Positions 1-64,000 of a stretch of 64,000 nucleotides of DNA are shown here, in pieces. The DNA comes from a phage. The translations under genes were made by a program, and so were the position numbers. The stretch is from the NCBI GenBank assembly GCA_037574385.1, contig GCA_037574385.1_4529.1. One strand, given 5' to 3'. Positions within the stretch are counted from its first letter, which is position 1. Every line of letters begins with the position of its first letter. A model generated the notes under the pieces. That model did not search any database and was not told where the DNA came from. It worked only from the letters and a program-made list of their open reading frames with translations.

Positions 1-1
1 A

Positions 2-2215
2 GAAAACTATGCTTTGGCCACTGTTGTTACTTACCATGATAATAACGCATACGGCGACGGTCAAACTCTTTTAGGTTATTACCAAGGTGGTAATTATCAT
101 CATTATTTCCGCGGTAAGGGTACTACAAACATTAATACTCACGGCGGTTTGTTGGTTACTCCTGGTAATATTGACGTTATTGGCGGTTCTGTTAATATAG
201 ATGGTAGAAATAATTCTTCTACACTAATGTTTAGAGGCAACACAACAGGATACAGCTCGGTTGATAATATGGATATTAAAGTTTGGGGTAATACGTTTGT
301 TGATCCAAGCGGAGGTACCCGTAAAAACATTATGGAAATTTCTGATGCAACTAGCTGGATGAGCTATATTCAAAGACTTACTACTGGCGAAGTAGAAATG
401 AACGTTAATGGTTCATTTGAATCATCTGGTGTTACTGCTGGAGATAGAGGAGTTCACACAACAGGTGAAATTTCATCTGGAGCAGTGAATGCTCTTCGTA
501 TTTGGAACGCAGATTATGGAGCCATTTTTAGACGTTCAGAAGGCAGTCTTCATATTATTCCAACTGCTTATGGTGAAGGTAAACACGGTGATATCGGTCC
601 ACTTCGCCCGTTTAGTATGGCTTTAGATACTGGTAAAGTTACTATTCCAGATTTACAATCAAGTTACAATACGTTTGCTGCGAATGGCTATATTAAATTT
701 GTTGGTCATGGAGCAGGCGCTGGTGGTTATGATATTCAATATGTTCAAGCAGCTCCTATTTTCCAGGAAATTGACGATGATGCTATAAACAAATATTATC
801 CTATTGTTAAACAGAAGTTTTTAAACAGTAAAGCTGTTTGGTCTTTAGGTACTGAAATTAATTCGGGTACATTTGTTTTACACCATATCAAAGAAGATGG
901 TTCACAAGGCCATACATCAAGATTTAACGCTGACGGTACAGTTAACTTCCCGGATAACGTTCAAGTCGGTGGCGGTGAAGCTACTATTGCTCGCAATGGT
1001 AATATCTGGTCTGATATCTGGAAAACGTTTACTTCTGCCGGTGATACTACAAATATTCGCGATGCTATTGCGACTCGTGTTTCGAAAGAAGGCGACACGA
1101 TGACCGGCAAATTGACTTTATCTGCAGGTAACGATGCCCTTGTTTTAACTGCAGGTGCTGGTGCTTCATCACATATCCGTAGTGATGTAGGTGGTACAGG
1201 TAATTGGTATATAGGCAAAGGCGGTGCCGACAATGGTCTAGGTTTTTACAGTTACATTACACAAGGCGGTGTATACATAACAAATACCGGTGAAATATCG
1301 CTTTCTCCTCAAGGACAAGGAACATTTAATTTTAATAGAGACCGCCTTTATATAAATGCTAGTCAATGGGTTGCACATAAATCTGGCGCTTGGGGCGACC
1401 AATGGGGCTTAGAAGCTCCTGTATTTGTGGATTTTGGCTACGTCGGTAATGATAGTTATTATCCTATTATCAAAGGAAAATCAGTTATTACTAATGAAGG
1501 ATTTGTATCAGGCGTTGATTTTGGTATGCGCCGTACCCCTAATATGTGGGCACAAGGTATTATCCGTGTAGGCAACCAGGAAAACGGTTCAGACCCACAA
1601 GCCATCTATGAATTCCACAGTAACGGTACTTTTTATGCCCCTAGCCTACTTAAGAGCAATAGAGTATCAGCAGGTGGCGGTGACCCCGTATGGGCCGGGC
1701 CATGTATTGTTCTTGGCGATAATGACACAGGTCTAGTTTGGGAAGCAGATGGTATTTTCAACGCATACGCAAACGGACAAGGCGTGTTTAGTTTTAGAGC
1801 TGGTCTCGCACAAACATTTGGTAACGTATCTTTAAACGTTAACGCAGGTATGTATGTTCGTGATAACATTGATGTTAACGACGTTTATATCCGTTCTGAT
1901 ATTCGCTGTAAGTCAGAAATTAAGCTTATTAAGAACGCTCAAGAGAAATCTAAACTCTTAGGCGGCTATACTTATCTGCTTAAAAACTCTGTTACAGACG
2001 AAGTTAAACCATCTGCAGGTTTAATTGCTCAGGAAGTTCAAGAAGTATTGCCTGAACTTGTTTCTGAAGATAAAGAGACCGGACTGCTTCGTTTGAACTA
2101 TAACGGTATTATTGGTTTAAATACTGCCACTATCAACGAGCATACTGACGAAATCAAGGAATTGAAATCTGAAATTGCTGAGTTGAAAGCATTAATTAAA
2201 TCATTGATAAAATAA
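2..2215 (+). CDS. 37: long tail fibre distal subunit gp37, C-terminal part (5' truncated at window edge), with C-terminal intramolecular-chaperone/autocleavage domain
   Basis: Frame is open to position 2 (track start at 14 is a TTG). Gly/Asn/Thr-rich fibre-like sequence; last ~120 aa (DVYIRSDIRCKSEIKLI...GLIAQEVQEVLPELV...) resemble the S74-type intramolecular chaperone of fibre/endosialidase proteins; followed by gene 38. Confidence 0.8.
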   Translation, partial: ENYALATVVTYHDNNAYGDGQTLLGYYQGGNYHHYFRGKGTTNINTHGGLLVTPGNIDVIGGSVNIDGRNNSSTLMFRGNTTGYSSVDNMDIKVWGNTFVDPSGGTRKNIMEISDATSWMSYIQRLTTGEVEMNVNGSFESSGVTAGDRGVHTTGEISSGAVNALRIWNADYGAIFRRSEGSLHIIPTAYGEGKHGDIGPLRPFSMALDTGKVTIPDLQSSYNTFAANGYIKFVGHGAGAGGYDIQYVQAAPIFQEIDDDAINKYYPIVKQKFLNSKAVWSLGTEINSGTFVLHHIKEDGSQGHTSRFNADGTVNFPDNVQVGGGEATIARNGNIWSDIWKTFTSAGDTTNIRDAIATRVSKEGDTMTGKLTLSAGNDALVLTAGAGASSHIRSDVGGTGNWYIGKGGADNGLGFYSYITQGGVYITNTGEISLSPQGQGTFNFNRDRLYINASQWVAHKSGAWGDQWGLEAPVFVDFGYVGNDSYYPIIKGKSVITNEGFVSGVDFGMRRTPNMWAQGIIRVGNQENGSDPQAIYEFHSNGTFYAPSLLKSNRVSAGGGDPVWAGPCIVLGDNDTGLVWEADGIFNAYANGQGVFSFRAGLAQTFGNVSLNVNAGMYVRDNIDVNDVYIRSDIRCKSEIKLIKNAQEKSKLLGGYTYLLKNSVTDEVKPSAGLIAQEVQEVLPELVSEDKETGLLRLNYNGIIGLNTATINEHTDEIKELKSEIAELKALIKSLIK

Positions 2216-2220
2216 TAAAA

Positions 2221-2234
2221 GGGCCTTCGGGCCC
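2221..2234 (+). promoter_or_regulatory. intercistronic RNA hairpin GGGCC-UUCG-GGCCC between 37 and 38
   Basis: Perfect 5-bp GC stem with UUCG tetraloop, then U5 and GGAGG-N5-ATG of gene 38. Confidence 0.5.
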
Positions 2235-2245
2235 TGGAGGTTTTT

Positions 2246-3025
2246 ATGGCAGTAGTAGGAATACCTGGTTGGATTGGAACATCAGCAGTGGCTGAAACAG
2301 GTCAACGTTGGATGTCAGCAGCTTCTAGAGAATTACGTCTAGGGAACCCATCTTGGATGTCACAATTCGCTGGACGTTCAAGAGAAATTATTCACACTCT
2401 TGGAGCAGACCATAACTTTAATGGTCAATGGTTCCGTGACCGCTGTTTTGAAGCCGGTGGCGCTCCTATAGTGTTTAATATCACAGGCAACTTAGTATCA
2501 TATTCTAAAGACGTTCCTTTATTCTTCATGTATGGTGATACTCCTAACGAATATGTTACTTTGAATATTCATGGTGGTGTTCATATGTGGGGCCGAGGTG
2601 GTAATGGTAGCGTAAATGGAAGCCCAGGCACTAATGGCGGCGACGTAATCCAAAATGATATTGGTGGACGACTTCGCATTTGGAACTATGGCGTTATTGC
2701 ATCAGGTGGCGGTGGCGGGGGTGCAGTGTCGTTAAAGAATAGCTGGGATGCGTATGCTACAGCTGGTGGTGGCGGTGGCAGGCCATTTGGTCTTGGCGGC
2801 GGCGGTGTTAATTGGCCTGGTGGCAATGCTAGTTATGACGGTCCAGGTGGTGGCGGTAATACAAGTCAATTTGGTGGCGGCAATGGCGGTGATGCTGGGG
2901 GTGCTGGTGGTGACGGATGGGGCAGTCACTTATCTAGATCTGGGGGTGGTGCTCCTGGTAGAGCAGTATTCGGAAGTTCACCTTCATGGGGTGCTACAGG
3001 CACAATCTACGGCTCCTGGATTTAA
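2246..3025 (+). CDS. 38: tail fibre adhesin gp38 (T2-type receptor-recognising protein with glycine-rich motifs)
   Basis: 259 aa; conserved N-terminus MAVVG.PGWIG...QRWMS...[14 protein letters not shown]; C-terminal half has polyglycine runs (GGGGGG) separating short variable segments, as in T2/T6 gp38. Confidence 0.9.
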
Positions 3026-3043
3026 ACGATAATACCTCTCAAT

Positions 3044-3051
3044 TATAAATA
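3044..3051 (+). promoter_or_regulatory. late promoter TATAAATA upstream of t
   Basis: Exact TATAAATA ~20 nt upstream of the holin ATG; consensus of T4 gp55-dependent late promoters. Confidence 0.6.
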
Positions 3052-3070
3052 TTGATAAATGGGAGGTAAT

Positions 3071-3730
3071 ATGGCAGCACCAAAAGTATCATTTTCGCCT
3101 AGTGATATTTTATTTGGGTTGCTAGACCGCATTTTCAAAGATAACGCCTCTGGAAATATTCTTATTTCCAGAGTTGCTGTTGTAGTTCTTTTGTTCCTAA
3201 TGGCACTAATATGGTACAAAGGGAGTATTTTTATGGATTATTACGTGAGGTCGAAATATGATACTTACACAGAAGTAATTCAAAAAGAAAGAAATACACG
3301 ATTTGAATCTGCGGCTTTAGAACAACTACAAATAGTCCACGTCACATCAAGGGCGGATTTTAGTTCGGTGTATTCTTTCAGACCTAAAAATCTAAATTAT
3401 TTCGTCGACCTTATTGCGTATGAAGGTAAGTTACCTAGCACAGTAACTGAAAAATCTATGGGAGGATTTCCTGTCGATAAAACTACAGCAGAATATTCGG
3501 TCCATTTAAGTGGACTTCACTTTACTTCTAAAACAGATTTTGCTTTCTTACCTACCAAATCAAAAACTCCGGAACTGGCATATATGTATAGTTGTCCTTA
3601 CTTCAATTTGGATAACATATATGCTGGAACTGTTTCTATGTATTGGTATAAGGGGTCGGATGTGTTAAATGAAGAACGCTTGGCAGCAATATGCAACCAA
3701 GCAGCAAGGATATTAGGGCGGGCTAAATAA
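3071..3730 (+). CDS. t: holin T (lysis timing)
   Basis: Starts MAAPKVSFSPSDILFGLLDRIFKDNA, one TM segment, ends ...CNQAARILGRAK; high identity to T4 holin as I recall it. GGGAGG 5 nt upstream of ATG 3071 (track ORF begins at 3059). Confidence 0.9.
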   Translation: MAAPKVSFSPSDILFGLLDRIFKDNASGNILISRVAVVVLLFLMALIWYKGSIFMDYYVRSKYDTYTEVIQKERNTRFESAALEQLQIVHVTSRADFSSVYSFRPKNLNYFVDLIAYEGKLPSTVTEKSMGGFPVDKTTAEYSVHLSGLHFTSKTDFAFLPTKSKTPELAYMYSCPYFNLDNIYAGTVSMYWYKGSDVLNEERLAAICNQAARILGRAK

Positions 3731-4003
3731 TTAGTTGTTAGAATACATCGTCAAATGGCGATAAATATTTTCAAAACCTTCATTGAATTCACTAATCAGT
3801 GTTTTCTTTTCTTCGGCAGTTAAATTTGTAATTAGTTTTCTGAACGAATTCTGATTTAGCTGCCGACCATCTTTTTTAATTCCAATCTCATTCAAGAATC
3901 CGATGAAATTTGCTCGGTCTTCAACAATATCTTCCCTAGAGAATTTAATCAAAATAGAAGCAATAGTAATAATTTCACGTACGATTTCAATGTCTTTATT
4001 CAT
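3731..4003 (-). CDS. asiA: anti-sigma70 factor AsiA
   Basis: 90 aa, MNK.I..VREIIT.ASILIKFSREDIVE.RANFI.FLNEIG...NQNSFRK...EFNEGFE matches T4 AsiA. Confidence 0.9.
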   Translation of the reverse strand: MNKDIEIVREIITIASILIKFSREDIVEDRANFIGFLNEIGIKKDGRQLNQNSFRKLITNLTAEEKKTLISEFNEGFENIYRHLTMYSNN

Positions 4004-4049
4004 AACGTTTTATTCATTCCATTTGGTTGATACGAGTATAGTACCATTA

Positions 4050-4250
4050 TCAGTGTTGATTGTAAACAGCTTTTTCTACACTTTTAACGTAATCAATGTA
4101 GTCTTCCTGTTCATACGAGTGTAAGGCCAAGAACGTGGCTAATAGTTCATTATAGACTAAAGCCTCACGCTCACGTTCTGCCTCTACTACGTTCTGAAGA
4201 TTATGGCTCATATCATTCCTTATAACTATCAATGTAGTCCTGTATGTCAA
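4050..4250 (-). CDS. hypothetical early protein (66 aa)
   Basis: ORF in early-gene orientation between asiA and motA; 3' overlap with next ORF. Confidence 0.4.
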   Translation of the reverse strand: MTYRTTLIVIRNDMSHNLQNVVEAEREREALVYNELLATFLALHSYEQEDYIDYVKSVEKAVYNQH

Positions 4251-4500
4251 AGAATGACATTTCGTATTCTAGGACATTAAGAGCCCGTTCTTCAGTATAG
4301 TCAGAACCAAAGACGATAGTGATTTCACCAGGCTTCATATGATTGAAATCGACACTAAAAGGAATACGAGAACATACTTCGTCTGCCATATCTGCAACAA
4401 CACTACGATATACTTCTCGGTTAACCTGATAAAGCTCTGCAAGTTCTTCACAACGAATAACAAGTTCAGTGGCAGGATTTTCTTTGATTTTAGTAAGCAT
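4213..4500 (-). CDS. hypothetical early protein (95 aa); positional candidate for Arn-like anti-restriction protein
   Basis: Acidic 95-aa ORF at the position where T4 has arn; no sequence match verified. Confidence 0.45.
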   Translation of the reverse strand: MLTKIKENPATELVIRCEELAELYQVNREVYRSVVADMADEVCSRIPFSVDFNHMKPGEITIVFGSDYTEERALNVLEYEMSFFDIQDYIDSYKE

Positions 4501-4574
4501 AGTCTTTACCCTTATGTTTTTGTTTGCGTTTAGATTGAAGTTCTGATTTCTTCTTGTCCTTATGGACAGAAGCC

Positions 4575-4802
4575 TTATTGAAATCGTGTTTTGCTACAAG
4601 ATTGTTCATAATGATTTATAACCTCATTTAAACATTTATCGGTAAAAGAAAACTTTTTAGCCACAGAACATTCGATAATGTGCTCTTTCAAATCTTTAGG
4701 GTCGGTATAACCCATCTCAGTAATAAAGTGGCGAATTAAAGCTTTATTCTTATCATTAACAGAATTAAAATAATCTGCTTTAGAATCAATTATTCTCATC
4801 AT
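4575..4802 (-). CDS. hypothetical early protein (75 aa)
   Basis: ORF in operon orientation, tightly packed. Confidence 0.45.
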   Translation of the reverse strand: MMRIIDSKADYFNSVNDKNKALIRHFITEMGYTDPKDLKEHIIECSVAKKFSFTDKCLNEVINHYEQSCSKTRFQ

Positions 4803-5067
4803 CTAATTTCCTTAATTGATATTGCAGCGAGCTAATAATTTCTTCGTTCATTTTAATATACATGTCACGCAAGAAAGGTTTTAACCCTTCACGAATAATT
4901 GCTAATGTGTCACCTTTACATAGATTGACCAAATAAGGGTGATCTAAAGCGTCCCAACCAGGCTGATTAGCATACATGCCATAGTTTTCTTCCATCATAT
5001 GATTAAGACGTTTGATATCTTGGATACGTGATTCAATAGCATCTTTCTGGAGTTGTTTAATATTCAT
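4786..5067 (-). CDS. hypothetical early protein (93 aa)
   Basis: ORF in operon orientation. Confidence 0.45.
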   Translation of the reverse strand: MNIKQLQKDAIESRIQDIKRLNHMMEENYGMYANQPGWDALDHPYLVNLCKGDTLAIIREGLKPFLRDMYIKMNEEIISSLQYQLRKLDDENN

Positions 5068-5528
5068 TAATAAAGGTCCTCTGAATAAAGTTCTTTCTCA
5101 CTTCCACCACGTTCAATACGTACCTGTCCAGCATACGTTGCAATAATCATTGCTTCTTCACGAGTCCAGTAATTAGAGTATTGGTCAATAAAGCCTTGGT
5201 CGTCGCCACAAACTTGTTGCGAGACTAATTGAGGACCAACTATATCAAGTACTTCAGCCATATCTTTAGAGTAATGACGAACTCCAGGAATAACCAGAGT
5301 TCCACCACTCTTCAATTTAAACCTATTAGCTGCACATACTATAACACGTTGAACTTTTTGGTCATTGTTCCAATAGCACGTTTGCCAACAGATTTCAGGA
5401 ACTTCATTCATTATATCATCAGCAGAATAATTATAACCGTAGGACTGGAATTTTTCTGCTAGACTTTCAGGAGTCTCACGAGACAAGGCTAAATCTAATA
5501 GCTCTAAGCGTTCTTTAAATGATTTCAT
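5067..5528 (-). CDS. hypothetical early protein (153 aa)
   Basis: ORF in operon orientation; stop/start coupling with neighbours. Confidence 0.5.
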
Positions 5529-5854
5529 TTAAACCATTCCTTAATACGTTGCCAAATAGATTTTTGTGCTTGTTTATTTACACCAATCGAACGAATAACC
5601 GGTTGTGACTGCTGATATTCTTTATAATCTTCTTTATAGATTTCGTAAGCTGCATCAACAAATGAACTGATCGCTGCCATGTAGTTTTTACGAAGGCCAA
5701 ATGGCGCATCATTATTTTCACGAATAACCATATATTGGCCTGCTTTAATCTTTACAATTGTCCCTAAATAAGCCCCGTGGTACCAAATATCCCATCCTTC
5801 CTGAGTAGGTTCTGCACATTTACGAAGTTCGTTAATAATATTCAGCTTATTCAT
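5525..5854 (-). CDS. hypothetical early protein (109 aa)
   Basis: ORF in operon orientation; 4-nt overlap with upstream gene. Confidence 0.5.
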
Positions 5855-5864
5855 TATGTATTCC

Positions 5865-6497
5865 TCACAGTACGTTAGTTACAAGGGTAATGATTTCTTT
5901 GGACACATTAGGGAAGTCAATGTAAGTATATTTACCACCGATCTTAATCTTAACATCATTTTCAAGAGAAGTAAACAGCTTTGATTCAGCTTCTGACATG
6001 TTGTATGCAAAGATTCTAAGAGCGCCATCTCGTCGAATTTCAATTTGGCGAATACCTAGAACTCGTTTTGCAAATCGAACTTCCAAGTTACTACGGTTTT
6101 CACCAATTTCTTTAACTTCAACTTTATCTTTAATATTTTCAAAAACAAAGTTTGCTAATTCATGCATTTCAGGAGTAACTCCACGTGCTTTTCTAGTGTT
6201 ACGTTTCTGAAGAAGTTCTGGAGCATTTTCTTGAGCAAATAGGTCTGCAGCTTTTTGGATAATATCCATTGCTTCGCCGGTTGCCACAAGTCCATCACCG
6301 GATTTTTCGACTAAACCTTTCTTAATCAATACACCAATGTTAGAGTTAACAACTGATGCGTTGTATTCTGCTTCCAGAGCTTCACGGACATTGGCAGCAG
6401 TGGTGAAGTTGTTCTTAATGATATAAACCATTATTGCCGCAGTTTTTTCATTCAGAGCGTTTTCAGAAGCTTTGATGATGTAAGTAACTTTAGACAT
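5865..6497 (-). CDS. motA: middle-promoter transcriptional activator MotA
   Basis: 210 aa; MSKVTYIIKAS...NSNIGVLIKKGLVEKSGDGL...AQENAPELL matches T4 MotA. Confidence 0.9.
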   Translation of the reverse strand: MSKVTYIIKASENALNEKTAAIMVYIIKNNFTTAANVREALEAEYNASVVNSNIGVLIKKGLVEKSGDGLVATGEAMDIIQKAADLFAQENAPELLQKRNTRKARGVTPEMHELANFVFENIKDKVEVKEIGENRSNLEVRFAKRVLGIRQIEIRRDGALRIFAYNMSEAESKLFTSLENDVKIKIGGKYTYIDFPNVSKEIITLVTNVL

Positions 6498-6594
6498 TTT
6501 ATTTCTCCAATTTGGTTGTTTTGTTTTGATAGGTCTATAATATCACGTTTGAAGCACGTGTAAACTGTTTTATGAGAAAAAAAAATGCACAAAA

Positions 6595-6610
6595 GGGAGC
6601 TTCGGCTCCC
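6595..6610 (-). terminator. rho-independent terminator after gene 52
   Basis: GGGAGC/GCTCCC stem; on minus strand followed by UUUUGUGCAUUUUUUUUU. Confidence 0.6.
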
Positions 6611-6686
6611 TAATCGTGATTGTCCAACCAATACAGCCAAATCACTAGTGCAGCTATTGCACCGAGAAATCCTAAGGCTAAGGCAC

Positions 6687-8012
6687 TCAAAGTGCCTCCA
6701 AGTCTTTAGTGTACTCTGTCACAACATCGGTAGACTTCCAATACTCATTTTCTTCTTTCTTAGCTTTAGCTTCTTCTGCTAGTTTACGTGCTTCATCGGA
6801 AGTGATATGGAAGATGTTAAGACCTACCAGTTTATCAACATGTTCTTTATACATTTCGATTTGTGCTAGCTCTTCAGTCAAAGCTTTACGAGTCTTGCCC
6901 TGAATCACAATTTCACCACTGATAACTTTTTTGATGAAGTGTGCCTTAGCAAAAGCAAGTTTAAATGCTTTTTCAGATTCAAGGATTTTGTTGTCAATAC
7001 GTTTCTGAACGTAAGTCTTACGGACTTCAACAAAATCTTTGATTAAGTCTACTACATTATCGTAGACCGCTAATTTACCTTTTTCATTAATCACTGTGAT
7101 GTTTTGTGAACGACGTTCGATGAGACTAAAATCTTTCATGATTTTTTCATGACGTAGCTCTTCATCGTCTGGAAGCGAGTACTCTTTACGGAACTTCACC
7201 TTAAACCCAAATCCATGTTCACCACAATCATCTTCCCATGAGATTAGACCTTTATCTTCTAATGGGTCAAGAACCTTACTCACATACGTTTCACGGTCGA
7301 ATTTATATGGGATTTCAGTTATCTGCATTTGAGTACGAGATGTGAACTTATATGTTCCGTGAATCTCATAACGCCCATCAACTTCATGTACTTCACCACG
7401 GAATTCCGGGAATTCAACTTTTGGCTTAGTGACATTTTTACCTTGAAGAGCTTGTAATACAGCCTTTTTGACTGATTTAAAACTATGAGGCAGAATATTT
7501 GTTGCATAACCGGTTGCAATACCGGAGACACCATTCAAAAGAACTGTCGGAATAATAGGAAGATAGAATTTTGGTGGAATATGTTCTTTATCTTCATGAG
7601 TTGGAGCATATTCGGTATCTTTATAGACATTATAGAAATTTTTGCTTACACGAGCAAAAATATAACGAGATGCCGCAGCTTTTTGGACTGTTCTAGAACC
7701 AAAGTTGCCTTGGCCATCTAACAGTGGATAGTTGTTGTTCCATGTGTTAGCCATTAATGCACCTGCATCTTGTGCAGAAGATTCACCATGGTGATAACCT
7801 AAATCTGCAACACCACCCGCAATTGACGCAAGTTTATGAAATTTTTCTTTATTACCACGAGCCAAATCTAACGCACGATGGACCACAAAACGTTGAACCG
7901 GCTTAAATCCATCAATCATGTTTGGGATTGCACGGTTTTCAACGGTGTACATCGCATATGCTAAGGCTTCGTTATCAATAATACTTTTTAGATTACGAGA
8001 ATTCAATTGCAT
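6687..8012 (-). CDS. 52: DNA topoisomerase II medium subunit gp52 (GyrA-like)
   Basis: 441 aa with GyrA/ParC-like cleavage-core sequence; size and position match T4 gp52. Confidence 0.95.
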   Translation of the reverse strand: MQLNSRNLKSIIDNEALAYAMYTVENRAIPNMIDGFKPVQRFVVHRALDLARGNKEKFHKLASIAGGVADLGYHHGESSAQDAGALMANTWNNNYPLLDGQGNFGSRTVQKAAASRYIFARVSKNFYNVYKDTEYAPTHEDKEHIPPKFYLPIIPTVLLNGVSGIATGYATNILPHSFKSVKKAVLQALQGKNVTKPKVEFPEFRGEVHEVDGRYEIHGTYKFTSRTQMQITEIPYKFDRETYVSKVLDPLEDKGLISWEDDCGEHGFGFKVKFRKEYSLPDDEELRHEKIMKDFSLIERRSQNITVINEKGKLAVYDNVVDLIKDFVEVRKTYVQKRIDNKILESEKAFKLAFAKAHFIKKVISGEIVIQGKTRKALTEELAQIEMYKEHVDKLVGLNIFHITSDEARKLAEEAKAKKEENEYWKSTDVVTEYTKDLEAL

Positions 8013-8019
8013 ATTTTCA

Positions 8020-8157
8020 CCATATTAATGAACGAATAACCATTATAACATCTGAAATGAAAAGCACTACTTGGATTAGTCCAAACATCACACCGTAGTA
8101 CAGAACCGTAAGCAACAACAAGAGCCCGAAGGCTCCTGTTAAGATTTTCTTAATCAT
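8020..8157 (-). CDS. possible small hydrophobic protein (~46 aa), below ORF-track threshold
   Basis: Hand translation MIKKILTGAFGLLLLLTVLYYGVMFGLIQVVLFISDVIMVIRSLIW; ATG overlaps upstream stop (TAATG). A GAGCC-UUCG-GGCUC hairpin lies inside it, so it may be spurious. Confidence 0.3.
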
Positions 8158-8159
8158 TA

Positions 8160-8303
8160 CTCGCCTTTTAATACGTTAAGAAGAGCTAAGACTGCTAAGG
8201 TACCTTGTGATACGGCCTGTTGAAATACTGTTGTTTCGCCCGTAACTAAAGTGTTAACGAATAAAAACGACCAACACAGCAATGCAATAATCCATGCTAC
8301 CAT
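8160..8303 (-). CDS. possible small membrane protein (~48 aa); candidate ac-like peptide
   Basis: Hand translation MVAWIIALLCWSFLFVNTLVTGETTVFQQAVSQGTLAVLALLNVLKGE; sits where T4 has ac/stp between 52 and ndd. Confidence 0.35.
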
Positions 8304-8355
8304 TTTAATTACCTCAAAAATAAATTAAAGGCCTAACTTAATAGGTCCGTATAAA

Positions 8356-8802
8356 TTAGTAACTCTGCAGAATGAATTTGAAATTATCAGCCAGAAGACG
8401 GTTCATTTCAGTGAGTGTTTGATATTCTGACGTATGGTTGCGAGTGAATGCCAGAGCCAATTGACCTTTACCATAACCAGTGGTCAGTGGTTTCATGTTC
8501 TTAGCTGCAACAAAGATTACATCATATTCAATATTGTTAGTGCCCATGGTACGGGCTAGTTGCGAACGGCCTTGACGAATGTGAGAAAGAATTGCATCCA
8601 ACCCTTGTTTAGAACGTTGACGTCCTACAAAGAATCGTGCTGCTACTTGACGCCAATCAGATGAACCTTTAACAAAGAAGTAAAAACCTTCACGAGAACG
8701 AAACTCTTTAGAAACTTCAGAACCATATTCACCATTACGAACTACTGCAACAACTTCACCGCCAACTGCCAGAAGGTCTTTACGAGTTAAATATTTGGTC
8801 AT
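8356..8802 (-). CDS. ndd: nucleoid disruption protein Ndd
   Basis: 148 aa; ...[29 protein letters not shown]...[41 protein letters not shown] matches T4 Ndd. Confidence 0.85.
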
Positions 8803-8840
8803 GCTAATTTCCTCAATTGATTAATGTTTTTGTAATCCAT

Positions 8841-8876
8841 GAGAGCATTATACTCTGCTCTCAAGAGTTTGTACAA
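8841..8876 (-). promoter_or_regulatory. early promoter with -10 inside a hairpin loop (copy 1 of a 36-nt repeat)
   Basis: Minus strand TGTACAAACTCTTGAGAGCAGAGTATAATGCTCTC: -35-like, 17-nt spacer, TATAAT; GAGAGCA/TGCTCTC stem flanks the -10. Near-identical copy at 53237-53272. Confidence 0.5.
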
Positions 8877-8878
8877 TT

Positions 8879-9139
8879 TTATTCGGTCATATCAGAACGT
8901 TCAAAAAGCTCTTCAACAGTTAAACATTCGGTGTCATCCTCAATAAAGAATCGGGTCCAACACGTTGGGGCGATGCAGTTATGAGTTTGTCCAGCTATAG
9001 AAGCTACACGAATAAGCTGCTGACCATTATTCAGGACAAATTTTTCACCAATTTCAACATCTTTAAAAAGCTTAGCCATTTTGTATTCCTCATGTTTAAG
9101 TAGGACTACTATACCATAATCATACCGTGATGTAAACAA
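8879..9139 (-). CDS. hypothetical early protein (86 aa)
   Basis: ORF directly downstream of the promoter-hairpin; MAKLFKDVEIGEKF... Confidence 0.55.
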   Translation of the reverse strand: MFTSRYDYGIVVLLKHEEYKMAKLFKDVEIGEKFVLNNGQQLIRVASIAGQTHNCIAPTCWTRFFIEDDTECLTVEELFERSDMTE

Positions 9140-9329
9140 TTAAATTACATTAAAATATGTTAAAGCCAACCATGTTCCAGTGAACGAACATGCAATGTAA
9201 AAAACCGTATCACAAATTGTTTTTAGTACAATAAGAAGTGCATTTTTCATAAGTACCTCAATGCAATTGAAAATATTATACAAATCATAGGGATACTAAG
9301 CAACCATATTCCGATCCACATTTTAGAGC

Positions 9330-9593
9330 TCATATCTCAACTTCCGCGAGTTCCATATATCCTTTGCTGATAACCTCTTTAAGGTCTTTAGAAAGAATAA
9401 CATCAAAATGGTCGTTCATATGTCCATTAACCAGACGAGTTATTTCGGCTTCAGATGACATATAAGGCACGTCTGAGTCCCAATGAGATAGACCTAAATG
9501 GGTATAAATCATCCCTTCGTCGTCTGCGGTGTTGTACATTGAAACAAACTCACCTGTCACTTTATGTTTTGCGTAGAAAAATTTAAATTTCAT
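9330..9593 (-). CDS. hypothetical early protein (87 aa)
   Basis: ORF in operon orientation, preceded by a GGACTA...TAGTCC hairpin with embedded -10-like sequence (~9601-9640). Confidence 0.5.
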   Translation of the reverse strand: MKFKFFYAKHKVTGEFVSMYNTADDEGMIYTHLGLSHWDSDVPYMSSEAEITRLVNGHMNDHFDVILSKDLKEVISKGYMELAEVEI

Positions 9594-9661
9594 GATGTTA
9601 TCCTCTTTTAGATAGGACTACTGTATCATAGTCCTACTTAGTTGTAAACACTTTTATGAAA

Positions 9662-10282
9662 TTAAAGTTGAAGATACCACCCGTTGTAGTTGCTCTTGCG
9701 GACGATTTTCTTTAGGTCTTCATGGTCTCCCACGAACTTTATAGAATAAGAGAAGACGTCAGGTGAGGTTTCTTTGACATTCAATATAATAATACAGTCT
9801 GCAACTCGATGATTCAGGAATGGCCCTATGTTGATTCCGTTGCCACCCGGATAATCACCACTGTATCCTGTGGTAACAGAAATCCATTTAGAATCCATCT
9901 GATGTGTCTTGACTTCTACACGAATTCCACAATATTTAGGATGGGCTAACACGTCCCATGCATATGTGTACGGGTCTTCTACGTCTTCATTACCTTTATT
10001 AACATATCCGTCTAGCCAATTTGCTACTACATACTCTGCAAAGACTGCAACCTTACAACGTCGAACTACATCTTCTTTGTTTTGGTCTGGATTTTGGCTC
10101 AATGAATATCGAGCAGTGTCAGCAATCTTCACCTTCATTTCACTAGTCAAAAACTCATTCGACAGGATAAATGTCGGAAGATTCTTCAGTCTCAATAGTC
10201 CCAAGTTCGTCTTTACCATAGATACCTCTGATGTGTAGTTCGCCAAAATAAATGCGGTCTCCTTCTTCAAGATAGTTAGCAT
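9662..10282 (-). CDS. denB: endonuclease IV (DenB)-like protein; true start probably an internal Met giving ~185 aa
   Basis: Position between ndd region and rIIB as in T4; internal Met (MVKTNLGLLRLKN...) gives the T4 DenB length. Identity asserted from synteny and size, not verified. Confidence 0.55.
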   Translation of the reverse strand: MLTILKKETAFILANYTSEVSMVKTNLGLLRLKNLPTFILSNEFLTSEMKVKIADTARYSLSQNPDQNKEDVVRRCKVAVFAEYVVANWLDGYVNKGNEDVEDPYTYAWDVLAHPKYCGIRVEVKTHQMDSKWISVTTGYSGDYPGGNGINIGPFLNHRVADCIIILNVKETSPDVFSYSIKFVGDHEDLKKIVRKSNYNGWYLQL

Positions 10283-10493
10283 CTACCGGCGGGATTTCAA
10301 TAACAACTTCGTCGCATTCTAACCAGCCGTAGTGTGCATCACCAGGATGTTTTACCAATTTAGCACAATAAACTGATTTACACTTATGATGACCACGAAG
10401 ATTAGCAATTTTGGATTCTGATACGTCAAATGGATGAATCATAATTACCCCTAAAGAAAAAGGGGACCGAAGTCCCCAATTATTATTCTGCAA
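10155..10493 (-). CDS. hypothetical protein downstream of rIIB (start probably internal Met near 10442)
   Basis: ORF between rIIB and denB; track start overlaps rIIB; Cys/His-containing small protein. Confidence 0.4.
   Translation of the reverse strand: MQNNNWGLRSPFSLGVIMIHPFDVSESKIANLRGHHKCKSVYCAKLVKHPGDAHYGWLECDEVVIEIPPVDANYLEEGDRIYFGELHIRGIYGKDELGTIETEESSDIYPVE
10462..10477 (-). terminator. UUCG-tetraloop hairpin / terminator after rIIB
   Basis: Minus-strand RNA GGGGAC-UUCG-GUCCCC followed by UUUUUCUUU. Confidence 0.55.
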
Positions 10494-11418
10494 ACAATTC
10501 AGTAACGTCTGAAATTACTTCATAACGACAAGTACGCATCTTAGCATCACCATAGTCAACTGGGATGGATACAACATCACGTGGATGAACTTTAACCTTA
10601 ACAACTTTATCTGAGCTTGAACCAAAGTGGCGAATATAAGATTTAGCACAAACGTGGAGACCACGAGAACAGGTTTGAGTATCATCGTCGTTAACTCGAG
10701 TACGAGGCATTGAAACAACTTTACCTGGGGAGTTATCAAATGTACCACTATAGCAGTCTAAATAGTCCTTACGAACTACTTTCCACGCGTAGAAATGCCC
10801 ATCTTCAGTGATTTCAATATCATTTGCAACCAAGAAGTCGAATAAACGTTGTACAGCTTTTTCGCTCGGGTTTTCTAACAGGTTTTCAAGGAACGGCAGA
10901 TAGAATTTAAAGTCTTCGCCTTTTTCCATGGAATCAATAATACGATTAACCAGACCTGAACGAATTTCTATACCTTGATAAAATAAACTACCACCTTCAA
11001 TAGTAACATTACCGTCAACAAACTTAGTAATAGCTTTCTTGACGTTAATAAGTTCAACAGCTTTACTAAGGTTTCCTGCGACCAGATTAGCTTTAATTTC
11101 TTCAAAATTTGCATGACTTGATGGGGTCGCATTGTATGCTACGCGTCCTTCAATGATTGAAATAAATTTAGATGACGCGTTCCATACGATTTCTGGACGA
11201 TGTCCGCCGATAATAGGTTCATCATTTTCTGGGATCTGTTCTTCGTCTTCAAATTCAGCTGCTTTCTCTTCAGCTTTAAAATTCTTAACAATCTTACGAA
11301 GAGTATCTGTTGAAATGTCGAAGTAATCGGCAATTTCTTTACGAGTCCATTTGCCCGATTCAACCAGGCCGTAAGCTTCTAACTGTTCTTCTTGGGACAA
11401 GCATTTAATATTGTACAT
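10483..11418 (-). CDS. rIIB: rIIB protein
   Basis: 311 aa; N-terminal MYNIKCLSQEEQLEAYGLVESGKWTRKEIADYF... and overall length match T4 rIIB; directly downstream of rIIA. Confidence 0.9.
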   Translation of the reverse strand: MYNIKCLSQEEQLEAYGLVESGKWTRKEIADYFDISTDTLRKIVKNFKAEEKAAEFEDEEQIPENDEPIIGGHRPEIVWNASSKFISIIEGRVAYNATPSSHANFEEIKANLVAGNLSKAVELINVKKAITKFVDGNVTIEGGSLFYQGIEIRSGLVNRIIDSMEKGEDFKFYLPFLENLLENPSEKAVQRLFDFLVANDIEITEDGHFYAWKVVRKDYLDCYSGTFDNSPGKVVSMPRTRVNDDDTQTCSRGLHVCAKSYIRHFGSSSDKVVKVKVHPRDVVSIPVDYGDAKMRTCRYEVISDVTELFAE

Positions 11419-11427
11419 AATGTTTCC

Positions 11428-13641
11428 TTATTTGGCCGCTTCCACGGCCTTCATGAATTTAACGATTTGAGCGACTTGTTCTTTAGAAAGAGTACCACGT
11501 CGTCCCATGTATTCTGACACAATATGATAATTGGTTTCGAATTCAATAACCATTTTATCATCATTATCGTAAGCATTATCTTTAAGCTTATCGAAAATTT
11601 TAGCACACAATTCTAACTTTTTATTCAGTTCTCTGTTAGTAGCACCTGAGAATCGATTCCATCCCCAACGATTATTTACCGTTGAGAGTTTTGCAAAATC
11701 TTTACTGATTTCTTTGTTTTTAGAGCTAAAATACTTACTAAGGAAGTTAAGCTCTTCGTTACGAGTAATATGATTCAAATAAGGCTGTGCTCTACGACTT
11801 GGTGATACATACTCATCATAATCCACTTTATCAATTAGCGTAATATAGTCATTAATTGATTTTTCGAACAAGCATTCTACTTCGCCAAGTTTACGAACTT
11901 TCTTAGCAATCTGTGGACGAACTACAGTGAACTCTTTAATACCTGACAAATCAGCAATACGGGTCAAGAAATTGGAGTCATAGTTCAACCAACCTTTATC
12001 TGCGTCAAGACATTCAGCATTAGAACGATTACGAACTATAGCATAACCTTGGATTTCATCTGCTTCACTTGCTGGAATAAAGAGGTCTTCTGATACCCAA
12101 ACATCGTTTTCATTCTTAAAGAATCGATGAGCACTTGGCGATTTAGGACGAGGCTCATTAGTCCGTTTCCTGACTTCAATCCATGGCTTAACGATTTGTA
12201 AAAGCTCTGAAGTCTTGTACATGTTAATGTTGTCGCCGTCAAAGATAACTTTAAGGCGTTCCAGAAGTTTCATTGCATCTTCGTCTGTAGGGTCAACGAA
12301 TAGTACGCTTTTACCAAAACCGCGTGGAACTTTACCGGTTAATTTAACCTCGTCTTTAGACATTTCAATTGAATTAAGAGCTCGCATTAATGGAACGCGT
12401 CCCTTAACGTCGTCAATAACAATTTCAACGTTTTTAATGTTAATGCCAATCAGGCTGTTAATTGAAATAGTTGATGATGAGCTACCACTTTCACGAATAC
12501 GACGAAGACGAGGGGATTCAACGATATCGTATACGACGCCAAGATTACACCACTCAGGCCCCATTTTAAAACGTTTATACAACTCAGAATAAGTTAGTTG
12601 TTCTTTAGAGTATTTCAGTGATTCAATATTAGACCCAGCCTTTTCCATGTATTTACGAGCGGTATAGCCAAGAGAATCAATTTCACGGAACACATGACGT
12701 GGGTATTTACAATCAATCCATTTCTTAGAATCTTCAGCGAACAATTTAGCATCGATTTCTGCAACGCGTTTATGGATATTTGCTACTGTACGTTTATCAA
12801 ACGACAATGCTTCACGAGACGGAGCTACATCTAGTTCACCCATAGGGAATTTAATATAAGCTGTAGTGCATCGTGTCATCATCCATGTTTGTTCTTTAAT
12901 AACACTTCCGATTGGATAAACAATACCACCATAAACAGCCATGATATTACCACGTTCACCCCGTGGAGCTTCCTTGGCCAAATATACATCGTCAAATTCT
13001 GGGAAGTATTTAATATCTTTAACACCACGAACTTCTGCTATATCACCTAAAGGACGCATAACATATGCAATTTCAGATGCGAACTTTTCAAAATCTTCTG
13101 GGTTAACCGGTACGACTACTTCTACACCCGTACGGTCATCAGGACCCATCTTATCTACAAAGGTTGGCTTAATTTGAGGACCCGTGTCATCTTGGTAGAT
13201 TACGTAACCACGAACTTCACCGTTGTGATAAGACGTAAGGTTAAACGTATCGGTATATGCTAGCGGAGCTTTAGAGCCGAGCCCGAATCCACCAATGAAA
13301 TCGTTGCTCGATGTTTTAGTTGAAGCAAAATATGAGTTATAGATTCCTGGCTCTTCGTCATTACCTCGAATAGTGAAATCACTCATACCAGGACCAAAGT
13401 CTCGAACTACAAAACGTGGGTCTAAACGACCTGGAGCCTGAACAATAAACTTATCAGTGCAACCGTTAAGAATTTGTCCATCAATACAGTTTGTGATTAA
13501 TTCACGTACACAAGCCAATTCTTTGTTTGTATAAAGGTCATTAGACAAAATCTTATAAACTTTGCTATTGCCTTGAATAGTGAATGCTGTACTCTTACCG
13601 CCTGAACCAATAATCGTTTCTTTAGCCGTTTCAATAATCAT
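11428..13641 (-). CDS. rIIA: rIIA protein
   Basis: 737 aa, N-terminal GHKL-ATPase-like region; size and position match T4 rIIA. Confidence 0.95.
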   Translation of the reverse strand: MIIETAKETIIGSGGKSTAFTIQGNSKVYKILSNDLYTNKELACVRELITNCIDGQILNGCTDKFIVQAPGRLDPRFVVRDFGPGMSDFTIRGNDEEPGIYNSYFASTKTSSNDFIGGFGLGSKAPLAYTDTFNLTSYHNGEVRGYVIYQDDTGPQIKPTFVDKMGPDDRTGVEVVVPVNPEDFEKFASEIAYVMRPLGDIAEVRGVKDIKYFPEFDDVYLAKEAPRGERGNIMAVYGGIVYPIGSVIKEQTWMMTRCTTAYIKFPMGELDVAPSREALSFDKRTVANIHKRVAEIDAKLFAEDSKKWIDCKYPRHVFREIDSLGYTARKYMEKAGSNIESLKYSKEQLTYSELYKRFKMGPEWCNLGVVYDIVESPRLRRIRESGSSSSTISINSLIGINIKNVEIVIDDVKGRVPLMRALNSIEMSKDEVKLTGKVPRGFGKSVLFVDPTDEDAMKLLERLKVIFDGDNINMYKTSELLQIVKPWIEVRKRTNEPRPKSPSAHRFFKNENDVWVSEDLFIPASEADEIQGYAIVRNRSNAECLDADKGWLNYDSNFLTRIADLSGIKEFTVVRPQIAKKVRKLGEVECLFEKSINDYITLIDKVDYDEYVSPSRRAQPYLNHITRNEELNFLSKYFSSKNKEISKDFAKLSTVNNRWGWNRFSGATNRELNKKLELCAKIFDKLKDNAYDNDDKMVIEFETNYHIVSEYMGRRGTLSKEQVAQIVKFMKAVEAAK

Positions 13642-13653
13642 ATTTTTCTCTCA

Positions 13654-13854
13654 TCACAAGTTACGTTTAAAAATTTCTGCTACTTCAAGAAGTTCTTCTT
13701 TAGTAGCTGTATCGGTTTGTATTTTATATCGAATTTCTTTAAAGCGTTCTTTAAAGGACTCTGCTGACTCGATATCAAAAAATCTTTGGATAAGCCGGAA
13801 TTCCCGGAGCACTGCTTTATCAAAAAGTTCCAAGTCCACGTTATATGTTCTCAT
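13654..13854 (-). CDS. rIIA.1-like small protein (66 aa)
   Basis: Short ORF immediately upstream of rIIA as in T4. Confidence 0.6.
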   Translation of the reverse strand: MRTYNVDLELFDKAVLREFRLIQRFFDIESAESFKERFKEIRYKIQTDTATKEELLEVAEIFKRNL

Positions 13855-13879
13855 AATATTCTCTTCAGTAGATTCCTAG

Positions 13880-13930
13880 GGCACTATTACTAAAGACCAT
13901 ATAATCTATCATCTTATGTGTAATAGTGCC
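13880..13930 (-). promoter_or_regulatory. 11-bp stem-loop with -10-like element in the loop, between glycosyltransferase gene and rIIA.1
   Basis: GGCACTATTAC ... GTAATAGTGCC perfect inverted repeat; loop contains GATTATAT. Confidence 0.45.
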
Positions 13931-13946
13931 TCAGGCGATTCAGGAT

Positions 13947-15047
13947 TTACGCTGTGAAGATTTTATCCCACATTGCAACAACTGCATCTCGGTTATACTT
14001 CTTCCATACTGCTTCAGCACGTTTAACTCGAGCTTCGTATGTGTCAGTGAATTCTAATACAGCTTTTGTGTAAAGCGCAACTACTTCTTTCTTAGGAGTA
14101 GAGGAATCAATTTCTACACGCACAGTATCTGGGTCATATTCGAATGTCGCATGCGGATAATCCTTAAAAACTAACTGAATTACAGGGACACCTTTAGAAA
14201 TGGCTTCAATAGAACTATTCTCTACCGTACCTGTGTCAGGACACGTATTAATAAGTGCTTTAGCTGTTTTAAGACGTTCCATAATTTCACTGTGTGGAGC
14301 ATCAATAATAACAGGATACTTAGCCGGTGGTGCCCATTTACTAGGACAGTATCCTGCGCCATTTTCGCCTAGTGCTTTAATCGCTTCAAGAGCAACATCA
14401 GTACGACGCATTTTAGTGTCATAACGTTGTGCACTAATAATCAGATCAGTCGCCGGAAGAACTTCAGGTTTCTCATTCAAACAAATAACCGGATAATCTT
14501 CGGCTTCAAACAACGGATTTGCTCGCCAATAATCATAATCAATTTTGTCAGTCAGACCTGAAGTCATATAACAATATTTGCGTTCAAATTCACGGAAGGC
14601 TTTAGTAGGAGCATAACTCTTACCACCGTTCTTATGAATTTGAATAGTCTGGTCCCAAATTTGAACAATGCCACGAGATACCGGCTCAAACGGTGTTGCC
14701 ATAAAATTCTTATGAACTTTAGAGAGACCTGCGTCTTTAATTGCCTGAACGGTTAGTTTAGTCGGTTCCATTGTAACAACGAAATCGTACTCATTAATGC
14801 CGGCTAGTTCAACAATCTTACGAGCCATAGTATAACTCATACCTAGACTGAATTTAGTCAGATGACCAACAGGATGATGATTAACCTTCCAATCACCAAA
14901 CGTGTCATTATCAAAGCCGATATAATCAATATCAGCACCGATGGACACAAGATATTTCAACACATTTAAATGTACTGCTTCAAGACCACCTTGTACACGT
15001 TCTGGGTTAAACGGGACTGCGCGAGATGGGATAAACATAACTTTCAT
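13947..15047 (-). CDS. GT-B fold glycosyltransferase (candidate DNA sugar transferase)
   Basis: 366 aa; N-terminal Rossmann segment and C-terminal ENSSIEAISKGVPVIQ resembling the GT4 E-x7-E donor-binding motif; occupies the rIIA-39 gap. Confidence 0.55.
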   Translation of the reverse strand: MKVMFIPSRAVPFNPERVQGGLEAVHLNVLKYLVSIGADIDYIGFDNDTFGDWKVNHHPVGHLTKFSLGMSYTMARKIVELAGINEYDFVVTMEPTKLTVQAIKDAGLSKVHKNFMATPFEPVSRGIVQIWDQTIQIHKNGGKSYAPTKAFREFERKYCYMTSGLTDKIDYDYWRANPLFEAEDYPVICLNEKPEVLPATDLIISAQRYDTKMRRTDVALEAIKALGENGAGYCPSKWAPPAKYPVIIDAPHSEIMERLKTAKALINTCPDTGTVENSSIEAISKGVPVIQLVFKDYPHATFEYDPDTVRVEIDSSTPKKEVVALYTKAVLEFTDTYEARVKRAEAVWKKYNRDAVVAMWDKIFTA

Positions 15048-15073
15048 AATTAAGCCTTATTAAAATTAAAATG

Positions 15074-15091
15074 AAGCTCCCGAAGGAGCTT
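15074..15091 (-). terminator. UUCG-tetraloop hairpin / terminator after gene 39
   Basis: Minus-strand RNA AAGCUCC-UUCG-GGAGCUU followed by U-rich tract. Confidence 0.5.
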
Positions 15092-16907
15092 AGGACATCC
15101 ATTCTTTACGAAGTTCTGAATCATCACCCAACAACATTTCAAAGAGTTCTTTCCAATTTTCAGGAAGTTTAACTACGTCGTACACAGGGTTTTGAATCAT
15201 TTCACGATATTCTGACTTTTCAAGGGAGCCCAATCCCTTGATGTATCGAATACTATGCTTAGGCAGTGTATCTTTAGCTTCTTCATACTCAGCTACAGTA
15301 TAAAACCATTTTTGAGTTTTGCCGATTTGTGCAATAATTACAGGTGTTTTAACAAAGCGAATACGTCCTTGTTCAAACAATTCAGGCCAATTACTAAAGA
15401 AAGCAAGCAAAGCCGGATAGATACTTCCAAGACCGTCATGATCGGCATCGGTCATAATTGCAATATTACGATAGTTCGTATTCTCTGCCTTTTCACCAAG
15501 AATAAGACCTGTGATAGCACAGATATCAAAGAGCTCTTTGTTCTTCATCATATCGGCATATGACATACCCCAGCTATTCATCACCTTACCACGTAATGGG
15601 AATCCGCCGTGTAGTTCACGGTCACGAACATCAATGAGATATCCAATTGCCGAATCACCTTCTGTTAAAAACAATGTCGTATCTGCATCTTTACCGCATT
15701 GGTTAGCTTTAATATGCTTATGAACCTTAGCTTTAGTTGCCTTTTTAGCTGCTTTAGTTTCTGCAGCCTTTTCTGCTGCCAATTTACGAGCTAATGCTGC
15801 TTCAACAATAGGCATAATCAAGGCTTCGTTTTTAAGAAGTGCCTGAGCAATTTTCTTAGCATCTAATTGGATATGATTACGAATATCACCATACGTTGAC
15901 GTTAAACGTTCTTTAGTCTGAGAATCAAAACGCATGTTGCTCATGTCTCTAATAAACATCAACATTGTGAGACATTCTTTAACACGAGCTTTAGTGACTT
16001 CAATACCCTTATATTTCTTTTTAATACCCGGCAAAAGATGTTCGCAAATATCATCCATTACACATTCAACATGATGACCACCATTTTTAGTATGGATGTT
16101 ATTCACATAAGTTAAATGACGGAAGCCATCCGGTGATGTTGTGAATGCTATAGAGACTTTATCATTTTCTTGAATGATGTTATCTTCACCAAATTGTTTA
16201 GCAAATCGTTTAAAATTGCCATCAACCTTTTTACCATTAAATGTGAACTTGATATCAGGATAAACGACTGCCAATGTTTGAAGTCGGTCTAAAGTAATAT
16301 CTAAATAAATTTGAGATAAATTATGCTCTTCAAATGAAGTGAAATCAGGAGTGAAGATTACTTTAGTGCCTTTACCTTTAGATTTCTTAGAAGACCATGA
16401 TTTGTTTTCCATTCCGTTTGAACAGTTAACAGTGATTTCATTTTCGCCATCTGACGTGATGCCTGTAAACAACGTAGAGAAGATATTAGTTAAACTACTC
16501 CCGACGCCGTTCATACCACCTGTCTTGCGTTCAGAGTCGTCACCAAAGTTACCACCGGCCTTTGGAATAGTCCAGGCTGCTACAGGCCCAGGAATTTGTT
16601 CACCCGTTTGGTCGGTAACTAAACCTTGAGGAATACCACGTCCGTTATCTTCCACTGAAACTTGATTATTTTTAATTTGCACATCAATTTTATTTGCAAA
16701 CTTAAATGATGTACGAATAGCTTCATCAACCGAGTTGTCAATAATCTCATCGATTAATTTAACCAGACCAGGAACATATTCAACTTGTTGATATTTACCA
16801 AACAAAAAACGCTCATGTGCTTCTTTAGCTGAAGAACCAATATACATACCACTACGTTTCTTAATATGTTCTACATCTGACAGTACCTTAATTTCATTTT
16901 TAATCAT
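15090..16907 (-). CDS. 39: DNA topoisomerase II large subunit (GyrB-like), gp39 and gp60 as one uninterrupted ORF
   Basis: 605 aa: GHKL ATPase N-domain plus Toprim region; length equals T4 gp39 + gp60. Confidence 0.95.
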   Translation of the reverse strand: MIKNEIKVLSDVEHIKKRSGMYIGSSAKEAHERFLFGKYQQVEYVPGLVKLIDEIIDNSVDEAIRTSFKFANKIDVQIKNNQVSVEDNGRGIPQGLVTDQTGEQIPGPVAAWTIPKAGGNFGDDSERKTGGMNGVGSSLTNIFSTLFTGITSDGENEITVNCSNGMENKSWSSKKSKGKGTKVIFTPDFTSFEEHNLSQIYLDITLDRLQTLAVVYPDIKFTFNGKKVDGNFKRFAKQFGEDNIIQENDKVSIAFTTSPDGFRHLTYVNNIHTKNGGHHVECVMDDICEHLLPGIKKKYKGIEVTKARVKECLTMLMFIRDMSNMRFDSQTKERLTSTYGDIRNHIQLDAKKIAQALLKNEALIMPIVEAALARKLAAEKAAETKAAKKATKAKVHKHIKANQCGKDADTTLFLTEGDSAIGYLIDVRDRELHGGFPLRGKVMNSWGMSYADMMKNKELFDICAITGLILGEKAENTNYRNIAIMTDADHDGLGSIYPALLAFFSNWPELFEQGRIRFVKTPVIIAQIGKTQKWFYTVAEYEEAKDTLPKHSIRYIKGLGSLEKSEYREMIQNPVYDVVKLPENWKELFEMLLGDDSELRKEWMS

Positions 16908-16956
16908 GTTGTCTCCTCGTTATGAAGGTATTCTATCATCCGAAATCTAAAGCAAA

Positions 16957-16972
16957 AAGGGCCGAAGCCCTT
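16957..16972 (-). terminator. UUCG-tetraloop hairpin at 3' end of upstream gene
   Basis: Minus-strand RNA AAGGGC-UUCG-GCCCUU then U-rich. Confidence 0.45.
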
Positions 16973-17396
16973 ATTTAAATTTAATTTTCTGAAGTGCATC
17001 AATTGCAGCCAAACGCCCTTGTTCACTTTTAACTGTAATGACCACATCGCCTGATACGATCACCGAACCATCAACAAATTCTATAGAGTCTTTTTTGAAA
17101 TCGACAGCTGTATCTGGTTCCGGAACTTCTTCAAAGAATTTAAATTCTGCACCATAAATCAGAATATCACCTTGCATACTATGAATAGTTCGGCCATAAT
17201 CGCCTACGGCTTCTACAGCAATCATTGAAACACCGTAACCAATCATCTCTTCCACAATAAAATCTTTAGACAATAAAGTAGTATGCAGATTAGTATTAAG
17301 ACGTTTACCAGTCGTATTAAGAATTCTCAAGAAATTATCTTCCTGTCCTTTGATAATACGGTATTTCTTGCCAATTTCAAAACCTTTAAAAGCCAT
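16971..17396 (-). CDS. hypothetical early protein (141 aa)
   Basis: ORF in operon orientation. Confidence 0.55.
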   Translation of the reverse strand: MAFKGFEIGKKYRIIKGQEDNFLRILNTTGKRLNTNLHTTLLSKDFIVEEMIGYGVSMIAVEAVGDYGRTIHSMQGDILIYGAEFKFFEEVPEPDTAVDFKKDSIEFVDGSVIVSGDVVITVKSEQGRLAAIDALQKIKFK

Positions 17397-17398
17397 AA

Positions 17399-17578
17399 TT
17401 ATCCCTTCTTAAGTAAGTCGTAAAAACCACCGTTCACATGTTTAGGAGCAGAAACCCGACGAGTAGACAGACGATGACATTCAGGGCAAACATCGTTTTC
17501 TCGTTCAGAAATCCTTTTAATTTTTTCATATTCATGACCACAATCTTCAGATTGACATTTATAGTCGTATAACGGCAT
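17399..17578 (-). CDS. FmdB-like zinc-ribbon protein (59 aa, below ORF-track threshold)
   Basis: Hand translation MPLYDYKCQSEDCGHEYEKIKRISERENDVCPECHRLSTRRVSAPKHVNGGFYDLLKKG; MP.Y.Y.C..CGH.FE...CP.C pattern typical of FmdB zinc ribbons; stop abuts next gene start. Confidence 0.5.
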   Translation of the reverse strand: MPLYDYKCQSEDCGHEYEKIKRISERENDVCPECHRLSTRRVSAPKHVNGGFYDLLKKG

Positions 17579-17580
17579 TA

Positions 17581-18009
17581 TTATTCCTTAAAATGTGTTT
17601 TCAACATTTGATACAAAGACCATGCCTGGTCGTTATTTTCGATAGTAATCGTCATCACCGGAAATTCGGTCAATTCATCAAGTTCTTCAGAGTCTTGCTC
17701 TTCAGACGCTTGATATGGATTTCCAACTTCATCAAAAAACTCTGCTTCACTAGTAGAGAGCCAGATAAAGTTTTCATCAAGAATATCACCACCAGTTGCG
17801 TATCCAACCATGCCAGTAGATGTCACAATTTTAGTAGGTCGACCAAGATGGTCAACATCTAATACTTTAAATGGTTCCATGCCAAGACGTCGTGCATAAA
17901 TCCCATTATCAGTGTGGTTTTTAATAAACTCTTCTTGGACACGTTTATCTTTAAATTGGTACCATGAGTTAACGCGGAATTTATTAGCCATTAGTAAGTT
18001 TCCTTCCAA
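17581..18009 (-). CDS. hypothetical early protein (142 aa)
   Basis: ORF in operon orientation. Confidence 0.5.
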
Positions 18010-18263
18010 TAAGTTGTACCATTTTCAGTGATTTCACGGAAGATACCATAGATAGGCATTTCATCACCGAGTTTTTCGTAAACGTAAACCACTTCAGTGT
18101 AGCATAAAAATTCAGTCCAGTTTTTCTGTACAACAACTAAATCAGGATTAAACAGAACATCTTCAAACTCATCGATGTTTGAATCAGTAGTTACGTTTTT
18201 AATGATTTGACGTTTCATAATATTCTCCTCTTGTTTTGATAGGTCTATAGTATCATAGACCAT
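17991..18263 (-). CDS. hypothetical early protein (90 aa)
   Basis: ORF in operon orientation. Confidence 0.5.
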
Positions 18264-18275
18264 AGTTGTTGTACA

Positions 18276-18800
18276 TCATTTTAGCAAAATAAAATCAACT
18301 TGTTCTGCCAATGAACGTCTGAACATTAATTGACAACTTCCGAGGATGAAATCAGGTGCTTCATAGACCGCGATGTAGTATCCTTTAGCTTTCAAGAGTT
18401 CAACATCTACCTGGTCATCAAACCATGCATAAACCGCGTCAACACTTTCAAATCCAAAATAGAACCCTTGAGCCCAATCTTCACTCAATTCAAATGTGTG
18501 CTCAATTCTATAGTATCTTAAGATATTTTGTTCAAGGAGTTTATCTTCATTTACTGTAGGACGATTAGGGACATTATAGTTGTCGCCGTGATGGTAGAAA
18601 TTACCTGAGAGTATTCCATGTTTATCAAGGAACTCCCATGTTTCTTCAGAGTTGTCGGTGCCCGACCAACCGTAAGGTGAGCGAGGTTCTTTATTCCAAG
18701 AGGTTTCCCAAATTCTGACGGCTTTACCGTCTTCGATGGCAATTCCTGGTAATGATTCACGTTGAGTACAAAAACTACGTTCTACGCGGTAAACTAACAT
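18276..18800 (-). CDS. hypothetical early protein (174 aa)
   Basis: ORF preceded by RBS-sequestering hairpin/promoter element. Confidence 0.55.
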   Translation of the reverse strand: MLVYRVERSFCTQRESLPGIAIEDGKAVRIWETSWNKEPRSPYGWSGTDNSEETWEFLDKHGILSGNFYHHGDNYNVPNRPTVNEDKLLEQNILRYYRIEHTFELSEDWAQGFYFGFESVDAVYAWFDDQVDVELLKAKGYYIAVYEAPDFILGSCQLMFRRSLAEQVDFILLK

Positions 18801-18806
18801 ATTATT

Positions 18807-18847
18807 CTCCTCTGGTTGATACGGTTATAATATCAAAACCAGAGGAG
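18807..18847 (-). promoter_or_regulatory. 11-bp stem-loop with -10-like element in loop and Shine-Dalgarno in 3' arm
   Basis: CTCCTCTGGTT ... AACCAGAGGAG perfect inverted repeat; minus-strand 3' arm CAACCAGAGGAG is followed by AATAATATG. Confidence 0.5.
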
Positions 18848-18859
18848 AAGTAAACAACT

Positions 18860-19279
18860 TTATGCGAAAGCAGCCGGGCTATATTTTTTAATTTGGAATT
18901 CAGGAACTACCATGAACTGACCAGCGAAAACGATGTTATAAAGCTTAACACCATCTTCTACCCAACGGTCGCTAATAAATCCGGCGATTTGCTTAGTTTT
19001 CCATGGCGTTCCATCGGTTGCCGCAGCAATAGTGAATTCGTGGTCTTTTTCAACAGAAACTGATCTGCATAGTCCCCATTTGAACGCTTTTTCTTCTGGT
19101 TCAATGAATTGGCTTGAGACGTAGCCAATGTTGCCATCAGCATCACGAACTTTAACTTGATGTGGACTAAAGAGTCCACAACTTACAGAAAGAACTTCAA
19201 CCAACTTCCCAGCAACTTTAGAGCGAGAAGCAACAGATACATATACGTAATCACCAATAGAGAGATTTGCAATATTCAT
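18860..19279 (-). CDS. hypothetical protein, member of a 3-gene tandem paralog family
   Basis: C-terminal region shares ...GFISD.WVEDG.KLYNIVF.G.F.VV... with the next two genes. Confidence 0.6.
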   Translation of the reverse strand: MNIANLSIGDYVYVSVASRSKVAGKLVEVLSVSCGLFSPHQVKVRDADGNIGYVSSQFIEPEEKAFKWGLCRSVSVEKDHEFTIAAATDGTPWKTKQIAGFISDRWVEDGVKLYNIVFAGQFMVVPEFQIKKYSPAAFA

Positions 19280-19288
19280 AATAATTCC

Positions 19289-19774
19289 TTAAGCTTTACG
19301 AGGAGACACATAACGAGTGATTTCGGATTCTTTAACAACTCTGAAGTCACCTAAGAATACGATATTGTATAACTTTTCACCATCTTCAACCCATTGGTCA
19401 CTAATGAAGCCACACATAGTATCAGTTTTGCTTGGATAACCGTATTCATCGATGAAGTCAAATTCTTTATCAGTCTGGAATTCAACGCCTTTGCAAAGGG
19501 CCCATTTGAACTGTACATTATGCTCTGTGGATTCAACTTTTTCTCTTGAAGCAAAAGCACTACTCACAGGCGTTTCCAAGAACTTTGCACGAACATAAGC
19601 AAATTTGGTTTCCTGTGTCCCAAAACTAGGAATAATACGAACCTTTACCTCAGAATCTTCATCTTTAACGCCTTCTTTAAGTTGAATACTTACAACTTCG
19701 ACCAATTTTCCTGCGGCTTTAGAACGAGATTTGTTAGATACGCGAACGATTTCACCAATAATACCAAGATTCAT
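19289..19774 (-). CDS. hypothetical protein, tandem paralog 2 (start moved to MNLGIIGEIV)
   Basis: Track N-terminus (MLYIQGWMEYNEF) is the translated promoter repeat; internal Met is the likely start. Shares the C-terminal motif. Confidence 0.6.
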   Translation of the reverse strand: MNLGIIGEIVRVSNKSRSKAAGKLVEVVSIQLKEGVKDEDSEVKVRIIPSFGTQETKFAYVRAKFLETPVSSAFASREKVESTEHNVQFKWALCKGVEFQTDKEFDFIDEYGYPSKTDTMCGFISDQWVEDGEKLYNIVFLGDFRVVKESEITRYVSPRKA

Positions 19775-19804
19775 AATTTCTCTCTCTTTGTTTAAATTGA
19801 ATTC

Positions 19805-19833
19805 ATTATACTCCATCCATCCTTGGATGTACA
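19805..19833 (-). promoter_or_regulatory. early promoter-hairpin repeat, copy with compensatory stem variant
   Basis: Minus strand TGTACA-[CATCC AAGGAT GGATG]-GAG-TATAAT; stem CATCC/GGATG where the other copies have CAACC/GGTTG. Confidence 0.55.
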
Positions 19834-19836
19834 ACA

Positions 19837-20331
19837 TTAATTAAGGATATTAACCACAGCACTACGTGGAACTACACTAAAATCACCTGCATGAACAACG
19901 TTCAGAAGTTCAACACCGTCTTCAATCCACTGGTCAGTTACCCATCCATTTACTGGACCTGCGAAAGGACGTCGAATTGAAACATATTTACACAGCAAAT
20001 CAGTAGGCTCAATAGGCTTAATCAGAGTACCGTACATACAAGCGATATCCATATCAATACAGATGTCTTTAACGGGTTCTACTTCTTCAATCAACAGTTC
20101 AAAGTCTGTGCTTGGAAGGGCGGTAGTGGAAATTGTACCATATGAATTTTTAATTTCTAAGAATAACCAAGGGCCTTCAGCTTGTTTGATGAAGTTAACA
20201 ATAGTGAAACTATTGCCTTGAGTGGCACCTAAAATTTCACAAAACTTTTCGTAAGCTCGCACTGAAGCACTGTACCAGTTGATTTGTTTTTCGTCTTTCA
20301 GGATGTAAGTAGCCGTAGTATTGATATTCAT
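19837..20331 (-). CDS. hypothetical protein, tandem paralog 3 (164 aa); positional candidate for MotB-like protein
   Basis: Shares C-terminal ...GWVTDQWIEDGVELLNVVHAGDFSVV... motif; T4 has motB in this neighbourhood; not verified. Confidence 0.55.
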   Translation of the reverse strand: MNINTTATYILKDEKQINWYSASVRAYEKFCEILGATQGNSFTIVNFIKQAEGPWLFLEIKNSYGTISTTALPSTDFELLIEEVEPVKDICIDMDIACMYGTLIKPIEPTDLLCKYVSIRRPFAGPVNGWVTDQWIEDGVELLNVVHAGDFSVVPRSAVVNILN

Positions 20332-20362
20332 AATGTTTTTCCTGTTTGGTTAAGATAGAAAG

Positions 20363-20392
20363 ATTATACTCCAACCATCCTTGGTTGTAAAC
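20363..20392 (-). promoter_or_regulatory. early promoter-hairpin repeat (TTATACTCCAACCATCCTTGGTTGTAAACTG)
   Basis: Minus strand has GTTTACA, ~17-18-nt spacer containing CAACC..GGTTG stem, TATAAT; ~30 nt upstream of the gene start. Confidence 0.55.
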
Positions 20393-20397
20393 TGATT

Positions 20398-21075
20398 TTA
20401 TCGCTGTTTTACACTTAACGGGTCAGGATTCTCAGGGACATCTTCAAGGCCAAGCGCATAACGCTGAGCATATTTTAACATCAAAATATCTTTAGCACAA
20501 TCATGAATACTATCATGGGCAATGAATCCTTTTAGCGTACCCATAGGTAATGGACACATACTTAATCCTCGCGTCAACGAGTAAGCTTCGATTGCCGTAC
20601 GAATATCGCGTTGAGCCCAGAATTTAACCGGTTCTAATTTATCAGTATCAATATCTGGTTCAAGAACACCTTCATCACGATAGAGGTCACGAATCAAATC
20701 GACCAAGATCGGGAAGTCAAAGCTCATACCACGGCACCACATCTGTGATTTCCATTGGTCAACTTTATTAGCTCGACAATAATCTAAAAAGATTTTAATG
20801 CCTTCAAGCGTAGTGACATCGTCTTCAGACGGAGCCAGGTTTTTACGTGCTTCTGCTGATTGTTCTTTCCACCATTTCATAGTGGATTTAGCGAAAACTC
20901 GCTTCCCTTTTTGAGAAGCTAAATTAAATTTAATTCGCTTACCTCGTTGAACAAGTTCTTCAAATGTTTCAACAACTTCAGGGTCCGAATTATATGCAAT
21001 AACCGCAAGGTCAATAACAGCCGCTTTTGATGTATTGCCGAATGTTTCAAAATCTATAATAACATCAGTGCTCAT
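20398..21075 (-). CDS. dexA: exonuclease A (DexA), DnaQ-like 3'-5' exonuclease
   Basis: 225 aa; N-terminal IIDFETFG exonuclease motif; size and position upstream of dda as in T4. Confidence 0.85.
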   Translation of the reverse strand: MSTDVIIDFETFGNTSKAAVIDLAVIAYNSDPEVVETFEELVQRGKRIKFNLASQKGKRVFAKSTMKWWKEQSAEARKNLAPSEDDVTTLEGIKIFLDYCRANKVDQWKSQMWCRGMSFDFPILVDLIRDLYRDEGVLEPDIDTDKLEPVKFWAQRDIRTAIEAYSLTRGLSMCPLPMGTLKGFIAHDSIHDCAKDILMLKYAQRYALGLEDVPENPDPLSVKQR

Positions 21076-21084
21076 AATTTTCTC

Positions 21085-22398
21085 TCAAATAAAATGGACG
21101 TCAAAACGACCACGAGTCGTGCCGACATACAATAACTGTTTAGCTAATTCTGAATCGGCATAATGGATACAAGGTGTATAAACAAAGGCTGTGTCAACAG
21201 ACATACCCTGAGCCTTATGGAAGGTTGATACTGGTAGTGCCTTCACCTTAGTGAACATACGTTTAGCATCCCAGAATTCGCTCCATGGAGCTTTACCACC
21301 TTTATTCCAGAATTTGTATGTTTCTGCAGTCTTAGCCAAAAACAAATTGAATTTATAAAGCTCTTCTTCAGAAGAAATAACCTTTATATCTTCGCGGATG
21401 TATTCTTCATCATCCCCATATGTTTCTACTGTAAGATTCCAGTATCGTATCATATACTCGCCAGAAACACCACGTGCTTTAACGAATGTAGACGTTTCTA
21501 CAGCATCTCGAATACGAACGAATTGCCCGTTATTGAAAAGCATTTCGGTCATATTTTTGCCATCTAGCTTATATGTCTTAGTAAATGGCTCTTGTAGAAC
21601 AATGACCTCGTCTTTAATAAATGGCTTTTCTGTTTCAAGAAGTTTTCGGCGAATAATTGAATTCAACTTATCCACCGACTTATTTGTGAATGCCATCATT
21701 CGATTTTCGAAAAGGTCTTCAGGAGTTTTAACGACGTTAAAATAGTTCATCATATACGATTTAAGGTCTGTATATCCATGAACACCGTGCCCATCAACTA
21801 CTTTATCATAAATCCATTTGCCATTACGAATATCGGTCGCAACATCAATAATTGGTGCATTGCTACGTTTAACTTCTGTAAGGTTGCATTGCACGAAGTC
21901 TTTGTGAGTGAAGAAAGGACTTAGATACGCAGTTGATTCGCCGGGGTCCACTGGACGAATCTGACATCGGTCACCAATTCCAATTACTGTACACCATTTA
22001 GGGATACTAGCTAACATTATTTTAAACAGAGAACGGTCACACATTGACGCTTCATCAAATAACAGTACACGACACAAGGCTAAGTCGGGAACCTTTTTCT
22101 GTTCAAATAATACGTTTTCTTCGTATGTAGTTGGGTTGATTTTAAGAATGCTATGAATAGTCGATGCTTCTTGTCCAGCAAGTTTGCTTAGAACCTTTTT
22201 AGCAGCGTGTGTTGGTGCTGCTAAAATAATACCTGATTCTCCAGAAGAAATAAGGGCTTCAACGATGAATCTAGTAAGGGTTGTTTTACCTGTACCCGCA
22301 GGTCCATTAATAGTTACGTGATGTTTCTTTTCTTTAATAGCTTTCATAACAACGTTGAAGGCGTTTTTCTGGCCTTCAGTCAAGTCATCAAATGTCAT
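21085..22398 (-). CDS. dda: Dda DNA helicase (SF1)
   Basis: 437 aa; Walker A INGPAGTGKTT; matches T4 Dda in length and order. Confidence 0.9.
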   Translation of the reverse strand: MTFDDLTEGQKNAFNVVMKAIKEKKHHVTINGPAGTGKTTLTRFIVEALISSGESGIILAAPTHAAKKVLSKLAGQEASTIHSILKINPTTYEENVLFEQKKVPDLALCRVLLFDEASMCDRSLFKIMLASIPKWCTVIGIGDRCQIRPVDPGESTAYLSPFFTHKDFVQCNLTEVKRSNAPIIDVATDIRNGKWIYDKVVDGHGVHGYTDLKSYMMNYFNVVKTPEDLFENRMMAFTNKSVDKLNSIIRRKLLETEKPFIKDEVIVLQEPFTKTYKLDGKNMTEMLFNNGQFVRIRDAVETSTFVKARGVSGEYMIRYWNLTVETYGDDEEYIREDIKVISSEEELYKFNLFLAKTAETYKFWNKGGKAPWSEFWDAKRMFTKVKALPVSTFHKAQGMSVDTAFVYTPCIHYADSELAKQLLYVGTTRGRFDVHFI

Positions 22399-22706
22399 CG
22401 TAAAGTCCCTGCAATTGGAATACTAACAATACGGCCAGTATCTAGAATTCGTTGATACAATCTTTGCGTCTCTGCATCTAGTTTAACGTGTTTCATTTCA
22501 AGCTTATTAAACCAGAACTTACGCGGAGTTTCGACCATTCTTAGAACTCCCATTTTTAAATCTGTTTTATACTGTGTTTTCAAAGTATCGAAAACTTTAT
22601 CTGCAATATCCTTTCTAAAAAATACTGCAGGACGATATTCATCAAGAGGAACCGGGACAGTAAATCCTTCCATATCTCGATAAACTATTGCATATACATA
22701 AACCAT
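22395..22706 (-). CDS. dda.1-like small protein (103 aa)
   Basis: ORF overlapping the dda start by 4 nt. Confidence 0.55.
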   Translation of the reverse strand: MVYVYAIVYRDMEGFTVPVPLDEYRPAVFFRKDIADKVFDTLKTQYKTDLKMGVLRMVETPRKFWFNKLEMKHVKLDAETQRLYQRILDTGRIVSIPIAGTLR

Positions 22707-22708
22707 AA

Positions 22709-23455
22709 TTAACCTTTAACCAATTGGAATAATGATGCGCTAAGTGGTAAGCCACGTTTCAATTTTAATTTACCAATGAAACCAATCTTTTCAAAACGTT
22801 GCAAACCTTGGATAACTTTATCATATGTATCGAAAAGCGATTCAGCGTCAGTTAATTTAGTTTTAGTTTTCCAGTCAGAGCCTTTAAGAAGAACGTTGAG
22901 TTTAGTAAGTTCATGGCCTTCTGCTTGGTGTGAACCATTAATGCGTGCTTTCAAAGCAACAATTCTAAGTTTAGATTCGTTAGATAAAGGTTGATTTTTC
23001 ATCATGTTCGCCATATGCTTAACACGATTTTCACGTTTTGCTCGGATTTTTAAAATAGTACCATAAACCTTTTTAATTTGGGCCCATTTCTTCTCGTCGA
23101 GATTAAGTTTCTCTACTTTACGGACAGAAGGATTAGCGATACGTCTTGCAATGGCATCACGTTTCTCAATAAGTTCTTCTAATGTTAAATCAGAACGAGC
23201 CGTGTTATATTTTTTCTTAACTGGGATAACATTACCTTTAATGTAGCCGATATCGTTATCAAAACGTTCTAAGGATAATTTCTCACCTTCAACAGAGTTA
23301 TTGAAAGATTCACCTGAGTAAGCGCAGACCTTTTGATCAAGAATGTTTTTAAGGTAATTAAAGTCTAAGTTAAAATCCTTAGAGCGTCTCTTCGCAGAAG
23401 CTCTGGTGTGGTCAAGACGACGATTGATTTTGTTAATTTTATTATTTGATAACAT
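22709..23455 (-). CDS. srd: Srd-like protein (sigma-related, host transcription modulation)
   Basis: 248 aa basic protein at the T4 srd position (between mod genes and dda); size matches. Assignment by synteny. Confidence 0.5.
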   Translation of the reverse strand: MLSNNKINKINRRLDHTRASAKRRSKDFNLDFNYLKNILDQKVCAYSGESFNNSVEGEKLSLERFDNDIGYIKGNVIPVKKKYNTARSDLTLEELIEKRDAIARRIANPSVRKVEKLNLDEKKWAQIKKVYGTILKIRAKRENRVKHMANMMKNQPLSNESKLRIVALKARINGSHQAEGHELTKLNVLLKGSDWKTKTKLTDAESLFDTYDKVIQGLQRFEKIGFIGKLKLKRGLPLSASLFQLVKG

Positions 23456-23608
23456 AATATTTTCCTCTGTCTTACGGACGTTAGGTCATTTAGCTGATAA
23501 GCTTATAATATCATGCCCTCAGGTAGTGTACACTCTTTTTTTCGTAAAATGCTTTAATTTTTTATGTGTTATAATGGTTCTGAGTTCCATCCGGTTATTC
23601 CAATCCAG

Positions 23609-24217
23609 TCAGTAACTGACAATAGTCAGATTCCAGATTGTATAATTTCCATCTTGAATAATAGAATCTACACGCAGTGTAGTCCCTATAGGGAGCATAA
23701 ATTCACATTCGTCAGATATAAGTCTAGCATTAGACCGTCTTGTCGCTTCAGGGAAAGCTCCATTGAACTCACAAGACGGCGCAGCCAGAATCATATTAAG
23801 CATATGTTCACGGAAGTTGAAAGCAAATGGTGCATCTTTGATGCAGAACATATTAAATGTTCCATAAAAATTATATGAAGCAAAGTTACGTGCTACACCG
23901 AACACCGGGCTGAAGCTCATTACTCTGTCAAATTTAATAATACTACCAACGCCTTTATCATCAAGTGTGGCCATAGTTTTCTTAGAGATTCCACGATACA
24001 TTGTCTCAGGAACAGAAGACGACCAATTTCTACGAACAATTGCACTTAAATCTTGTTGGATGCTATCAGGCTTGTTTTCCATACACTGCCACAGTATACT
24101 TTGTTCAATGTCGCTGAATTGACTATCAATTTCGTACTGCAATACATCTTGATATTCGGGGTTTTGAGCACGACGAACCATTTCTTCAATTTCACACTCG
24201 TTATACGGCATAAACAT
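23609..24217 (-). CDS. ADP-ribosyltransferase, ModA/ModB family
   Basis: 202 aa; spaced R (YRGIS), S-x-S (MSFS) and E (ECEFMLP) elements; T4 ModA/ModB are ~200 aa at this locus. Confidence 0.6.
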   Translation of the reverse strand: MFMPYNECEIEEMVRRAQNPEYQDVLQYEIDSQFSDIEQSILWQCMENKPDSIQQDLSAIVRRNWSSSVPETMYRGISKKTMATLDDKGVGSIIKFDRVMSFSPVFGVARNFASYNFYGTFNMFCIKDAPFAFNFREHMLNMILAAPSCEFNGAFPEATRRSNARLISDECEFMLPIGTTLRVDSIIQDGNYTIWNLTIVSY

Positions 24218-24274
24218 TTAGGTTTCTCCTGTGGTTGATAAAGGTATAGTATCATCGTCGGTAGAGTTTGTACA

Positions 24275-24409
24275 CTAAAAATTCAACATTTTCAAATGAA
24301 TGATTTTGTATAATCGAGATAAAGGGTCATATTCTAAGTCTTCAATTTCCACAATCTCAAATCTAGAGATACTTGAGACCATGTACTCTTGTTCAGATTG
24401 ACATGTCAT
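24275..24409 (-). CDS. possible small protein (~44 aa, below threshold)
   Basis: GGAGG 6 nt upstream of ATG; hand translation MTCQSEQEYMVSSISRFEIVEIEDLEYDPLSRLYKIIHLKMLNF. Confidence 0.35.
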   Translation of the reverse strand: MTCQSEQEYMVSSISRFEIVEIEDLEYDPLSRLYKIIHLKMLNF

Positions 24410-24806
24410 GATAGACCTCCATTTAAAGATAAGCCTATCATAACACGAGAGGAGGGAATGTAAACTACTTTTTAAGCTTTCCGACTAAAGGTCCATCAGG
24501 GCCAGGTTGTTCTAACATGAATGGTGATGCTTTAAGAAGCAATGCCAACCCTTTCACCATTCGATACCATATCTCAAAGTCCTTTTTCTTGGTTTCCACT
24601 AAGAATTGCTCTTTCAAATGCTCTTTCATTTCCAAGGACTCCACGGTGGTGGGTCGTCATAATAAGAGGCAAGGTCTTTCAGGGCTTCAACAGGTAAACT
24701 AAAGCCATGTCGTTGTATAATACTATCTAGTTCATCAACAAGTTCACTACGATGCACTTTAGGAGCCTCAACTTCAGGCTCATCAAACATACTCATCAAG
24801 TCCATA

Positions 24807-25271
24807 TTATTCACCAAGATAAAAACTAGCCGGTTCAGAGAATGTTTCTAGTGCTACACCTTTTGTCTTAAAAAATTTCCAAATAGCTCGTTGCAAATGG
24901 GTTAAATCTGCTAATGATGTAATAAAGTATTTTTTGGCAAAATACTTATGGTCTCGCTTTTCAAACAGGTCTAAACGCTTTTCAGGATTCACATAAACGG
25001 CATTTTCTGTAGATTCATACCCTAAATCCTTTATGCCTTCTTCAAGACTAAACGGAGAATTTTTAGAATGAGTAATAGCTCCAACTCGCTCTACACGAAT
25101 TTTGTAACCTTTAGGAATCTGCAATTTGCAGAATTCTTCTACGATATATTGCGGATTATTTAGACTTTTGTTAATGAGAATAGCTATTTCTAGCGGAGTC
25201 TTATCTTCTACTGGTATATGTTTAAACGACTTGGCTTCAAGCAAATACATTTTAAATAGCATAGCATCCAT
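24807..25271 (-). CDS. hypothetical early protein (154 aa)
   Basis: ORF in operon orientation between mod and soc. Confidence 0.55.
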   Translation of the reverse strand: MDAMLFKMYLLEAKSFKHIPVEDKTPLEIAILINKSLNNPQYIVEEFCKLQIPKGYKIRVERVGAITHSKNSPFSLEEGIKDLGYESTENAVYVNPEKRLDLFEKRDHKYFAKKYFITSLADLTHLQRAIWKFFKTKGVALETFSEPASFYLGE

Positions 25272-25477
25272 TATAATTTCCTCAATGGTTCACCCATATA
25301 AAGTTTTACAATACGTTCGCCTTCATCTTCGACGAGCTTTTCTTCATGTTTCTGGAATTCTTTAGCCATATTCTCTTCAAGAACATCCAGCCAATCTTCT
25401 GGACCGACTCCATCATTCAAGCTTTTAAACCATTTTACTATTCTGTTCATTCGCAGCTCCCTGAGCTTGAACCACAA
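25271..25477 (-). CDS. hypothetical early protein (68 aa)
   Basis: ORF with start/stop coupling to neighbour. Confidence 0.5.
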   Translation of the reverse strand: MWFKLRELRMNRIVKWFKSLNDGVGPEDWLDVLEENMAKEFQKHEEKLVEDEGERIVKLYMGEPLRKL

Positions 25478-25770
25478 TCAGAATAACTTGACCCAGAATC
25501 ACCAGGCCAAGACGATACGTATGAATGATTATAACTTGAAGAGCTTGAAGCATTAACCTGTTTTGTTTTTGGACGAATAACTTCTTCCATCATTCCGTCA
25601 CCGATATATTCCCAACTTTTTTCGTGTGTATCAGGAATAGGCATCATACCTTCGCCTGGTTTAACAGCAAATAACTTCTTCAGTATCGTAAGCATTAATT
25701 GTTCCTCGAACAAAACGAACACCACCATCATCCCAACGGATTTCGGCATTAAATTTGACGTCTTCACCAT
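25447..25770 (-). CDS. hypothetical protein with Ser-rich C-terminal tail (start probably internal Met near 25647)
   Basis: C-terminus ...NASSSSSYNHSYVSSWPGDSGSSYSDCGSSSGSCE; track start overlaps upstream ORF. Confidence 0.4.
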   Translation of the reverse strand: MVKTSNLMPKSVGMMVVFVLFEEQLMLTILKKLFAVKPGEGMMPIPDTHEKSWEYIGDGMMEEVIRPKTKQVNASSSSSYNHSYVSSWPGDSGSSYSDCGSSSGSCE

Positions 25771-25888
25771 CCATCATGAATGAGTGTACGACTACATCAT
25801 CGTAATATCCAAGACCGTATTTCAACGAAACTTCTTGAGCAATCAAAGCACCTAATGTGTTATTAGGTTTAATCCAACGATTTAACAT
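25661..25888 (-). CDS. hypothetical early protein (75 aa)
   Basis: ORF in operon orientation upstream of Ser-rich ORF. Confidence 0.5.
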   Translation of the reverse strand: MLNRWIKPNNTLGALIAQEVSLKYGLGYYDDVVVHSFMMDGEDVKFNAEIRWDDGGVRFVRGTINAYDTEEVICC

Positions 25889-25964
25889 ATTGTTCTCCTC
25901 TTGAGTAGGTAAGAATATCTTAACACAGTTTTTAGTGGTTGTAAACTCTAGAAACGAAAAAAAA

Positions 25965-25986
25965 AAGGAATCCCGAAGGATTCCTT
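25965..25986 (-). terminator. rho-independent terminator after soc
   Basis: Minus-strand RNA AAGGAAUCC-UUCG-GGAUUCCUU followed by U9. Confidence 0.7.
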
Positions 25987-25993
25987 AAATTAT

Positions 25994-26230
25994 TTAACCG
26001 CTTACTGGTGTAGGGGTAAACATTGCGGCGTTCTTAGTTTTCCAAGTTGCTGCATCAGAAACGACATCAGAATAAGCTGCCTTTTCTGATGGAAAGATTT
26101 GGTAATGAGAATCTGCAATCCGATGTTCGTTTGAATAAATCTCAAACGGAACAGAAACTTCCATACCTTTAACTTCTTTACCTTCACCAGCTGGATGCGT
26201 GAAGGTTTTGATATTAACGAAACCACCCAT
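25994..26230 (-). CDS. soc: small outer capsid protein Soc
   Basis: 78 aa; ...VNIKTF......KEV.GMEVSVPF.IYS..H.I...HYQIFPSEKAAYS.V... matches T4 Soc. Confidence 0.9.
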   Translation of the reverse strand: MGGFVNIKTFTHPAGEGKEVKGMEVSVPFEIYSNEHRIADSHYQIFPSEKAAYSDVVSDAATWKTKNAAMFTPTPVSG

Positions 26231-26261
26231 AATAAACTCCTTTGTTGTTTAATTACAGGTG

Positions 26262-26269
26262 TATTTATA
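26262..26269 (-). promoter_or_regulatory. late promoter TATAAATA upstream of soc
   Basis: Plus-strand TATTTATA = minus-strand TATAAATA ~32 nt upstream of soc ATG. Confidence 0.6.
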
Positions 26270-26271
26270 AC

Positions 26272-26553
26272 TTACAATTTAGCAGCTTGGACTGCTTTAT
26301 TGGCTTCAGTCATTTTAGCTAGATTTTCAGCAGTAGGATTAGCAATGTATTCGGCTGTAGCTTGAGCAAAAACATTATGAGTTTCGATTACATTTTTAGC
26401 ATTTTCAGTATTCATATCAATTTCTTGTTTAGATAAATTTTTTAGTTGATTGGCTAAGAGTTCTACAAAGATTTCAACATTAGCGTTTTCAATTATAGCA
26501 TTAATATGCTTCTTACGAGCTTTCTTAAGCTGACGTTTATTTAAACGAGACAT
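26272..26553 (-). CDS. hypothetical protein (93 aa)
   Basis: ORF between 56 and soc. Confidence 0.5.
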   Translation of the reverse strand: MSRLNKRQLKKARKKHINAIIENANVEIFVELLANQLKNLSKQEIDMNTENAKNVIETHNVFAQATAEYIANPTAENLAKMTEANKAVQAAKL

Positions 26554-27089
26554 TAATAACCTCGGTCCTGACGAGCAAAGTTCTCGGCGTTTTTCAGGTA
26601 ATACAGTTTAAAGATTTCTTCTGCAGTCAGTCCAAGGCCATGGAACATATTCAGAACAAAGTGGAGGATATCAATCATTTCGAATTTAATTTCGAGCTGG
26701 TCTTCAGGAGACAACTCATCAATACGACGATTACGGAATTCAGCATGTTGTACTTTCCAAGGCTTCCATACACTGCTGGCAGCTTTTTCACCATTGCTCA
26801 TACCACCAAGTGAAGTCAGCAGTTCACGGAATTCATCATCAATATAATCTTTCTGATTACGCAGCCAATCAACAACATCGCCAGCAGTGGCCAATTCATC
26901 AGGATGTTTGTTATGTTCAGGCTTGTCATTTGCCAGACGAACCTGTAAAGATTTCTGCATATCAAGCATAACTTGCAGTGGGTCTTTATCTTCGTGAATC
27001 AGAGCATTAAAATAAGCTTCTTCTGCTTTATCAACACCAGAAATAAGTTGTGAACATTCGTTAAAGTGTGCCATTATTTTTCCTTTCAA
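26553..27089 (-). CDS. 56: dCTPase/dUTPase gp56 (MazG-like); probable start at MAHFNEC (~27074)
   Basis: ...MAHFNEC..LI.GVDKA......DPLQVMLDMQ..LQ.RLAN......DVV.W.R.QKD.IDDEFRELLTSLG...EIFKLYYLKN.ENFARQDRGY matches T4 gp56. Confidence 0.85.
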   Translation of the reverse strand: MKGKIMAHFNECSQLISGVDKAEEAYFNALIHEDKDPLQVMLDMQKSLQVRLANDKPEHNKHPDELATAGDVVDWLRNQKDYIDDEFRELLTSLGGMSNGEKAASSVWKPWKVQHAEFRNRRIDELSPEDQLEIKFEMIDILHFVLNMFHGLGLTAEEIFKLYYLKNAENFARQDRGY

Positions 27090-27163
27090 TTCAGTAATAA
27101 GTGAGTTAATTCTAACATTAATTTTATAAAGCGTAATAAATAATAGGTAACTAAGGAGATATT

Positions 27164-27361
27164 ATGTTTAAACTTCCATCGTTAATCAACGCTATTAAAG
27201 GCAATAAAAAGAAAACTGCTATCGCTGCAATAGTTGTAGGCGGCATTATTTCATGGAACTTCGGGATTGCACCATTGTTAGTTGCCCATGGTGTTATAGT
27301 TCCTTCTGTTCCATTGGATACTGTAGTTGATTTGGCCTTTGCTATTATAGGGCTTGTTTAA
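27164..27361 (+). CDS. small membrane protein (65 aa), lone plus-strand gene between 56 and 61
   Basis: AGGAG 6 nt upstream of ATG; KKK then hydrophobic TM stretch; only plus-strand ORF with a good RBS in this early region. Confidence 0.45.
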   Translation: MFKLPSLINAIKGNKKKTAIAAIVVGGIISWNFGIAPLLVAHGVIVPSVPLDTVVDLAFAIIGLV

Positions 27362-28380
27362 ATCTTCGAATAACGAGATAATCTCATTTTAGCATGCAAC
27401 CCACTTGAAATATTCTGTTTCATATATTCTAAAATTTCTTGTGGTGTTGCATTTTCTTTCATTACCATATCATTCACATCCTTTGATCTCCATGGAGCTC
27501 TATCCCAGAACATAACACGTTCGCCTGCATCTACTAATCGCTTCATACGAGCTATAGTATCCGGATGCCTAGGTTCATTATCCATTACCCATACCCGACG
27601 TTCTTTAAATGGTACCACATCTAAATCTATTGAGCCGCCTGTAATAGCGATTGCATTGGGTATGAATAAACTATCAATAGGGCCTTCCATTACCCAGACG
27701 TCTCCTTCCTTAACACGTTCAACACCATAAATTTTTGTTGCAGACTCAAACGCTTTAATAGTGATATATTTCTGAGGAGCATCTTTACGAAGTGCACGTC
27801 CTTGGAATGACTCGGCCTTCCCGTCTTTATTAAAAATAGGAATCACTAAACGTGGTTCAGGAATCTCTTTCTTATACGTACCAGGTTGAATTTTGTTAAC
27901 CAATTTAGGCCATTCTAATGTGAACCATAATCTGTTCCACGATTCTTTAGGAATACACCGAGACTTAACATATTTCACAATAGGATGCTCTTCAGGCAGC
28001 TTGTCCAGACGAGAACAAGACGGCAAAGAATTTATAGTCTTTTTCTCCGGTTCTGGTTTATGTTCAGGAACCTTTTCAATCTTTGGTTCCATTCTAGCTT
28101 TTTCTTTACGAACTTCCATTAGATATTCACGATAAAGATCTTCGTCATACTCTTTTAAGTATCCGGAAATTGTATTATGATATTGACAGTTATAGCAATG
28201 CACATTACCTGGAGTACCGCCATAATACCATCCGCGAGCTTTCATTGCATCTGTCTGAGAGTCGCCACAAACTGGACAACGAAACGTTAATTTAAATGTG
28301 CTTGAATTATTGATTTGTCTAAAACGAGGTAGGTGAGAAAACGCACGATAAGCAAATTCATTATCTATCCATTCAGCCAT
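27358..28380 (-). CDS. 61: DNA primase gp61
   Basis: 340 aa; N-terminal zinc ribbon CPVCGDS...CYNC and Toprim region; matches T4 gp61. Confidence 0.9.
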   Translation of the reverse strand: MAEWIDNEFAYRAFSHLPRFRQINNSSTFKLTFRCPVCGDSQTDAMKARGWYYGGTPGNVHCYNCQYHNTISGYLKEYDEDLYREYLMEVRKEKARMEPKIEKVPEHKPEPEKKTINSLPSCSRLDKLPEEHPIVKYVKSRCIPKESWNRLWFTLEWPKLVNKIQPGTYKKEIPEPRLVIPIFNKDGKAESFQGRALRKDAPQKYITIKAFESATKIYGVERVKEGDVWVMEGPIDSLFIPNAIAITGGSIDLDVVPFKERRVWVMDNEPRHPDTIARMKRLVDAGERVMFWDRAPWRSKDVNDMVMKENATPQEILEYMKQNISSGLHAKMRLSRYSKI

Positions 28381-28419
28381 AGTATTCTCCAGAGGCCTTA
28401 AATTAATAAGGCCATCATA

Positions 28420-28914
28420 TCACAACTTATTGATATTTACTTTAATTCGCTTTCTTTTCTTGGAAGGAATTTGTTCTGGACCTTTATTTACGACTGCACC
28501 TGTAGTTGTTCCTGATGCAATAGCTTGAGGACTGCCACCTGAATCACCAGCCACCATATCCTCAAATAAAGGGAGTTCTTTAAATATTTCTTTCTGCTGT
28601 TCTTCTGTAATGTTATAGCGGGATGCTACAGCACTCCAGGCAGACATCATTGAGGCCATTCCATTAAGACCCGGAACAGTGCTCATCATTCGCTTCATTG
28701 AACGAACTGAAGCATGAAAAGGTGTATAAGCCGCTTTCTCTTCAGGAGTGGAAGGACGTTTAAGAACACTTCCACGTTCGTCGATGATTTTGGCTTCATA
28801 CGCTTTCCATTCGGTAAAAGGTTTTTGCATTAGACGAATAAACTTATATGCATAAACTGAATCTATTGCAGTGTTAATAATACCCATAGGTACCTCCTGA
28901 GTATATTTAATCAA
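28420..28914 (-). CDS. 61.1-like hypothetical protein (164 aa)
   Basis: ORF immediately upstream of 61. Confidence 0.55.
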   Translation of the reverse strand: MIKYTQEVPMGIINTAIDSVYAYKFIRLMQKPFTEWKAYEAKIIDERGSVLKRPSTPEEKAAYTPFHASVRSMKRMMSTVPGLNGMASMMSAWSAVASRYNITEEQQKEIFKELPLFEDMVAGDSGGSPQAIASGTTTGAVVNKGPEQIPSKKRKRIKVNINKL

Positions 28915-29104
28915 TCACAAAGATCGCTTTATCACCGTTCGCATCTGTGACTTCATATGTAGTGTCTTCATAGTGTGGAATATTCCAAATTACACCGTCA
29001 TTAGCTTTTACGCTAATATGACATTGGTGTTTTGAAACAACTTCATAATCTTCAAAACTTGTAAAAACACTAATTTTAGAACCAGTGCAAATTGCAGTAG
29101 TCAT
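28907..29104 (-). CDS. hypothetical protein (65 aa)
   Basis: ORF in operon orientation. Confidence 0.45.
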   Translation of the reverse strand: MTTAICTGSKISVFTSFEDYEVVSKHQCHISVKANDGVIWNIPHYEDTTYEVTDANGDKAIFVID

Positions 29105-29105
29105 T

Positions 29106-29765
29106 TTAACCTCGATTCATAAATGCATTAAATATTTGGTCATCAACAGAAATTTCTAATTCGACTTCAATTGCTTCAGCCTTTTCTTCAGGTGGTAATT
29201 CGTATCCACACACTACAATTTTTTCATCGATATCAAAATATACAGAAGCAATATGATTAATGTTATTTTCAGTTAAGTCTAAATCAACATCAACATCTTT
29301 TTGACCTACACTTAAAGGATAACTAATACGGGTTATTTTATTATCTTTAACAAAGAGTCCACCAACATACTCTGTACTACGTTTGAAGTTTACACGTTTC
29401 CGAATTGAAAGATATGATGCATCTTTACCGTGAGCTCGGCTCATAGGACATAATGAATAACTAGAATAAGAGATATCAAATCCTACGCCTTCAACATGTG
29501 CCAGAGTATCATGAGTAAACCAATTATAGTCGTATGCCAAATCCATTAAATTATAATATGTGAACGGAACTGGATTAACGTCATACGTTGTACCTTTAAA
29601 ATCTGCCCAGGCAACGATTTCGTTATCTTTAACAATTACAAAAATTACACCAATATGGTATCCGTTATTATTTTCATTCGGCGTTATATTATAACATTGT
29701 GCATTAGGAAATTTACCATATTTAAATGGCGCGTTTTTGTGCATATAATAAATCATATTATTCAC
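29106..29765 (-). CDS. hypothetical protein (219 aa)
   Basis: ORF in operon orientation. Confidence 0.55.
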   Translation of the reverse strand: MNNMIYYMHKNAPFKYGKFPNAQCYNITPNENNNGYHIGVIFVIVKDNEIVAWADFKGTTYDVNPVPFTYYNLMDLAYDYNWFTHDTLAHVEGVGFDISYSSYSLCPMSRAHGKDASYLSIRKRVNFKRSTEYVGGLFVKDNKITRISYPLSVGQKDVDVDLDLTENNINHIASVYFDIDEKIVVCGYELPPEEKAEAIEVELEISVDDQIFNAFMNRG

Positions 29766-30051
29766 CTGTGATTTCGGTTACGATATCTTTGTTATCGAAA
29801 TTAGGGTCACAATACAAAACATAGTTGTACTGCATGATACCGCCAGACTTAAGTTGTTCAACAACTTTATTAACCATATTAGGACGGTCTCGTTTAGTGA
29901 TGTTCATGATATCAGAGAAGATTTGTTGTTCAACATCTTCTTGATTTGCAGTCATTGACCACTCACAGAGGTCTTTATCATAACCTGCTGTAACTGGAGC
30001 TGGTGCACATGATACTGCAAGTAAGATTGCTGCCAATGATAACTTTTTCAT
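29758..30051 (-). CDS. sp: Spackle (Sp) periplasmic protein
   Basis: 97 aa; signal peptide MKKLSLAAILLAVSCA..., GYDKDLCEWSMTA...MQYNYVLYCD.NF.NK.I..E..GE matches T4 Sp. Confidence 0.85.
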   Translation of the reverse strand: MKKLSLAAILLAVSCAPAPVTAGYDKDLCEWSMTANQEDVEQQIFSDIMNITKRDRPNMVNKVVEQLKSGGIMQYNYVLYCDPNFDNKDIVTEITGE

Positions 30052-30114
30052 TTTAACTCCTTAGTTGATTTGATAGGACTACTATACTATAGTCCATCTA
30101 TAATGTAAACAAGT

Positions 30115-30363
30115 TTATTCTTTTTCGCGAATAATAATTACTTGTTGAGGCTGCTGAGCAGATTTCTTTTCGGCAACGATAGACCAAATTAAAGTTCCAA
30201 TCCAACCAACCATCGTCCAGTTAAAGAGCAAAGATACAAAGAAGATTGCTGTTGTGCTTTTTGTGCCACGAATAAGTGCGATTACCCAAGGCAACATGTA
30301 AATGATGATTGAACCAATACCTGCGATTAAAACTGCTACTGAACTAGCTACGAATAATTCCAT
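30115..30363 (-). CDS. small membrane protein (82 aa, two TM segments)
   Basis: Hydrophobic ORF in operon orientation. Confidence 0.5.
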   Translation of the reverse strand: MELFVASSVAVLIAGIGSIIIYMLPWVIALIRGTKSTTAIFFVSLLFNWTMVGWIGTLIWSIVAEKKSAQQPQQVIIIREKE

Positions 30364-30424
30364 GTTAATTTCCTCTTGATTTGTTATGTTTATAGTATCT
30401 TGTTTTAACTTTGGCGTAAACCAA

Positions 30425-30793
30425 TTAATTAAATTTGTTTAAACGTTCAATACACTGGACGTAGTTATTCGCGATTTGTTTCTGGGTAGGCTCTTTACCA
30501 GTTGTTTCAATATAGCGAATGAATGCGATTTCAGTAGCCTGTAAGCAATGTTCTTTAACGCGTTGTTCTTTTGTCAATGCTACAGTATCAGAATCACGAT
30601 AACGTTGAGCATGGGCATCAGCTTGAATCATTCGATTACCTACAGTAACCGGGTCTTCCACTTCAACTTTAGGTTGGTTGTACTGTTTAACATTCGGGTT
30701 ATAAATCAATTGGCCAACATTATTAGGGATAAAGCCGTGAGCACCACATCCAGTTAATCCGAATACCATTGCTAAAGCGATTAATTTTTTCAT
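30425..30793 (-). CDS. putative lipoprotein (122 aa)
   Basis: Signal peptide plus lipobox MKKLIALAMVFGLTGC. Confidence 0.55.
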   Translation of the reverse strand: MKKLIALAMVFGLTGCGAHGFIPNNVGQLIYNPNVKQYNQPKVEVEDPVTVGNRMIQADAHAQRYRDSDTVALTKEQRVKEHCLQATEIAFIRYIETTGKEPTQKQIANNYVQCIERLNKFN

Positions 30794-30864
30794 TTCAATT
30801 TCCTCTGTAGTTGATAAAAAGATAGTAACACAGTATGTGGTGCTTGTAAACAGTTATTTTAAAA

Positions 30865-31074
30865 TTATCGAAAATCAGCTTCAAAAACTTTCTCGTCATT
30901 AATAAATGCTTTAACAAGTGCACTGTTCACTTCGGCGAGTTGTACCGCAACCCACTCGATTTCTTCACGATCACCTGATAACATGATATCTTTAGTGAAC
31001 ATCTCACCACTTTTAAACCAGCCAATAAAAGTAATTTTAGTTAATTTGCTCATATTTCCTCGCAAAATGCCCAT
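30865..31074 (-). CDS. hypothetical protein (69 aa)
   Basis: ORF in operon orientation. Confidence 0.45.
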   Translation of the reverse strand: MGILRGNMSKLTKITFIGWFKSGEMFTKDIMLSGDREEIEWVAVQLAEVNSALVKAFINDEKVFEADFR

Positions 31075-31367
31075 TCAGCGTGATAAACTGTAGCACCTTT
31101 AGTATCGTTCATTTGAACTACGTCTACCGGAGAAATTACTCGATAGAGACGTGGTTCACCTCCATAAGAGCGTGCTGCTCGTCCTGCATAAATCTTTGCT
31201 AAACCGATATCTTCAGTAAAGAATACACGATTCAAGTTTTTCTTACGTCCAGTTTCAGACAGAACTCCTGTTTCTTCAGGAGGACAAAGCATGTTTTCGA
31301 TGTTAGCTGAACTACTTGAACCGTGATAAAAAATCTTAAATTCTGCTTTACAATCGATGGTTTTCAT
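31050..31367 (-). CDS. hypothetical protein (105 aa)
   Basis: ORF preceded by promoter-hairpin element. Confidence 0.5.
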   Translation of the reverse strand: MKTIDCKAEFKIFYHGSSSSANIENMLCPPEETGVLSETGRKKNLNRVFFTEDIGLAKIYAGRAARSYGGEPRLYRVISPVDVVQMNDTKGATVYHAEWAFCEEI

Positions 31368-31373
31368 TTTGTT

Positions 31374-31414
31374 CTCCAGTAGTTGATAGGTCTATAATAA
31401 CACAACTACTGGAG
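31374..31414 (-). promoter_or_regulatory. 12-bp stem-loop with -10-like element in loop and Shine-Dalgarno in 3' arm
   Basis: CTCCAGTAGTTG ... CAACTACTGGAG perfect inverted repeat; minus strand GTTTAC-17 nt-TATTAT; 3' arm ...CTGGAGAACAAAATG. Confidence 0.5.
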
Positions 31415-31422
31415 AAGTAAAC

Positions 31423-31797
31423 TTAAAAACGTAATTTAGATATATCTGCGTTGATTTCGTTTTGGTTTGCGTCGTATGCAATTAAACGAACCGCTTTAGA
31501 TGGGTCATTCAATGCATAGAAATGATGGAACATTGCTCGAACGATATCACCATTTACGAGTTCTACCTGGATAGGAGAACCTTTTTCTAGTTGGAAATGT
31601 TCATAAGCTTTGATGGTTCGCAGATAATCAAGTTTTTGATTTCCGGCTCCAACAATTTGTACGATACGTTTGCCCATGTTTTCCATACGAGATACAATAG
31701 TTTTAGGAGCAAGAATAACGTAGGTTGCCAACGGAGAAACTACTTCAACAGTTGTGTTTTCGGTGATTGCAGTAAAAATTGCTTGAGACATATTCAT
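31423..31797 (-). CDS. hypothetical protein (124 aa)
   Basis: First ORF downstream of 41. Confidence 0.5.
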   Translation of the reverse strand: MNMSQAIFTAITENTTVEVVSPLATYVILAPKTIVSRMENMGKRIVQIVGAGNQKLDYLRTIKAYEHFQLEKGSPIQVELVNGDIVRAMFHHFYALNDPSKAVRLIAYDANQNEINADISKLRF

Positions 31798-31863
31798 AAT
31801 GTTTTCCTCTTGGTTGGTGTAAGTACATCATATCATGCCTAGAGGAAGATGTAAACCCCGAAA

Positions 31864-31879
31864 GGAGACCGAAGTCTCC
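31864..31879 (-). terminator. UUCG-tetraloop hairpin after gene 41
   Basis: Minus-strand RNA GGAGAC-UUCG-GUCUCC; U-rich flank mainly on the plus strand. Confidence 0.45.
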
Positions 31880-31885
31880 TTTTTA

Positions 31886-33328
31886 TTAAAATTTTAACTC
31901 ATTGGCTAAGCTATCTAGGTCAGCACGTGTTGCTTTGGCTTTACCTACGCGTTCCGTACGATTCACCTCTGCCTGACGCATCTGAGCACCTGCGTTTTCA
32001 TTTACTGTGTTAGGTGTGTTCATGCCTTCTTGCTCAATCTCAACCCATTTCTGATTGCCTTTACGTACACCCATCAAGAACTTGTTCCACTTATTCTTAT
32101 CACCATATCGTGATTTGATTTGTTTGATAAGTTGTTGTTCAGCTTGTGCAAGTTCTTCAGTTTCAATTACGGCCAACATGAAATCTGCCGTTGCTGGTAA
32201 ACCTGCTGATTCTGCAATATCACTCATGTTCATGTCTGAAGCATCCCATGCTGCACGTCCTACTTGAGCTGCAGTCCATAGAACTGTTTCAGATTCTACT
32301 GCTAATGCACGAAGTTCTTCTGCAATAGCTTTAACTAATGTGTAACTATTTTCAGTGTAAACTCTGATACGACAAGACCCACAAATACCTAAGTAATCGA
32401 CTATAATTACAGACGGCACAAAGTTCTTCTTAAGTTTCAATTCATTAAGCAATGCACGGAATGTATTAGCATTAGCTCCACCAGTAGGATACTGTTTGAC
32501 TACTAAACGTCCTAATGTTGATTTTGAACGCCATTTTTCCATCTTGGCTTTATATTCAGCATAAGATACGTTACCATCATCGATATCATCGAGTGATACG
32601 TCAAGCATGTTTGCATCTATACGCTTAGCACAAACTTCTTCAGCCATTTCCATGGAAATATAAAGAACATTATGTCCTGTTTGAAGATAATCTGCAGCAA
32701 GTGAACAAAGGCCTAAAGATTTACCAACGTTAACACCAGCCATTAAAACGTTCAGTGTACCTGTTTCTGCGCCACCTTTGGTGATTTTATTAAGAATGTT
32801 TAATTTGAACGGGACCTTACGTGCTTTATTTAGATAAGAAAGCCAGCGTGCTTCATAGTCTTCCATCCAGTCATGTCCAACATAACTATCGAACGAAATT
32901 GAAAGTGCTTGACGCATAATATCAGGAATAGCTCCTACGTCAGGCATTTTCTTGTTACGTTGTTCTGGAGGTAGTTCAGCATTAGACTGAATCTCAATGA
33001 TTTTGGATGTAGCATTATACATCGCTTTTTGCTGGACATATTTCTCAGTTTCTTTAACCAACCATTCGTGGTCTTCAGGAGTATCAGCCAATTTTTCAAT
33101 TAGGTCTGAAGTTCCTTTATATTCGGCTTCAGTTAAAGAACTGTTATCTAAAGCCACCTTTAATGCATTGATGGATGGCATTGCATTATATTCGTTAACG
33201 TGGCTCTTTATAATTTTAAAGACATTTTTTGCCGGTCCACGCTCAAAATACTCAGAATCCATATAAGGCCAGACCTTAGAAAAATAAGCCTGGTCGTATA
33301 CGAGATGAGACAAAATAATTTCTACCAC
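31886..33328 (-). CDS. 41: replicative DNA helicase gp41 (DnaB-like)
   Basis: 480 aa; Walker A GVNVGKSLG; DnaB-family architecture; matches T4 gp41. Confidence 0.95.
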   Translation of the reverse strand: MVEIILSHLVYDQAYFSKVWPYMDSEYFERGPAKNVFKIIKSHVNEYNAMPSINALKVALDNSSLTEAEYKGTSDLIEKLADTPEDHEWLVKETEKYVQQKAMYNATSKIIEIQSNAELPPEQRNKKMPDVGAIPDIMRQALSISFDSYVGHDWMEDYEARWLSYLNKARKVPFKLNILNKITKGGAETGTLNVLMAGVNVGKSLGLCSLAADYLQTGHNVLYISMEMAEEVCAKRIDANMLDVSLDDIDDGNVSYAEYKAKMEKWRSKSTLGRLVVKQYPTGGANANTFRALLNELKLKKNFVPSVIIVDYLGICGSCRIRVYTENSYTLVKAIAEELRALAVESETVLWTAAQVGRAAWDASDMNMSDIAESAGLPATADFMLAVIETEELAQAEQQLIKQIKSRYGDKNKWNKFLMGVRKGNQKWVEIEQEGMNTPNTVNENAGAQMRQAEVNRTERVGKAKATRADLDSLANELKF

Positions 33329-33337
33329 GATAACTCC

Positions 33338-33700
33338 TTAAAAGAATTTAAATTTTTTCTTGGTTCGTTCATTAAAAGCTTGTTGTACCTGCATTGTAAC
33401 ACATTTTTCAACATGCGGCGCAAGTTCTGCTTTTCTGTCCTGGTCAAGAACTGCAAAGTCCATTACGATTTTACCATCAACCCAATCTAGTTTTGTAATA
33501 TAGACTATATGATGGGAGCCGTCTTCAAGTGTAATCAGAATCTCTTGAATGACATTTTCCATTGCTGAACGGATAATTTTAAGAGATTCATTAAACACTC
33601 GTTCTTTGCGAATGTCTTCCCCTTCCGAAGAAGGGGATTCATCAACGATTTCTAGATTCAAATCATCGAGATTATTCATCGAAATCTTCCATTTCGTCAA
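33338..33700 (-). CDS. 40: gp40-like protein
   Basis: 120-aa ORF between uvsX and 41 as in T4. Confidence 0.6.
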   Translation of the reverse strand: MTKWKISMNNLDDLNLEIVDESPSSEGEDIRKERVFNESLKIIRSAMENVIQEILITLEDGSHHIVYITKLDWVDGKIVMDFAVLDQDRKAELAPHVEKCVTMQVQQAFNERTKKKFKFF

Positions 33701-34844
33701 GGTCGTTTTCTATATCTGCTGCAGATGGAGCATCAGAAGCTTTAACCGGAACTTTAGTTGTTGCTTTGCAATTAATAAGGTCGTTAACAGCGTCATCAAC
33801 TTCTTTAATAGAAGAGATAGCACCTAGTTTATATTTAGTTTCAATTGCATCTCGGAAAGGTTTGTGTTTAAACAACGGTCCCCAGAATTCTACACAATCA
33901 GTAGCTTTAGCACGCCATGATTTCTCTTCACGAATCATTTCGCCTGTTTCTTCGTCAAGGAATTCGCGAGCATACCACCCAGCTTTAGGCTTAACTACAA
34001 AACCAATTTCGGTTGCCATTTCTAGCAAGCCACTGAATGGGTCGATACCGCCATCAAAATTAACCGTGATCGGGAAAGTAGATTTCTCTTTAACTGTACG
34101 AGATTTTTCTGCTTTCAACGTGAAGTCATAACCGGTCAATTCTGTACCTTCTTTAACCTGACGTTTAGAGATAAAGAATACAGTGTTAGCAGAGTAAAGA
34201 ATACCTGTACCACCGCCCATAATCTCTTTAGGATATAGTCCGCCGATTTCCATTGCGGTATGGTTGATTGCAACACACGGAATATCTTTAATAGTCAGAT
34301 AAGGAGTCACAATGCGGAAAAGAGATTTAAGTGCCTTAGCACGAGACATATCACCTACGACTTTCTCGTTCAATGCATCTTCGGTTTCTTTCTTAGATGC
34401 AGTATTACCGATTGAATCGATAAAGATAATAACTTTATCACCGCGTTCAATTGCATCAAGCTGATTAGTCATATCAACTTTAAGTTGTTCGACAGACTGA
34501 ATTGGTGTATGAACTACACGGTCTAAATCAACACCCATTGAACGAAAATAAGATTCTGAAGCACCAAATTCCGAGTCATAAAACAAACAGATTGCATCTT
34601 TATATTTCTTCATATACGCTGCAACCATAGTCAGCCCAAACAATGTTTTAAAATGTTTAGAAGGTGCAGCAAAAATAGTCAAGCCTGATTGCAATCCTGC
34701 ATTCAGAGCACCACCTAGTGCAATATTCAACATCGGAATACGAGTAGGGACTTCATCACGATTATTAAACAGCTTAGACTTAGTCAAGTCTGCAGTCATT
34801 TTAGAAGTAGAAGCTTTAATCAGACGAGATTTTAAATCAGACAT
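33672..34844 (-). CDS. uvsX: UvsX recombinase (RecA-like)
   Basis: 390 aa RecA-fold ATPase with acidic C-terminal tail; matches T4 UvsX. Confidence 0.95.
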   Translation of the reverse strand: MSDLKSRLIKASTSKMTADLTKSKLFNNRDEVPTRIPMLNIALGGALNAGLQSGLTIFAAPSKHFKTLFGLTMVAAYMKKYKDAICLFYDSEFGASESYFRSMGVDLDRVVHTPIQSVEQLKVDMTNQLDAIERGDKVIIFIDSIGNTASKKETEDALNEKVVGDMSRAKALKSLFRIVTPYLTIKDIPCVAINHTAMEIGGLYPKEIMGGGTGILYSANTVFFISKRQVKEGTELTGYDFTLKAEKSRTVKEKSTFPITVNFDGGIDPFSGLLEMATEIGFVVKPKAGWYAREFLDEETGEMIREEKSWRAKATDCVEFWGPLFKHKPFRDAIETKYKLGAISSIKEVDDAVNDLINCKATTKVPVKASDAPSAADIENDLDEMEDFDE

Positions 34845-34943
34845 TGTATTTTTCCATAGGCATCATTATATTTTACTCATGTTTAAAAGATAAGATGATT
34901 ATATACTAAGAGTTATACAGCATTTAAAACTTTAAACAGGCTC

Positions 34944-35492
34944 TTAACGAGCCCATTTGATAATTTCTGTAATCAAATTATTACGTTCGCTTGCATTAAA
35001 TCCTATAACTTTGTTAGCACCATCATGATTAAGTAATTGATACGTTTGGATTTTGTTATGAATTGCAAACTCTTCAAAATGTGAAATGACTGTATTAAAA
35101 CCGAATGAAGACAAAGTAATAAGGTCGTCTTCAAAACTTTCAGTCATTTCGTTACGTGTTAAAATAATTGTGAACACATCATGGTTTTGGCAAAGACGAA
35201 TATAATCCTGTTCATAAACGTCAAGAACCGAGTCCGCATCTTGTCGAATACGTCCATAAACCCAGTTACTAATATATCCACGGTCTAATAGATAAATCTT
35301 AGTAGGGTCTAAATAATTCAACATCGTTTCGAAACAGCCAACTTCATTTCGAGACTTAACATCGAAACGCCCATCAACTGTTCGTTTAGGGAAATCAATC
35401 TTTACATATCTTTCACTAATTTCCATTATGTCATTAATGAAAGTTGTTTTACCAGCATTATCCGGTCCGTCTACTAAAATAATTTTAGCCAT
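34944..35492 (-). CDS. P-loop kinase (NMP-kinase/gluconokinase-like fold), substrate unknown
   Basis: 182 aa; Walker A LVDGPDNAGKTT at residues 5-16 and a later hhhhD Walker B-like segment. Confidence 0.55.
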   Translation of the reverse strand: MAKIILVDGPDNAGKTTFINDIMEISERYVKIDFPKRTVDGRFDVKSRNEVGCFETMLNYLDPTKIYLLDRGYISNWVYGRIRQDADSVLDVYEQDYIRLCQNHDVFTIILTRNEMTESFEDDLITLSSFGFNTVISHFEEFAIHNKIQTYQLLNHDGANKVIGFNASERNNLITEIIKWAR

Positions 35493-35493
35493 T

Positions 35494-36393
35494 TTATTCC
35501 TCGATTACGACATCTTCGTATTTAGGTATATTATACGGTGAAGAAATTAAAGCATTAAAGTAGATGAACTCACCAAGACCTGGATGGAATACTTCTTCAG
35601 GATTTTCGAAATATTGAATCTTCGGACGTCCTTTAAGAATTTGATAGTACTCAGTTTTAGTTGGTTTAAAAATTCGAATCAGCGCTTCTTCAGGGTACTT
35701 ATTTCTGTCGAAGCTAATATTTGGATCTGTTATATAAAGCGGTTGGCCTAATTGAATTGCACATTCAACCACTTGTTCAAAACGATAGCACGGGTCACTA
35801 ATTCGAAATGGATGAAAAATACCATCTAGATGAATAGGAGCCAAATCACCTACAAGACGCTGCATGATGGAAGGACGTATAACTTTCTGCGTTACGATAA
35901 TCTTATTACCATCTGCACCTGCGTTAACCAGCACTTCCTTTTGACGTTCATTCAACACAGTAGTTTGAAGTGAACGATTAACCGACAACATATCGGTTTT
36001 TAAGAATTCATCAATATAAAAGCGTGGTTTATTAGGGTCTGTAGTGATATTGAAATTGAATTCCACATCAAAAGCGCCATCATATCCAGTGATATCTGTG
36101 ATTAGAAAATCACAATCATAATAAGCAATTAATGAATCAACCACAAATTCATTTTCAGACCAGAAATATTTACGAGTGTTATACGCGTTATCTTTATACC
36201 ATAATGGAACAAACTTAAATTCCGGGAAAAGACGTTCACATTCTTTAATATCAGATGCATTACGTGGATATGTAATCACATCACCCGGATTAGCACGGTG
36301 CAAATGAAGTTGGAAGTTGCCATCCTTAAGGATAGCATACTGTCCAGTTTCATAAGACCGCATACTCAAGATTGGTACGCGGAAAATAGCCAT
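35494..36393 (-). CDS. hypothetical protein (299 aa) at the position of T4 beta-gt; candidate transferase
   Basis: No motif recognised; placed between uvsX and the hydroxymethylase where T4 encodes beta-glucosyltransferase. Confidence 0.5.
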   Translation of the reverse strand: MAIFRVPILSMRSYETGQYAILKDGNFQLHLHRANPGDVITYPRNASDIKECERLFPEFKFVPLWYKDNAYNTRKYFWSENEFVVDSLIAYYDCDFLITDITGYDGAFDVEFNFNITTDPNKPRFYIDEFLKTDMLSVNRSLQTTVLNERQKEVLVNAGADGNKIIVTQKVIRPSIMQRLVGDLAPIHLDGIFHPFRISDPCYRFEQVVECAIQLGQPLYITDPNISFDRNKYPEEALIRIFKPTKTEYYQILKGRPKIQYFENPEEVFHPGLGEFIYFNALISSPYNIPKYEDVVIEE

Positions 36394-37109
36394 TAGTCAA
36401 GGAATCCTTTAACATAATCAAAATCACGTTCAAACACATGGGCACTTACCATGGTATGAGTATAATCACCAACTTCTACACCGCATTCGTTAGCGATATA
36501 ATGAAGTAATTTTCCTTGGAGATAAAAATCCAACTGCATAACAACAGCACAGTTCTGAGAACGCATATGGCAGTGCGTATAAAGCTTACCATCACGAATA
36601 TAATAAGTAACTGAGTCAGTACATGGATATTCAAGCGTTTCGTCTGAATCAAGCAAAGCCTGATCAGAACTTTCTAGAATTTGGAACACAACTCTTCGGG
36701 AGTTAGGCTTCTCTTTAAGTTCTTTTAGAAGAGCTGGTAATTGGGCCGCAATGCGAGGACCATAGAAAGTGTTGAAGTTCGCCGGCAAAACATCTGATTT
36801 TGGTTTAGAAATAAATTTAGCGACATTAGGATATGCCTTAAACGCTTCTTCTGCGTTGGTACCACCAGAAATCATAAACTTCCAGAAGTCTTCGGCATAT
36901 TCATAAGAGATGCGGTTAATACGTGGGTCGGTCATTTTGAATGATGATGGAGTGTCAACAACTACTGTCATAGACCCAATTTCATTACAACGTCCAATAC
37001 GAGAATCAGTTACGAATTCCGGGTTTTCTAAAATTTCACGATTGACTGCTTTAAATGCGGTTTGAAAATCTGCGGCTTTGATATATTTCATTGTGTTATG
37101 TTTTCCCAT
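36393..37109 (-). CDS. thymidylate-synthase-family pyrimidine nucleotide hydroxymethylase (divergent gp42-like)
   Basis: 238 aa; SRRVVFQILES, EYPCTDSVTYYIRDGKL and VSAHVFERDF align with TS / dCMP-hydroxymethylase motifs (catalytic Cys in PCT). Confidence 0.6.
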   Translation of the reverse strand: MGKHNTMKYIKAADFQTAFKAVNREILENPEFVTDSRIGRCNEIGSMTVVVDTPSSFKMTDPRINRISYEYAEDFWKFMISGGTNAEEAFKAYPNVAKFISKPKSDVLPANFNTFYGPRIAAQLPALLKELKEKPNSRRVVFQILESSDQALLDSDETLEYPCTDSVTYYIRDGKLYTHCHMRSQNCAVVMQLDFYLQGKLLHYIANECGVEVGDYTHTMVSAHVFERDFDYVKGFLD

Positions 37110-37151
37110 GTTTACCTCAATACAATTTATTATATACTCAATTCGTAAAGC

Positions 37152-37391
37152 TTATTTGAATTTCTTGACAATGTTGATATAACGTAAAGCTTCAGCATCG
37201 ATACTTCCAAGGACACTATGAAGAAATGCATCAGCGTAGTATTCCAATTGAATAGGTTCTTTAATCACTTTAGCCGCTTTGGTTTCAAACAGGCCCATCA
37301 GGGCCTTTTTAAGAATTTGTTCGTTGCTGTTAATTTTCGTAGTCAAAATCTCTTCATTAAGTTGGTGGTTAAAAGTTTTTCTAGAAATCAT
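37152..37391 (-). CDS. hypothetical protein (79 aa)
   Basis: ORF within the cassette. Confidence 0.45.
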   Translation of the reverse strand: MISRKTFNHQLNEEILTTKINSNEQILKKALMGLFETKAAKVIKEPIQLEYYADAFLHSVLGSIDAEALRYINIVKKFK

Positions 37392-38563
37392 TCCGGGTAC
37401 CTCAAAGCGTCATCAGAGTTAGTTATATCAATAATAGATATAGAGTTTTCTGCTAACCCATTTTTAGATAATTGACGTTTATAATATCTTTCACAATATG
37501 TACACGTTGACCCACAGATTTCATTAGCACAATCAAAATCAGGATGTCTGAACCACCTTTTTTCTAAAAAGCCATCTAACAAAGAGGTTTCAATATTTAC
37601 TGTATGTGAAAACTCAGTCTCATTTTCAAGAGTGAAAATAGTCTCTAAAGGCTTCCACAGTTCTAACAAATTACCTTCAAACTTTTCAGAAGCGTATGCT
37701 TCAAGAACTTTCAAAATGTAGTCTGTGCTACCTGTACGTCCTGAAACTTTGAATTGAGTGATACCAATATCATTATAAAGTTTCAAATCTTGAGGACGAA
37801 CAAAACGAGTTCTCAACCAGTTAAATGGGTCTGTATCACGAGCTTTAATACAGTGCTGCATTGGATATCCATTTAAGGATTTAGCATCATCAGCTGTAAC
37901 ATCAGTACTATGGAAAATATAGCAAGAGTCACGATAGCTACAATGTGTTGTATACCCTTTACCAGCATTAGAACAGAACTCATTTACAAGAACTTCAAAT
38001 ATTATATTGTTCTTATTGCAAAACTCTGCTGCACGCTTCAGGAAAGAAACTGAACGGTTCTTATGAATTCCACAGCAGACCTTTTTGATATTATATTGGT
38101 CATGCAAGTATTTGATTTGAGTTACGGCATCGACATGTAGAATTGTTGAAACTTCAATCTCAATATCTTTATTGACTTCACGAACAATTTCCATAACAAC
38201 AGGGTTAGCGATAGTAATACGCCATACGCCTATTGACCAAAGATACTGAACATAATCCTGAATAGCTTTCTTCTTCCACTCAACTAGTTCTCTTTTTGAA
38301 CCAGGATTTATCGTGTTGAGTGTATAGTTAAAGCAAATACCTAATTCGTTACAACGTTTAACGTAGTCTTCTAACATCTTTTTGTCAACGTCAGGAAGCC
38401 TAAAATCAGGTCTGGCTGCTACAAAAGCCATTTCTCTTGTAGAGCCATATACTTCGTTTATCAAGCTATTAGGATAGGTTTTATTGAGCTCTACGATTTT
38501 ATCAAGAAGAGCTAAATCAAAATTCGTTCCGATTTTAAAAGTATTCATTTTTTTGCATCTCAC
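37388..38563 (-). CDS. Cys-rich hypothetical protein (391 aa), possibly metal/Fe-S binding
   Basis: Several conserved-looking Cys; C-terminal C-x4-C-x3-C-x2-C (CANEICGSTCTYC). No family assignable by eye. Confidence 0.5.
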   Translation of the reverse strand: MRCKKMNTFKIGTNFDLALLDKIVELNKTYPNSLINEVYGSTREMAFVAARPDFRLPDVDKKMLEDYVKRCNELGICFNYTLNTINPGSKRELVEWKKKAIQDYVQYLWSIGVWRITIANPVVMEIVREVNKDIEIEVSTILHVDAVTQIKYLHDQYNIKKVCCGIHKNRSVSFLKRAAEFCNKNNIIFEVLVNEFCSNAGKGYTTHCSYRDSCYIFHSTDVTADDAKSLNGYPMQHCIKARDTDPFNWLRTRFVRPQDLKLYNDIGITQFKVSGRTGSTDYILKVLEAYASEKFEGNLLELWKPLETIFTLENETEFSHTVNIETSLLDGFLEKRWFRHPDFDCANEICGSTCTYCERYYKRQLSKNGLAENSISIIDITNSDDALRYPE

Positions 38564-38604
38564 GTTAATTGATGCGATGGTTTTTGCAGGTCTTACTTAA
38601 ATTA

Positions 38605-39006
38605 TTATAGATTCGGTTTATATGATTTAAATGTTTCGAATTCGCCTTTATTCATAAGAGCTTTGAATTCGTCAGGACGCATAGCTTTGTCGTCGATAAT
38701 CCAATCATATACTGGTTTATGTGTTAGCAAATTATGGTACTTCAAGCCAATGTTTGCCAAGTTCTGAATCAGACTTGGGAGAATGTCAATTGCTATACGT
38801 CCAGGACCTACTGACTTCATACCACGAGCAGTGTAAAGCGTTATGGTATGCCCTGCATCATACAGGGCATTAATGGCAGACACCATTTCGACGTCTGGTT
38901 TGAAGTTCACGTAATCGCGATTGTTATTCCATTCTGTGATGCAATCATCGACATCAAAACAAAGATTAAGCATGTTTTCTACACGGTGCATTAGATTTGT
39001 TCCCAT
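38605..39006 (-). CDS. small HAD-superfamily phosphatase
   Basis: 133 aa; motif I FDVDDCIT near N-terminus; later T/S and K/D motifs consistent with a capless HAD phosphatase. Confidence 0.55.
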   Translation of the reverse strand: MGTNLMHRVENMLNLCFDVDDCITEWNNNRDYVNFKPDVEMVSAINALYDAGHTITLYTARGMKSVGPGRIAIDILPSLIQNLANIGLKYHNLLTHKPVYDWIIDDKAMRPDEFKALMNKGEFETFKSYKPNL

Positions 39007-40676
39007 TGATGAGTGATATCGCCACCGATTGGACGATAAGAAACACCAGTTTCTTTATCAGTTAGTACCCATTTACCAGGATTTTTTGTAATCAGAGTAG
39101 CCGTTACAGGTTCTGCTACGTCATAACTAATAGAGCCGTCTTGAAGTACACGGCCCATGTTACGTAATTGCTTAGTTAGAAGTTCCATACCTTTATAATA
39201 TGCGGCTACCGCTTTAAGTGGATTATTCTTGAAATAACCACCTAATGCAATCCAGATAATTGCCACTGCCAAATGATGATACTCGTTAAACGAACTCATC
39301 TTTCCATATTTGTAAACTAATGGATTGATGTTAATAGTCACATTACAAGTTGTTTCATCAATAATAAACTGGCCCCAGGTCGGATTAGCGTTGAATTCAT
39401 CATAACCTGAAACAGCATAAAGCACTTTAGCTTCATCATACAATTTTGGCCCGTAAATCTTGGTTTCACCAAAATATCCACGAGGGTCGATAAACTTGAC
39501 TTCGCCGTTATCAGTAATCATAGTATTACTGAAGTTCGGGTCACCGTGAATAACAGAGTACTGTCCCTGAGAACGGTTATGATAACGAATAAGGTGTTCT
39601 AAAGCTTGTTTCAGCATTGGCTTCAGACGTCCAATCTTAGTGTAGTTCACGTGTGTGATTTTACCAAATGAATCAATCAATGGCTGAATGCTTTCACAAC
39701 GATCAATAACTTTCGTATAGAACTCTTTAGTGAAATCACGACGAACAGTTTCAGGACTTACAAAATAAATGTCTGTGTTAAATTTCAGTGCATCTAAAAT
39801 TGCATCAATAATTTGTGGACGAGCAAGACTTGATTTGGATTTAATATATTCAAATGCTGGCTTACCTTTAATGCGTTCCATTTCAAAGTTATTTTCATTA
39901 ACAGAAACTAACTGAGGAACTGAATCTGATTTCACTTTCAAATACCATGAAATCTCATCTTTTTGAAGAGCTCGACCTTGTTCAGTTAATGCGAATTTAG
40001 TTACAGTTTCTTCACCAATTTCAACCGCATTAAAACTACGATTAAGTTCACGAACTTCATGAGCTTTTTCAAGTTTAGGCATATCACCAAGGTCGATGAT
40101 ATTCATAAGCTCTGATTTATTGAATGCGCCGCTGTAAAGGAATTCTACAAAATCACGTCCTTTGCAGTATTCGTGAATTTCCTCATCAGTAGAACCCATG
40201 TAGAATTCCCAGTCTTTGAACTGATAAATTCCTACAACATTACCGCCTGTTGCACCTACATTAGTGATATTTTCACCATCGAAATTATATCGACATTCAT
40301 CACCTTTAACATAGATTGCGTTAACATTCCAAGACCATGAACCAAAATCAGGAATAATATCACACCAGTTAACAACTACGTTATGGCCGTCTAAATCTTT
40401 GTGTAATTTAGCAAGAGCATAAGCAGAACCATACGCTTCATCAACTGTACGAATAGTCACATTGAACCCTTCTTGCTCACAATAAGCTCGAACAGTTTCA
40501 GCAAATTTTGAATGAACTACTACAATAATTTCATCTGCGCCAAGGTCAGAATAAATTGTATACAAATTGCTCAGAATAGTGTCTTGTTTATAGTTCACAA
40601 GAACTTTTGGAATATGGTGAGTAATTGGATATAAACGAGTTGCCAATCCAGCACCAAGAATAACAGCTTTTTTCAT
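38991..40676 (-). CDS. bifunctional sugar-1-phosphate nucleotidyltransferase / APH-type anomeric sugar kinase
   Basis: 561 aa; N-terminal ILGAGLATRLYP (G-x-G-x-R nucleotidyltransferase signature); C-terminal HGDPNFSNTMI...KFIDPRG matching the APH/choline-kinase catalytic loop. Confidence 0.65.
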   Translation of the reverse strand: MKKAVILGAGLATRLYPITHHIPKVLVNYKQDTILSNLYTIYSDLGADEIIVVVHSKFAETVRAYCEQEGFNVTIRTVDEAYGSAYALAKLHKDLDGHNVVVNWCDIIPDFGSWSWNVNAIYVKGDECRYNFDGENITNVGATGGNVVGIYQFKDWEFYMGSTDEEIHEYCKGRDFVEFLYSGAFNKSELMNIIDLGDMPKLEKAHEVRELNRSFNAVEIGEETVTKFALTEQGRALQKDEISWYLKVKSDSVPQLVSVNENNFEMERIKGKPAFEYIKSKSSLARPQIIDAILDALKFNTDIYFVSPETVRRDFTKEFYTKVIDRCESIQPLIDSFGKITHVNYTKIGRLKPMLKQALEHLIRYHNRSQGQYSVIHGDPNFSNTMITDNGEVKFIDPRGYFGETKIYGPKLYDEAKVLYAVSGYDEFNANPTWGQFIIDETTCNVTININPLVYKYGKMSSFNEYHHLAVAIIWIALGGYFKNNPLKAVAAYYKGMELLTKQLRNMGRVLQDGSISYDVAEPVTATLITKNPGKWVLTDKETGVSYRPIGGDITHQWEQI

Positions 40677-40713
40677 GTTGAAGTCCTCATTGGTAAGTAG
40701 GTGTATTGTACAC

Positions 40714-40860
40714 TATTCTAGTTAAAGCATTCATACTTTGCCTGTAGACCAATCATAATCCATCCAATTACAAGTGTTGGAATCATTACTGGAGCCGTTA
40801 AGCTCCAGTAGATAGTCATGACAAGCATCAATAGTAAAAGTCCTATTGTTATTGCTTTCA
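40714..40860 (-). CDS. possible small membrane protein (~48 aa, below threshold); positional candidate for Imm-like protein
   Basis: Hand translation MKAITIGLLLLMLVMTIYWSLTAPVMIPTLVIGWIMIGLQAKYECFN; ATG overlaps the upstream stop (ATGA). Confidence 0.35.
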
Positions 40861-41493
40861 TTGTTCGCCTCGTAACATGGCACCTAGTGCACCGCCAGGG
40901 TGGAACTTAAGGAAATCATTAGAGGTAAATCCGCGTTCAGACGAAAGGTTGATAGCGAACGTATCGATAAGCGCTAACAACAATGTAGTGGACATAGTCG
41001 GAGCTAAAGAGTTCTCGTCAACTTCTACCGCGATACCGGTACAGAATGTATAATCAAAAAGAGCTTCGTATTCTTGTGGAATGTCAGGGTTACAATGTAA
41101 CAGAATCTGTTTAACCTGAGGACGAATCATACGAAGATGTTTAGCAACACCTATCATTTCTTCAGTCTTACCAGAACGACTGATGTGAACTAATACATCA
41201 TTAGGTGCAATGAATCCTGCATCACCGTGAGAATAATGCCCAGTGTTCAAATACATGCTAGGAATACCTAGTGAAGCAAAAGTCTCGGAAGCTTTAGTTG
41301 CGATATTAGCGTTCTTACCAACACCTGTAATAATTACACGACTTTCATAATTACTCAGTCCTGGGCGTCGAAGAGTTTCTAGAATAGCATTATAACGAGC
41401 AGGGTTTTGACTAATTACTTTGGCCATAGCGGCCAAAGAAGAAGCTTGTTTTATGATTGCGTCAATAGCGATAGTGATTGGTGTAGTTTTCAT
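40858..41493 (-). CDS. SIS-domain sugar-phosphate isomerase, D-arabinose-5-phosphate isomerase (KdsD/GutQ)-like
   Basis: 211 aa; ITGVGKNANIATKASETFASLGIPS matches the SIS phosphosugar-binding motif; single SIS domain without CBS domains. Confidence 0.65.
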   Translation of the reverse strand: MKTTPITIAIDAIIKQASSLAAMAKVISQNPARYNAILETLRRPGLSNYESRVIITGVGKNANIATKASETFASLGIPSMYLNTGHYSHGDAGFIAPNDVLVHISRSGKTEEMIGVAKHLRMIRPQVKQILLHCNPDIPQEYEALFDYTFCTGIAVEVDENSLAPTMSTTLLLALIDTFAINLSSERGFTSNDFLKFHPGGALGAMLRGEQ

Positions 41494-41533
41494 ATTTCTC
41501 TCATTTAATTAGTTTACCGTCCTTGGCATTATA

Positions 41534-44245
41534 TCAAAAATCGAACATATCGAACAGAGATGCTTTCTTCTCGTAATCGAGTTTCGCTGCTGATGTGAAT
41601 CCTTCAAGTGGTTTAATAAATGTCTTCTCAAGGAGAACCGTGTAGTCCATCCAATGAAGTACGTCGTCTTTAATTAAATCTGTGATTTCAGTACCAGAAG
41701 GCCATGCGATACATTTATCACCGAATGGGTTTCCTTCACGTAAAGGCAGAACATATACTTTTTCACCTTCTACAACTTGTGGTGCATCAATATTACCTTT
41801 GATAGCCCGGTTATACGTTAGAATTCCACGAATATGGAACGGGCATTTGGGACCCGGGAATCCACCTACATCATATTTAGCAATGTTATTCGCAGAAGAT
41901 ACCGACGCGATGCTAATATAATTCAATTGACGGAATTCTTTTTCAAACTCTTTAAAATACTCTTGTAATGATTCTTCACCTTCCTGAAGCATACGACGAA
42001 TACATTCCTTAAGAGCTTTCTGTACCGCTTTAGGAGTTGAAGATTTCTGTGTTTCGAGACCCATGATTTTGAGTTTAGGCTTAGCGTAACGAGTACCTTC
42101 CATATCCCACACGTTTAATGCATAACGTTTCTTACCAGTCCAAAATCCGCCAATACCTTTAGAACCGAGCGGAGGACCAGCGATAGCTTCTCGGTCCATG
42201 AACATCAAATGTTGCTTATTATTCATGTATTCGCACATTTCACGGAAACCTCTATCAATAGCAGGTTCCATACGTTCACGAGCGAACTTATCTAAGAAGT
42301 CTACCCAATGGTTGGTATCACGGAATTTAGATTCACCAACCTTATCAATAATTTTATCTGCAGATACATAAATGGAGTCTGTATCACCGTATAGAACGAA
42401 AGCTTCACCTTCTGTACCACAAACTTCGTTCAGATATTCATTAACTTTACGTTCAATCCACTGTAAAGCCATTTGCCCGAATGTTGTGATTGCAGTAGCA
42501 TTACGCAAATCATAATAACGGAACCAAACGTTGCCAAGTGCACCATAAAGTGAGTTGATAAGCAATTTACGGTTAATCTGTGCAGTCATACCTGCAACTT
42601 CAGTACGTTGAGCTCTAAACAACATTTCATTAAGAGATTTAGCAGACAACTTTTTAATCTTTTCTTTAATCTCGTCAGTGAAGTCGAAACGATAATCAAC
42701 ATCTAATGGTTCGTCAACAGAAAGATTAGGATTATGCAATGCCTCTTTAATTATTTCACCATTACGTTGAGCTGCAAGCATGTAACCTTTATGTTCTTTA
42801 CGCTGATTAAAGACCTTAGTGATTTCAGTTGGAACTACACCATCACGGTCTTTATAATACATCATGCCATTAGGAGAGCAACTGTACACATCTGAAGGAC
42901 GTTCAGCAACAGCGTTAATATAATCATGTAATGGAGCTACTTTAAACGTTCCTGCTATTGTTTCTGGGCTAATATTCACTTGGCGAATAATACTTGGATA
43001 CAGAGATGTAAGGTCGAAACTCATTACATATTTGTATCGATTTGGAATAGGTTCCTTAACAAAAGCGCCTGGGTAAGGTTGAACCGGGTGAGAACGACCT
43101 TGTGGAATCACCTTGTTCTGCTCTTTAAGGCTATTAAAAATAATAGCATCCCATGTTTTAATTGGGCTAAACACAGATTGAATCTGTATCTTAGCATAAT
43201 AACCCATGTCCAAACTCAAGTTGATGAACTGACGCTTAGCATCAATTTGCAATACACGATACACGTCGATAATGTTATAAGAAATATATCGTTGGTGATT
43301 GCTTTCACGAAGCTTAGAAATAGGGCCGTCATATTTCAGTTTACCAACGTTCAATTCAAATTCTGAAATGTAATCCAGAGAATACGACGGTTGATTGGTA
43401 AAAGAGAATTTTTTGTAAAGGTCAATGTAATCAAGAACAGAGATACCGAACAATGTAATGATTTCACGAGAACCATACATGTTTTCGATAACTTTAACAT
43501 GAGTTTTACGATGTGGTGATAAACGTTTCGCAGTAGATTCGCCAAAAATATTCTTGATTCGGTTATACACATATGGAATATCAAATGACTCAACGTTCCA
43601 TCCGGTTAAAATGACAGGAGTTTTCTGTTGCCAGAAGTTGAGATATTCCATCAACAATTCTTTTTCGTTATCGAACGGCATATAAATGATTTTATCAATA
43701 ATTTCGGATGGAACTTCATCACCACCTTGTTCTTGAAGCTTAGCAGCGATTTCAATAGACCATTCTTCTACATTACCATATGGAGAATTCAATAGATCAA
43801 ATACGTAAAACCTGTCGTCAATTGAGTCATAATGAGTGATAGCATCAATCGGATGTTTTGCTTGTGACGGCTCAGGGAACCCATCCGGAGATGTTACTTC
43901 GATGTCGAAGTTAGCCACACGAATTTTTGTATGGTCGTATTTGATTTCATAGTTATAAGTGTCAGACAAATACGCCAATTTGAAATCGTCCATGCCAAGT
44001 GCTTCAAGTCCGATATCTTCCATGCGTTTAATCCATTGGGAGGCATCACGCATATTAGCGAACAACTTACGAGTACACGACTTACCGTAGATATCGAAAT
44101 ATTTCGTAGCCTGACTTTCTGGACAATGAGCAAACAGTGATGGTTTATATTCTACTTCACGAGTACGTTCACGGCCATTAGAATCGATGTAACGTTCAAA
44201 AATTGAATCACCGATCTGTTCAACCGTTAAGTAAAATTCTTTCAT
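41534..44245 (-). CDS. 43: DNA polymerase gp43 (family B)
   Basis: 903 aa; exonuclease motifs, YGDTDS polymerase motif; N-terminus MKEFYLTVEQIGDSIFERYIDSNGRERTREVEYKPSLFAH... matches my memory of RB69 gp43. Confidence 0.97.
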   Translation of the reverse strand: MKEFYLTVEQIGDSIFERYIDSNGRERTREVEYKPSLFAHCPESQATKYFDIYGKSCTRKLFANMRDASQWIKRMEDIGLEALGMDDFKLAYLSDTYNYEIKYDHTKIRVANFDIEVTSPDGFPEPSQAKHPIDAITHYDSIDDRFYVFDLLNSPYGNVEEWSIEIAAKLQEQGGDEVPSEIIDKIIYMPFDNEKELLMEYLNFWQQKTPVILTGWNVESFDIPYVYNRIKNIFGESTAKRLSPHRKTHVKVIENMYGSREIITLFGISVLDYIDLYKKFSFTNQPSYSLDYISEFELNVGKLKYDGPISKLRESNHQRYISYNIIDVYRVLQIDAKRQFINLSLDMGYYAKIQIQSVFSPIKTWDAIIFNSLKEQNKVIPQGRSHPVQPYPGAFVKEPIPNRYKYVMSFDLTSLYPSIIRQVNISPETIAGTFKVAPLHDYINAVAERPSDVYSCSPNGMMYYKDRDGVVPTEITKVFNQRKEHKGYMLAAQRNGEIIKEALHNPNLSVDEPLDVDYRFDFTDEIKEKIKKLSAKSLNEMLFRAQRTEVAGMTAQINRKLLINSLYGALGNVWFRYYDLRNATAITTFGQMALQWIERKVNEYLNEVCGTEGEAFVLYGDTDSIYVSADKIIDKVGESKFRDTNHWVDFLDKFARERMEPAIDRGFREMCEYMNNKQHLMFMDREAIAGPPLGSKGIGGFWTGKKRYALNVWDMEGTRYAKPKLKIMGLETQKSSTPKAVQKALKECIRRMLQEGEESLQEYFKEFEKEFRQLNYISIASVSSANNIAKYDVGGFPGPKCPFHIRGILTYNRAIKGNIDAPQVVEGEKVYVLPLREGNPFGDKCIAWPSGTEITDLIKDDVLHWMDYTVLLEKTFIKPLEGFTSAAKLDYEKKASLFDMFDF

Positions 44246-44291
44246 TTAATTTCCTTTAGACGAGTTATTGTCTTTTGTTTGTTGATGAACT

Positions 44292-44323
44292 TATTATACT
44301 CCAAATGGGACCGAAGTCCCATT
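44292..44323 (-). promoter_or_regulatory. UUCG hairpin immediately followed by -10 TATAAT between regA and 43
   Basis: Minus strand CAAUGGGAC-UUCG-GUCCCAUU then TGGAGTATAAT. Confidence 0.5.
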
Positions 44324-44326
44324 GCT

Positions 44327-44704
44327 TTAATTACCAATTGTATATTTTGCTTTCAAAGTCCAGTCATCTTTCTGTTTAAAAGAGATAACTCGGAAGTTAT
44401 TAGTCAGGCTAAATAGATCTTCACGAGCAGAGTCTTCAATAACAATCAATCCCCAGTCTTCAAGCAACTGAGCAATCGAATCACGTCGCTGATAGTCTTC
44501 GCCGTCAATATCAACCTGGCGTCCATCCATACGCAACATTTCTTTAAAGTGGACAATATAGTACTTACCTTGCTTTTGGAGGATATGACAAGACTGGTAA
44601 AGGACTTTATCTTTGTTATTAGCGATGCCCATACGGGTCAAAGTCTCTTTGACTTTCAGAAAATCTTCAGGGTTCTTCAATTTAATTTCAATCATTTTTA
44701 CCAT
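44327..44704 (-). CDS. regA: translational repressor RegA
   Basis: 125 aa; ...[51 protein letters not shown]...[12 protein letters not shown]...KYTIGN matches T4 RegA. Confidence 0.95.
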
Positions 44705-45261
44705 TCCAATGCTAATTTTTTAAATTGTTTTTGTTCTTTCACGTTTTTGGTAACTTCTTTGAGAAATTCATCAGTGACCATGGCCTTCAGTTCTTTAAGG
44801 ACTATTGGCAACTTGTTATTTTTTTCAAGGAGCCGCTTATACTCGGTAGCATCATTCATGTTGATTGTGTAATGTTTCATCAACAGTTTGATAACTAGTA
44901 ACTCTGAAGTGTCTTCGACTAGTTTAGCCCATTTAGAGAATCGACGACCACGCGGAATTGCCGCCATCATATAGTTGAAGTGCGCTTCATCACTTAATTC
45001 AGAACCGACTAAGTTCATCATGTAAACGGCTGGCATACATTCTGGGAACTGGGATAATGAGTTCTCAACCATAAATTTTGAGTAGTCGACCTGAGCAATT
45101 GACATAGATTTCTTTTCGTTAATAGCATTAATGATTTTAAAGAATTCATTCTCAGGTTTTTCTTTAAACATATCAGCACATTTTTGAATCGCATCAGCGT
45201 CATTAGACTTCCATGCAATTTGGTGCTCGTTAAGCTGGACGTCATCATCGAATAAGTTCAT
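44698..45261 (-). CDS. 62: clamp loader small subunit gp62
   Basis: 187 aa; ...QLNEHQ.AW.S.D...FKEK.ENEFF.II.AIN.K...[25 protein letters not shown]... matches T4 gp62. Confidence 0.9.
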
Positions 45262-45262
45262 A

Positions 45263-46225
45263 TTATTTCCAAGTCAGTTCGCAGGTCAGCTGAAGAAGCA
45301 TATACATAACATGTAATTCAATATTACTTGCTAGTCCATGAAACTTATTATTTTCGCCTGCAATTTCGTAAAGCGAAATAATACTTTTACCAGGTGCAAC
45401 TTGGTCATAACATTCTGAAACTAATTTATCGATGAACCACGAATAATCTGCAGCATATTTTGGAGCTAATGCACGAAGCTGTTTGATATCTTTGTTCTTC
45501 ATTGCTTCGATAACATCAGAGACTGTGCCACGGTCATTAGTTACGATAGACAGAATACCTGCATCAAGAACACCTTTAGACGAGTACTGGTCTAATTGGC
45601 CGATTGTGCGACGAAAGTCTGGGAAGTTCTTTTTAACCAGAGCTGCAACAACTTTCATATCAGCGATTTCGATATTTTCGTTCTTACAGATTTCAACCAT
45701 ACGATGAATCATTTTCTTCATCATCGAGATTTTATCTTCTTCGGTTGGACGACCGAATTCGATAACTCGACAACGGCTACGTAATGGTTCAATAATTCCG
45801 TCAATATTGTTAGCAGTGATAATAATAGAGCAGTTACTAGAGAATTCTTCCATAAACGTACGAAGGTGACGTTGTGATTCGGCGAGGCCACTACGGTCAA
45901 ATTCATCAATAACAATAACTTTAGGCTTGCCTTCCATTGAGACTGAACGAGCGAATGCAGTTAACGGACCACGAACAAAATCAATCTTACAATCAGAACC
46001 GTTGACGAACATCATTTCGGCATTGATATCGTTACATAATGCTTTTGCTACAGTTGTTTTACCTGTACCAGGAGAAGGAGAGTGCAAAATAATATGAGGA
46101 AGTTTTCCTTTAGATACTAAAGACTTGAATGTTTCATGGTCATACGCAGGCAGAATACATTCGTCAATGGAAGAAGGACGATATTTCTGTTCTAGAATGT
46201 GTTCTTTAGAATTGATAGTAATCAT
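45263..46225 (-). CDS. 44: clamp loader ATPase gp44
   Basis: 320 aa AAA+; Walker [11 protein letters not shown]; matches T4 gp44. Confidence 0.95.
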
Positions 46226-46300
46226 GTAATTTTCCTCATTATCATTAAACTGGAGGATTTCTCCTCCATAATCGTATCACATTAAACTTAAAGCTTTGAC

Positions 46301-46987
46301 TTAGAAGTCGTGAGTAGAATCGGCTTCCATTGCAATAACATAACTTACTTGAGAGCTTTCAAACTTGGCTGCAACTTTATCACCAGCTCCCCACAACATT
46401 ACTTTATAGTTACCTGGCTGGATTTTCATATTAGCCATATTGATTACGAAGTTAAAGTTATTAGAACCATCATAATCGGTAAGAGTCAAAGAATACTTAG
46501 GACGAGTTAGTCCAGAATCTTCAACTTTATTATAACCGTTGATAACAATTTTACCATCTTTATTTGTAATAGCAATTGTATCAATCTGAAGACCACGTGA
46601 AACTCGAAGCAATTGTTGAAGGTCCTCAGCTTTAATTTCAGTAATCACCGAAGCCACCGGGAATTGAATTGGCTTATTAGGAAAAACAATGGTGCTCTTG
46701 TCGGCAGCAGGCCAATAAACTGTGGAACGTGTATCTGCAATTTTAATATTGCCATCGGTGTGCATTGAAATTTCAGCATCATCAGACACTAGACTCAAAA
46801 TGCTTAAGAAGCTATTCAAATCATAAAGTGCTACGTCAAAATCAATTTCATCAGAGATATTTGCTTCCGCATAAGTGGTGCCATTAACTGCACGAGTCAT
46901 AATAAATTTACCTTGACTCAGCAGAATGCCTGAGTTAATAGAGGCAAAGTTTTTCAGAATAGCGATAGTATCTTTAGACAGTTTCAT
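46301..46987 (-). CDS. 45: sliding clamp gp45 (start at MKLSKDT)
   Basis: Track ORF starts 15 nt upstream (to 47002); MKLSKDT..LKNFA.INSGI...FIMTRAVNGTTYAEANISD... matches T4 gp45. Confidence 0.9.
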   Translation of the reverse strand: MKLSKDTIAILKNFASINSGILLSQGKFIMTRAVNGTTYAEANISDEIDFDVALYDLNSFLSILSLVSDDAEISMHTDGNIKIADTRSTVYWPAADKSTIVFPNKPIQFPVASVITEIKAEDLQQLLRVSRGLQIDTIAITNKDGKIVINGYNKVEDSGLTRPKYSLTLTDYDGSNNFNFVINMANMKIQPGNYKVMLWGAGDKVAAKFESSQVSYVIAMEADSTHDF

Positions 46988-47027
46988 TTTATTTCCTTTC
47001 AAGACAATTCAAAGTTTAACAAATTTA

Positions 47028-47444
47028 TTATGCAGCAACCATTTGCTTTTTAATAGCTTCAGGCAGTGATTCAATATATTCTGGAATTTTAGAAGCAACA
47101 ATTTCGCCGGCTGCAATTAGTTGTTCGTCGGCATCAACACAATAGAAATCTTCCAGGCGCTCAGAACCATCTTTATCAAGAACGATTTTTCCACCAGCTT
47201 CAATAGAATCTTTATAGTGCTTACGCATCAGATGAATCCACATATCAGATACATCGTTATCAATAAAACCATAAATCATAAAACGAGTTTCTTGTGGCAA
47301 AGATTGAAGCTTTTTAGCACTTGCGTCATCACAATGCAGGACCCATGCTTTACGAACACGATTATGGTTATGCGGGTTAGCGTCAGTACGGATAGAAGTA
47401 ACTTTCAGATCAGCAGCAGTGAAACCTTTAGCAGTAGTAAACAT
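47028..47444 (-). CDS. rpbA: RNA polymerase binding protein RpbA
   Basis: 138-aa ORF directly downstream of 45 as in T4. Confidence 0.65.
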   Translation of the reverse strand: MFTTAKGFTAADLKVTSIRTDANPHNHNRVRKAWVLHCDDASAKKLQSLPQETRFMIYGFIDNDVSDMWIHLMRKHYKDSIEAGGKIVLDKDGSERLEDFYCVDADEQLIAAGEIVASKIPEYIESLPEAIKKQMVAA

Positions 47445-47456
47445 ATTATTTCTCTC

Positions 47457-47657
47457 TTATTCGTAGAAGTCGGTAACTGTCCATGCGGAATTGCGATTAG
47501 ACATTATTTTATTATACTCATCTTTAAAAGCAGATTTGAGCATTTGTTCAGTAACAATATGTTCTTCACCTGAAAACGTATTGGTCAAAACATATTTTTT
47601 AATTTCAGGGACAACGAGAAGATGATGTCCGGTTGAATACTCCATGTTGTTCTCCAT
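47457..47657 (-). CDS. 45.2-like small protein (66 aa)
   Basis: Short ORF between 46 and rpbA as in T4. Confidence 0.55.
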   Translation of the reverse strand: MENNMEYSTGHHLLVVPEIKKYVLTNTFSGEEHIVTEQMLKSAFKDEYNKIMSNRNSAWTVTDFYE

Positions 47658-47699
47658 TTAATTTGATGTGGTCATTATAACCACATCGTGTTAAAGCGT

Positions 47700-49388
47700 T
47701 TATGAAACAGTCATTACAGTAAATCGTCCAACTTTGCTCATCTGAAGATGTTGTCCATAAGCTTGTGGGTCATGGTCTCTGTGACTAATTATAAACACGT
47801 TTGCATCGGTTAGAGAGTTAAGAATCGTTGAAATAGCTTTAATACCTTCAGAATCAGTCGCGGAATCCATGACTTCGTCCATAATTAATGTATTGATTCT
47901 AACACCAGAGACCTTTTCAGCAATATCTCGCCATGTAAACAACAACGCGATATCAATGCGTGCTTTTTCACCTTGACTAAATGAAGCATAACTAAAATCT
48001 TCACGGCCGCGTGATTTTATAGATTCATTGAATTCTTCGTCAATAGAAAACACATAATCAGCTTCCATGATTTTAAGATAATGGTTAATCTGCTTGTTGA
48101 ACAGAGGCACATATTTTTTAATGATAGCACCTTTAATACCAGAATCTTTTAACATATCTGTGATAATACCACGATGGTATTTTTCAAGAACGATATCCGA
48201 TTTTGTTTTAATGATTTTATCAAGTTCTTTTTGAAGCAAAGCTATCTCATCGGCATGGTCGATAAATTCCGCCGAGGCTTGTTCTATTGCAGCTTTAACT
48301 TTCTTAGCTTTATCAATAGTAGCAATCATTGCTTGTTTCTTTGTACGAATATCGGATGCAAGGTCCTGTTTAGTCTTAACATTAGCTCTATATTCGTCCA
48401 CTAGGACACTCAGATTATCTCTGTGACAGGTAAGTTGCTCGAATGAGTGATTACATTCATGAAGCTTATCGGTAATCTTAGAGACAATAGGATCGCCCTG
48501 GTGCAACTGTGATGCACAAGTAGGACATGTACCGCCATCGTGATACATCTTAATAACTTTGTTATATGAGTCAATTTTAGATTTAATCAAGAATGCTTCT
48601 TGTCCTATCTTGTTGAATGCCTCAGTAGGGTCTTCATCAAGAACGATATTAAGTAGTCGCTCATTAGCTTCTTCGATTTCTGCTTTTAATGAACGAGCTT
48701 CTTTGGCTAGGTCGTCATACATATTCTGTAGACGTGCTACATTATCGCCAGATAATTTCTTTTGGCGTTCGATATTCTCGTTATAAATCTTAATTTGTTG
48801 GATAATACCATCTTTCTTGGCATCGAGAACTTGTCCCTGGGAATTAAGTTCTCGAACTTGAGACTTATTGATTTTATCCATTTCAGCGAGTGTGCCGACT
48901 TCTAAAAGGTCTTCGACAAGTTTTCTACGAGCAGGGGTGCTAAGAGCCATGAAAGGGGTATACCCTGCCGTCCCAAGCACAACGATCTGTTTAAAAGACG
49001 CGTATGACATTCCGATGCTACGTTCAAATTCTTCTTGGAAGTCGCGACTGCTGGCAGATTCATCAAGACGAACACCGTTAACGGAGATTTCGAAAATATT
49101 GGGCTTTTGGCCACGTTTAATGAAGTATTTTTTATCATCGAATTCCATCCAAAGCTCAACTAAGAGCTCTTTCTTGTTCGTGCTATTAATGATTTGTCCT
49201 TTCTTAACATCACGAAATGGTTTACCGAAAAGTCCGAAAGTAATGGCTTCTAACATCGTAGATTTACCACCGCCATTTTTACCAGTGATTAATGTCTTTT
49301 GGACTTTATCTAATTGGATATCAATAGGATTCCCACCTACCGACATGATGTTTTGATAACGAACACGATTTAATTTAAATGATTTCAT
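47700..49388 (-). CDS. 46: recombination endonuclease subunit gp46 (Rad50/SbcC-like)
   Basis: 562 aa; Walker A GKNGGGKSTMLEA, central coiled coil with CPTC zinc hook, C-terminal ABC signature/Walker B. Confidence 0.95.
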   Translation of the reverse strand: MKSFKLNRVRYQNIMSVGGNPIDIQLDKVQKTLITGKNGGGKSTMLEAITFGLFGKPFRDVKKGQIINSTNKKELLVELWMEFDDKKYFIKRGQKPNIFEISVNGVRLDESASSRDFQEEFERSIGMSYASFKQIVVLGTAGYTPFMALSTPARRKLVEDLLEVGTLAEMDKINKSQVRELNSQGQVLDAKKDGIIQQIKIYNENIERQKKLSGDNVARLQNMYDDLAKEARSLKAEIEEANERLLNIVLDEDPTEAFNKIGQEAFLIKSKIDSYNKVIKMYHDGGTCPTCASQLHQGDPIVSKITDKLHECNHSFEQLTCHRDNLSVLVDEYRANVKTKQDLASDIRTKKQAMIATIDKAKKVKAAIEQASAEFIDHADEIALLQKELDKIIKTKSDIVLEKYHRGIITDMLKDSGIKGAIIKKYVPLFNKQINHYLKIMEADYVFSIDEEFNESIKSRGREDFSYASFSQGEKARIDIALLFTWRDIAEKVSGVRINTLIMDEVMDSATDSEGIKAISTILNSLTDANVFIISHRDHDPQAYGQHLQMSKVGRFTVMTVS

Positions 49389-49633
49389 ATGTATTCTCTT
49401 CGAATGAAGTCCTCTACATATTTTAACATGTCATCCCTATCAGCAAAATATTCATCTAGTTCTGCATACATAACAACACCCGGTGCGTACTCACAGGTAA
49501 CATACATTGTTCCAAAGAAACGAGGAGTTGATTCCTCGCAATTCTCAGTCCATTCAACGATACCAATATAACCGTCACCAATACTAAATTCATGACGATG
49601 GATTTCATAATCAGTCTTCGTCATTATACGCAT
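49385..49633 (-). CDS. 46.1-like small protein (82 aa)
   Basis: ORF between 47 and 46. Confidence 0.5.
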   Translation of the reverse strand: MRIMTKTDYEIHRHEFSIGDGYIGIVEWTENCEESTPRFFGTMYVTCEYAPGVVMYAELDEYFADRDDMLKYVEDFIRREYI

Positions 49634-49868
49634 CCTCGATACATGCTTCAGCCATTTTAAGAATAGAGCCAGGAGTATCGTTGTCCATTATATTAAAGCT
49701 AAATTCAATAGCCCAGTCGGTGCAGACATGAACTGCTTTAACTTCATTGCCTTCAACGCGTAATGGCTCAATCCAATACTTGATGGTGTTCTCGAATCCA
49801 TCATCATCTTTAACGTCTATTTCAACTTCAAGCCCGAGCCCAGCATTGTTAAATTCATCTAAAGTCAT
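49611..49868 (-). CDS. 46.2-like small protein (85 aa)
   Basis: ORF between 47 and 46. Confidence 0.5.
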   Translation of the reverse strand: MTLDEFNNAGLGLEVEIDVKDDDGFENTIKYWIEPLRVEGNEVKAVHVCTDWAIEFSFNIMDNDTPGSILKMAEACIEDAYNDED

Positions 49869-50884
49869 TGTGTTGCCTCAATATAAAGTTCGTTGGAATA
49901 TTTGACCAGCGCTTCTCTGTCTTCGTCTGAGATATCTGGAATCGCGTCAATATATTCTTTAATGATATCTTGAAGTGATTTAATCTCGATTTCCTGGTCG
50001 TCATCAGATTCAACACTGTTATCAACTTTAGAAACCATACGAAGAGAGTGAACTACTTTTTCAAGTTCAGATTCAAACTTAGTCAACTCTGAATCAATTT
50101 CTGATACTATAACACGTACGGCTAGATTAGTATAATCAGAATAATTGATTTTGCCTTTAAACGGATAAGTGATTCGTCGATGCCATGTCGTTTCATTGGG
50201 AATAAATTCCATACGTTCAACGTCGGTGTCAAATACCCAGAATCCGCGAGGATCATTCTCGTCACCTGCAGTAAGGGTCCATGGTGTCCCAATATATTTG
50301 ACGTTAGCAGCTTCAGAGATTGTGTGGAAGTGGCCGGACCAGACTTGTTTATAGGTCTTTAAGAAATCAGGTTCAAGCCCATGAGACTTCATTCCTTTAT
50401 AGAAATAAAAGCCGTTCAGTTCCCAGTGCCCAACACAATACGCAGCAGAAGAAGTCTTGATATGCTCTAAGATTTCACCTGTATTTTCTTCACACATCCA
50501 TGGAACGATATCAATCAGACATCCGTCAAAATCTACAGTAGTTGGATGTTCATAAATAGTAAAGTTTTCAAATTGAGTTAACAATTCAGAAACAGTGTTA
50601 GGTGTTATTGTATTCTTAAACGCCATGTCATGGTTTCCTATCGTGACATGAACGTGAATGCCTGCCTTAGAAATCATATCAACTATTTCACGATTGAATT
50701 CCATCGTACGATGTGTAATTGCTTTACGGACGTCGAACCAATCACCGTACTGAATCCAAGTTTTAATCCCGTGTTTCTTAGAGTATTCAATTGCTTGACG
50801 AATACCATCACGTTGAATATCTTGGACCCATGGGTCGTCCTGTTTAACGCCGATATGGAAGTCACCTAAATGTAAAATTTTCAT
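49865..50884 (-). CDS. 47: recombination nuclease gp47 (Mre11/SbcD-like); start at MKILHLGDFH
   Basis: Calcineurin-like phosphoesterase motifs (LHLGDFHIG, GNHD, GHFH); track ORF extends 27 nt further upstream (to 50911). Confidence 0.9.
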   Translation of the reverse strand: MKILHLGDFHIGVKQDDPWVQDIQRDGIRQAIEYSKKHGIKTWIQYGDWFDVRKAITHRTMEFNREIVDMISKAGIHVHVTIGNHDMAFKNTITPNTVSELLTQFENFTIYEHPTTVDFDGCLIDIVPWMCEENTGEILEHIKTSSAAYCVGHWELNGFYFYKGMKSHGLEPDFLKTYKQVWSGHFHTISEAANVKYIGTPWTLTAGDENDPRGFWVFDTDVERMEFIPNETTWHRRITYPFKGKINYSDYTNLAVRVIVSEIDSELTKFESELEKVVHSLRMVSKVDNSVESDDDQEIEIKSLQDIIKEYIDAIPDISDEDREALVKYSNELYIEATQ

Positions 50885-51024
50885 AAGTCTAACGCCGTTA
50901 TCGCAATGCAAAATAAAACCACAGAAATTAATCCATCTGGGGTACTAAAGAAACCTATCCAACACGCCCTAGTGAATAGATAGAAGGCTAATATCAATAT
51001 AGTCACACCTAAAAATATAATCAT
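50881..51024 (-). CDS. possible small membrane protein (~47 aa, below threshold)
   Basis: Hand translation MIIFLGVTILILAFYLFTRACWIGFFSTPDGLISVVLFCIAITALDL; stop overlaps gp47 ATG (ATGA). Confidence 0.35.
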   Translation of the reverse strand: MIIFLGVTILILAFYLFTRACWIGFFSTPDGLISVVLFCIAITALDL

Positions 51025-51071
51025 ATGTTTTCCTCATTAGTTGGTTCATTTTATCATCCAGAATATAAAGC

Positions 51072-51100
51072 AAAAAAAAAGGAAGCACTAGGCTTCCTTT
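51072..51100 (-). terminator. rho-independent terminator at the alpha-gt locus
   Basis: GGAAGC/GCTTCC stem with 5-nt loop; minus strand followed by U9. Confidence 0.65.
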
Positions 51101-51260
51101 CCAATTAACACACCGTACAGAGGTTCGCGATTAGACGTGAACTTGATAGGCTTATACGTAATAGTACCTTCATTTTCTGCTTTAATACGAGCGGCTTCAA
51201 ATTGAAGTATCATCTCATTTTTGTCAGATTTAATCTTATCAAAATCCATCGAATTCGTCA
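51087..51260 (-). CDS. possible small protein (~57 aa, below threshold) ending inside the terminator loop
   Basis: GAGG 8 nt upstream of ATG; hand translation MTNSMDFDKIKSDKNEMILQFEAARIKAENEGTITYKPIKFTSNREPLYGVLIGKEA. Confidence 0.35.
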
Positions 51261-51410
51261 TTCATAAAACCTCTTAAACTTTTTCGTATTCGTAATTCAT
51301 AAGCTTAAAAATCTGGGTGTTCGTCTTTCATTAGCCACCTGTCCACGTTATCATCGTTTCCACCATTTCTTAACTTGAAATGAATCAACCCTGCGTTCAG
51401 CTTCAGACGT

Positions 51411-51734
51411 TTAAACTTTGTTTGAACTAGCGCCATTAATGATGTCCTCAATAGCCTGACGAGTAGTAACCCACTGGATTTTAATTAACTTGTCATTATA
51501 CGGTTGTCGTAGAATATCCCGAGATTTCTTAATAGCATATTCATAAGCTTCGAAGTTGTTTTGAATTGCTGCTTCTTGAGCATGAGCATAAAGTCGATTT
51601 AGTTCGAAACGATTCTTTTTAAGAATCTTTTCGGATTTTTTACGTGCTTCAGCTTCATTTTTCTTTTGTATTTCTTGTAGCATTTTAGCTACTGCATCTT
51701 CTGCTTCTTTATTTTCAATAATCTCGGTAGTCAT
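51411..51734 (-). CDS. hypothetical protein (107 aa), 55-downstream
   Basis: Charged, helical ORF in operon orientation. Confidence 0.5.
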   Translation of the reverse strand: MTTEIIENKEAEDAVAKMLQEIQKKNEAEARKKSEKILKKNRFELNRLYAHAQEAAIQNNFEAYEYAIKKSRDILRQPYNDKLIKIQWVTTRQAIEDIINGASSNKV

Positions 51735-51735
51735 A

Positions 51736-51945
51736 TTATCTCATTAAATTAAAATAAAAACGTCCGTCCTCTTCAATACAGAACTCGTACTCAACTGGAG
51801 TCCCATTTATTGAAAATGACACGTCATGTGGGTTCAAAGGGTCGATGTCAAAATTAATTTTAAATTCTCGACCCAACAGTTTTACCAAATAAGGGATTGC
51901 TTCGTCAAAAGGTTCTTCTAAGTAGTTAGAGATGTCAATTGTCAT
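51736..51945 (-). CDS. hypothetical small protein downstream of 55 (start at internal Met)
   Basis: Track ORF overlaps the 55 coding end; internal [17 protein letters not shown]... start removes the overlap. Confidence 0.45.
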
Positions 51946-52510
51946 CCTCATATAAAAAATCCAAACTAGGCGAATCGCTAACAACTTCCTTCTTTTCAGC
52001 CCCAGGAGCTTTATAAGCGGATTCTTCATAATGCGTCATTTTATCGTAGATGTCTTGAATAAACGTTTCATCTACCAACGCTACCATATCATCGTCATGA
52101 CTGTCGTAGACATTATGAACGAAGTAACTATATTTCTTTGCAACTTCCTTACGTTCTTTTTTGATACGTTGGACAAAAGCATTAAAACAAGCTCGAGTTA
52201 TGTATGCATGTGGGTTATTGTACTTAGTTTCGTCGAAATTATGAAGTCCCTTAATAGAGGCTTCAATCCCATCTGCAATCATCTCCTGCTTCCAAGACTG
52301 GGTATACCCTGAAAAGTTGAAACGTTTGGACAGGCCTTCGGCGATAAGCATAATTGCTAAACCGATGGTATCATTCTGACGAATAATTTTGTTTGGGTCT
52401 TTATTATTTAAGAGCTCCTTTTTCCACTCGATTATAGCAGCGAGAAGCTCTTTATTATTCACATAGTTATTTTTAGGTTTTTGTTCAGTCATAAGTACCT
52501 CTTGGCTCAA
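51935..52510 (-). CDS. 55: late-transcription sigma factor gp55
   Basis: ...[148 protein letters not shown] matches T4 gp55. Confidence 0.95.
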
Positions 52511-52647
52511 TTCATAGGTCTATTATATCATAATATTTAGAGACCTATCTTAAAGCACGAGATACTATCAAAGATACGTAACTTTCATAAAGTTGACGAC
52601 TTAAAATTCACCAAACTTTTCTTCGGTTATAGCAATTCTAGATAGTT

Positions 52648-52875
52648 TCATTCTAATTCCTTCGCTGCAAATAAGGCAGCATCCAACGAATCAAATTGGT
52701 CAACGAAATCAATATTCAACGCATCGTCAACCGTAGCATATAACCACCATTGTTTGAATTCGTATTCTAGAATAAATCCAGGACCTTCAATCTGAGGAAG
52801 ACCTAGGCTATTTGTACCAACTTCGTAACCAGCTAGACGCAGGTCATTAATCAAAGTTTCTGTTAATACGCTCAT
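52648..52875 (-). CDS. hypothetical protein (75 aa)
   Basis: ORF in operon orientation between nrdG and 55. Confidence 0.5.
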   Translation of the reverse strand: MSVLTETLINDLRLAGYEVGTNSLGLPQIEGPGFILEYEFKQWWLYATVDDALNIDFVDQFDSLDAALFAAKELE

Positions 52876-53243
52876 TTTGCCGCCTTAACAATTTTCAGGT
52901 CAATGAATTTTTTCTTACGTTGATTTTTCATACGACGGATAGTCTTTTCAGAGATTTCATGTTTCTGATAAGCTTTAGATTCAACACCAAATGCAGCAAC
53001 GTCAAATTCAGAAAGAATATATTGTACTAGAATTTCACGAATAGAATTACGTCCAATTTTCTGGTCGTGTTTTTGCATGATTTCATAAAGACGGAATTCC
53101 CACGCGTCAAGAACTTGAGGAGTAACAATATTGCCGGATTCCAGAAGAGCAACAACTTTATCGAAAGCGAAAGAATTAACTACGTTTTTGATTTTAGTAG
53201 ACATATTATTTTCCTCGGTTATTTTATTATCCAACGAGAGCAT
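52872..53243 (-). CDS. hypothetical protein (123 aa)
   Basis: ORF immediately downstream of the promoter-hairpin repeat. Confidence 0.55.
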   Translation of the reverse strand: MLSLDNKITEENNMSTKIKNVVNSFAFDKVVALLESGNIVTPQVLDAWEFRLYEIMQKHDQKIGRNSIREILVQYILSEFDVAAFGVESKAYQKHEISEKTIRRMKNQRKKKFIDLKIVKAAK

Positions 53244-53272
53244 TATACTCTGCTCTCAAGAGTCTGTACACT
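53237..53272 (-). promoter_or_regulatory. early promoter with -10 inside a hairpin loop (copy 2 of the 36-nt repeat)
   Basis: GAGAGCATTATACTCTGCTCTCAAGAGTCTGTACA, one mismatch to copy at 8841-8876. Confidence 0.5.
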
Positions 53273-53510
53273 ATTTTTTAAGCATGAAAAGCAAGTAATT
53301 TGTATCACGTGGAGTAATATCAACACCCATATCAAAGATGCCTTTATAGATTGGGTATTTGTTTTCGGTTGTATCGAAGCTGAAACTATTTCCATCACAT
53401 CTAACAGTAATGGCATCTGTTAAAATGTCATACTCAATCCTAACAATTGAATCCCCAATTTTAACGTCGAGGTGTTTTTTGAATTTGATAAAATCTAATT
53501 CTTCGGCCAT
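53271..53510 (-). CDS. hypothetical protein (79 aa)
   Basis: ORF in operon orientation. Confidence 0.45.
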   Translation of the reverse strand: MAEELDFIKFKKHLDVKIGDSIVRIEYDILTDAITVRCDGNSFSFDTTENKYPIYKGIFDMGVDITPRDTNYLLFMLKK

Positions 53511-53570
53511 GATATTTTCCTCATTTTAAGACGATAGGAAGAAGTGTTATCTTCCTACTATCGTAAACTA

Positions 53571-53783
53571 TTAACCGAACTTTTTAGCACCTTTCCAGCC
53601 TTCGTACATAACTGCACAAGTCAATAGTACAGCATGTTGGCATTCTTTGTATTTGTAAACCCAGAACCAGCGTAAGAAGTCTTCATCCTCAACGCCGTTG
53701 AGTTTCATGTTGGCAAAGAATTCTGCACGTTCTTCACGAAGTTGCCATGACACAATATTTTCAGGATTCATTTTATATTCCAT
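53571..53783 (-). CDS. hypothetical protein (70 aa)
   Basis: ORF in operon orientation. Confidence 0.45.
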   Translation of the reverse strand: MEYKMNPENIVSWQLREERAEFFANMKLNGVEDEDFLRWFWVYKYKECQHAVLLTCAVMYEGWKGAKKFG

Positions 53784-53995
53784 GCCCCATTTTCATCGAT
53801 GAACTTAATCCAGTCATTTACAGACCATTTAGTTGTATCACCCTTTGGATTAACATTTAAAGTATATAATCCCTGCTTAAAAAGCATTCGTTTGATATTC
53901 ATAATTTCCTCAACTGTAACGATAACATTCGTTAGCTTTACGTTTGGCTTCAGTATGAGAAGTATTATAATCATAATCTTCTTTACTGTAAACAT
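53768..53995 (-). CDS. hypothetical protein (75 aa)
   Basis: ORF in operon orientation; overlaps the next ORF. Confidence 0.4.
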   Translation of the reverse strand: MFTVKKIMIIILLILKPNVKLTNVIVTVEEIMNIKRMLFKQGLYTLNVNPKGDTTKWSVNDWIKFIDENGAWNIK

Positions 53996-54230
53996 CCTTT
54001 TTCAACTTACGAACTTCTTTGCGGAGTTGTCGATTCATTTCGTTCTTGACTTCAGAATCAACACCTTTCGTACGTTTCCATTTATCTGAGCGGAAGATGT
54101 TTTCAACCATGTCTTTGTGGCTAACACCATCAGGAGCTTTACGCTTACCAAAATAGTCGTAATCGCGAACTTTCAAATCTTTACGACGATATGTTTTACC
54201 CATAAGTACCTCAGAGGTTGATTGATACAA
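53910..54230 (-). CDS. hypothetical basic protein (106 aa)
   Basis: ORF in operon orientation. Confidence 0.45.
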   Translation of the reverse strand: MYQSTSEVLMGKTYRRKDLKVRDYDYFGKRKAPDGVSHKDMVENIFRSDKWKRTKGVDSEVKNEMNRQLRKEVRKLKKDVYSKEDYDYNTSHTEAKRKANECYRYS

Positions 54231-54459
54231 TGCGTTTGATAAAATTCACTTCACTTACTGAAAGGTCTTTAAGGCCAATTGCTTCTAAACGCTGAGTAAG
54301 CGTCAACATCGGGATATAATCCCATTGAGTTTTATTTGCTTGATAAGTACGAACGCCATTAGCAATTTCAACATGCAAATCTGAAATGGTAACGAATACC
54401 GGTCGCTCATCATTAACTTTAAGGGTTAGAACAACTTTCTTTGAATCTAAACTAATCAT
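54211..54459 (-). CDS. hypothetical protein (82 aa)
   Basis: ORF in operon orientation. Confidence 0.45.
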   Translation of the reverse strand: MISLDSKKVVLTLKVNDERPVFVTISDLHVEIANGVRTYQANKTQWDYIPMLTLTQRLEAIGLKDLSVSEVNFIKRIVSINL

Positions 54460-54800
54460 AGTTTAATTTCCTTCGCGATTGAACAGAAGATACCACGGTC
54501 ACAAAGCATTTCACCGATTTCTGGATATTTGATTGAACGATACCAAACATCCAGGCTTGAAATTCTGGTTATCCGTACTGCATTACCATTGACAGAATAG
54601 TACTGGTCAACCTTAATTTCTTTATCTTCAATTGTCATTTTGTTTTCCTCTGTGGTAGATGGTGTTAATCTTAACATATCTATCGAGGATGTAAACTGGT
54701 TTATGAAAATATTTTCGATTTGAGAGGGGCACAAGGAGATAGCGAAGTGAAGATTCCAATGGATTATATTAGAAATGAGATAAAGAAGACCAGGCGGCAC
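54456..54800 (-). CDS. hypothetical protein (114 aa)
   Basis: ORF in operon orientation. Confidence 0.45.
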   Translation of the reverse strand: MPPGLLYLISNIIHWNLHFAISLCPSQIENIFINQFTSSIDMLRLTPSTTEENKMTIEDKEIKVDQYYSVNGNAVRITRISSLDVWYRSIKYPEIGEMLCDRGIFCSIAKEIKL

Positions 54801-54804
54801 CTGG

Positions 54805-55101
54805 TCAATCTTCTATGATATCAGAGTCGTATCCTAATGAAATCAAGGACTTTTTAAACTCTGCAATATTCTTTTGTTTCTTATCATTTAAAAATATGAC
54901 AGGATAACGAATATTAAGTGAAGTGAATCCTGCACGTTTAGCAAGAGATACGATTAAAGGACGGTCATATTCAATCTTACCATTATTAGTGAGGACTTTA
55001 TAAAATGTATAAGGAGCATTGAGCTCCTTTAAAAGTTTTGTAACGGTATAACATCCTGGACAACGTCCTACTTCTTCAGGGATGCCATAGATTTCAATCT
55101 T
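54805..55101 (-). CDS. glutaredoxin-like protein (NrdH-like); start codon uncertain
   Basis: KIEIYGIPEEVGRCPGCYTVTKLL...: glutaredoxin fold start with CPGC active site. Track ORF (to 55257) overlaps the upstream gene; no in-frame ATG directly before the domain. Confidence 0.5.
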   Translation of the reverse strand, partial: KIEIYGIPEEVGRCPGCYTVTKLLKELNAPYTFYKVLTNNGKIEYDRPLIVSLAKRAGFTSLNIRYPVIFLNDKKQKNIAEFKKSLISLGYDSDIIED

Positions 55102-55411
55102 ATTCTTTAAGTTCGAGTTTTGTTCCACGAGAAATAATTCCTTGATACGCCCAGTATGGCGGGTTAACAGAATCCTCACCAGAGTTTTCTTCAGGAAAAT
55201 AAACCTGGATAACGAAGCCGGATTCATCAAAGGTGAAATAAGTAGTAGGCAGTTCACCTAACAAATCGGCACGAGCGTTGATTTCTTCGAGGTCTTGTTC
55301 ACGTCCAGCCCAGAAGCTTGGGTTCAGACTACATTCATAGAAATAATAGTCATTACCGAACATATCAAACCCCTTCCAACTCTCTACCACGTACCGCTCA
55401 AAACTAATCAT
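55100..55411 (-). CDS. hypothetical acidic protein (103 aa)
   Basis: ORF in operon orientation upstream of glutaredoxin-like ORF. Confidence 0.5.
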   Translation of the reverse strand: MISFERYVVESWKGFDMFGNDYYFYECSLNPSFWAGREQDLEEINARADLLGELPTTYFTFDESGFVIQVYFPEENSGEDSVNPPYWAYQGIISRGTKLELKE

Positions 55412-55413
55412 AA

Positions 55414-55629
55414 TTAAGCCTTTTTATCAAGAACAGAATTCAGTTTATTAGTAATTTTGTCCAAACGTTCATTGAATTCGCTGGAGGATAAACCCTTTTC
55501 CGGAGAAATTAAACTAATCACGAAAAATACACCAGTAAAAGGAATAAGAAAAATAGCTCCAACTGCCATAAACAGAAAGAATGTTACAGTTGTAAGAAAA
55601 TCAGCTAAACCTTTACGAAATTTATACAT
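55414..55629 (-). CDS. small membrane protein (71 aa)
   Basis: Two hydrophobic segments; operon orientation. Confidence 0.45.
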   Translation of the reverse strand: MYKFRKGLADFLTTVTFFLFMAVGAIFLIPFTGVFFVISLISPEKGLSSSEFNERLDKITNKLNSVLDKKA

Positions 55630-55743
55630 ATTTACCCTTAATTAATTAACCAAGCATTGATAAGCACTAAACTATATTGCGAATAAAATTCTGGACCAAA
55701 ATGAAAAATCATATCATTTATAGTATCCATAATATAATTCAAT

Positions 55744-56214
55744 TTAATCATGTTTCCACACCCCATCGGTATTTGACCAAAGTCGCTGATTATCTGATCC
55801 TCGCCACAGCTTTTTAGTCGGAAGATTTTTCTCATACTTCCCATCAATAATAACATCAACATATTTAAGCATTTCTAGCTGTTTAATATCTTCAAACTTA
55901 TATCCTGTCCACAACCAAATGCTTTTATTGGGATAAAGATTTTTAATAGTTTGAACCACAGAGTGAATAACATCTCGGTTATCAGGATAGAGAGGGTCGC
56001 CTCCAGTTATAGTCAATCCTTCTATATAATCATTATTCAAACATTGAATTAATTGTTCTAGTGTTTCACCAGTGAATGGAGCACCATTTCTAGCATTCCA
56101 TGTTGATTTATTATAACACCCTTCGCATTTATGCAAACAACCTGTAACGAAAAGAACGACCCTACAACCAGGGCCATTAACAAAATCGCAAGGATAAAAT
56201 CTATCATAATTCAT
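55744..56214 (-). CDS. nrdG: anaerobic ribonucleotide reductase activating protein NrdG (radical SAM)
   Basis: 156 aa; C-x3-C-x2-C (CLHKCEGC) near N-terminus; directly downstream of nrdD. Confidence 0.9.
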   Translation of the reverse strand: MNYDRFYPCDFVNGPGCRVVLFVTGCLHKCEGCYNKSTWNARNGAPFTGETLEQLIQCLNNDYIEGLTITGGDPLYPDNRDVIHSVVQTIKNLYPNKSIWLWTGYKFEDIKQLEMLKYVDVIIDGKYEKNLPTKKLWRGSDNQRLWSNTDGVWKHD

Positions 56215-58028
56215 TGGTGTTTAACCCTATGCATGATTTCTTTATTTTTACCGAGATTAAATCCGCGTTCGTTCGGATTTCCCAAATAACCGCACGTTCT
56301 TCTTATTGTGTTCATCTTTTTAGGATCAGTTTCTCCGCAAACTGAACAAACAAATCCGTTTTCAGTAGGAGTCATTTCATGGGTACTTCCGCATGTAAAA
56401 CATTTATCCACTGGCATATTAACACCAAAATAATCTAAATGTTGTGCAGCATAATCCCAGACGGCCTCAAGTCCTTTTAAGTTATTTTTCATATCAGGAA
56501 GTTCAACATAAGAAATGTGACCACCTGTCGCAATGAAATGATATGGCGCTTCACGAGAAATCTTTTCAAACGGAGTAATATTTTCTTCTACTGAAACGTG
56601 GAAACTATTAGTGTACCAGCCTTTATCGGTAACATCTTTTACACTTCCGTATTTTTCTGTATCAAGTTTACAGAAGCGATAACAAAGGTTTTCAGCAGGA
56701 GTCGAATATAAACTAAAAGCAAATCCAGTTCTTTCAGTCCACTGTTTAAGATGAGCATTCATTTTAGTTAAAATTTCTTGCCCAATATCACGACCGACAA
56801 GAATATTCAATTCGTGAATACCAATGTATCCCAAAGACACTGAACTTCTACCGTTTTTAAATAACTCAATTATGTCGTCATCAGGTTTAAGACGAACACC
56901 GAATGCACCTTCTTGGTAAAGAATAGGAGCAACAGTCGCTTTAACTCCTTTTAAGGAACTAATTCTACACATCAAGGCTTCAAAACACAGATCCATTCGT
57001 TCATTGAATAATTCAACAAATTTCTGTTCATTGAACTGTGTTCCAATATAAGAATCTAATGCGATACGAGGAAGATTCAGCGTTACAACACCTAGATTAT
57101 TACGCCCATCAAGAATTTCATTACCGGTTGAATCTTTCCACACACTCAAGAAACTACGGCAACCCATTGGAGAAACTGGAACTGAAGAACCGGTAATAAC
57201 TTTGTTATTCTTAACCGAAATGATGTCAGGATACATTCTTTTGCTTGCACATTCTAAAGCAAGCTGCTTAATATCATAGTTCGGGTCGTCTTTATAAAGA
57301 TTAACACCTTCTTCAATGAACATAACAAGTTTAGGGAAAATAGGAGTTATCCCATCACGTCCAAGACCTTTAATCCGATTTTTCAGAATTGCTTTCTGAA
57401 TCATTCGTTCAGTCCAATCGGTTCCCATGCCAAATGTAATTGTTACAAAAGGCGTTTGTCCATTTGAACTAAAGAGAGTATTTACTTCATATTCATAAGC
57501 TTGGAATGCATCGTATACGTCTTTTTCTGTTTTAGATTGAGCATAATTCAACGCATCAGCGATTTGCCATTTTTCTGCATCTTCAACATGTTTAGCGTAT
57601 GTGCGTTTAACATAAGGAGAAAGAACTTTATCGACATTCGCAAATGTAGTTCCGCCATACTGATGTGAAGCAACTTGTGCGGTAATTTGTGCCATAATTG
57701 CAGTAGCAACACCAATTGATTTAGGCGTTTCAATTTGAGCATTGCCTAATTTAAATCCATTCTCAAGCATCCCCTTTAAATCGACTAAACAGCAATTAGT
57801 AAATGGAAGAGCAGGAGAATAATCAATATCATGCATGTGGATAATTCCACTTTCATGCGCATTCATAATAAAAGACGGGACCATATTTTTGGCAATGTGC
57901 TTAGACACAATACCAGCCATAAGGTCCCGTTGAGTTGGAAAAACACGAGAATCTTTATTAGCATTCTCGTTCAAAAGATCTTTATTAGTTTTATGAATTA
58001 ATCCTTCAATTTCTTTTTCAATTTTCAT
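56211..58028 (-). CDS. nrdD: anaerobic ribonucleoside-triphosphate reductase NrdD
   Basis: 605 aa; C-terminal zinc site (C..C...C..C) and glycyl-radical motif RTCGYLG; uninterrupted (no intron). Confidence 0.95.
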   Translation of the reverse strand: MKIEKEIEGLIHKTNKDLLNENANKDSRVFPTQRDLMAGIVSKHIAKNMVPSFIMNAHESGIIHMHDIDYSPALPFTNCCLVDLKGMLENGFKLGNAQIETPKSIGVATAIMAQITAQVASHQYGGTTFANVDKVLSPYVKRTYAKHVEDAEKWQIADALNYAQSKTEKDVYDAFQAYEYEVNTLFSSNGQTPFVTITFGMGTDWTERMIQKAILKNRIKGLGRDGITPIFPKLVMFIEEGVNLYKDDPNYDIKQLALECASKRMYPDIISVKNNKVITGSSVPVSPMGCRSFLSVWKDSTGNEILDGRNNLGVVTLNLPRIALDSYIGTQFNEQKFVELFNERMDLCFEALMCRISSLKGVKATVAPILYQEGAFGVRLKPDDDIIELFKNGRSSVSLGYIGIHELNILVGRDIGQEILTKMNAHLKQWTERTGFAFSLYSTPAENLCYRFCKLDTEKYGSVKDVTDKGWYTNSFHVSVEENITPFEKISREAPYHFIATGGHISYVELPDMKNNLKGLEAVWDYAAQHLDYFGVNMPVDKCFTCGSTHEMTPTENGFVCSVCGETDPKKMNTIRRTCGYLGNPNERGFNLGKNKEIMHRVKHQ

Positions 58029-58498
58029 TTTAAACTCTTTCTAAGCTGCTTTTTGAATGAAGATATTAATTGTGTTTTAGTATCAGATTCATTATATTCA
58101 AATCCTCTTTGAAGCATCTCAGCCATCATTTCCTCTTTACCTAGTCTTGAGAACTCTTTAGTTTTGTCTGGAACAAAATTAGGATGGATATTATTATCAG
58201 AATAATCTTGTTTCAAATAAGCAAGAAGAGCTTCAAGCCATTCGAGGTAATCAACGTTTTGACCTTTCAAACCGGAACGGTTGAACTTATGCTTCATTTG
58301 ACCTTCTGCTGCGTTGCACAGATTACAGAGTAATCCACGAACTCTACCGGCTTTTGGCCCGTTTAATTCATGGTCGTGGTCAAGATGGTTACCTTGAACA
58401 TCAGAGTCTAATTCACGGCGGCAAATAGGACACTTACCGTTCTGTGCATCATAAAATTTTTGTTTTTCTTCTTTATATTTTGCGCCTGATAATAACAT
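58025..58498 (-). CDS. 49: endonuclease VII (gp49), Holliday-junction resolvase
   Basis: 157 aa; ...KEEKQKFYDAQNGKC.IC.REL..DVQ.NHLDHDHELNGPKAG.VRGLLCNLCNAAEGQMKHKFNRSGLKGQ.VDYLEWLE matches T4 EndoVII. Confidence 0.95.
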   Translation of the reverse strand: MLLSGAKYKEEKQKFYDAQNGKCPICRRELDSDVQGNHLDHDHELNGPKAGRVRGLLCNLCNAAEGQMKHKFNRSGLKGQNVDYLEWLEALLAYLKQDYSDNNIHPNFVPDKTKEFSRLGKEEMMAEMLQRGFEYNESDTKTQLISSFKKQLRKSLK

Positions 58499-58503
58499 GA
58501 TAA

Positions 58504-58535
58504 ACCCTTACCTTAAATAGATAAGGGTATTTATA
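58504..58535 (-). promoter_or_regulatory. late promoter TATAAATA overlapping an RBS-sequestering hairpin upstream of gene 49
   Basis: Minus strand TATAAATA (plus 58528-58535) followed by ACCCTTA...TAAGGGT stem, ~30 nt upstream of ATG. Confidence 0.55.
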
Positions 58536-58537
58536 AT

Positions 58538-58735
58538 TTAGTAAACTTTATAAAAGTTACGATGAGAACGTTTAGCTTTGCGAAGCTGACGTTTAGTAGG
58601 ACGAACTGTAAATGGTTGTCCAGAGAAAAAATTCGGATCGGTTTTAATAAGCAAATACCAATCATGCTTGCCATTTTTTAATAAACGGTACAATAATTTA
58701 ACTTGCATAATAATCTCTTCCCATTTCCATATCAA
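58538..58735 (-). CDS. hypothetical basic protein (65 aa)
   Basis: ORF upstream of gene 49. Confidence 0.45.
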   Translation of the reverse strand: MIWKWEEIIMQVKLLYRLLKNGKHDWYLLIKTDPNFFSGQPFTVRPTKRQLRKAKRSHRNFYKVY

Positions 58736-58836
58736 TTAATTCATTTATTGAAGGTTCATCATAACATGGTTCTTCGTCGTTGTAAACTGTTTCGACGTCT
58801 GGCTCGACTGTCTCCCATCGAGCAGAATACCACGGT

Positions 58837-59046
58837 TTAACCCCGGAGTTTATTGAGCTCTTCATAATCAATCCAGGATTCTAGCCCAGATGGCAAATCA
58901 GATTCAATTTCCCAAAGAAGCTCTTCAATTTTCTGAAGACGATCTAATTCTTCAACAGGAATAGTAACCATTGATGGAGCTCTTGCTGCACTAATATCGT
59001 ATATCATATTTACCCCAGTTTGACCATACAATCGCCGTATTTCCAC
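58837..59046 (-). CDS. hypothetical protein (69 aa)
   Basis: ORF in operon orientation. Confidence 0.45.
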   Translation of the reverse strand: MEIRRLYGQTGVNMIYDISAARAPSMVTIPVEELDRLQKIEELLWEIESDLPSGLESWIDYEELNKLRG

Positions 59047-59225
59047 TTAGAAATAGACTTTTCGCCATTAGAATAATAAACTTCTAGTTTAGCACGATTA
59101 TTTTTAATTTGAATAATCTTTGCTGTCATCAAAGTTCCATACCCATAATAAACTGCAACTTCGTCACCTACATATACTGCGTTTCCACGGTAGTCATGGA
59201 TATAATCAGTTCCTTCAAGCATCAT
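59010..59225 (-). CDS. hypothetical protein (71 aa)
   Basis: ORF in operon orientation; overlaps neighbour. Confidence 0.45.
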   Translation of the reverse strand: MMLEGTDYIHDYRGNAVYVGDEVAVYYGYGTLMTAKIIQIKNNRAKLEVYYSNGEKSISKWKYGDCMVKLG

Positions 59226-59485
59226 TTAAAATATTCTCGCAGTTGGTCAAATCCACCAATGTGACTTCCGTCAGGAGCAAATACTTGAGGCATAGTCAAT
59301 CCAACTTGTGATTCACGTCCAAGCTTAACCAAAAGCTCAGTAATTTTCTCATCGTCGAACACACCTTTTTCCGGCATAACATTAATGAATTCGAACGGCT
59401 GTTTCTTAACAGTCAACAATCGTTTCGCATTATCACAATAAATGCATTTATGAATAGTAGAGTCATACCCGTACACTTTAAACAT
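59222..59485 (-). CDS. nrdC: glutaredoxin-like thioredoxin NrdC (start at MFKVYGY)
   Basis: MFKVYGYDS.IHKC.YCDNAKRLLTVKKQPFEFIN.MPEKGVFDDEKI.ELL.KLGR..Q.GLTMPQVFAPDGSHIGGFDQLREYFK matches T4 NrdC; track ORF begins 18 nt upstream (to 59503). Confidence 0.9.
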   Translation of the reverse strand: MFKVYGYDSTIHKCIYCDNAKRLLTVKKQPFEFINVMPEKGVFDDEKITELLVKLGRESQVGLTMPQVFAPDGSHIGGFDQLREYFK

Positions 59486-59891
59486 TATTTTTCCTTTCGT
59501 CAATTAAGCAATTAACACCCAATACAATACATGTAATAAAACCTGTGATACAGATAGAAACTAACAACACTGTACCAAAGAACCAAATCAGGTTATCTTT
59601 ACTATTTTGTTGAATATCCATCTCGCGAATTTCTATAGCTATCGTATCACCTTTATTCAGAAGCGTATAAAACGATGGTGATACATGCCTGTCAAAAACT
59701 CGTCCTTGCTCATCTTTATAGACTGCAATAAATTCTAATTTAGAATATTTTCCTGTAGATTGGCCTGAGATTAATTCCACTACCTCCACAGGAATTACTT
59801 TAGTTTCCATATAAGTATTCTGGCTGTTCCAAATGAATGGAATAATGGCAAAAACTAAAGCTGCAATAAAACAACGAAGACTATATCTCAT
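59478..59891 (-). CDS. membrane protein (137 aa, N- and C-terminal TM segments)
   Basis: Hydrophobic termini; operon orientation. Confidence 0.5.
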   Translation of the reverse strand: MRYSLRCFIAALVFAIIPFIWNSQNTYMETKVIPVEVVELISGQSTGKYSKLEFIAVYKDEQGRVFDRHVSPSFYTLLNKGDTIAIEIREMDIQQNSKDNLIWFFGTVLLVSICITGFITCIVLGVNCLIDERKNNV

Positions 59892-60196
59892 TATAATGTT
59901 CTCTCAAATTTGTGGAAGCATTTACGGCATTTCAATTTCAGGTTATCAGTGGTCCAGTTAACCAATTGAACCTGAATAGTTCCACATTCCGGACACGGAT
60001 GTTTTGCTGCCGATTTGGCAGCATTTTCACGTCGTTCAACCATTTTCATTATTTCGTTCCATGCCGGAGGAACGAACTCTTCTTTACCATGAATTTTATC
60101 TCGCTGAACAAATTCAATCTTTGAACTATCGTCAATAAACTTAACTAAGCTGTGATTAGTGTTCATATCAATATCCTCTAAAAGACGTAGTTTCAT
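59891..60196 (-). CDS. zinc-ribbon protein (101 aa)
   Basis: CPECG ... CRKC four-Cys pattern in C-terminal half. Confidence 0.5.
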   Translation of the reverse strand: MKLRLLEDIDMNTNHSLVKFIDDSSKIEFVQRDKIHGKEEFVPPAWNEIMKMVERRENAAKSAAKHPCPECGTIQVQLVNWTTDNLKLKCRKCFHKFERTL

Positions 60197-61146
60197 TATA
60201 ACACCTCAATGGCATTTCGTAAACCATCCGCTTTCGCATTCAGAGCTTTTAACGATTTAGTTTGTTCTTTAATCTGGGCTTCGACTTCTTTCAGACGAGA
60301 TTTGAGATATTCACGTTCTTCTCTTAAGTTATCAACTTTTTCTGCTTTAGGCTCTTTAATAGGCTTAGGCTTATACTCGTTAGGGTTCTTCAGTTTAATT
60401 TTAATTCGAGAACTGAATAACATTGAACCGTTATCTTCGGTTTCGTCGAACATTTCAACAACATCCATAGTCTGTAACATCATGCGAAGTTTATAAGACA
60501 GAGAACGAACGGTTTTATTGTGCTTCTTAATTTCTTCAGCTTTCATGGTACCGAGATTACGTGAGTAGTAATAAGGAACCTGGATATCAATTGATAACGA
60601 CGCGGTGCCATTACCAGTTGGTTTGAATACTGCAGTAACCCAATCTTTAACATGAACTTTATTTGTACGATCATCGCCGCCTGTGAATAATTTACATGAA
60701 TGTTTAAAAAGCATATTCACTTGGTTATTGAATTCACAAGCAAATTTATCAGCAAATTTAGTTTCAGGAATGGTAGATAACCAATCAGCCAAATGAGTCT
60801 TTTTAACATCATTAACAATAGTGAATTCAACCAAATCGGTTTTAGATGTCACAGATTTAATAAAGCTCGGCTTCATAAAGTTTTTAATGTTATCGCGAGC
60901 TACAGTAGAAGATAATAAACGAGAACGTTTGAACCATTGAAGCAGTGTCCCTAATGAATGAGAATACGCATTCTGAGTATCTTTACAGATATGATTTTCT
61001 TGGCCTGTGTATGTACCAAAATCGCGAAGAATACCACTTACTACATCTCGGTGTGGAACATCAAATCCTAGTGCACCAGTAGCGCGCTGAGCATGAACGT
61101 TAGCGATAAGACCGGCAAAGTATTCAATGTAATGTGAACGTGTCAT
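60196..61146 (-). CDS. hypothetical protein with C-terminal coiled coil (316 aa)
   Basis: Globular N-domain plus heptad-like C-terminus (LREEREYLKSRLKEVEAQIKEQTKSLKALNAKADGL); own promoter repeat upstream. Confidence 0.6.
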   Translation of the reverse strand: MTRSHYIEYFAGLIANVHAQRATGALGFDVPHRDVVSGILRDFGTYTGQENHICKDTQNAYSHSLGTLLQWFKRSRLLSSTVARDNIKNFMKPSFIKSVTSKTDLVEFTIVNDVKKTHLADWLSTIPETKFADKFACEFNNQVNMLFKHSCKLFTGGDDRTNKVHVKDWVTAVFKPTGNGTASLSIDIQVPYYYSRNLGTMKAEEIKKHNKTVRSLSYKLRMMLQTMDVVEMFDETEDNGSMLFSSRIKIKLKNPNEYKPKPIKEPKAEKVDNLREEREYLKSRLKEVEAQIKEQTKSLKALNAKADGLRNAIEVL

Positions 61147-61174
61147 AATATTTTCCTCTCGTTAAGATAGATTC

Positions 61175-61203
61175 ATTATACTCCAACCATCCTTGGTTGT
61201 AAA
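61175..61203 (-). promoter_or_regulatory. early promoter-hairpin repeat
   Basis: Identical to the 20363-20392 copy (ATTATACTCCAACCATCCTTGGTTGTAAA). Confidence 0.55.
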
Positions 61204-61208
61204 CTGAT

Positions 61209-62165
61209 TTATGATTTTAATGCATTCATTGCGTTAAAAAGTTTAGAGTACTGCAACTGGAGATTGGTCACCACCTGTTGAGCATCACGAAGCTTAGCTT
61301 GTGCCTTATCAAGTTCAACAGACAGTTGGTCTACAGTAGCCTTGATTTGATTGTAATGATAATCTTCAGCCGGAAGAAGGTCATTAGAAACATTTAGTTT
61401 TGCTGCCGACAGTTTGCACACATTTGGCAAACCTTTAAACATACCAGATTGTGCTGGAGAATATGCGCCTAGAACCTCTGCATTACCGACTGGTGTTGAT
61501 GTAATATTGCCTTCGAACGTTGCATTTTCCTTTTTAAGATTTTTATAATATTCAGAGTCTTTGTGCCACCATGGTGCAGGAACCTTTTTACCAATAGATA
61601 CACGAGCCTGGATAGCGATATGGCCCTTATTCTTGATAGGGTCGATAATATTAAGCTCACGAGAATAAATTGCTTTAATCTGGTGGATATTATCACCTAA
61701 AACTTCCAACGCTTGGTGGAATACACGAGCAACGTTATCATTCTTAGGTTTATACGTAAGAGTGAACTCGTTCTCACTGATAACCATGGTTTCTAACTTA
61801 TCGTAAGTATATTTCAAATGCTTCATGTTAATTGCTTGAGGACGAATACGAGAAGCAATGGCCATCAGATTGTTAAGGTTATTTCTGAACTGTTTAGCAA
61901 AATATTGTCCATAACCGCCAATACAAAAATTACGAAGTTTCTGTTTGGCCAGTAAACGACTGAACTCACCGTTTTTAATGAACTCTTTAACGGGTGTGTT
62001 AGTAACACATTCAAATTGAGTAAACTTACGAGAAGTAATCCCATAATATGAACAGATTTCCTCAATCTCTTCAGGAGTCTTTACAGGCATACGGATAGGA
62101 TTAGGTCCTGGAGTATATGCGTTCGAGGTAAATTCTTTGATAAGTTCTCTACGTGTAATAGCCAT
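61209..62165 (-). CDS. hypothetical protein with C-terminal coiled coil (start moved to MAITRREL)
   Basis: Track N-terminus (MMYNQGWLEYNNF) is translated promoter repeat; C-terminal LSVELDKAQAKLRDAQQVVTNLQLQYSKL coiled coil. Confidence 0.6.
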   Translation of the reverse strand: MAITRRELIKEFTSNAYTPGPNPIRMPVKTPEEIEEICSYYGITSRKFTQFECVTNTPVKEFIKNGEFSRLLAKQKLRNFCIGGYGQYFAKQFRNNLNNLMAIASRIRPQAINMKHLKYTYDKLETMVISENEFTLTYKPKNDNVARVFHQALEVLGDNIHQIKAIYSRELNIIDPIKNKGHIAIQARVSIGKKVPAPWWHKDSEYYKNLKKENATFEGNITSTPVGNAEVLGAYSPAQSGMFKGLPNVCKLSAAKLNVSNDLLPAEDYHYNQIKATVDQLSVELDKAQAKLRDAQQVVTNLQLQYSKLFNAMNALKS

Positions 62166-62192
62166 TTTATATTCCTCATGTTGAAAAAAATT

Positions 62193-62222
62193 ATTATACT
62201 CCAACCATCCTTGGTTGTACAT
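62193..62222 (-). promoter_or_regulatory. early promoter-hairpin repeat
   Basis: ATTATACTCCAACCATCCTTGGTTGTACA; same element with -35 variant. Confidence 0.55.
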
Positions 62223-63217
62223 CATTCCTTAAGAAGTTTTACTACCTGAATAAGATTAGCTCGTTCTGTTTTATTTTTACCGTTCAGTCCGGCCAATCGC
62301 GAGATTTCATCGTCAGTTTGTTGAATAGTTACATTAAGTTCATTAATCAAAGCTTCAAAGTATTTGATTTGCTCAGCATGTTTTGATTCAAATTTCTGAA
62401 CCGGAATAACGTCTTGGTTCAGTTCATCAATAAGGTCTTTAAGAGCATCTTCTTGGTTGATATCATATTCAACTTCTTTTATTTCTTCAACGAGCTCGTC
62501 TTTATATCTAACGTCTTTTAGTCCTGGTGCTGGTCCTGAAATCTCTTCTTTAAGAGTACAAACATATCCAATACGGTATCCAGTTCCGTCTCGCTTGATA
62601 TCAACTTCGTCGATAAATCCACAATGTTTAAGTCCAGAGCCGATTATGTCAAAATATCCTTGACGTCGTCCTTCAAACGTTACACGAACTACTAAGACAG
62701 TTTTGCCACCAACCTTTTGAAGCTCACATTTATAAAAGTCTGTTGAACCTGAATAACGTGGATGAGTTTTAAAGTTCATCTGACGATCTAAGCCCATTTG
62801 TAAACGTGCTGTTACGGCCATAAAACGTGTTTGGTTCTCGTTAAGATGAGCAACGATCCATTTCAAAGGCATTTTACACTGTTCACGTCCGAACAAATCA
62901 GTACGTCCTAGATTACGCAGGATGTTGTTAGAGTTAATCATCGACAGAACGTTAAGTTTATTCAGCGCGCTGAAGATTCCATCAGCCATTGATTTTCCAT
63001 AACCTTTACACGCTTTAATAAGTGCTCGCGGCAGATTAGCATAGATTTCGGACGGCATATGAAAATCAAATTTACTAGTCAGTAATTGATGAACTTGGAT
63101 AGCAATTTGCTCATAATTAAGTGCTCTGCGATCGTTATGGTCTTTAAACCACACTTTAATCTGTGAAGCACATAAACCGTTAATTTCATGTTTTACCGCA
63201 TCAGATGTAATGCTCAT
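62222..63217 (-). CDS. hypothetical protein with long C-terminal coiled coil (331 aa)
   Basis: C-terminal ~100 aa highly charged heptad-like; preceded by variant promoter-hairpin (ATTATAACCCGTCCTTGGGTAAA). Confidence 0.6.
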   Translation of the reverse strand: MSITSDAVKHEINGLCASQIKVWFKDHNDRRALNYEQIAIQVHQLLTSKFDFHMPSEIYANLPRALIKACKGYGKSMADGIFSALNKLNVLSMINSNNILRNLGRTDLFGREQCKMPLKWIVAHLNENQTRFMAVTARLQMGLDRQMNFKTHPRYSGSTDFYKCELQKVGGKTVLVVRVTFEGRRQGYFDIIGSGLKHCGFIDEVDIKRDGTGYRIGYVCTLKEEISGPAPGLKDVRYKDELVEEIKEVEYDINQEDALKDLIDELNQDVIPVQKFESKHAEQIKYFEALINELNVTIQQTDDEISRLAGLNGKNKTERANLIQVVKLLKE

Positions 63218-63279
63218 AACTATTTCCTCAGATTGAATTGGAACTCAAAACCATTATAACCCGTCCTTGGGTAAAGCGT

Positions 63280-63807
63280 TTATGCGTGAACCGTCTTTAA
63301 ACGTTCTTCAAATTTCCGAAGAGTACTAATACGTTCTGATTTCTGTTTTGTGTAGTTTGCAATACGTTCTGAAGTGAGAGCGTATCGTTCGTTTACTGTT
63401 TCTTTCATGAAGTCAGGGATTTCACGAGAAGCTTTAATTTCATCAAACTTATCGATTACTGCCTGGTCTTCAGCGATTAAATTTTCGTACATCTCGATAT
63501 CTTTCTTGATAAACTCGATATCTTCCTGGGTTACTTTGGATAAACGAGATGCTTTATCCTTTTTGTACTGCTCGTTAGTTTCACGAGACCAGAATAATGT
63601 ACGTTTTTTATTAGTGTTTTTGTAGACTTCCACAATTCCAACCGAATCGATGATAACAATCCAATTCCAGCGAGATTTGAAAATCTGACCTCCGTCCACG
63701 GTAATCTCGTTACCATAAGCAACGTCATTAAAGAACTTGCTTTGTGCTTCAGATTTAAATTTACCGTCGTTATAATTTACCAGGTTGAAAATATCTTTAG
63801 CGTTCAT
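63280..63807 (-). CDS. hypothetical coiled-coil protein (175 aa)
   Basis: Charged helical C-terminal half; preceded by promoter/hairpin region 63811-63850. Confidence 0.55.
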   Translation of the reverse strand: MNAKDIFNLVNYNDGKFKSEAQSKFFNDVAYGNEITVDGGQIFKSRWNWIVIIDSVGIVEVYKNTNKKRTLFWSRETNEQYKKDKASRLSKVTQEDIEFIKKDIEMYENLIAEDQAVIDKFDEIKASREIPDFMKETVNERYALTSERIANYTKQKSERISTLRKFEERLKTVHA

Positions 63808-64000
63808 GTTTTACCTCCAGTAGTTGATAGGTCTATAATAACATAACCATAGACCTTGTAAACAACTAAAAGAAACTTTTTTCGGTATTTTTTCCACTGA
63901 ACCAAACAGACTTCGGGATTTTTTGTAATTTTTCAGATTTAAGTTTCTCTTCCTGTTCTTTCTTATATACACCCTTGTCGTACTGGAGCATCTCTATGGC

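Follow-up and report, generated by a model that had tools for sequence, protein, structure and literature searches.

Receptor-recognition tips of T-even phages

The receptor-recognition tip of Salmonella phage S16 (PDB 6F45; Dunne et al. 2018, via PMC6851490 and PMC7917993) is the product of two genes. Its gp37 carries a C-terminal self-cleaving chaperone, and a monomeric gp38, consisting of a beta-helix, a polyglycine-II sandwich and five distal loops, sits on the gp37 trimer via three Trp residues. Docking of gp38 on the gp37 tip has been described (PMC7917993, PMC6851490), with an attachment role for the Trp-bearing N-terminal domain of gp38 (PMC6851490). The gp37/gp38 pair of T2 (LC348380) is the prototype of the class, and the receptor-binding domain of PP01 gp38 (PDB 9V85; PMC12892980) is the closest solved structure to the adhesin described here. 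The division of gp38 into glycine motifs (GRMs) and hypervariable segments (HVSs) followed below is that of PMC3157838. Four phages with related adhesins, AlbertHofmann (Bas47), FL31, RB51 and RB69, are experimentally OmpF-dependent (PMC8594841; PMC12032242; preprint 10.64898/2026.04.02.716166 and its supplement).

Here we describe the corresponding locus at the beginning of a stretch of 64,000 nucleotides of phage DNA (contig GCA_037574385.1_4529.1), referred to as the window. [quoted passage not shown] It is an ordinary and well-described recognition tip of the RB69-like T-even type.

Genes 37 and 38 of the window

Reading frame 2, truncated by the left edge of the window, is uninterrupted between nt 2 and its stop codon at 2213-2215. 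This 3' part of gene 37 (2-2215, on the + strand like all features located below unless noted) encodes the last 737 aa of the distal subunit of the long tail fibre. The product matches PHROG 1699, 'long tail fiber protein distal subunit', with an E value of 2.8e-226, and the same product is annotated as gp37 in relatives. By comparison with the AlbertHofmann sequence, the full gp37 probably comprises ~1083 aa, its 5' end lying outside the window. After a gap of 30 nt follows gene 38 (2246-3025), which encodes 259 aa (26.1 kDa) and is located directly downstream of gene 37 and upstream of holin t (Pfam PF11031 at 3059/3071-3730), as in T2, AlbertHofmann and ESh27. The wider order 37-38-t-asiA is that of T2, T4 and AlbertHofmann.

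The gap between the two genes contains the hairpin AGGGCC-TTCG-GGCCCT (2220-2235), followed by the Shine-Dalgarno sequence GGAGG (2236-2240). TTCG-tetraloop hairpins are common in T-even intergenic regions, and hairpins with a TTCG loop and differing stems are present between genes 37 and 38 of T2, T4, RB69, RB51 and FL31 as well. Although a terminator scan listed the hairpin on both strands, its T-run begins 6 nt past the stem, in overlap with the ribosome-binding site of gene 38; we regard the structure as a stable TTCG-tetraloop RNA hairpin and not as a proven terminator. Three further open reading frames within gene 38, at 2748-3032 (+), 2732-2929 (-) and 2686-2826 (-, Pro-rich), were discarded as by-products of stop-free runs of GGN/NCC codons.

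The gp37 tip and its intramolecular chaperone

The shaft of gp37 includes a Gp34_trimer-like domain (320-616; aa 107-205 of the partial protein), which matches Pfam PF21446 with an E value of 2.9e-7 and 31 bits (cut-off 27). The surrounding region, aa 73-216, has sequence matches in the PDB to the gp34 structures 4uxe and 5nxf. The mature distal tip (1700-1894; aa 567-631), whose last five residues form the invariant strand DVYIR (1880-1894), can be aligned with the gp37 tip of S16 in the crystal structure 6f45_A (E 3.4e-30). In an alignment with four relatives, the 18 residues preceding the cleavage site show no variation. By analogy with S16, the tip ending in DVYIR is predicted to be the docking surface of gp38.

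An intramolecular chaperone/autoproteolysis domain at the gp37 C-terminus had been proposed in the preliminary description, and the comparison with known families bears this out. The last 106 aa (1895-2212; 11.75 kDa) belong to the Peptidase_S74 type of intramolecular chaperone/autoprotease; the Pfam match (PF13884, E 5.9e-12, 46.1 bits with a cut-off of 22) covers aa 632-687 of 737 and opens at profile position 1, which is Ser632 of the partial gp37 (nt 1895). Both residues of the catalytic dyad are intact in S632-D-I-R-C-K637, where the Ser is the first residue of the domain and the Lys stands at +5. In endosialidase, the spacing of the dyad is Ser911/Lys916. Ser632 (1895-1897) is thus the predicted nucleophile and Lys637 (1910-1912) the predicted base, with a putative cut between Arg631 and Ser632, ...DVYIR^SDIRCK. 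The motif R^SDxRxK recurs without change in T2, RB69, FL31, ESh24, ESh27 and AlbertHofmann, and T2 gp37, run as a control, matches Peptidase_S74 at 56.5 bits.

Profile searches with the S74 domain retrieved the autocleaving domain of the myelin regulatory factor (MYRF; 7dc3, 6e-10), the tail fibre 8jov (5e-7) and the released chaperone of GA-1 (3gud, 2e-3). The 3gud chain starts at a Ser, residue 1 of 'SDERHK', that aligns with Ser632. Likewise, S632-K637 aligns with 'ADLRAK' in MYRF, 'SDERLK' in 8jov and 'SSDRRIK' in S16, where the reported cleavage site, DLNVS^SDRRIKK, coincides with the Ser632 site.

Identity and fold of gp38

gp38 matches two Pfam families, PF05268 (GP38; 274.3 bits, cut-off 25, E 1.1e-81, aa 47-259) and PF21721 (Gp38_N; 74.2 bits, cut-off 25, aa 1-42), both of which are also matched by T2 gp38 as a control, and falls in PHROG 2056 (E 1.3e-108). 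It aligns over its full length with the gp38 of T2 (51% identity end to end, 263 columns, E 3e-52), T6 (P0019; 65% identity, 99% coverage) and RB69 (86% identity, end to end). Sequence matches in the PDB are to 9v85 (4e-74) and 6f45_D (2e-50). The AlphaFold2 (AF2) model, with a pLDDT of 90.4 and a pTM of 0.82, retrieves only these same two chains at E <=0.001, with a TM-score of 0.92 and an rmsd of 1.5 Å to PP01 9v85 and TM-scores of 0.82-0.86 to S16 6f45_D. The T2/T6 adhesin architecture that had been proposed for gp38 is thereby upheld: by sequence and predicted fold, gp38 is an adhesin of the T2/T6/S16 type, modelled as a beta-helix with a polyglycine-II sandwich.

The N-terminal attachment domain (2246-2383; aa 1-46) contains helices at 10-18, 23-29 and 38-40 in the model. 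Its Trp 'prongs' W9 (2270), W22 (2309) and W37 (2354) are 98%, 99% and 85% conserved among 111 homologues, respectively, and align with W7, W20 and W36 of S16. The linker and central beta-helix (2384-2590; aa 47-115) follow, with strands at 48-115 in the model and a pLDDT of 93-97. This segment is 96-99% identical across OmpF-type relatives.

Two readings that would alter the picture of the fibre tip have to be weighed. If gp38 were a T4-type assembly chaperone that remains outside the virion, the receptor would be bound by gp37 itself, and several close relatives do carry the gene under the name 'distal long tail fiber assembly catalyst' or 'assembly chaperone' in their database records. The sequence and the fold both refute this identity, which can be regarded as practically discounted. 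BLASTP of gp38 with T4 gp38 gives an E value of 0.13 and no meaningful alignment; it was such an alignment that the preliminary description had named as evidence against its proposal. T4 gp38 matches no Pfam family and so lacks the adhesin domains carried by gp38 of the window. NCBIfam is uninformative in this respect, none of its models matching gp37, gp38 or T4 gp38. The difference extends to the partner subunit. T4 gp37 contains PF07484 (Collar) and PF03335 (Phage_fiber, His-box repeats) and no S74 domain, whereas neither of these families was found by Pfam in gp37 of the window, whose C-terminal 440 aa give no alignment with T4 gp37. Instead of the T4 needle tip it has its own S74 chaperone, and its C-terminus is assigned by sequence to the T2/S16 type. 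Moreover, the RB69 and T4 records state that the T2-subfamily 'gp38' is unrelated and is an adhesin, and T6 phages with an amber mutation in gene 38 make normal virions that fail to adsorb (PMC3157838).

It is also very improbable, though slightly less so than the chaperone identity of gp38, that the S74-like module is a degenerate, non-cleaving remnant which stays on the fibre. Both catalytic residues are present, and neither they nor the VY(I/V)R strand before them varies among seven divergent relatives; the Pfam score is double the cut-off; and cleavage at the aligned site has been reported for the homologous domain of S16 (PMC7917993). A domain left in place would, in addition, hide the docking surface of gp38.

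Glycine motifs and distal loops

Gly accounts for 39% of gp38 aa 116-241, compared with 12% of aa 1-115, and nt 2705-2950 encode six runs of at least three Gly. The G+C content is 55% in this glycine-rich part, compared with 37% for the whole window. Short direct repeats of the GGTGGTGGCGG type are present in the GRM-coding DNA and could act as sites of recombination or slippage; they are expected from Gly codons alone and are no proof of a role in recombination.

Per-column entropy among the 111 homologues resolves the specificity region (2591-2968) into alternating GRMs and HVSs. GRM1 (2591-2608; aa 116-121, GRGGNG) is followed by HVS1 (2609-2635), the first variable loop, and by a conserved turn of the beta-helix (2636-2701) that separates HVS1 from GRM2 (2702-2725; aa 153-160). 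HVS2 (2726-2764), GRM3 (2765-2800; aa 174-185), HVS3 (2801-2878), GRM4 (2879-2911; aa 212-222), HVS4 (2912-2944) and GRM5 (2945-2968; aa 234-241) complete the series. The entropy is ~0 bits in the GRMs and 2-3 bits in the HVSs, and indels are confined to the HVSs. As had been anticipated, glycine runs thus frame the hypervariable segments, five invariant GRMs enclosing the variable HVSs. The range first proposed for them, 2690-2940, covers the core of the region and needs to be extended on both sides, as GRM1 and HVS1 are situated upstream of it and GRM5 reaches 2968. Since gp38 matches the Pfam family GP38 at the E value given above, this pattern is not due to chance.

Structurally, there are five distal loops, beyond the four classical hypervariable segments. 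They were mapped from the loop definitions of PP01 through a HMMER alignment. Loop A (2609-2626; aa 122-127, SVNGSP), derived from PP01 W119-I124, has two substitutions relative to OmpF binders. Loop B (2732-2761; aa 163-172), derived from loop B of PP01, is the loop with the most changes; its codons differ from those of AlbertHofmann at four non-synonymous and zero synonymous positions, and its aa 166-169 are the sole segment of the gp38 model with a pLDDT <50. Loop C (2801-2815; aa 186-190, GGVNW), from loop C of PP01, is identical to that of OmpF binders. Loop D (2858-2872; aa 205-209, NTSQF) has one substitution and keeps Q208, which corresponds to Q206 of RB51. Loop E (2918-2935; aa 225-230, WGSHLS), from loop E of PP01, shows N227S with respect to every relative compared.

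Receptor specificity

The receptor of gp38 is most likely the porin OmpF, by analogy with the phages of known receptor. Its aa 116-259 are 92% identical to those of AlbertHofmann, FL31, RB51 and RB69, compared with <=57% identity to the Tsx, OmpA, OmpC and FadL types. Compared with the OmpF binders, the region has 11 substitutions, eight of them in loops (two in A, four in B, one in D and one in E). With respect to AlbertHofmann, the amino-acid change is concentrated in the distal loops: of the non-synonymous codon differences, 8 of 13 are located in the five loops, compared with only 6 of 73 synonymous ones (Fisher p 5e-5).

The assignment to OmpF is the weakest step of the explanation, because a single loop-D substitution at Q206 is reported to switch RB51 from OmpF to OmpW (preprint 10.64898/2026.04.02.716166) and eight loop differences are present here. 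An adhesin of the same architecture whose loop allele (K164, D168, A169, Y170, N205, S227 and others) recognises a target other than OmpF of E. coli K-12 is unlikely, although it deserves serious consideration. Candidates for such a target are OmpW, OmpC or a porin variant specific to Shigella or to a pathotype. Besides the loop substitutions relative to proven OmpF binders and the precedent of RB51, this reading can draw on the occurrence of the allele, bar two residues, in phage ESh24, the nearest relative, which was isolated on Shigella. The allele is kept with 2 non-synonymous and 31 synonymous codon changes at ~9% nucleotide divergence over 2638-3013, and its constancy despite this drift suggests a selected, distinct binding solution. 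The supplement of the preprint has no receptor entry for ESh24, UGJNEcP4, phiC120, Shf125875 or ESh27, nor does the Shigella phage paper report on the receptor of ESh24. The identity of the specificity domain to OmpF binders argues for OmpF, as do the shared loop C and Q208 and the published gp38 trees, in which close relatives have a receptor in common (PMC12032242). A more elaborate proposal, that the loop allele is a distinct specificity variant which retargets an OmpF-type scaffold to another porin or to a porin variant of Shigella or of a pathotype, and moves between T-even genera as a cassette, is more doubtful still.

Proposed mechanism and implications

We infer cleavage, docking and receptor identity from close relatives, with cleavage, stoichiometry and docking carried over from S16. 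In the gp37 precursor, the last 106 residues would act as an intramolecular chaperone that aids the folding of three chains into the distal beta-helix. Ser632, with Lys637 as the base, would then cleave the Arg631-Ser632 bond, and the departure of the 11.75-kDa fragment would expose a flat tip with DVYIR at its end. There, a single gp38 would dock through its N-terminal three-helix domain, Trp9, Trp22 and Trp37 entering three equivalent pockets. The remainder of gp38 would form a short beta-helix, from which two long glycine-rich excursions would emerge to form a sandwich of polyglycine-II (PGII) helices. The five short loops A-E at the far end of this sandwich would touch the host receptor, most likely OmpF.

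That the locus determines host range is supported by published swaps and point mutations in close relatives (PMC3157838; 10.64898/2026.04.02.716166). The locus is of use mainly for annotation: primary host range can be placed in loops A-E of gene 38, nt 2609-2935, and the label 'assembly chaperone/catalyst' on the records of many relatives can be corrected. Engineering can make use of the GRM-bounded loops and of the modular boundaries between N-terminal, beta-helix and specificity parts as exchange points, which have already been validated in related phages. Adhesin swaps must stay compatible with the fibre, as the N-terminal domain of gp38 and the DVYIR tip of gp37 travel together. The loop allele offers at most one more natural variant for asking how few substitutions shift an OmpF-type adhesin to another porin.

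Comparison with known systems

The two-gene plan of the window is that of S16, which is matched with E values of 3e-30 (gp37 tip and chaperone) and 2e-50 (gp38). The gp38 proteins are only ~46% identical, however. The strand preceding the cut is DLNVS in S16 and DVYIR here, and the chaperone comprises 113 aa in S16 and 106 aa in gp37 of the window. S16 binds OmpC of Salmonella, and its loops are unrelated to those of gp38 described here. T2 shares the Pfam domains, the VYIR^SDIRxK site and the gene order. In contrast, it binds FadL, its gp38 is only 51% identical, its gp37 is longer (1341 aa) and its chaperone has 99 aa. PP01 gp38 is 63-64% identical, with only ~53% identity in the specificity domain and a different sequence in each of the five loops, of which D and E in PP01 bind OmpC of E. 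coli O157.

AlbertHofmann, RB69, RB51 and FL31 have loops equal in length to those of gp38 in the window. With AlbertHofmann, the similarity extends to the gp38 N-terminal domain (98% identical) and to the type of gp37 tip and chaperone, whereas in RB69, RB51 and FL31 the N-terminal domain is 50-54% identical and paired with the gp37 tip YVRDVYVR. In NCBI, a 168,592-bp contig deposited as E. coli encodes a protein identical to gp38, EMS9118401.1, and gp38 of Shigella phage ESh24 (ON528734) is 99.2% identical, with the two differences R220A and N227S. Compared with the window from nt 2901 on, where the latter follows Mosigvirus relatives, the DNA of ESh24, a Tequatrovirus, reaches only 66-83% identity outside nt 2100-2960.

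Locus layout and phage identity

Over positions 3000-27900 the window shares 97.7% identity with Shigella phage ESh27 and 97.2% with phiC120, which places the phage in Mosigvirus, as an RB69-like member. The distal tail fiber gene, gene 37, is open in frame 2 of the + strand from nt 2, with its left end beyond the window edge, to a stop at 2213-2215, and encodes 737 aa. Gene 38 (2246-3025, + strand, 259 aa, 26.1 kDa) follows after a 30-nt gap containing a hairpin and GGAGG. The stable hairpin, AGGGCC-TTCG-GGCCCT (2220-2235), lies downstream of the tandem gene 37 stops (TAA TAA, 2213-2218) and ahead of the ribosome-binding site of gene 38. Its TTCG loop is kept in T2, T4, RB69, RB51 and FL31, where the stems differ and are still complementary. 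This is in contrast to ESh27, in which the hairpin is GGGGG-AAAT-GCCCCC.

Downstream of gene 38 lies the T holin gene (3059/3071-3730; Pfam Phage_holin_T, E 3e-89), followed by asiA on the opposite strand. The order 37-38-t-asiA is the T-even order, and is the same in T2, T4, AlbertHofmann, ESh24 and ESh27. The holin probably starts at ATG 3071 (MAAPKVSF) rather than at ATG 3059, the first of the ORF list; counted from 3071 it has the same length as its AlbertHofmann and ESh27 counterparts (219 aa), compared with 218 aa in T2, T4 and ESh24. The T4 late-promoter consensus TATAAATA is present at 3044-3051, 19 nt past the gp38 stop and 19 nt ahead of ATG 3071; it has only three copies in the window, which is not above chance expectation. 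Within the holin coding region, a near-perfect inverted repeat with an 11-bp stem, CTCTGGAAATA-TTCT-TATTTCCAGAG (3148-3173), is reported on both strands by the terminator scan.

gp38 as a T2-type adhesin

gp38 matches the Pfam families GP38 (274 bits) and Gp38_N (74 bits) as well as PHROG 2056 ("tail fiber protein; host specificity"), and shares 51% identity with T2 gp38 over the full length (E 3e-52), 65% with T6 and 86% with RB69. Direct comparison with T4 gp38 reveals no similarity (E 0.13), so the T4-type chaperone, which the preliminary description had named as the alternative to its T2-type gp38, falls away. "Distal long tail fiber assembly catalyst" or "assembly chaperone" is still the gene name in many records of close relatives (RB69, Shf125875 and others); this label describes the T4 function, and the protein of those relatives is a T2-type adhesin.

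By sequence, gp38 matches the receptor-binding domain of PP01 gp38 (9v85, 4e-74) and S16 gp38 (6f45_D, 2e-50) in the PDB. The AlphaFold2 model, built with 111 homologues, has a mean pLDDT of 90.4 and a pTM of 0.82, with only residues 166-169 below 50. A Foldseek search of the PDB with this model returns 9v85 (TM 0.92, rmsd 1.5 Å) and 6f45_D (TM 0.82-0.86), and no other match at E ≤0.001, all others having E >2. Trp9, Trp22 and Trp37 (conserved at 98%, 99% and 85%, respectively) each stand just ahead of one of three predicted helices and correspond in the alignment to the three S16 tryptophans that insert into gp37 (PMC6851490).

The gp37 chaperone domain

The PHROG match of gp37 is family 1699 ("long tail fiber protein distal subunit", E 2.8e-226), and aa 107-205 of the partial protein form a Gp34_trimer-like shaft domain. 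The S16 gp37 construct in crystal structure 6F45 aligns with the C-terminal 171 aa (E 3.4e-30). At aa 632-687 there is a match to Pfam Peptidase_S74 ("chaperone of endosialidase"; 46 bits, cut-off 22), and position 1 of the profile falls on Ser632. The predicted cleavage site is NDVYIR^SDIRCK, with Ser632 at nt 1895-1897 and Lys637 at nt 1910-1912; the fragment from Ser632 to the end comprises 106 aa (11.75 kDa). T2, RB69, RB51, FL31, ESh24, ESh27, Shf125875 and AlbertHofmann all have the motif VY(I/V)R-SDxRxK unchanged, even though identity of the chaperone bodies is only 36-61% in the more distant members of this set.

A profile made from the chaperone sequences of this gp37 and its relatives detects solved family members in the PDB, namely the MYRF (myelin regulatory factor) autocleaving domain (7dc3, E 6e-10), with ADLRAK opposite SDIRCK, the tail fiber 8jov (E 5e-7), with SDERLK aligned, and the phage GA-1 chaperone in its released form (3gud, E 2e-3), whose chain starts exactly at the aligned Ser. 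In S16, gp37 is reported to undergo post-trimerization autocleavage at DLNVS^SDRRIKK, and release of the chaperone exposes the docking surface for gp38; a DVYIR^SD cut has been predicted in Yersinia T-even phages (PMC7917993). The self-cleaving chaperone domain proposed earlier is thus present, with the catalytic pair Ser632/Lys637 intact; the cleavage itself is predicted.

Glycine-rich motifs and distal loops

Column entropy over 111 gp38 homologues delimits five near-invariant glycine-rich motifs (GRMs): GRM1 (GRGGNG, aa 116-121, nt 2591-2608), GRM2 (SGGGGGGA, aa 153-160, nt 2702-2725), GRM3 (aa 174-185, nt 2765-2800), GRM4 (aa 212-222, nt 2879-2911) and GRM5 (GGAPGRAV, aa 234-241, nt 2945-2968). 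The hypervariable segments between them reach 2-3 bits and hold all length variation; this alternation follows Trojet et al. (PMC3157838). Definitions carried over from the PP01 crystal structure place loop A at aa 122-127 (SVNGSP, nt 2609-2626), loop B at aa 163-172 (nt 2732-2761), loop C at aa 186-190 (GGVNW, nt 2801-2815), loop D at aa 205-209 (NTSQF, nt 2858-2872) and loop E at aa 225-230 (WGSHLS, nt 2918-2935). The range 2690-2940 previously assigned to the glycine runs and variable segments therefore omits GRM1, loop A and part of GRM5, and is otherwise right. A 14-nt direct repeat (GSTGGYGGTGRCGG-like) occurs four times, 57-81 nt apart, in GRM-coding DNA at 2705-2916; the copies are expected from Gly codons, and may be sites of recombination or slippage between loops.

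Mosaicism of genes 37 and 38

gp38 consists of three parts, each with independent relatives. Identity to BF15 is 98% in the N-terminal domain and 49% in the specificity domain, and to FL31 54% and 92%, respectively. The N-terminal type also pairs with the type of gp37 tip, one occurring with NIDVNDVYIR and the other (MAVTG--PWVGS...) with YVRDVYVR.

The gene 37-38 region (1-3100, compared with sequences L001 (ESh24), L004, L009 (Shf125875) and L010) is a patchwork, in which the nearest relative switches every few hundred bases. ESh24 and ESh27 are nearest at 1-1000 (mostly 95-100%, with 82-91% in 4 of 10 100-nt bins) and AlbertHofmann at 1200-1600 (93-96%), while 1700-1900 has no close relative (≤86%). 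ESh24 is nearest again at 2100-2637 (99-100% per 100-nt bin, one mismatch in 2246-2637) and at 2638-2960 (~91% DNA), and from ~2960 the Mosigvirus backbone resumes at ~100%. The segment 2100-2637 is thus near-identical to a phage of another genus, Tequatrovirus, and the backbone on the flanks is that of Mosigvirus. The patchwork is the usual cassette exchange for this locus.

Over the whole gene, gp38 differs from that of ESh24 by 2 residues and 31 synonymous codon changes. Window 2638-3013 differs from ESh24 (L001:4393-4768) by 35 nucleotides but only 2 amino acids, so that the loop allele either is under strong purifying selection or was taken up anew from a third source.

Receptor prediction

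The specificity domain (aa 116-259) shares 92% identity with AlbertHofmann/Bas47, FL31, RB51 and RB69, and only 49-57% with the T6 (Tsx), M1/FL08/AV119 (OmpA), PP01-like (OmpC) and T2 (FadL) types. OmpF is the receptor of AlbertHofmann, by knockout and complementation (PMC8594841), of FL31, where the effect of TolC is minor (PMC12032242), and of RB51 and RB69 (preprint 10.64898/2026.04.02.716166 and supplement). Close gp38s also have common receptors in published trees (PMC12032242). OmpF is therefore predicted, with fair though not strong confidence, to be the receptor here.

The loops themselves call for caution on this point. Relative to AlbertHofmann, 8 of the 13 amino-acid differences are situated in loops (T122S, N126S; Q164K, A168D, P169A, N170Y; Y205N; N227S), against 6 of 73 synonymous codon differences (Fisher p 5e-5). 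A single loop D change, Q206L, switches RB51 from OmpF to OmpW (preprint 10.64898/2026.04.02.716166); the corresponding residue, Q208, is retained. Recognition of a porin other than OmpF, as a distinct specificity, is the less likely reading.

According to the same preprint, RB68 owes its OmpW specificity to Q206L, as carried by the stock used there (10.64898/2026.04.02.716166). We note that gp38 in the RB68 GenBank record KM607004 is identical to that of RB51, with Q at 206, one protein standing under both accessions (2509-3282 in comparison sequences L006 (RB51) and L007 (RB68)).

Comparison with known systems

The observation in the preliminary description is confirmed and its interpretation supported. 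T4 gp37 is without S74, its tip consisting of Collar and Phage_fiber, and gives no alignment with the C-terminal 440 aa of the present gp37. This is in contrast to T2 gp37, which aligns with the C-terminal region. An identical gp38 is already in NCBI (EMS9118401.1, "receptor-recognizing protein", from a 168,592-bp contig deposited as E. coli), and that of ESh24 is 99.2% identical. As a system the gp37/gp38 tip is known, and homology-based annotation of it already exists.

Follow-up and report, generated by a model that had tools for sequence, protein, structure and literature searches.

Two stretches of 35 nt that lie 44 kb apart in a phage genome and differ at a single base raise the question of what keeps them alike and what they do. 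Both belong to the 64,000-nt stretch of phage DNA analysed here (GCA_037574385.1, contig GCA_037574385.1_4529.1), which is called the window throughout this paper. An earlier note had described them as a promoter-in-hairpin element that stands in front of unrelated small genes and shuffles them as a mobile or recombinogenic unit. Judged from the sequence and from its relatives, the repeat is real and functional, yet ordinary: it is a known kind of phage regulatory cassette, and it marks recombination junctions. We put at roughly 0.8 the probability that each copy is an early-promoter cassette of the PeSL (promoter-early stem-loop) type, carrying a selected sense-strand hairpin whose stem-loop overlaps the -10 box.

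Two copies of a candidate early promoter

Copy 1 (plus strand, 8841-8875) reads GAGAGCATTATACTCTGCTCTCAAGAGTTTGTACA, copy 2 occupies 53236-53270, and the plus-strand pattern common to both is GAGAGCATTATACTCTGCTCTCAAGAGT(T/C)TGTACA, the lone mismatch being T8869 in copy 1 against C53264 in copy 2. The repeat with its single mismatch was therefore described correctly at the outset, but the unit, given as 36 nt with a second copy at 53237-53272, measures 35 nt and its second copy starts at 53236. Searching the window at up to 3 mismatches returned these two matches, compared with none in 100 dinucleotide-preserving shuffles, and no further copy was found in the window with as many as 11 mismatches allowed. 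Weaker similarity of the copies reaches 57 nt at 82% (repeat search, family D10). Their 17-nt spacers agree at 16/17 positions, against a mean of 6.5/17 over all pairs of the window's candidate early promoters with a spacer of that length; the similarity of the copies exceeds promoter consensus. Both neighbourhoods are 96-98% identical to RB69-like T4-type coliphages (Mosigvirus: phiC120, JS09, APCEc01, RB69), and the window itself belongs to a phage of this genus.

Read on the minus strand, each copy runs TGTACA-17 nt-TATAAT-GCTCTC, the layout of a sigma-70 or T4 early promoter (Table 1). The boxes of both copies match the sigma-70 consensus at 10 of 12 positions, and both copies are intergenic and point toward the downstream gene; their -35 box is TGTACA, whereas the T4 consensus is GTTTAC, but otherwise they fit the extended T4/RB69 early consensus (A-rich UP region, TATAAT, and C-rich positions -3 to -1). 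The upstream edges read cgaaTAAaat-TGTACA in copy 1 and aaaaaaTAG-TGTACA in copy 2, and downstream of both stand GAGGAA and an ATG. From sigma-70 geometry and the 3' ends of the RB69 promoter models, transcription is predicted to start at A8840 (copy 1) and G53235 (copy 2). The RB69 promoters Pe:165022 (164972-165022) and Pe:42515 (42465-42515) were predicted to be early promoters by a hidden Markov model (HMM; Nolan et al., 2006; PMC1524935). They occupy the sites orthologous to copies 1 and 2, with HMM scores of 18.2 and 8.9, respectively; the hairpin, the pairwise identity and a role of these sites in recombination are not described in that paper. A MotA-dependent middle promoter was rejected, no TGCTT box being seen at -30 on reading the sequence. 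The T4 GenBank/RefSeq records contain no promoter annotation.

Because the annotated genes around the copies, early genes among them, all lie on the minus strand, copy 1 stands 3' of ndd.1 and 5' of ndd. It had been placed upstream of an 86-aa ORF (8879-9139), but this ORF is ndd.1 (8879-9079 with its annotated start), and the order is the reverse. Copy 2 does precede the gene proposed for it, which is 55.2; that gene had been given as 123 aa (52872-53243), but its real start is ATG 53204 (110 aa), and ATG 53243 falls inside the -10 box. The predicted promoter of copy 1 thus drives ndd and that of copy 2 drives gene 55.2. These are conserved T-even early genes, and the variable ORFs are their upstream neighbours, contrary to the idea that the cassettes front unrelated, shuffled accessory genes.

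Elsewhere in the window, promoter-like sites overlap on both strands at 63810-63862 (plus, 63810-63839; minus, 63835-63862), in a long palindromic region before a minus-strand gene.

Table 1. Coordinates of the two cassettes and of the features next to them in the window
Feature	Position	Strand	Remarks
Copy 1, -35 hexamer TGTACA	8870..8875	-	stop TAA of ndd.1 (8879-8881) and A/T-rich stretch just upstream
Copy 1, -10 hexamer TATAAT	8847..8852	-	17-nt spacer
Copy 1, hairpin	8841..8862	-	5' arm GAGAGCA 8862-8856, loop GAGTATAA 8855-8848, 3' arm TGCTCTC 8847-8841; from fold and covariation
Copy 1, RegB-like motif GGAUUACAAAA	8828..8838	-	deviates at positions 5 and 7 (C at 7)
SD GAGGAA (8814-8809) and ndd (8356-8802, ATG 8802, 148 aa)	8356..8814	-	downstream of copy 1
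Copy 2, -35 hexamer TGTACA	53265..53270	-	abuts stop TAG (53271-53273) of RB69ORF075c
Copy 2, -10 hexamer TATAAT	53242..53247	-	17-nt spacer
Copy 2, hairpin	53236..53257	-	5' arm 53257-53251, loop 53250-53243, 3' arm 53242-53236; from fold and covariation
Copy 2, RegB motif GGAUAAUAAAA	53222..53232	-	identical to 11-mer in T4 55.2 leader
SD GAGGAA (53216-53211) and gene 55.2 (ATG 53204, 110 aa)	52872..53216	-	downstream of copy 2
RB69ORF075c homologue, 79 aa	53271..53510	-	variable ORF bounded by cassette; ~70-75% identical to JS09, absent from Tequatroviruses
Degenerate promoter/stem-loop	53511..53570	-	GTTTAC and imperfect hairpin, no good -10; other edge of divergent ORF075c block

The hairpin around the -10 box

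The cassette can be traced through several genera. BLAST of the 45-nt element matched 721 phage records, with 3-4 places in each Mosigvirus and one, before motB, in T4-like phages; in T4 itself the motB copy, the promoter TTTACAaactcttGGGACCAgagtataaTGGTCCC, is the only homologue at BLAST sensitivity. The complete JS09 genome holds four copies, before ndd, 55.2, e.6 and RB69ORF231c, the last two being places seen in relatives and lying outside the window. IMG/VR was scanned with the pattern AACTCT-N7-AGAGTATAAT, in which the flanks were fixed and the stem positions left free. The scan placed the cassette before motB in T4-like phages; before ndd, 55.2, e.6 and ORF231c in Mosigvirus; before 55.2 and a variable ORF in JS98-like Dhakavirus; and before ndd, motB and an extra ORF in VR26-like Gaprivervirus.

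Folded on its own, the hairpin reaches -10.2 kcal/mol (z = -3.7), and its stem spans about -22 to -1 in both copies. The GAGAGCA/TGCTCTC stem noticed earlier, said to hold the minus-strand TATAAT in its loop, is present; more exactly, N3 and TATAA make up the 8-nt loop, and the 3' arm begins at the final T of the -10 box. In an alignment of 19 distinct sequences from four genera (133 stem cells), standard pairs occupy 133/133 cells. Four of the seven pairs have changed on both sides, one pair of columns showing G-C, C-G and U-A, and the alignment scores 0.45 for covariation, a level reached by 0/500 shuffles, whose own value is 0.215; when the partner columns were slid by 1-3 positions as a control, pairing dropped to 41-49%. 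The stem variants are GAGAGCA/TGCTCTC, AGGAGCA/TGCTCCT, GGGACCA/TGGTCCC, GGGAGCA/TGCTCCC and GGGGTCA/TGACCCC; RB69 itself has one more compensatory pair, and T.T at the loop-closing position. Unrelated, non-phage matches to the scan pattern mostly had 1-4 of the 7 positions paired, with a few at 5 or 6. The number of independent compensatory events is about 5-7 rather than 17, because the search fixed AACTCT and AGAGTATAAT and the sequences are related. Selection on a 7-bp stem around the -10 box, maintained by compensatory substitutions, is strongly supported by these comparisons, in keeping with the original description of a promoter whose -10 box lies inside a hairpin loop.

The imperfect pairs bear on the form in which the stem acts. 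All 10 such cells are sense-strand G.U, with no A.C among them; the wobble intermediates are of at least five kinds, and the probability that none would be A.C is ~0.03 under no strand preference. This sense-only wobble points to an RNA hairpin in read-through transcripts, or to sense single-stranded DNA, and not to a duplex DNA site. Since the predicted start directly follows the stem, the promoter's own transcript would lack the 5' arm and the hairpin would form only in read-through RNA. A known structured RNA was ruled out, the Rfam covariance-model search of the whole window giving no match at gathering score. No U-run follows the stem in either copy (AUGGAUUAC and GUUGGAUAA), so the hairpin is not a canonical intrinsic terminator, and terminator scans did not call it at either copy; the Mosigvirus record SA35RD nevertheless annotates the hairpin of the ndd promoter as a rho-independent terminator (TransTermHP/WebGeSTer).

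A significant local hairpin accompanies 15/33 candidate early promoters in JS09, compared with 0/8 on the control strand, and that genome has at least three promoter families that share a spacer, with 3-4, 4 and 6 copies. Further families were observed in the window. Four early promoters on the minus strand (19805-19833, 20363-20391, 61175-61203 and 62193-62221) share the spacer accaaggatggttggag, in which a hairpin, CAACCA-AGGA-TGGTTG, lies wholly between the -35 box and the -10 box; the copy at 19833 has the compensatory change ATCCA/TGGAT. They represent a second PeSL family, of which JS09 likewise has 4 copies. The loop geometry of the element recurs in an unrelated family, GATAGGACTA-tgtTATAG-TAGTCCTATC: the minus-strand promoters TAGGACTA-...TATAGT-AGTCCTA at 9096-9145, 9608-9657, 18235-18284 and 30069-30118 have an 8-nt loop made of N3 and the first five bases of the -10 box, with 6 copies in JS09 and imperfections that are G.T only. 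In other minus-strand early promoters (18807-18870, 31374-31437, 63815-63878, ~24400-24470 and ~31800-31855), an anti-SD in the spacer (e.g., TTCTCCAGTAGTTG) base-pairs with the driven gene's SD or start codon over 7-18 bp, so that the ribosome-binding site (RBS) would be occluded in read-through RNA and free in promoter-initiated RNA. They resemble the T4 e, soc, 49 and I-TevI arrangement discussed below, with an early instead of a late promoter in the hairpin.

The RegB-type motif 3' of the stem

Conserved bases run on 3' of the stem (ATGGATTACAAAA and GTTGGATAATAAAA; GTGGAGTATAAAA at T4 motB) and contain a RegB-type motif, GGA(G/U) followed by an A-rich stretch, at about +3/+4 to +13/+14. 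The RegB/S1 site is an 11-nt sequence, GGAG/U-R-A-Y-A-R-A-A, and the GGAG of the T4 motB leader is a model substrate; RegB cleaves just two intergenic GGAU sites of T4 in vivo, including that of orf 55.2, and an in vivo 5' end of the T4 motB transcript is also mentioned (Durand et al., 2006; PMC1702504). In T4, the 55.2 leader has the sequence ...GGGCTTCGGCCTTTTTGGATAATAAAAT..., and the 11-mer it shares with copy 2, GGAUAAUAAAA, fits the motif, is unpaired in the predicted fold and lies in an early intergenic leader. The corresponding GGAUUACAAAA of copy 1 is probably a poor or weak RegB substrate, because the C at its position 7 is unseen in cleaved T4 sites. The regB gene is present in the relative JS09, outside the window.

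The T4 motB leader (Durand et al., 2006; PMC1702504) is a direct homologue of the cassette, TTTACA-AACTCTTGGGACCAGAG-TATAAT-GGTCCC-GU-GGAGUAUAAAA. It has the same spacer frame, a stem kept by two compensatory pairs and a RegB motif at about +3, but differs in locus (motB against ndd and 55.2) and in having GGAG where GGAU is found here. At its own ndd and 55.2 loci, T4 has no promoter, yet a hairpin followed by a RegB-type motif is found at each: GGCCG...CGGCC-uu-GGAGUAGAAAA before ndd, and GGGCUUCGGCCU-U4-GGAUAAUAAAA before 55.2. Because both parts occur there without the promoter, hairpin and RegB site are suggested, though not proven, to act as a unit, and they may, though this is less likely than not, form one conserved RNA-processing module independent of the promoter. 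In the Mosigvirus cassette, a promoter appears to have been built into the hairpin at the ndd and 55.2 places. If the module reading is true, RegB/S1 would cleave read-through RNA a few nucleotides past the 3' side of the stem. Such a cut would leave the upstream cistron with a protective hairpin at its 3' end, and the leader of the downstream cistron would begin with a 5'-OH and be destined for decay; RNA started at the promoter itself would have the same RegB site at about +3.

At the 55.2 copy, the -35 box is degraded in RB69 (42465-42499, TATACA) and in JS09 (128980-129014, TGCATA), with the stem, the -10 box and the RegB motif kept; at this locus the constraint seems tighter on the hairpin and RegB part than on the -35 box. 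A scan of the window for a hairpin before a RegB motif gave just 5 motif matches, 2 of which are really terminators with MotA-box middle promoters. A hairpin of the terminator type, with a U-run, stands immediately before the MotA-box middle promoter TTTGCTTTA-12-TAAAAT/TAGAAT at ~51020-51100 and ~16900-16980 (minus strand); such promoters mimic the RegB motif because their -10 region reads GGATGATA(A/G)AAT.

PeSL kinship, recombination and rival readings

PeSLs combine sigma-70 boxes, an SD and an ATG with an A/T-rich upstream region that contains a stop codon; their stem-loops usually lie between the boxes or overlap the -10, and G-T pairs occur in the stems (Arbiol et al., 2010; PMC2839356). 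They occur in many copies in hyperplastic regions, show promoter and attenuator activity, and recombine to give indels and mini-circles (Arbiol et al., 2010; PMC2839356); the class was later extended to T4/PST and KVP40/nt-1 (Comeau et al., 2014; PMC4122927). The window cassette shares all of the sequence features (boxes, A/T-rich region with stop, stem-loop, SD and ATG), and resembles PeSLs further in having many near-identical copies per genome (4 in JS09) and in lying at indel or replacement junctions of small ORFs. Some differences were also recognized. The published PeSLs come from RB49/phi1, T4/PST and KVP40/nt-1, whereas the cassette comes from an RB69-like phage; the RB49 stems are G/C tracts, unlike those of the cassette; the T4/PST stems are placed immediately upstream of the promoter (Comeau et al., 2014; PMC4122927), whereas the window stem runs from about -22 to -1; and the window stem has no U-tract. 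Neither Arbiol et al. (2010; PMC2839356) nor Comeau et al. (2014; PMC4122927) mentions RB69, motB, 55.2 or RegB, and the cassette family, its covariation and the adjacent RegB motif are therefore small additions. A further comparison is offered by the RBS-occluding hairpins of T4 e, soc, 49 and I-TevI (PMC3014915), where, as here, a promoter lies inside a hairpin whose full structure exists in read-through RNA alone; those promoters are late and the SD or AUG is sequestered, whereas the window stem leaves the SD free.

The flanks fit recombination at the cassettes. Identity between the window and JS09 is ~97-100% through 55.3, falls to ~64-80% across ORF075c (53550 to 53254) and jumps inside copy 2, from about 70% to 99%, to stay at 98-100% thereafter; the final differences affect the -35 box, one stem base and +1. 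A mosaic junction between the two phages is accordingly placed inside copy 2 by this comparison. No such junction was found at copy 1 within Mosigvirus, where the region is collinear at ~97% with JS09 and APCEc01. Comparison of flanks among related genomes, which the earlier note had proposed, disclosed presence, absence and replacement of ORFs beside the cassettes in T4, VR26 and JS98-like phages. Tequatroviruses lack ORF075c together with its cassette (~313 nt); the Mosigvirus order ndd.1-[cassette]-ndd corresponds in VR26 to ndd.1-[cassette]-114-aa ORF-[cassette]-ndd; among JS98-like phages, three different ORFs occur behind one shared upstream ORF and cassette; and e.6 has two alternative upstream neighbours. 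Stems of different loci within a genome are more alike than orthologous stems across genera, as in VR20-type phages, where the ndd and motB stems are both GGGGTCA/TGACCCC while the Mosigvirus ndd stem is GAGAGCA, and this likeness is consistent with gene conversion. The proposal of a recombinogenic promoter unit that exchanges adjacent small ORFs thus fits the copy 2 junction, the gain, loss and replacement of ORFs near the cassettes and the published PeSL model, of which it is essentially a restatement and not a new idea; autonomous mobility, the other half of the proposal, is not supported. Apart from the cassettes, the window lacks 185 nt of JS09 (most of RB69ORF072c) at ~52574, between 55.1 and gene 55, and identity with JS09 shifts from ~92% to 99% across this point.

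Could the likeness of the copies be mere strong promoter consensus, convergence or chance, with the inverted repeat an accident? T4-type early promoters do have an unusually extended consensus, and C is preferred at -3 to -1 in RB69 promoters, but a spacer match of 16/17 stands far above the 6.5/17 mean, no match is expected in shuffles and the stem covaries across four genera; on these three grounds similarity by chance or consensus only was ruled out, and we regard this explanation as extremely improbable. A more serious competitor is that the hairpin mainly terminates the upstream gene, forming the promoter-terminator composite that the PeSL authors proposed. One RB49 PeSL stem-loop equalled rrnB T1 in how strongly it reduced lacZ read-through (Arbiol et al., 2010; PMC2839356), and a UUCG hairpin with U5 stands at the equivalent place before 55.2 in T4, while the SA35RD annotation treats the ndd hairpin in the same way. 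The window stem, however, is just 7 bp at -10 kcal/mol. It is followed by no U-run and leaves the terminator scan silent, for which two reasons its identity as an intrinsic terminator was rejected; moreover, the upstream neighbours of ndd and 55.2 probably rely in part on read-through. Termination as the main role is rather unlikely.

The inverted repeat may instead act as DNA, either as the operator of a dimeric phage repressor or as a cruciform or single-strand hairpin that targets recombination or a nuclease. Palindromic operator half-sites would co-vary as well, the shut-off factor of T4 early promoters is not known, a stem-specific recombination protein was speculated upon by the PeSL authors (Arbiol et al., 2010; PMC2839356), and a recombination junction lies inside copy 2. 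Yet one genome carries GAGAGCA, AGGAGCA and the unrelated stems of other promoter families, and a single protein could not read all of these different stems. The restriction of imperfect pairs to G.T on the sense strand, with none A.C, also fits RNA or a single DNA strand and would not be anticipated of a duplex operator or a two-armed cruciform. A role as DNA is very improbable, and an early-promoter cassette with a selected sense-strand hairpin is preferred.

For such a cassette the following mechanism is proposed. Host sigma-70 RNA polymerase would fire the promoters as soon as infection begins, with transcription starting directly behind the 3' arm, so that the promoter's own mRNA would be free of the hairpin and read-through transcripts from upstream promoters would contain it. 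There, directly before the RegB endoribonuclease motif, the hairpin would punctuate the polycistronic RNA, attenuating or pausing read-through and/or giving the upstream cistron a protective 3' stem; its exact role in RNA is less certain than the identity of the cassette. The very active homologous recombination of these phages would keep the cassettes alike by gene conversion, and the ~50-nt cassettes, being near-identical within a genome, may serve as crossover points for gain, loss or replacement of the small ORFs beside them. Recombination between the two window copies would presumably be lethal, because the intervening replication genes would be deleted.

Current understanding is not overturned by these cassettes. 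What they add is that covariation with sense-only wobble indicates a stem working as read-through RNA (or sense single-stranded DNA), and that a RegB-type motif lies consistently 3' of the stem, one being identical to a site cut experimentally in T4. Through one traceable cassette family, the PeSL picture is extended to the coliphages of Mosigvirus (RB69-like), Dhakavirus (JS98-like) and Gaprivervirus (VR26-like), in which the cassettes are strong candidate early promoters and predictable recombination junctions for engineering and comparing therapeutic T4-type phages.

Follow-up and report, generated by a model that had tools for sequence, protein, structure and literature searches.

The glycosyltransferases (GTs) of phage T4 transfer glucose to 5-hydroxymethylcytosine (hmC), and the beta-alpha-GT of T2 and T6 produces gentiobiosyl-hmC. 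Mosigvirus DNA differs from that of T4 in both sugar and base, as it carries arabinofuranose ether-linked at C5 of 5-hydroxycytosine (5hoC). In RB69, ORF003c was nominated as a putative arabinosyltransferase by Thomas et al. 2018 (PMC6024577), and the same protein, gp3, is the 'beta-arabinosyltransferase 2', the second of two, of Lee et al. 2026 (PMC13326640); its reassignment within a scheme of two DNA arabinosyltransferases dates from 2025-26. Acting together in vitro, the related proteins gp76 and gp77 of Acinetobacter phage DLP3 attach a third arabinose to the DNA of RB69, with UDP-arabinofuranose (UDP-Araf) as donor (PMC13326640). In the same study no single GT, DLP3 gp79 included, modified 5hoC-DNA in vitro and the first arabinose transfer was not reconstituted; the order in which these enzymes act is therefore hypothetical.

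The DNA analysed here, a window of 64,000 nucleotides, belongs to a Mosigvirus (RB69-like) genome. Between rIIA.1 and gene 39 it contains an ORF of 366 amino acids (Table 1), whose product is 99.2% identical to RB69 ORF003c/gp3 (NP_861693) over 366/366 residues and matches the PHROG 8302 profile at positions 1-366 (E 1.6e-222); the gene order rIIA, rIIA.1, ORF, 39 is identical to that of RB69. The gene is the ortholog of RB69 ORF003c/gp3, an enzyme already published and crystallised, and not a new one. The crystallised ortholog ('phage HY126 glycosyltransferase', 98% identity) is found in PDB entries 9IQZ (apo) and 9IR0 (UDP), both deposited in 2025, and its binding of UDP is implied by the title of 9IR0. 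Seven substitutions separate it from the protein studied here (E16D, N56T, N85H, Y160H, G163A, A231V and S315F), none of them at invariant positions. The RB69 and HY126 orthologs share the length of 366 residues, the position between rIIA.1 and 39, the flanking hairpins and the distant module. As the original prediction had it, the ORF fills the gap between rIIA and 39, with rIIA.1 and 39 as its neighbours, and lies about 20-26 kb away from the sugar-nucleotide module; the comparison of this interval that it called for was carried out and reveals a variable slot among T4-like genera.

Taking these data together with those below, we consider it likely that the RB69 ORF003c/gp3 ortholog is a soluble, UDP-sugar-dependent GT-B enzyme of GT4-like type that adds the second arabinose to the modified cytosine. 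This analysis established the identity of the gene, its fold and its placement between rIIA.1 and 39, together with the phyletic pattern and the presence of a second GT within the module; the work of others supplied the di-arabinosyl chemistry, the in vitro extension by the Acinetobacter paralogs and, through the crystal entry, UDP binding.

Table 1. Positions of the features discussed in the text, numbered along the window.
Feature	Positions	Strand	Remarks
rIIA	11428-13641	minus	
rIIA.1	13654-13854	minus	
61-nt stem-loop	13875-13935	minus	between GT stop codon and rIIA.1 start
366-aa ORF	13947-15047	minus	ATG start
Nucleotide-sugar-binding motif ENSSIEAISKGVPVIQ	14175-14222	minus	residues 276-291, C-terminal
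Shine-Dalgarno AAGG	15058-15055	minus	7 nt 5' of 366-aa ORF ATG; read from sequence
C(UUCG)G tetraloop hairpin	15074-15091	minus	AAGCTCC-TTCG-GGAGCTT then CATTTTAATT
Gene 39 (fused 39+60, 605 aa)	15090-16907	minus	
T4 middle-promoter-like motif (TGCTT...TAGAAT)	16930-16954	minus	23 nt 5' of gene 39 ATG
5-hydroxy-dCMP / UDP-arabinose module	34944-41493	minus	Pfam: Thymidylat_synt, Peptidase_U32, NTP_transferase, SIS
Nucleotide kinase	34944-35492	minus	
GT1, 299-aa GT-B, RB69 gp46:47 ortholog	35494-36393	minus	
ThyA-like 5hodCMP synthase	36393-37109	minus	
U32-like protein	37388-38563	minus	
HAD-like phosphatase	38605-39006	minus	
NTP-transferase+kinase	38991-40676	minus	
SIS arabinose-5-P isomerase	40858-41493	minus	

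Sequence profiles were of little help with the fold. A Pfam-A scan of the ORF returned nothing even at E<=10 (neither Glycos_transf_1, PF00534, nor Glyco_trans_4), an NCBIfam scan gave zero matches, and the precomputed Pfam annotation of all homologs is blank, because the family is too divergent for curated HMMs; structure was therefore used for the fold assignment. The predicted model (pLDDT 92) bears out the proposed GT-B fold, with two Rossmann-like beta/alpha/beta domains and a cleft between them, and its nearest neighbours are GT4-type enzymes, T4 alpha-GT being further away. These bacterial neighbours (sucrose-phosphate synthase 6KIH, BshA 6N1X/3MBO, PimA 2GEJ, tetrahydrobiopterin glucosyltransferase 5ZER and WaaG) are only 10-14% identical to the phage protein and act on a lipid or small molecule, whereas its own predicted acceptor is a sugar on DNA. 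T4 alpha-GT (1Y6F/1XV5; 10% identity) ranked under ~35 bacterial GT4 enzymes in the structure search, and T4 beta-GT was not among the top 60 structural matches of the model. The enzyme probably acts on a sugar acceptor and, in function, is probably closer to the beta-alpha-GT of T2 and T6. A non-GT Rossmann protein is excluded by the fold searches and the UDP-bound ortholog.

The donor-binding set of GT-B enzymes consists of an N-terminal Gly-rich loop, a phosphate Arg/Lys and a C-terminal ribose Glu. In 12-13 family members, with identities down to 19%, G20 is at least 90% conserved and R208 and E281 are invariant; PMC6024577 maps these three residues to G15, R204 and E311 of T4 alpha-GT. 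E281, the conserved GT-B glutamate, is part of the C-terminal motif listed in Table 1, where A282, G286 and Q291 are likewise invariant across the family and E276 and S279 at least 90% conserved. This motif had been described as GT4-like. The nearest structural neighbours are GT4 enzymes, and the PDB depositors named the protein 'Glycosyltransferase subfamily 4-like N-terminal domain-containing protein', but a GT4 Pfam match is missing and so is EX7E, two glutamates eight residues apart: G273 sits eight before E281, and the closest conserved glutamate is E276, giving E-x4-E in place of the EX7E spacing.

The distant module, whose gene functions are as assigned in Table 1 of PMC13326640, has a GT-B enzyme of its own, GT1, which shows no relationship to the 366-aa protein detectable at the sequence level. 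GT1 is syntenic with the sole arabinosyl-GT of the mono-arabinosylated phage Thanatos, and it is the probable first, base-proximal arabinosyltransferase. The presence of GT1 bears on the original prediction that the 366-aa enzyme is the DNA sugar transferase served by the module: the two do belong to the same modification pathway (PMC6024577, PMC13326640, PMC13390438), but the module does not depend on a remote gene for a GT-B. The predicted acceptor, hmC, has to be given up, as Mosigvirus DNA has arabinosylated 5hoC (PMC13326640, PMC13390438). That the 366-aa protein is nevertheless the primary transferase, placing the sugar straight onto the modified cytosine in a system split between donor module and remote transferase, appears unlikely to us. 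ORF003c was the original RB69 nominee (PMC6024577), its ortholog is the one in the PDB with UDP, and the role of GT1 is putative, its ortholog DLP3 gp79 being inactive on 5hoC-DNA as well (PMC13326640); against this stand the GT-B of the module with its synteny to Thanatos, the nature of the acceptor, and the distribution of the two enzymes.

GT1 was found in 349 phage records from many genera (Dhakavirus, Tegunavirus, Klebsiella, Serratia, Proteus, Shewanella Thanatos and Acinetobacter phages) and no arabinosylating phage is without it, whether or not the 366-aa gene is there as well. The ORF003c family, in contrast, comprises only 212 records, and a set of 1.84 billion proteins yielded just 11 representatives of it. 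Its members from isolated phages all belong to Mosigvirus or to Acinetobacter phages, two groups that carry GT1 too. [quoted passage not shown] Since these phages arabinosylate their DNA without an ORF003c homolog and GT1 lies in the module, the 366-aa enzyme is most likely a second, chain-extending transferase. Family copy number runs parallel to the length of the arabinose chain: Thanatos has no copy and is mono-arabinosylated, Mosigvirus has one copy and carries both mono- and di-arabinosyl (in phage NP at a ratio of about 1:4), and Acinetobacter DLP3 has two copies and is tri-arabinosylated. One record with a homolog labelled 'Tegunavirus' was rejected as an exception to the restricted distribution; the genome is probably of Lazarusvirus type and wrongly labelled, because its protein is 92% identical to an Acinetobacter-phage protein and occurs in two copies.

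DLP3 gp77 and gp76, which are identical or near-identical to DLP1_075 and DLP1_074, show 42.6% and 41% full-length identity to the 366-aa protein (range 41-43%) and belong to the same family and pathway, with UDP-Araf as donor and DNA as acceptor. The arrangements differ, however: the Acinetobacter phages have two paralogs, 54-57% identical to each other, within the module and right behind the kinase, and the DLP3 product is tri-arabinosyl, while the single Mosigvirus copy lies ~20 kb away and the product is di-arabinosyl. In the family tree the Mosigvirus protein is co-orthologous to both Acinetobacter paralogs, whose duplication postdates the Mosigvirus split, so that function cannot be transferred one-to-one from gp77. 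We also considered that the 366-aa protein might depend on GT1 as an obligate partner, either within a hetero-complex or through the passing on of the product, with little activity alone. Tri-arabinosylation in DLP3 required both gp76 and gp77, the PDB example chain is H, and four chains in two entries with the same sequence hint at an oligomer. Such a dependence nonetheless seems quite improbable, as G20, R208 and E281 are all conserved, the crystal entry has UDP bound, Mosigvirus has one ORF003c-family copy only and GT1 is without detectable sequence kinship to the 366-aa protein.

The second transfer is assigned to this particular enzyme as the most likely reading by our analysis. In the pathway as published, the ThyA-like enzyme generates 5-hydroxy-dCMP, which substitutes for dCMP in replicated DNA, and the isomerase, the kinase/uridylyltransferase and the phosphatase of the module supply UDP-Araf. 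GT1 would attach the first arabinose to the 5-hydroxyl, and the 366-aa enzyme would then add a second one to it on DNA, with UDP-Araf as donor. The resulting di-arabinosyl-5-hydroxycytosine dominates Mosigvirus DNA and guards it against host nucleases.

How the gene is expressed was approached through its flanks. The UUCG hairpin that the original prediction took for a terminator is present. It begins within the stop codon of gene 39, with which its first bases coincide, and folds as RNA with -11.1 kcal/mol (z -2.6); it is the one site found by the terminator scan (1.2 expected in shuffles). It satisfies the scan rule, yet its stem is short (7-bp) and its U-run interrupted (CAUUUUAAUUUU). OL960576 annotates it as a rho-independent terminator, and VR5 and CHI14 have hairpins of other sequence at the same position. 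Further CTTCGG hairpins are found where other genes end. The hairpin is probably terminator-like and leaky; termination there must be partial, because the GT gene downstream is without a promoter. That gene has a ribosome-binding site and no recognisable promoter of its own: a sigma-70 promoter scan stayed at chance level (6 found versus 5.2 expected), and neither a T4 early (GTTTAC..TATAAT) nor a middle (TGCTT..TAnnnT) motif occurs on the minus strand of 15047-15400. A cassette bringing the GT its own promoter was rejected on these searches. T4 middle-promoter-like motifs number 37 in the window against 15.8 expected, and the one 5' of gene 39 (Table 1) is plausible as the nearest promoter for a unit of 39, GT, rIIA.1 and rIIA. 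The GT is most likely expressed from transcripts that start at promoters 5' of gene 39 and read through the leaky UUCG hairpin.

On the other side of the gene, the 11-bp stem-loop placed at 13880-13930 by the original prediction was confirmed within a larger element (Table 1): the stem is perfect over 11 bp (GGCACTATTAC / GTAATAGTGCC) and reaches 16 bp with one internal mismatch, around a 29-nt loop. Its folding energy on the transcribed strand is -28.5 kcal/mol (z -5.75; 0/200 shuffles as stable). The element is conserved within Mosigvirus only, where variants of it occur, and an Rfam search of 13500-15400 at E<=1 returned nothing. It has no U-tract and for this reason fails the intrinsic terminator rule. 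A TATAAT answering to the 'embedded -10' does stand at 13900-13905, but it is read on the plus strand and is antisense to all genes there; the hexamer is unremarkable, because 96 copies of TATAAT occur on both strands of the window, and the promoter scan makes no call at the element. We infer an mRNA 3'-end or a processing/stability element. It is doubtful, though conceivable, that it is a decayed promoter stem-loop left when the GT replaced the two small ORFs that occupy this slot in other genera, and now a Mosigvirus-specific RNA element; as such it could set the read-through to rIIA.1/rIIA or stabilise the GT mRNA. If this were true, then, together with the correlation of 0, 1 and 2 copies with mono-, di- and tri-arabinosyl, the slot would be a modular 'chain-length upgrade' site.

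It had further been proposed that the gene is a self-contained mobile cassette, inserted between rIIA.1 and 39 with the flanking hairpins as recombination borders of the PeSL type. PeSLs (promoter-early stem-loops) are said, after Arbiol et al. in 2010, to be mobile regulatory cassettes of T4-type phages, and were recognised here by an early promoter (-35 GTTTAC plus -10) with a stem-loop and by related copies at several loci flanking a shuffled gene. The slot is indeed variable: T4 has 60/60.1/mobA there, and Dhakavirus, Winklervirus and Gelderlandvirus have two small ORFs. Family members occur in unrelated contexts in other phages. Early promoters built like PeSLs (GTTTAC, then a stem-loop whose loop holds the -10) are plentiful elsewhere in the window, and the element at 13875-13935 is likewise a stem-loop, its loop containing the -10-like hexamer GATTAT. 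However, the true PeSL examples in the window have GTTTAC 2 nt ahead of the stem, whereas this element has neither GTTTAC nor another -35 (the position reads GCACTA), is negative in the promoter scan, and resembles no PeSL copy or other sequence of the window (best E about 1). Searches of 13860-13950 and 15040-15110 against the window by blastn-short gave no PeSL-family match, the stem sequence is unique in the window, and the repeat families D1-D4 and D9 include neither hairpin site. The two borders are also unrelated to each other; the 5' one, located at the gene 39 stop, is an ordinary C(UUCG)G hairpin, and a hairpin in this position in genera without the 366-aa gene marks it as a backbone feature. 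In GC content the ORF (0.39-0.41) does not differ from its flanks, so that its composition gives no sign of a recent insertion of foreign DNA. The one structural variant observed, a 503-bp tandem duplication in JK45, has its junctions in coding sequences and not in hairpins. Without a -35, a likeness to the real promoter stem-loops of the window or a compositional anomaly, the cassette layout is very improbable.

This account of arabinosylation has been published before (2018, 2025 and 2026). The present analysis makes a small addition, namely an independent confirmation of the fold, a negative result on the promoter/stem-loop cassette, a phyletic argument for an accessory chain-extender over a base-proximal transferase, and the dating of the Acinetobacter paralog duplication to after the Mosigvirus split. 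Against restriction enzymes, DNA glycosylases and some CRISPR systems, Mosigvirus DNA is protected by its arabinosylated 5-hydroxycytosine, and how far this protection goes seems to be adjusted by the length of the arabinose chain.

At nucleotide level, the 1.7-kb region matches some 150 Mosigvirus genomes with 98-99% identity, ATK47, Shf125875, JS09 and RB69 among them. The glycosyltransferase ORF between gene 39 and rIIA.1/rIIA encodes a protein 99.2% identical to RB69ORF003c (NC_004928 2520-3620), with identical synteny, and on sequence the two are the same gene. RB69 ORF003c was nominated as an arabinosyltransferase in 2018 via HHpred and Phyre2 (PMC6024577), and a later study modelled it and gave it the role of second transferase, 'beta-arabinosyltransferase 2' (PMC13326640). 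A 98%-identical protein is in the PDB as 9IQZ ('phage HY126 glycosyltransferase') and 9IR0 ('...with UDP'); the two entries came out on 2025-07-16, and HY126 is itself among the Mosigvirus-type genomes matching the window. An ortholog has already been crystallised with UDP, and the gene is nothing new in kind. Pfam and NCBIfam scans of the protein gave zero matches, even at E=10, and PHROGs assigns it to phrog_8302, labelled 'unknown function'. Annotations of the gene vary ('DNA alpha-glucosyltransferase', 'putative hmC-arabinosyltransferase', 'hypothetical protein'), for instance in NC_018855 (HX01), MZ501047 (AlbertHofmann) and several Acinetobacter phage records; the first two labels clash with the current chemistry, arabinose on 5-hydroxycytosine.

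The original prediction described the ORF, its motif (ENSSIEAISKGVPVIQ, residues 276-291), its neighbours and the hairpins correctly, and its assignment to a GT-B, GT4-like fold is right by structure. An AlphaFold2 model built from a 12-sequence family alignment (mean pLDDT 92.4, pTM 0.88) predicts such a fold, although the protein belongs neither to the curated GT4 HMM families nor to the T4 alpha- and beta-GT families. The canonical EX7E spacing is absent from the protein, its motif being instead E276-x4-E281. G20, R208 and E281 stay conserved or invariant across the family, even in members with as little as 19% identity; Thomas et al. matched these three to the residues with which T4 alpha-GT binds phosphate and ribose (PMC6024577).

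Features of the glycosyltransferase locus, the arabinose module and the promoter/stem-loop elements
Feature	Position	Strand	Remarks
rIIA	11428-13641
rIIA.1	13654-13854
Stem-loop	13875-13935		between glycosyltransferase stop and rIIA.1 start
Glycosyltransferase ORF	13947-15047	minus	366 aa, ATG start
Shine-Dalgarno AAGG	7 nt upstream of ATG	minus	of glycosyltransferase ORF
C(UUCG)G hairpin	15074-15091		terminator scan; overlaps gene 39 stop codon
Gene 39	15090-16907		fused 39+60 topoisomerase subunit
Middle-promoter-like TGCTT...TAGAAT	16954-16930		just upstream of gene 39; nearest to glycosyltransferase ORF
Module	34944-41493		between uvsX and gene 43
Nucleotide kinase	34944-35492
GT1	35494-36393		299 aa, no Pfam match
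Thymidylate-synthase homolog	36393-37109
U32-like protein	37388-38563
HAD-like protein	38605-39006		small
NTP-transferase + kinase	38991-40676		561 aa
SIS-domain arabinose-5-P isomerase	40858-41493
Genuine promoter stem-loops (examples)	about 6565, 18855, 20392, 31422, 61204, 63863	minus
Copies sharing 30-mer	20363-20392, 61175-61204	minus	41 kb apart
Related early-promoter copies	near 6521-6565, 9608-9657, 18807-18870, 30069-30118, 31374-31437, 62179-62228, 63815-63878
CTTCGG examples	16962-16967, 31869-31874, 44311-44316	minus

The ORF had also been placed in a split modification system, as a candidate transferase for a distant sugar-nucleotide module. The module exists and the ORF is remote from it, but the module is not itself transferase-less: it carries its own GT-B protein, GT1, so the system is not simply a donor module in one place and a transferase in another. 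It has two transferases, one inside the module and one remote. GT1 and the 561-aa ORF are intact in the window, and the RB69 reference splits them (ORF046c/047c and ORF052c/053c); the intact forms are consistent with the published view that these splits are sequencing errors. No early or middle promoter motif was found upstream of the remote ORF, and it is probably transcribed by read-through from the gene 39 transcript.

We considered whether the remote gene is a cassette inserted between rIIA.1 and 39 via promoter/stem-loop hairpins, as originally proposed. The slot is indeed variable across T4-like phages, with 60/60.1/mobA in T4 and two small ORFs each in Dhakavirus VR5, Winklervirus CHI14 and Gelderlandvirus STP4-a. 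Homologs also lie elsewhere: within the module, directly after the kinase, in Acinetobacter phages, and, as distant members with 35-38% identity, amid large structural genes near a terminase in a 21-kb metagenomic contig (L012, 8001-9140) and after ligase/DsbA-like genes in a T4-like fragment (L013, 3040-4224). The gene has clearly moved between contexts, and the settings of its distant members suggest that it does so independently of the arabinose module. Several findings, however, speak against a part for the hairpins in this movement. The one following gene 39 (AAGCTCC-TTCG-GGAGCTT then CATTTTAATT; -11.1 kcal/mol, z -2.6) has counterparts of different sequence directly after the gene 39 stop in both VR5 and CHI14. 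CTTCGG is enriched window-wide (26 occurrences against 16 expected), and on the transcribed strand hairpins with this sequence are also seen where other genes end, so that the UUCG hairpin is a backbone feature. Several copies on the minus strand sit at or close to gene boundaries (upstream of genes 39 and 43, downstream of gene 41), and C(UUCG)G hairpins seem to be a general feature of intercistronic regions in the window.

The stem-loop on the other side is much stronger (-28.5 kcal/mol, z -5.75; 0/200 shuffles as good), with a perfect 11-bp stem that can be extended to 16 bp and a loop of 29 nt. Its 'embedded -10' is literally present as TATAAT (13900-13905) yet reads on the plus strand, antisense to every local gene; this hexamer occurs 96 times in the window, both strands counted, and the promoter scan made zero calls at the site. 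The element lacks GTTTAC/-35, its loop is longer than those of genuine promoter stem-loops, and it has no detectable similarity to these or to anything else in the window. The two borders of the gene are unrelated to each other, its GC content equals that of the flanks, and stem-loop homology is restricted to Mosigvirus. The genome's real promoter/stem-loop elements are families of T4-type early promoters (PeSL-like), with many examples on the minus strand, in which a stem-loop with the -10 in its loop comes after GTTTAC; two copies share the identical 30-mer GTTTACAACCAAGGATGGTTGGAGTATAAT, and none flanks the glycosyltransferase. We conclude that the slot is plastic and that a promoter/stem-loop cassette mechanism is unsupported.

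Within Mosigvirus, the stem-loop varies slightly, with five variable columns in 96 nt (AV115, HY126 and RB69 against the window). Two of them strike one stem base pair, A-T, which HY126 has as G·T and RB69 as A·C; in AV115, two neighbouring changes complete the imperfect outer stem to a perfect 16 bp. The pattern hints at structural constraint without being proof. In Shigella phage JK45 (MK962757 2129-4523), a perfect 503-bp tandem duplication (locus positions 1107-2112) runs from the last ~40% of the transferase gene through the stem-loop into the first 16 nt of rIIA.1, yielding an additional 136-aa ORF; its junctions lie within coding sequence, not at the hairpins, and the duplication is either recent or an artefact of assembly.

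The two transferases differ widely in distribution. By tblastn over 50,697 phage records, GT1 is found in 349, from many genera (Mosigvirus, Dhakavirus and Tegunavirus, and Klebsiella, Serratia, Proteus, Providencia, Edwardsiella, Shewanella and Acinetobacter phages), and homologs of the remote ORF in only 212, all Mosigvirus (one copy) or Acinetobacter phages (two adjacent copies). JS98 and Yersinia TG1 have the module with GT1 only. In two different searches, an exhaustive profile search of 1.84 billion representative proteins retrieved only 11 members of the remote family, and a word-indexed scan of a 5.8-billion-protein collection clustered at 90% identity retrieved 139 GT1 clusters. The single Tegunavirus hit, OZ038340.1 ('Tegunavirus sp. 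BRC001'), has two family copies 92% identical to Acinetobacter Lazarusvirus proteins; TG1, a genuine Tegunavirus, lacks the family, and the record is probably mislabelled. Between themselves the two Acinetobacter paralogs share 54-57% identity, against only 41-44% with the Mosigvirus protein, indicating duplication after the lineages split; the Mosigvirus enzyme is therefore co-orthologous to both, not specifically to gp77.

The acceptor proposed originally, hmC, does not agree with the published chemistry. Arabinosyl-hmC was the first report for Mosigvirus DNA, since corrected to 5-hydroxycytosine; RB69 and NP carry the mono- and di-arabinosylated base, ether-linked at C5, tri-arabinosyl is found in Acinetobacter phage DLP3, and the mono-arabinosylated Shewanella phage Thanatos has just one ara-GT, syntenic with RB69 gp46:47 (PMC13326640; PMC13390438). 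Arabinosylated 5hodC is reported for Serratia LC53 and 92A1, where GT1 is present and a homolog of the remote ORF is absent. According to a secondary citation, deleting 'Aat' from Bas46 made this phage sensitive to a defence system. Family copies of 0, 1 and 2 track arabinose numbers of 1, 2 and 3, and both DLP3 paralogs together put a third arabinose on RB69 DNA from UDP-Araf in vitro (PMC13326640). The remote ORF is probably not 'the' DNA sugar transferase; we infer the order of action of the two enzymes from their distribution and the published proposal. The ORF is best read not as the base-proximal enzyme but as the chain-extending second arabinosyltransferase, as PMC13326640 proposes, which would act much as the enzymes that add the second sugar to DNA do in T-even phages.

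Follow-up and report, generated by a model that had tools for sequence, protein, structure and literature searches.

An unsplit gene 39 for the GyrB-like topoisomerase subunit of a Mosigvirus genome and its comparison with the T4 gene 39/60 arrangement

Split and unsplit forms of the large topoisomerase subunit

The topoisomerases of phages T2 and T6 consist of two subunits; among type IIA topoisomerases, only that of T4 has three (PMC11461880). ATP-dependent strand passage has been shown biochemically for both the T6 and the T4 enzyme, and it has been reported that the T-even enzyme relaxes DNA but does not supercoil it (PMC11461880). In T4, the GyrB-like subunit is split into genes 39 and 60, with a 50-nt translational bypass; a tail of 43 residues on gp39, a cassette with 60.1 and the HNH homing-endonuclease gene mobA, and a leader of 30 residues on gp60 lie at the split point. 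The gene has been described as ancestrally single and as split by a MobA homing-endonuclease element which carries the bypass, and every clade with the insert also has parental unsplit alleles (bioRxiv 10.1101/2022.08.31.505936).

The stretch of phage DNA analysed here (64,000 nucleotides, referred to as the window) comes from a Mosigvirus of the RB69 group and contains the large subunit gene in one piece. The initial annotation of the window had implied that this arrangement is unusual, which is not borne out by our survey. Searching with the window protein by tblastn finds homologues in 2205 phage records, and in 2005 of these the match extends over 80% or more of the protein. In a 60-row sample drawn over the whole tblastn ranking and spanning phages of Escherichia, Klebsiella, Acinetobacter, Aeromonas, Vibrio, Rhizobium and Campylobacter as well as Salmonella Vi1-like and jumbo phages, the match is a single piece in every row except T4, which gives three pieces. 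The T4 cassette DNA is present in only 43 of 50,697 phage records, all of them T4-like phages with 97–100% identity to it. These two counts, together with the literature, make the lack of a split the rule and not an oddity: an unsplit gene 39 is the ancestral form and by far the most frequent one, and the T4 split is a rare exception. The unsplit gene is also already known: it has been documented, well over 100 nearly identical genomes have it annotated, and the structure of a close homologue is solved. It is therefore of little weight as a discovery, and its main use is as a clean parental allele against which the T4 MobA/bypass cassette can be studied.

Reading frame and domains of gene 39

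Gene 39 occupies positions 15090–16907 on the minus strand. As first noted from the ORF listing, it is one uninterrupted frame of 605 codons, which starts with ATG and whose only stop is the terminal one. The protein matches PHROG 543 (DNA topoisomerase II large subunit) over residues 1–605 with an E-value of 8e-287, and its Pfam domains follow each other in the canonical GyrB order, namely HATPase_c (residues 47–190), DNA_gyraseB (249–385), Toprim (411–519) and TOPRIM_C (520–604). The GHKL ATPase domain (16338–16769, minus strand; HATPase_c E=3e-11) carries the N-box EIIDNSVDE at residue 54, DNGRG at 87 and GGMNGVG at 130. The transducer domain (15753–16163, minus strand; DNA_gyraseB E=2.7e-14) contains the QTK loop at residue 330 with its lysine present. 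The TOPRIM domain with its C-terminal associated domain (residues 411–604; 15096–15677, minus strand) has the motifs EGDSA at residue 416, PLRGK at 437 and DADHDG at 487, so that both the catalytic glutamate (in EGDSA) and the DxDxD metal-binding motif are retained. The Pfam scores of this part lie under the curated cut-offs (17.5 against 23.1 for Toprim and 27.5 against 29 for TOPRIM_C), as is typical for divergent phage TOPRIM domains. These low scores are outweighed by the motifs and by the full-length match to the solved cryo-EM structure of unsplit T6 gp39 (PDB 8YLU, 1161.9 bits over residues 1–605).

Further PDB matches are human Topo II alpha (E=2e-61), ParE (E=7e-48) and GyrB (E=2e-37). 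The order of GHKL, transducer and TOPRIM is common to the window protein, bacterial GyrB and ParE, and the N-terminal half of eukaryotic Topo II. The window protein differs from these in being a phage enzyme and in having a shorter C-terminus of the TOPRIM part. The GyrA-like partner of the same topoisomerase, gene 52 (441 aa), is found at 6687–8012 on the minus strand, where gp52 of phage ATK48 aligns by tblastn at 8012–6690 with 99.3% identity over 441 aa. With GHKL, transducer and TOPRIM domains and an A-type partner all present, the product of gene 39 is a B-type subunit of a type IIA topoisomerase, of the class to which GyrB, ParE and T-even gp39 belong.

From this we infer the quaternary structure and enzymatic activity of the window gp39. 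Going by the homologous T6 enzyme, whose structure is solved, two chains each of gp39 and gp52 would assemble into an A2B2 enzyme whose GHKL dimer would bind ATP. The acidic residues of the TOPRIM domain (E416 and D487/D489/D491) together with the tyrosine of gp52 would then cleave the gate DNA duplex, through which a second duplex would be passed.

The T6, T2 and RB32 proteins (the unsplit gp39, named 60plus39 in RB32) are single polypeptides like that of the window, with ~82% identity to it, and the RB32 protein is likewise 605 aa long. Many Mosigvirus genomes are far closer, and the 3.5-kb segment spanning gene 39 is 98.5% identical to, for example, vB_EcoM_WFbE185, ATK48, mar005P1, Shf125875 and APCEc01. 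At least 80% of this segment is held by 151 records. At the protein level, the window gp39 shares 99.8% identity with the ATK48 product annotated as DNA topoisomerase II large subunit (ANZ51291). The orthologue in the RB69 reference, gp39 (NP_861694), is 96% identical in amino acids and departs from both the window and T4 in residues ~15–48 only (record NC_004928). In the window, the N-terminal stretch is T4-like (EHIKKRSGMYIGS) and agrees with T4, unlike the RB69 reference. Sequencing errors in the 2003 RB69 record have probably garbled the N-terminal ATPase strap, and the window gene can serve as the correct reference sequence for Mosigvirus gp39, since the RB69 record seems to be faulty at the N-terminus. 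Alignment of window positions 16760–16870 (codons ~14–48 of gene 39) with NC_004928 positions 5340–5445 reveals clustered indels of 1–2 nt in the RB69 record. True divergence at residues 15–48 was considered and is made improbable by these indels and by the agreement between the window and T4.

Comparison with the T4 split and bypass

For the comparison with T4, gp60 of the reference was translated after taking out the annotated 50-nt gap. By BLASTP, residues 1–474 of the window protein align with residues 1–473 of T4 gp39 (79% identity), and residues 473–605 align with residues 27–159 of T4 gp60 (87% identity). Both alignments run collinearly through one frame with no internal stop. The alignment that the initial annotation had proposed thus agrees with its statement that the ATPase and Toprim parts are fused without a gap or a change of frame, as does the Pfam order. 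The window gene and T4 gp39 plus gp60 represent homologous enzymes with shared catalytic motifs, but the window lacks the split itself, the ~70-aa insert in TOPRIM, mobA and 60.1, the take-off site, its hairpin, the matched landing codon and the nascent-peptide signal.

A three-way alignment of the window, RB32 and T4 places the equivalent of the T4 39/60 split at 15477–15488 (minus strand), within LGEKA-ENT-NYRN. The residues at this point are E-N-T in the window and E-N-L in RB32, against 73 extra residues in T4. The equivalent of the T4 bypass is located at 15426–15437 (minus strand), where the codons GAC GGT CTT GGA encode D491, G492, L493 and G494. This position aligns with the T4 take-off codon for Gly46, which is a GGA with UAG as the next codon, inside a stem-loop. 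The sequence GGATAG is absent from the whole of gene 39, and the site has neither a GGA-UAG take-off nor an in-frame stop. Folding of 30-nt segments gives a minimum free energy of -3.4 kcal/mol at the bypass-equivalent site, compared with a mean of -2.7 ± 2.2 for the gene and -11.3 for the T4 take-off hairpin, and by this measure the site has neither a hairpin nor an unusual local structure. Hidden recoding within gene 39 was considered and rejected, since the frame is free of internal stops and of GGATAG and the bypass-equivalent site forms no strong hairpin.

A displaced copy of the mobA/60.1/bypass cassette elsewhere in the window was also considered. The T4 cassette (T4 positions 2901–3909, comprising the 3' extension of gene 39, mobA, 60.1 and the 5' leader of gene 60) gives no match to the whole 64-kb window by blastn (word size 7) or by tblastx. 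The 50-nt gap sequence of T4 has no counterpart in the window either, as the best ungapped match is 32 of 50. A displaced cassette was thus not found by these searches. The split, with its interrupted reading frame and extensions, the mobA/60.1 cassette and the set of take-off, gap and landing elements, which together define the T4-type gene 39/60, are all absent from the window, in line with the earlier description of T4 as split and bypassed and of the window as neither. A weak terminator-like hairpin with three G-C pairs does occur inside gene 39 at 15507–15524 (minus strand), a short way 5' of the T4 split point. It falls within a conserved coding segment (ICAITGL) and is probably there by chance.

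The region at 15090–16907 is almost certainly an ordinary, never-interrupted Mosigvirus gene 39 for the GyrB-like subunit of the phage type IIA topoisomerase. We regard it as a never-invaded allele because it bears no scar and equals the parental-type RB32 gene in length. According to this reading, the three-subunit form of T4 arose when a MobA homing-endonuclease cassette with the 50-nt bypass was inserted in the TOPRIM-coding part, and the lineage of the window never received that cassette.

A secondary re-fusion ('hit and run'), in which the lineage once had the MobA/bypass cassette, then lost it and regained a single reading frame, is very improbable for the window gene. Re-fused genes are known in some clades of Aeromonas and Campylobacter phages, but they retain C- and N-terminal extensions derived from the insert (bioRxiv 10.1101/2022.08.31.505936), and gene 39 of the window has none. 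The gene has only ENT at the site, a length of the parental RB32 type and no cassette remnant by tblastx, and re-fusion is rejected on the missing scar and the equal length. Even less credible is the suggestion that the open frame results from misassembly or belongs to an inactive pseudogene still open by chance, for which no support was found, though the garbled N-terminal segment of RB69 shows that older records of this region do contain errors; against it, about 145 independent phage records hold the 3.5-kb region at 95–99% nucleotide identity, the protein is 99–99.8% identical across many isolates with all catalytic motifs intact, and its N-terminal segment agrees with T4 in the part where the RB69 reference departs. 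A never-interrupted gene remains the reading that we adopt.

Why a never-invaded allele has stayed free of the cassette is a separate matter. Around the insertion site of the cassette, the nucleotide identity between the window and T4 is only ~69%; the protein sequences agree at 22 of 24 residues, while most wobble positions are changed. Because of this low identity, and because arabinosylated DNA has been proposed to block recombination with T4-type phages, the Mosigvirus gene 39 might be seen as an 'empty site' allele, kept free of the cassette as an unusable homing target, with a DNA-modification barrier shielding the locus from MobA. We consider this unlikely. If it were true, the barrier, whose proposed second transferase gene adjoins gene 39, would guard the locus against a selfish element known as an invader of six other myovirus clades.

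Neighbouring genes and signals

Downstream of gene 39 lie a glycosyltransferase gene (366 aa, 13947–15047), rIIA.1 (66 aa, 13654–13854; Pfam T4_RIIA1 E=2.1e-30) and rIIA (737 aa, 11428–13641; assigned by synteny and by annotation in RB69 and ATK48), all on the minus strand. The synteny of rIIA, rIIA.1, ORF003c and a single gene 39 is common to the window, RB69 and ATK48. The 366-aa protein is about 98% identical to PDB entry 9IQZ (E=2.6e-248), deposited under the title 'Glycosyltransferase subfamily 4-like N-terminal domain-containing protein', and likewise about 98% identical to 9IR0. Its identity to RB69 ORF003c is 99.2%, the conserved GT-B Glu-281 is kept, and Pfam gives no match to it. On these matches it is assigned as a GT-B/GT4-like glycosyltransferase of the RB69 ORF003c family. 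ORF003c has been proposed to be the arabinosyltransferase of RB69 DNA (PMC6024577) and later, as gp3, to add a second arabinose to glycosylated 5-hydroxycytosine (PMC13326640). The window protein is accordingly a putative DNA arabinosyltransferase. Thomas et al. 2018 reported Arg-207 of ORF003c as a contact of the beta-phosphate. RB69 ORF003c, like the window protein, has Gln at position 207 and the Arg one residue further on, at 208. Gly-20 and Glu-281 are as published, and the mismatch looks like a numbering offset only.

The glycosyltransferase had been described as filling the slot between gene 39 and rIIA instead of gene 60. It is indeed present there, but the replacement is positional only, as the coding content of gene 60 forms the 3' end of the gene 39 frame, and the slot also holds rIIA.1, which that description omitted. 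In the T2-type phage RB32 the unsplit gene adjoins rIIA.1 across a gap of 54 bp with nothing between them, unlike in the window, where the 1.1-kb glycosyltransferase gene separates the two. This arrangement in RB32 indicates that the glycosyltransferase gene is an independent insertion of the Mosigvirus lineage and not a replacement of gene 60.

A ribosome-binding site, GAGGAG, is located at 16913–16918 (minus strand), 5 nt 5' of the gene 39 ATG. Further upstream, a candidate T4-type middle promoter was recognized by eye at 16930–16956 (minus strand). It consists of a MotA-box-like element TTTGCTTTA, which we take to match the T4 middle-promoter consensus, a 12-nt spacer and the -10 element TAGAAT. 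Gene 39 may therefore be expressed from a middle promoter. A scan for sigma-70 promoters found 10 sites against 12.6 expected in shuffled sequence, that is, no excess. The terminator scan marks a terminator-like hairpin AAGGGCTTCGGCCCTT with a T-run at the end of the upstream gene (16957–16972, minus strand) and a terminator-like UUCG hairpin AAGCTCCTTCGGGAGCTT which overlaps the stop codon of gene 39 (15074–15091, minus strand). Both are annotated as terminators in ATK48.

The window also carries a full cytosine-arabinosylation cluster of the RB69 type, equivalent to RB69p045–p055, at 34944–41493 (minus strand) with 97.1% nucleotide identity to RB69. The ORF003c-type gene for the proposed second arabinosyltransferase (13947–15047) lies ~20 kb from these other genes of the pathway. 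Within the cluster, RB69p046 and p047 correspond to one frame of 299 aa (35494–36393), and p052 and p053 to one frame of 561 aa (38991–40676). These fused frames agree with published statements that the splits in the RB69 reference are sequencing errors.

Two frames upstream of gene 39 (16971–17396 and 17581–18009, minus strand; 141 and 142 aa) match PHROG 622 and, more weakly, goF families. From these matches they look like paralogous goF-like genes that flank a small gene for an FmdB-like zinc-ribbon protein (17399–17578). Still further upstream, three consecutive frames at 18860–20331 (minus strand; 139, 182 and 164 aa) share the C-terminal motif GFISD[RQ]WVEDG.KLYN[IV]VF.G.F.VV and correspond to the series of MotB-like paralogues annotated in RB69 and ATK48.
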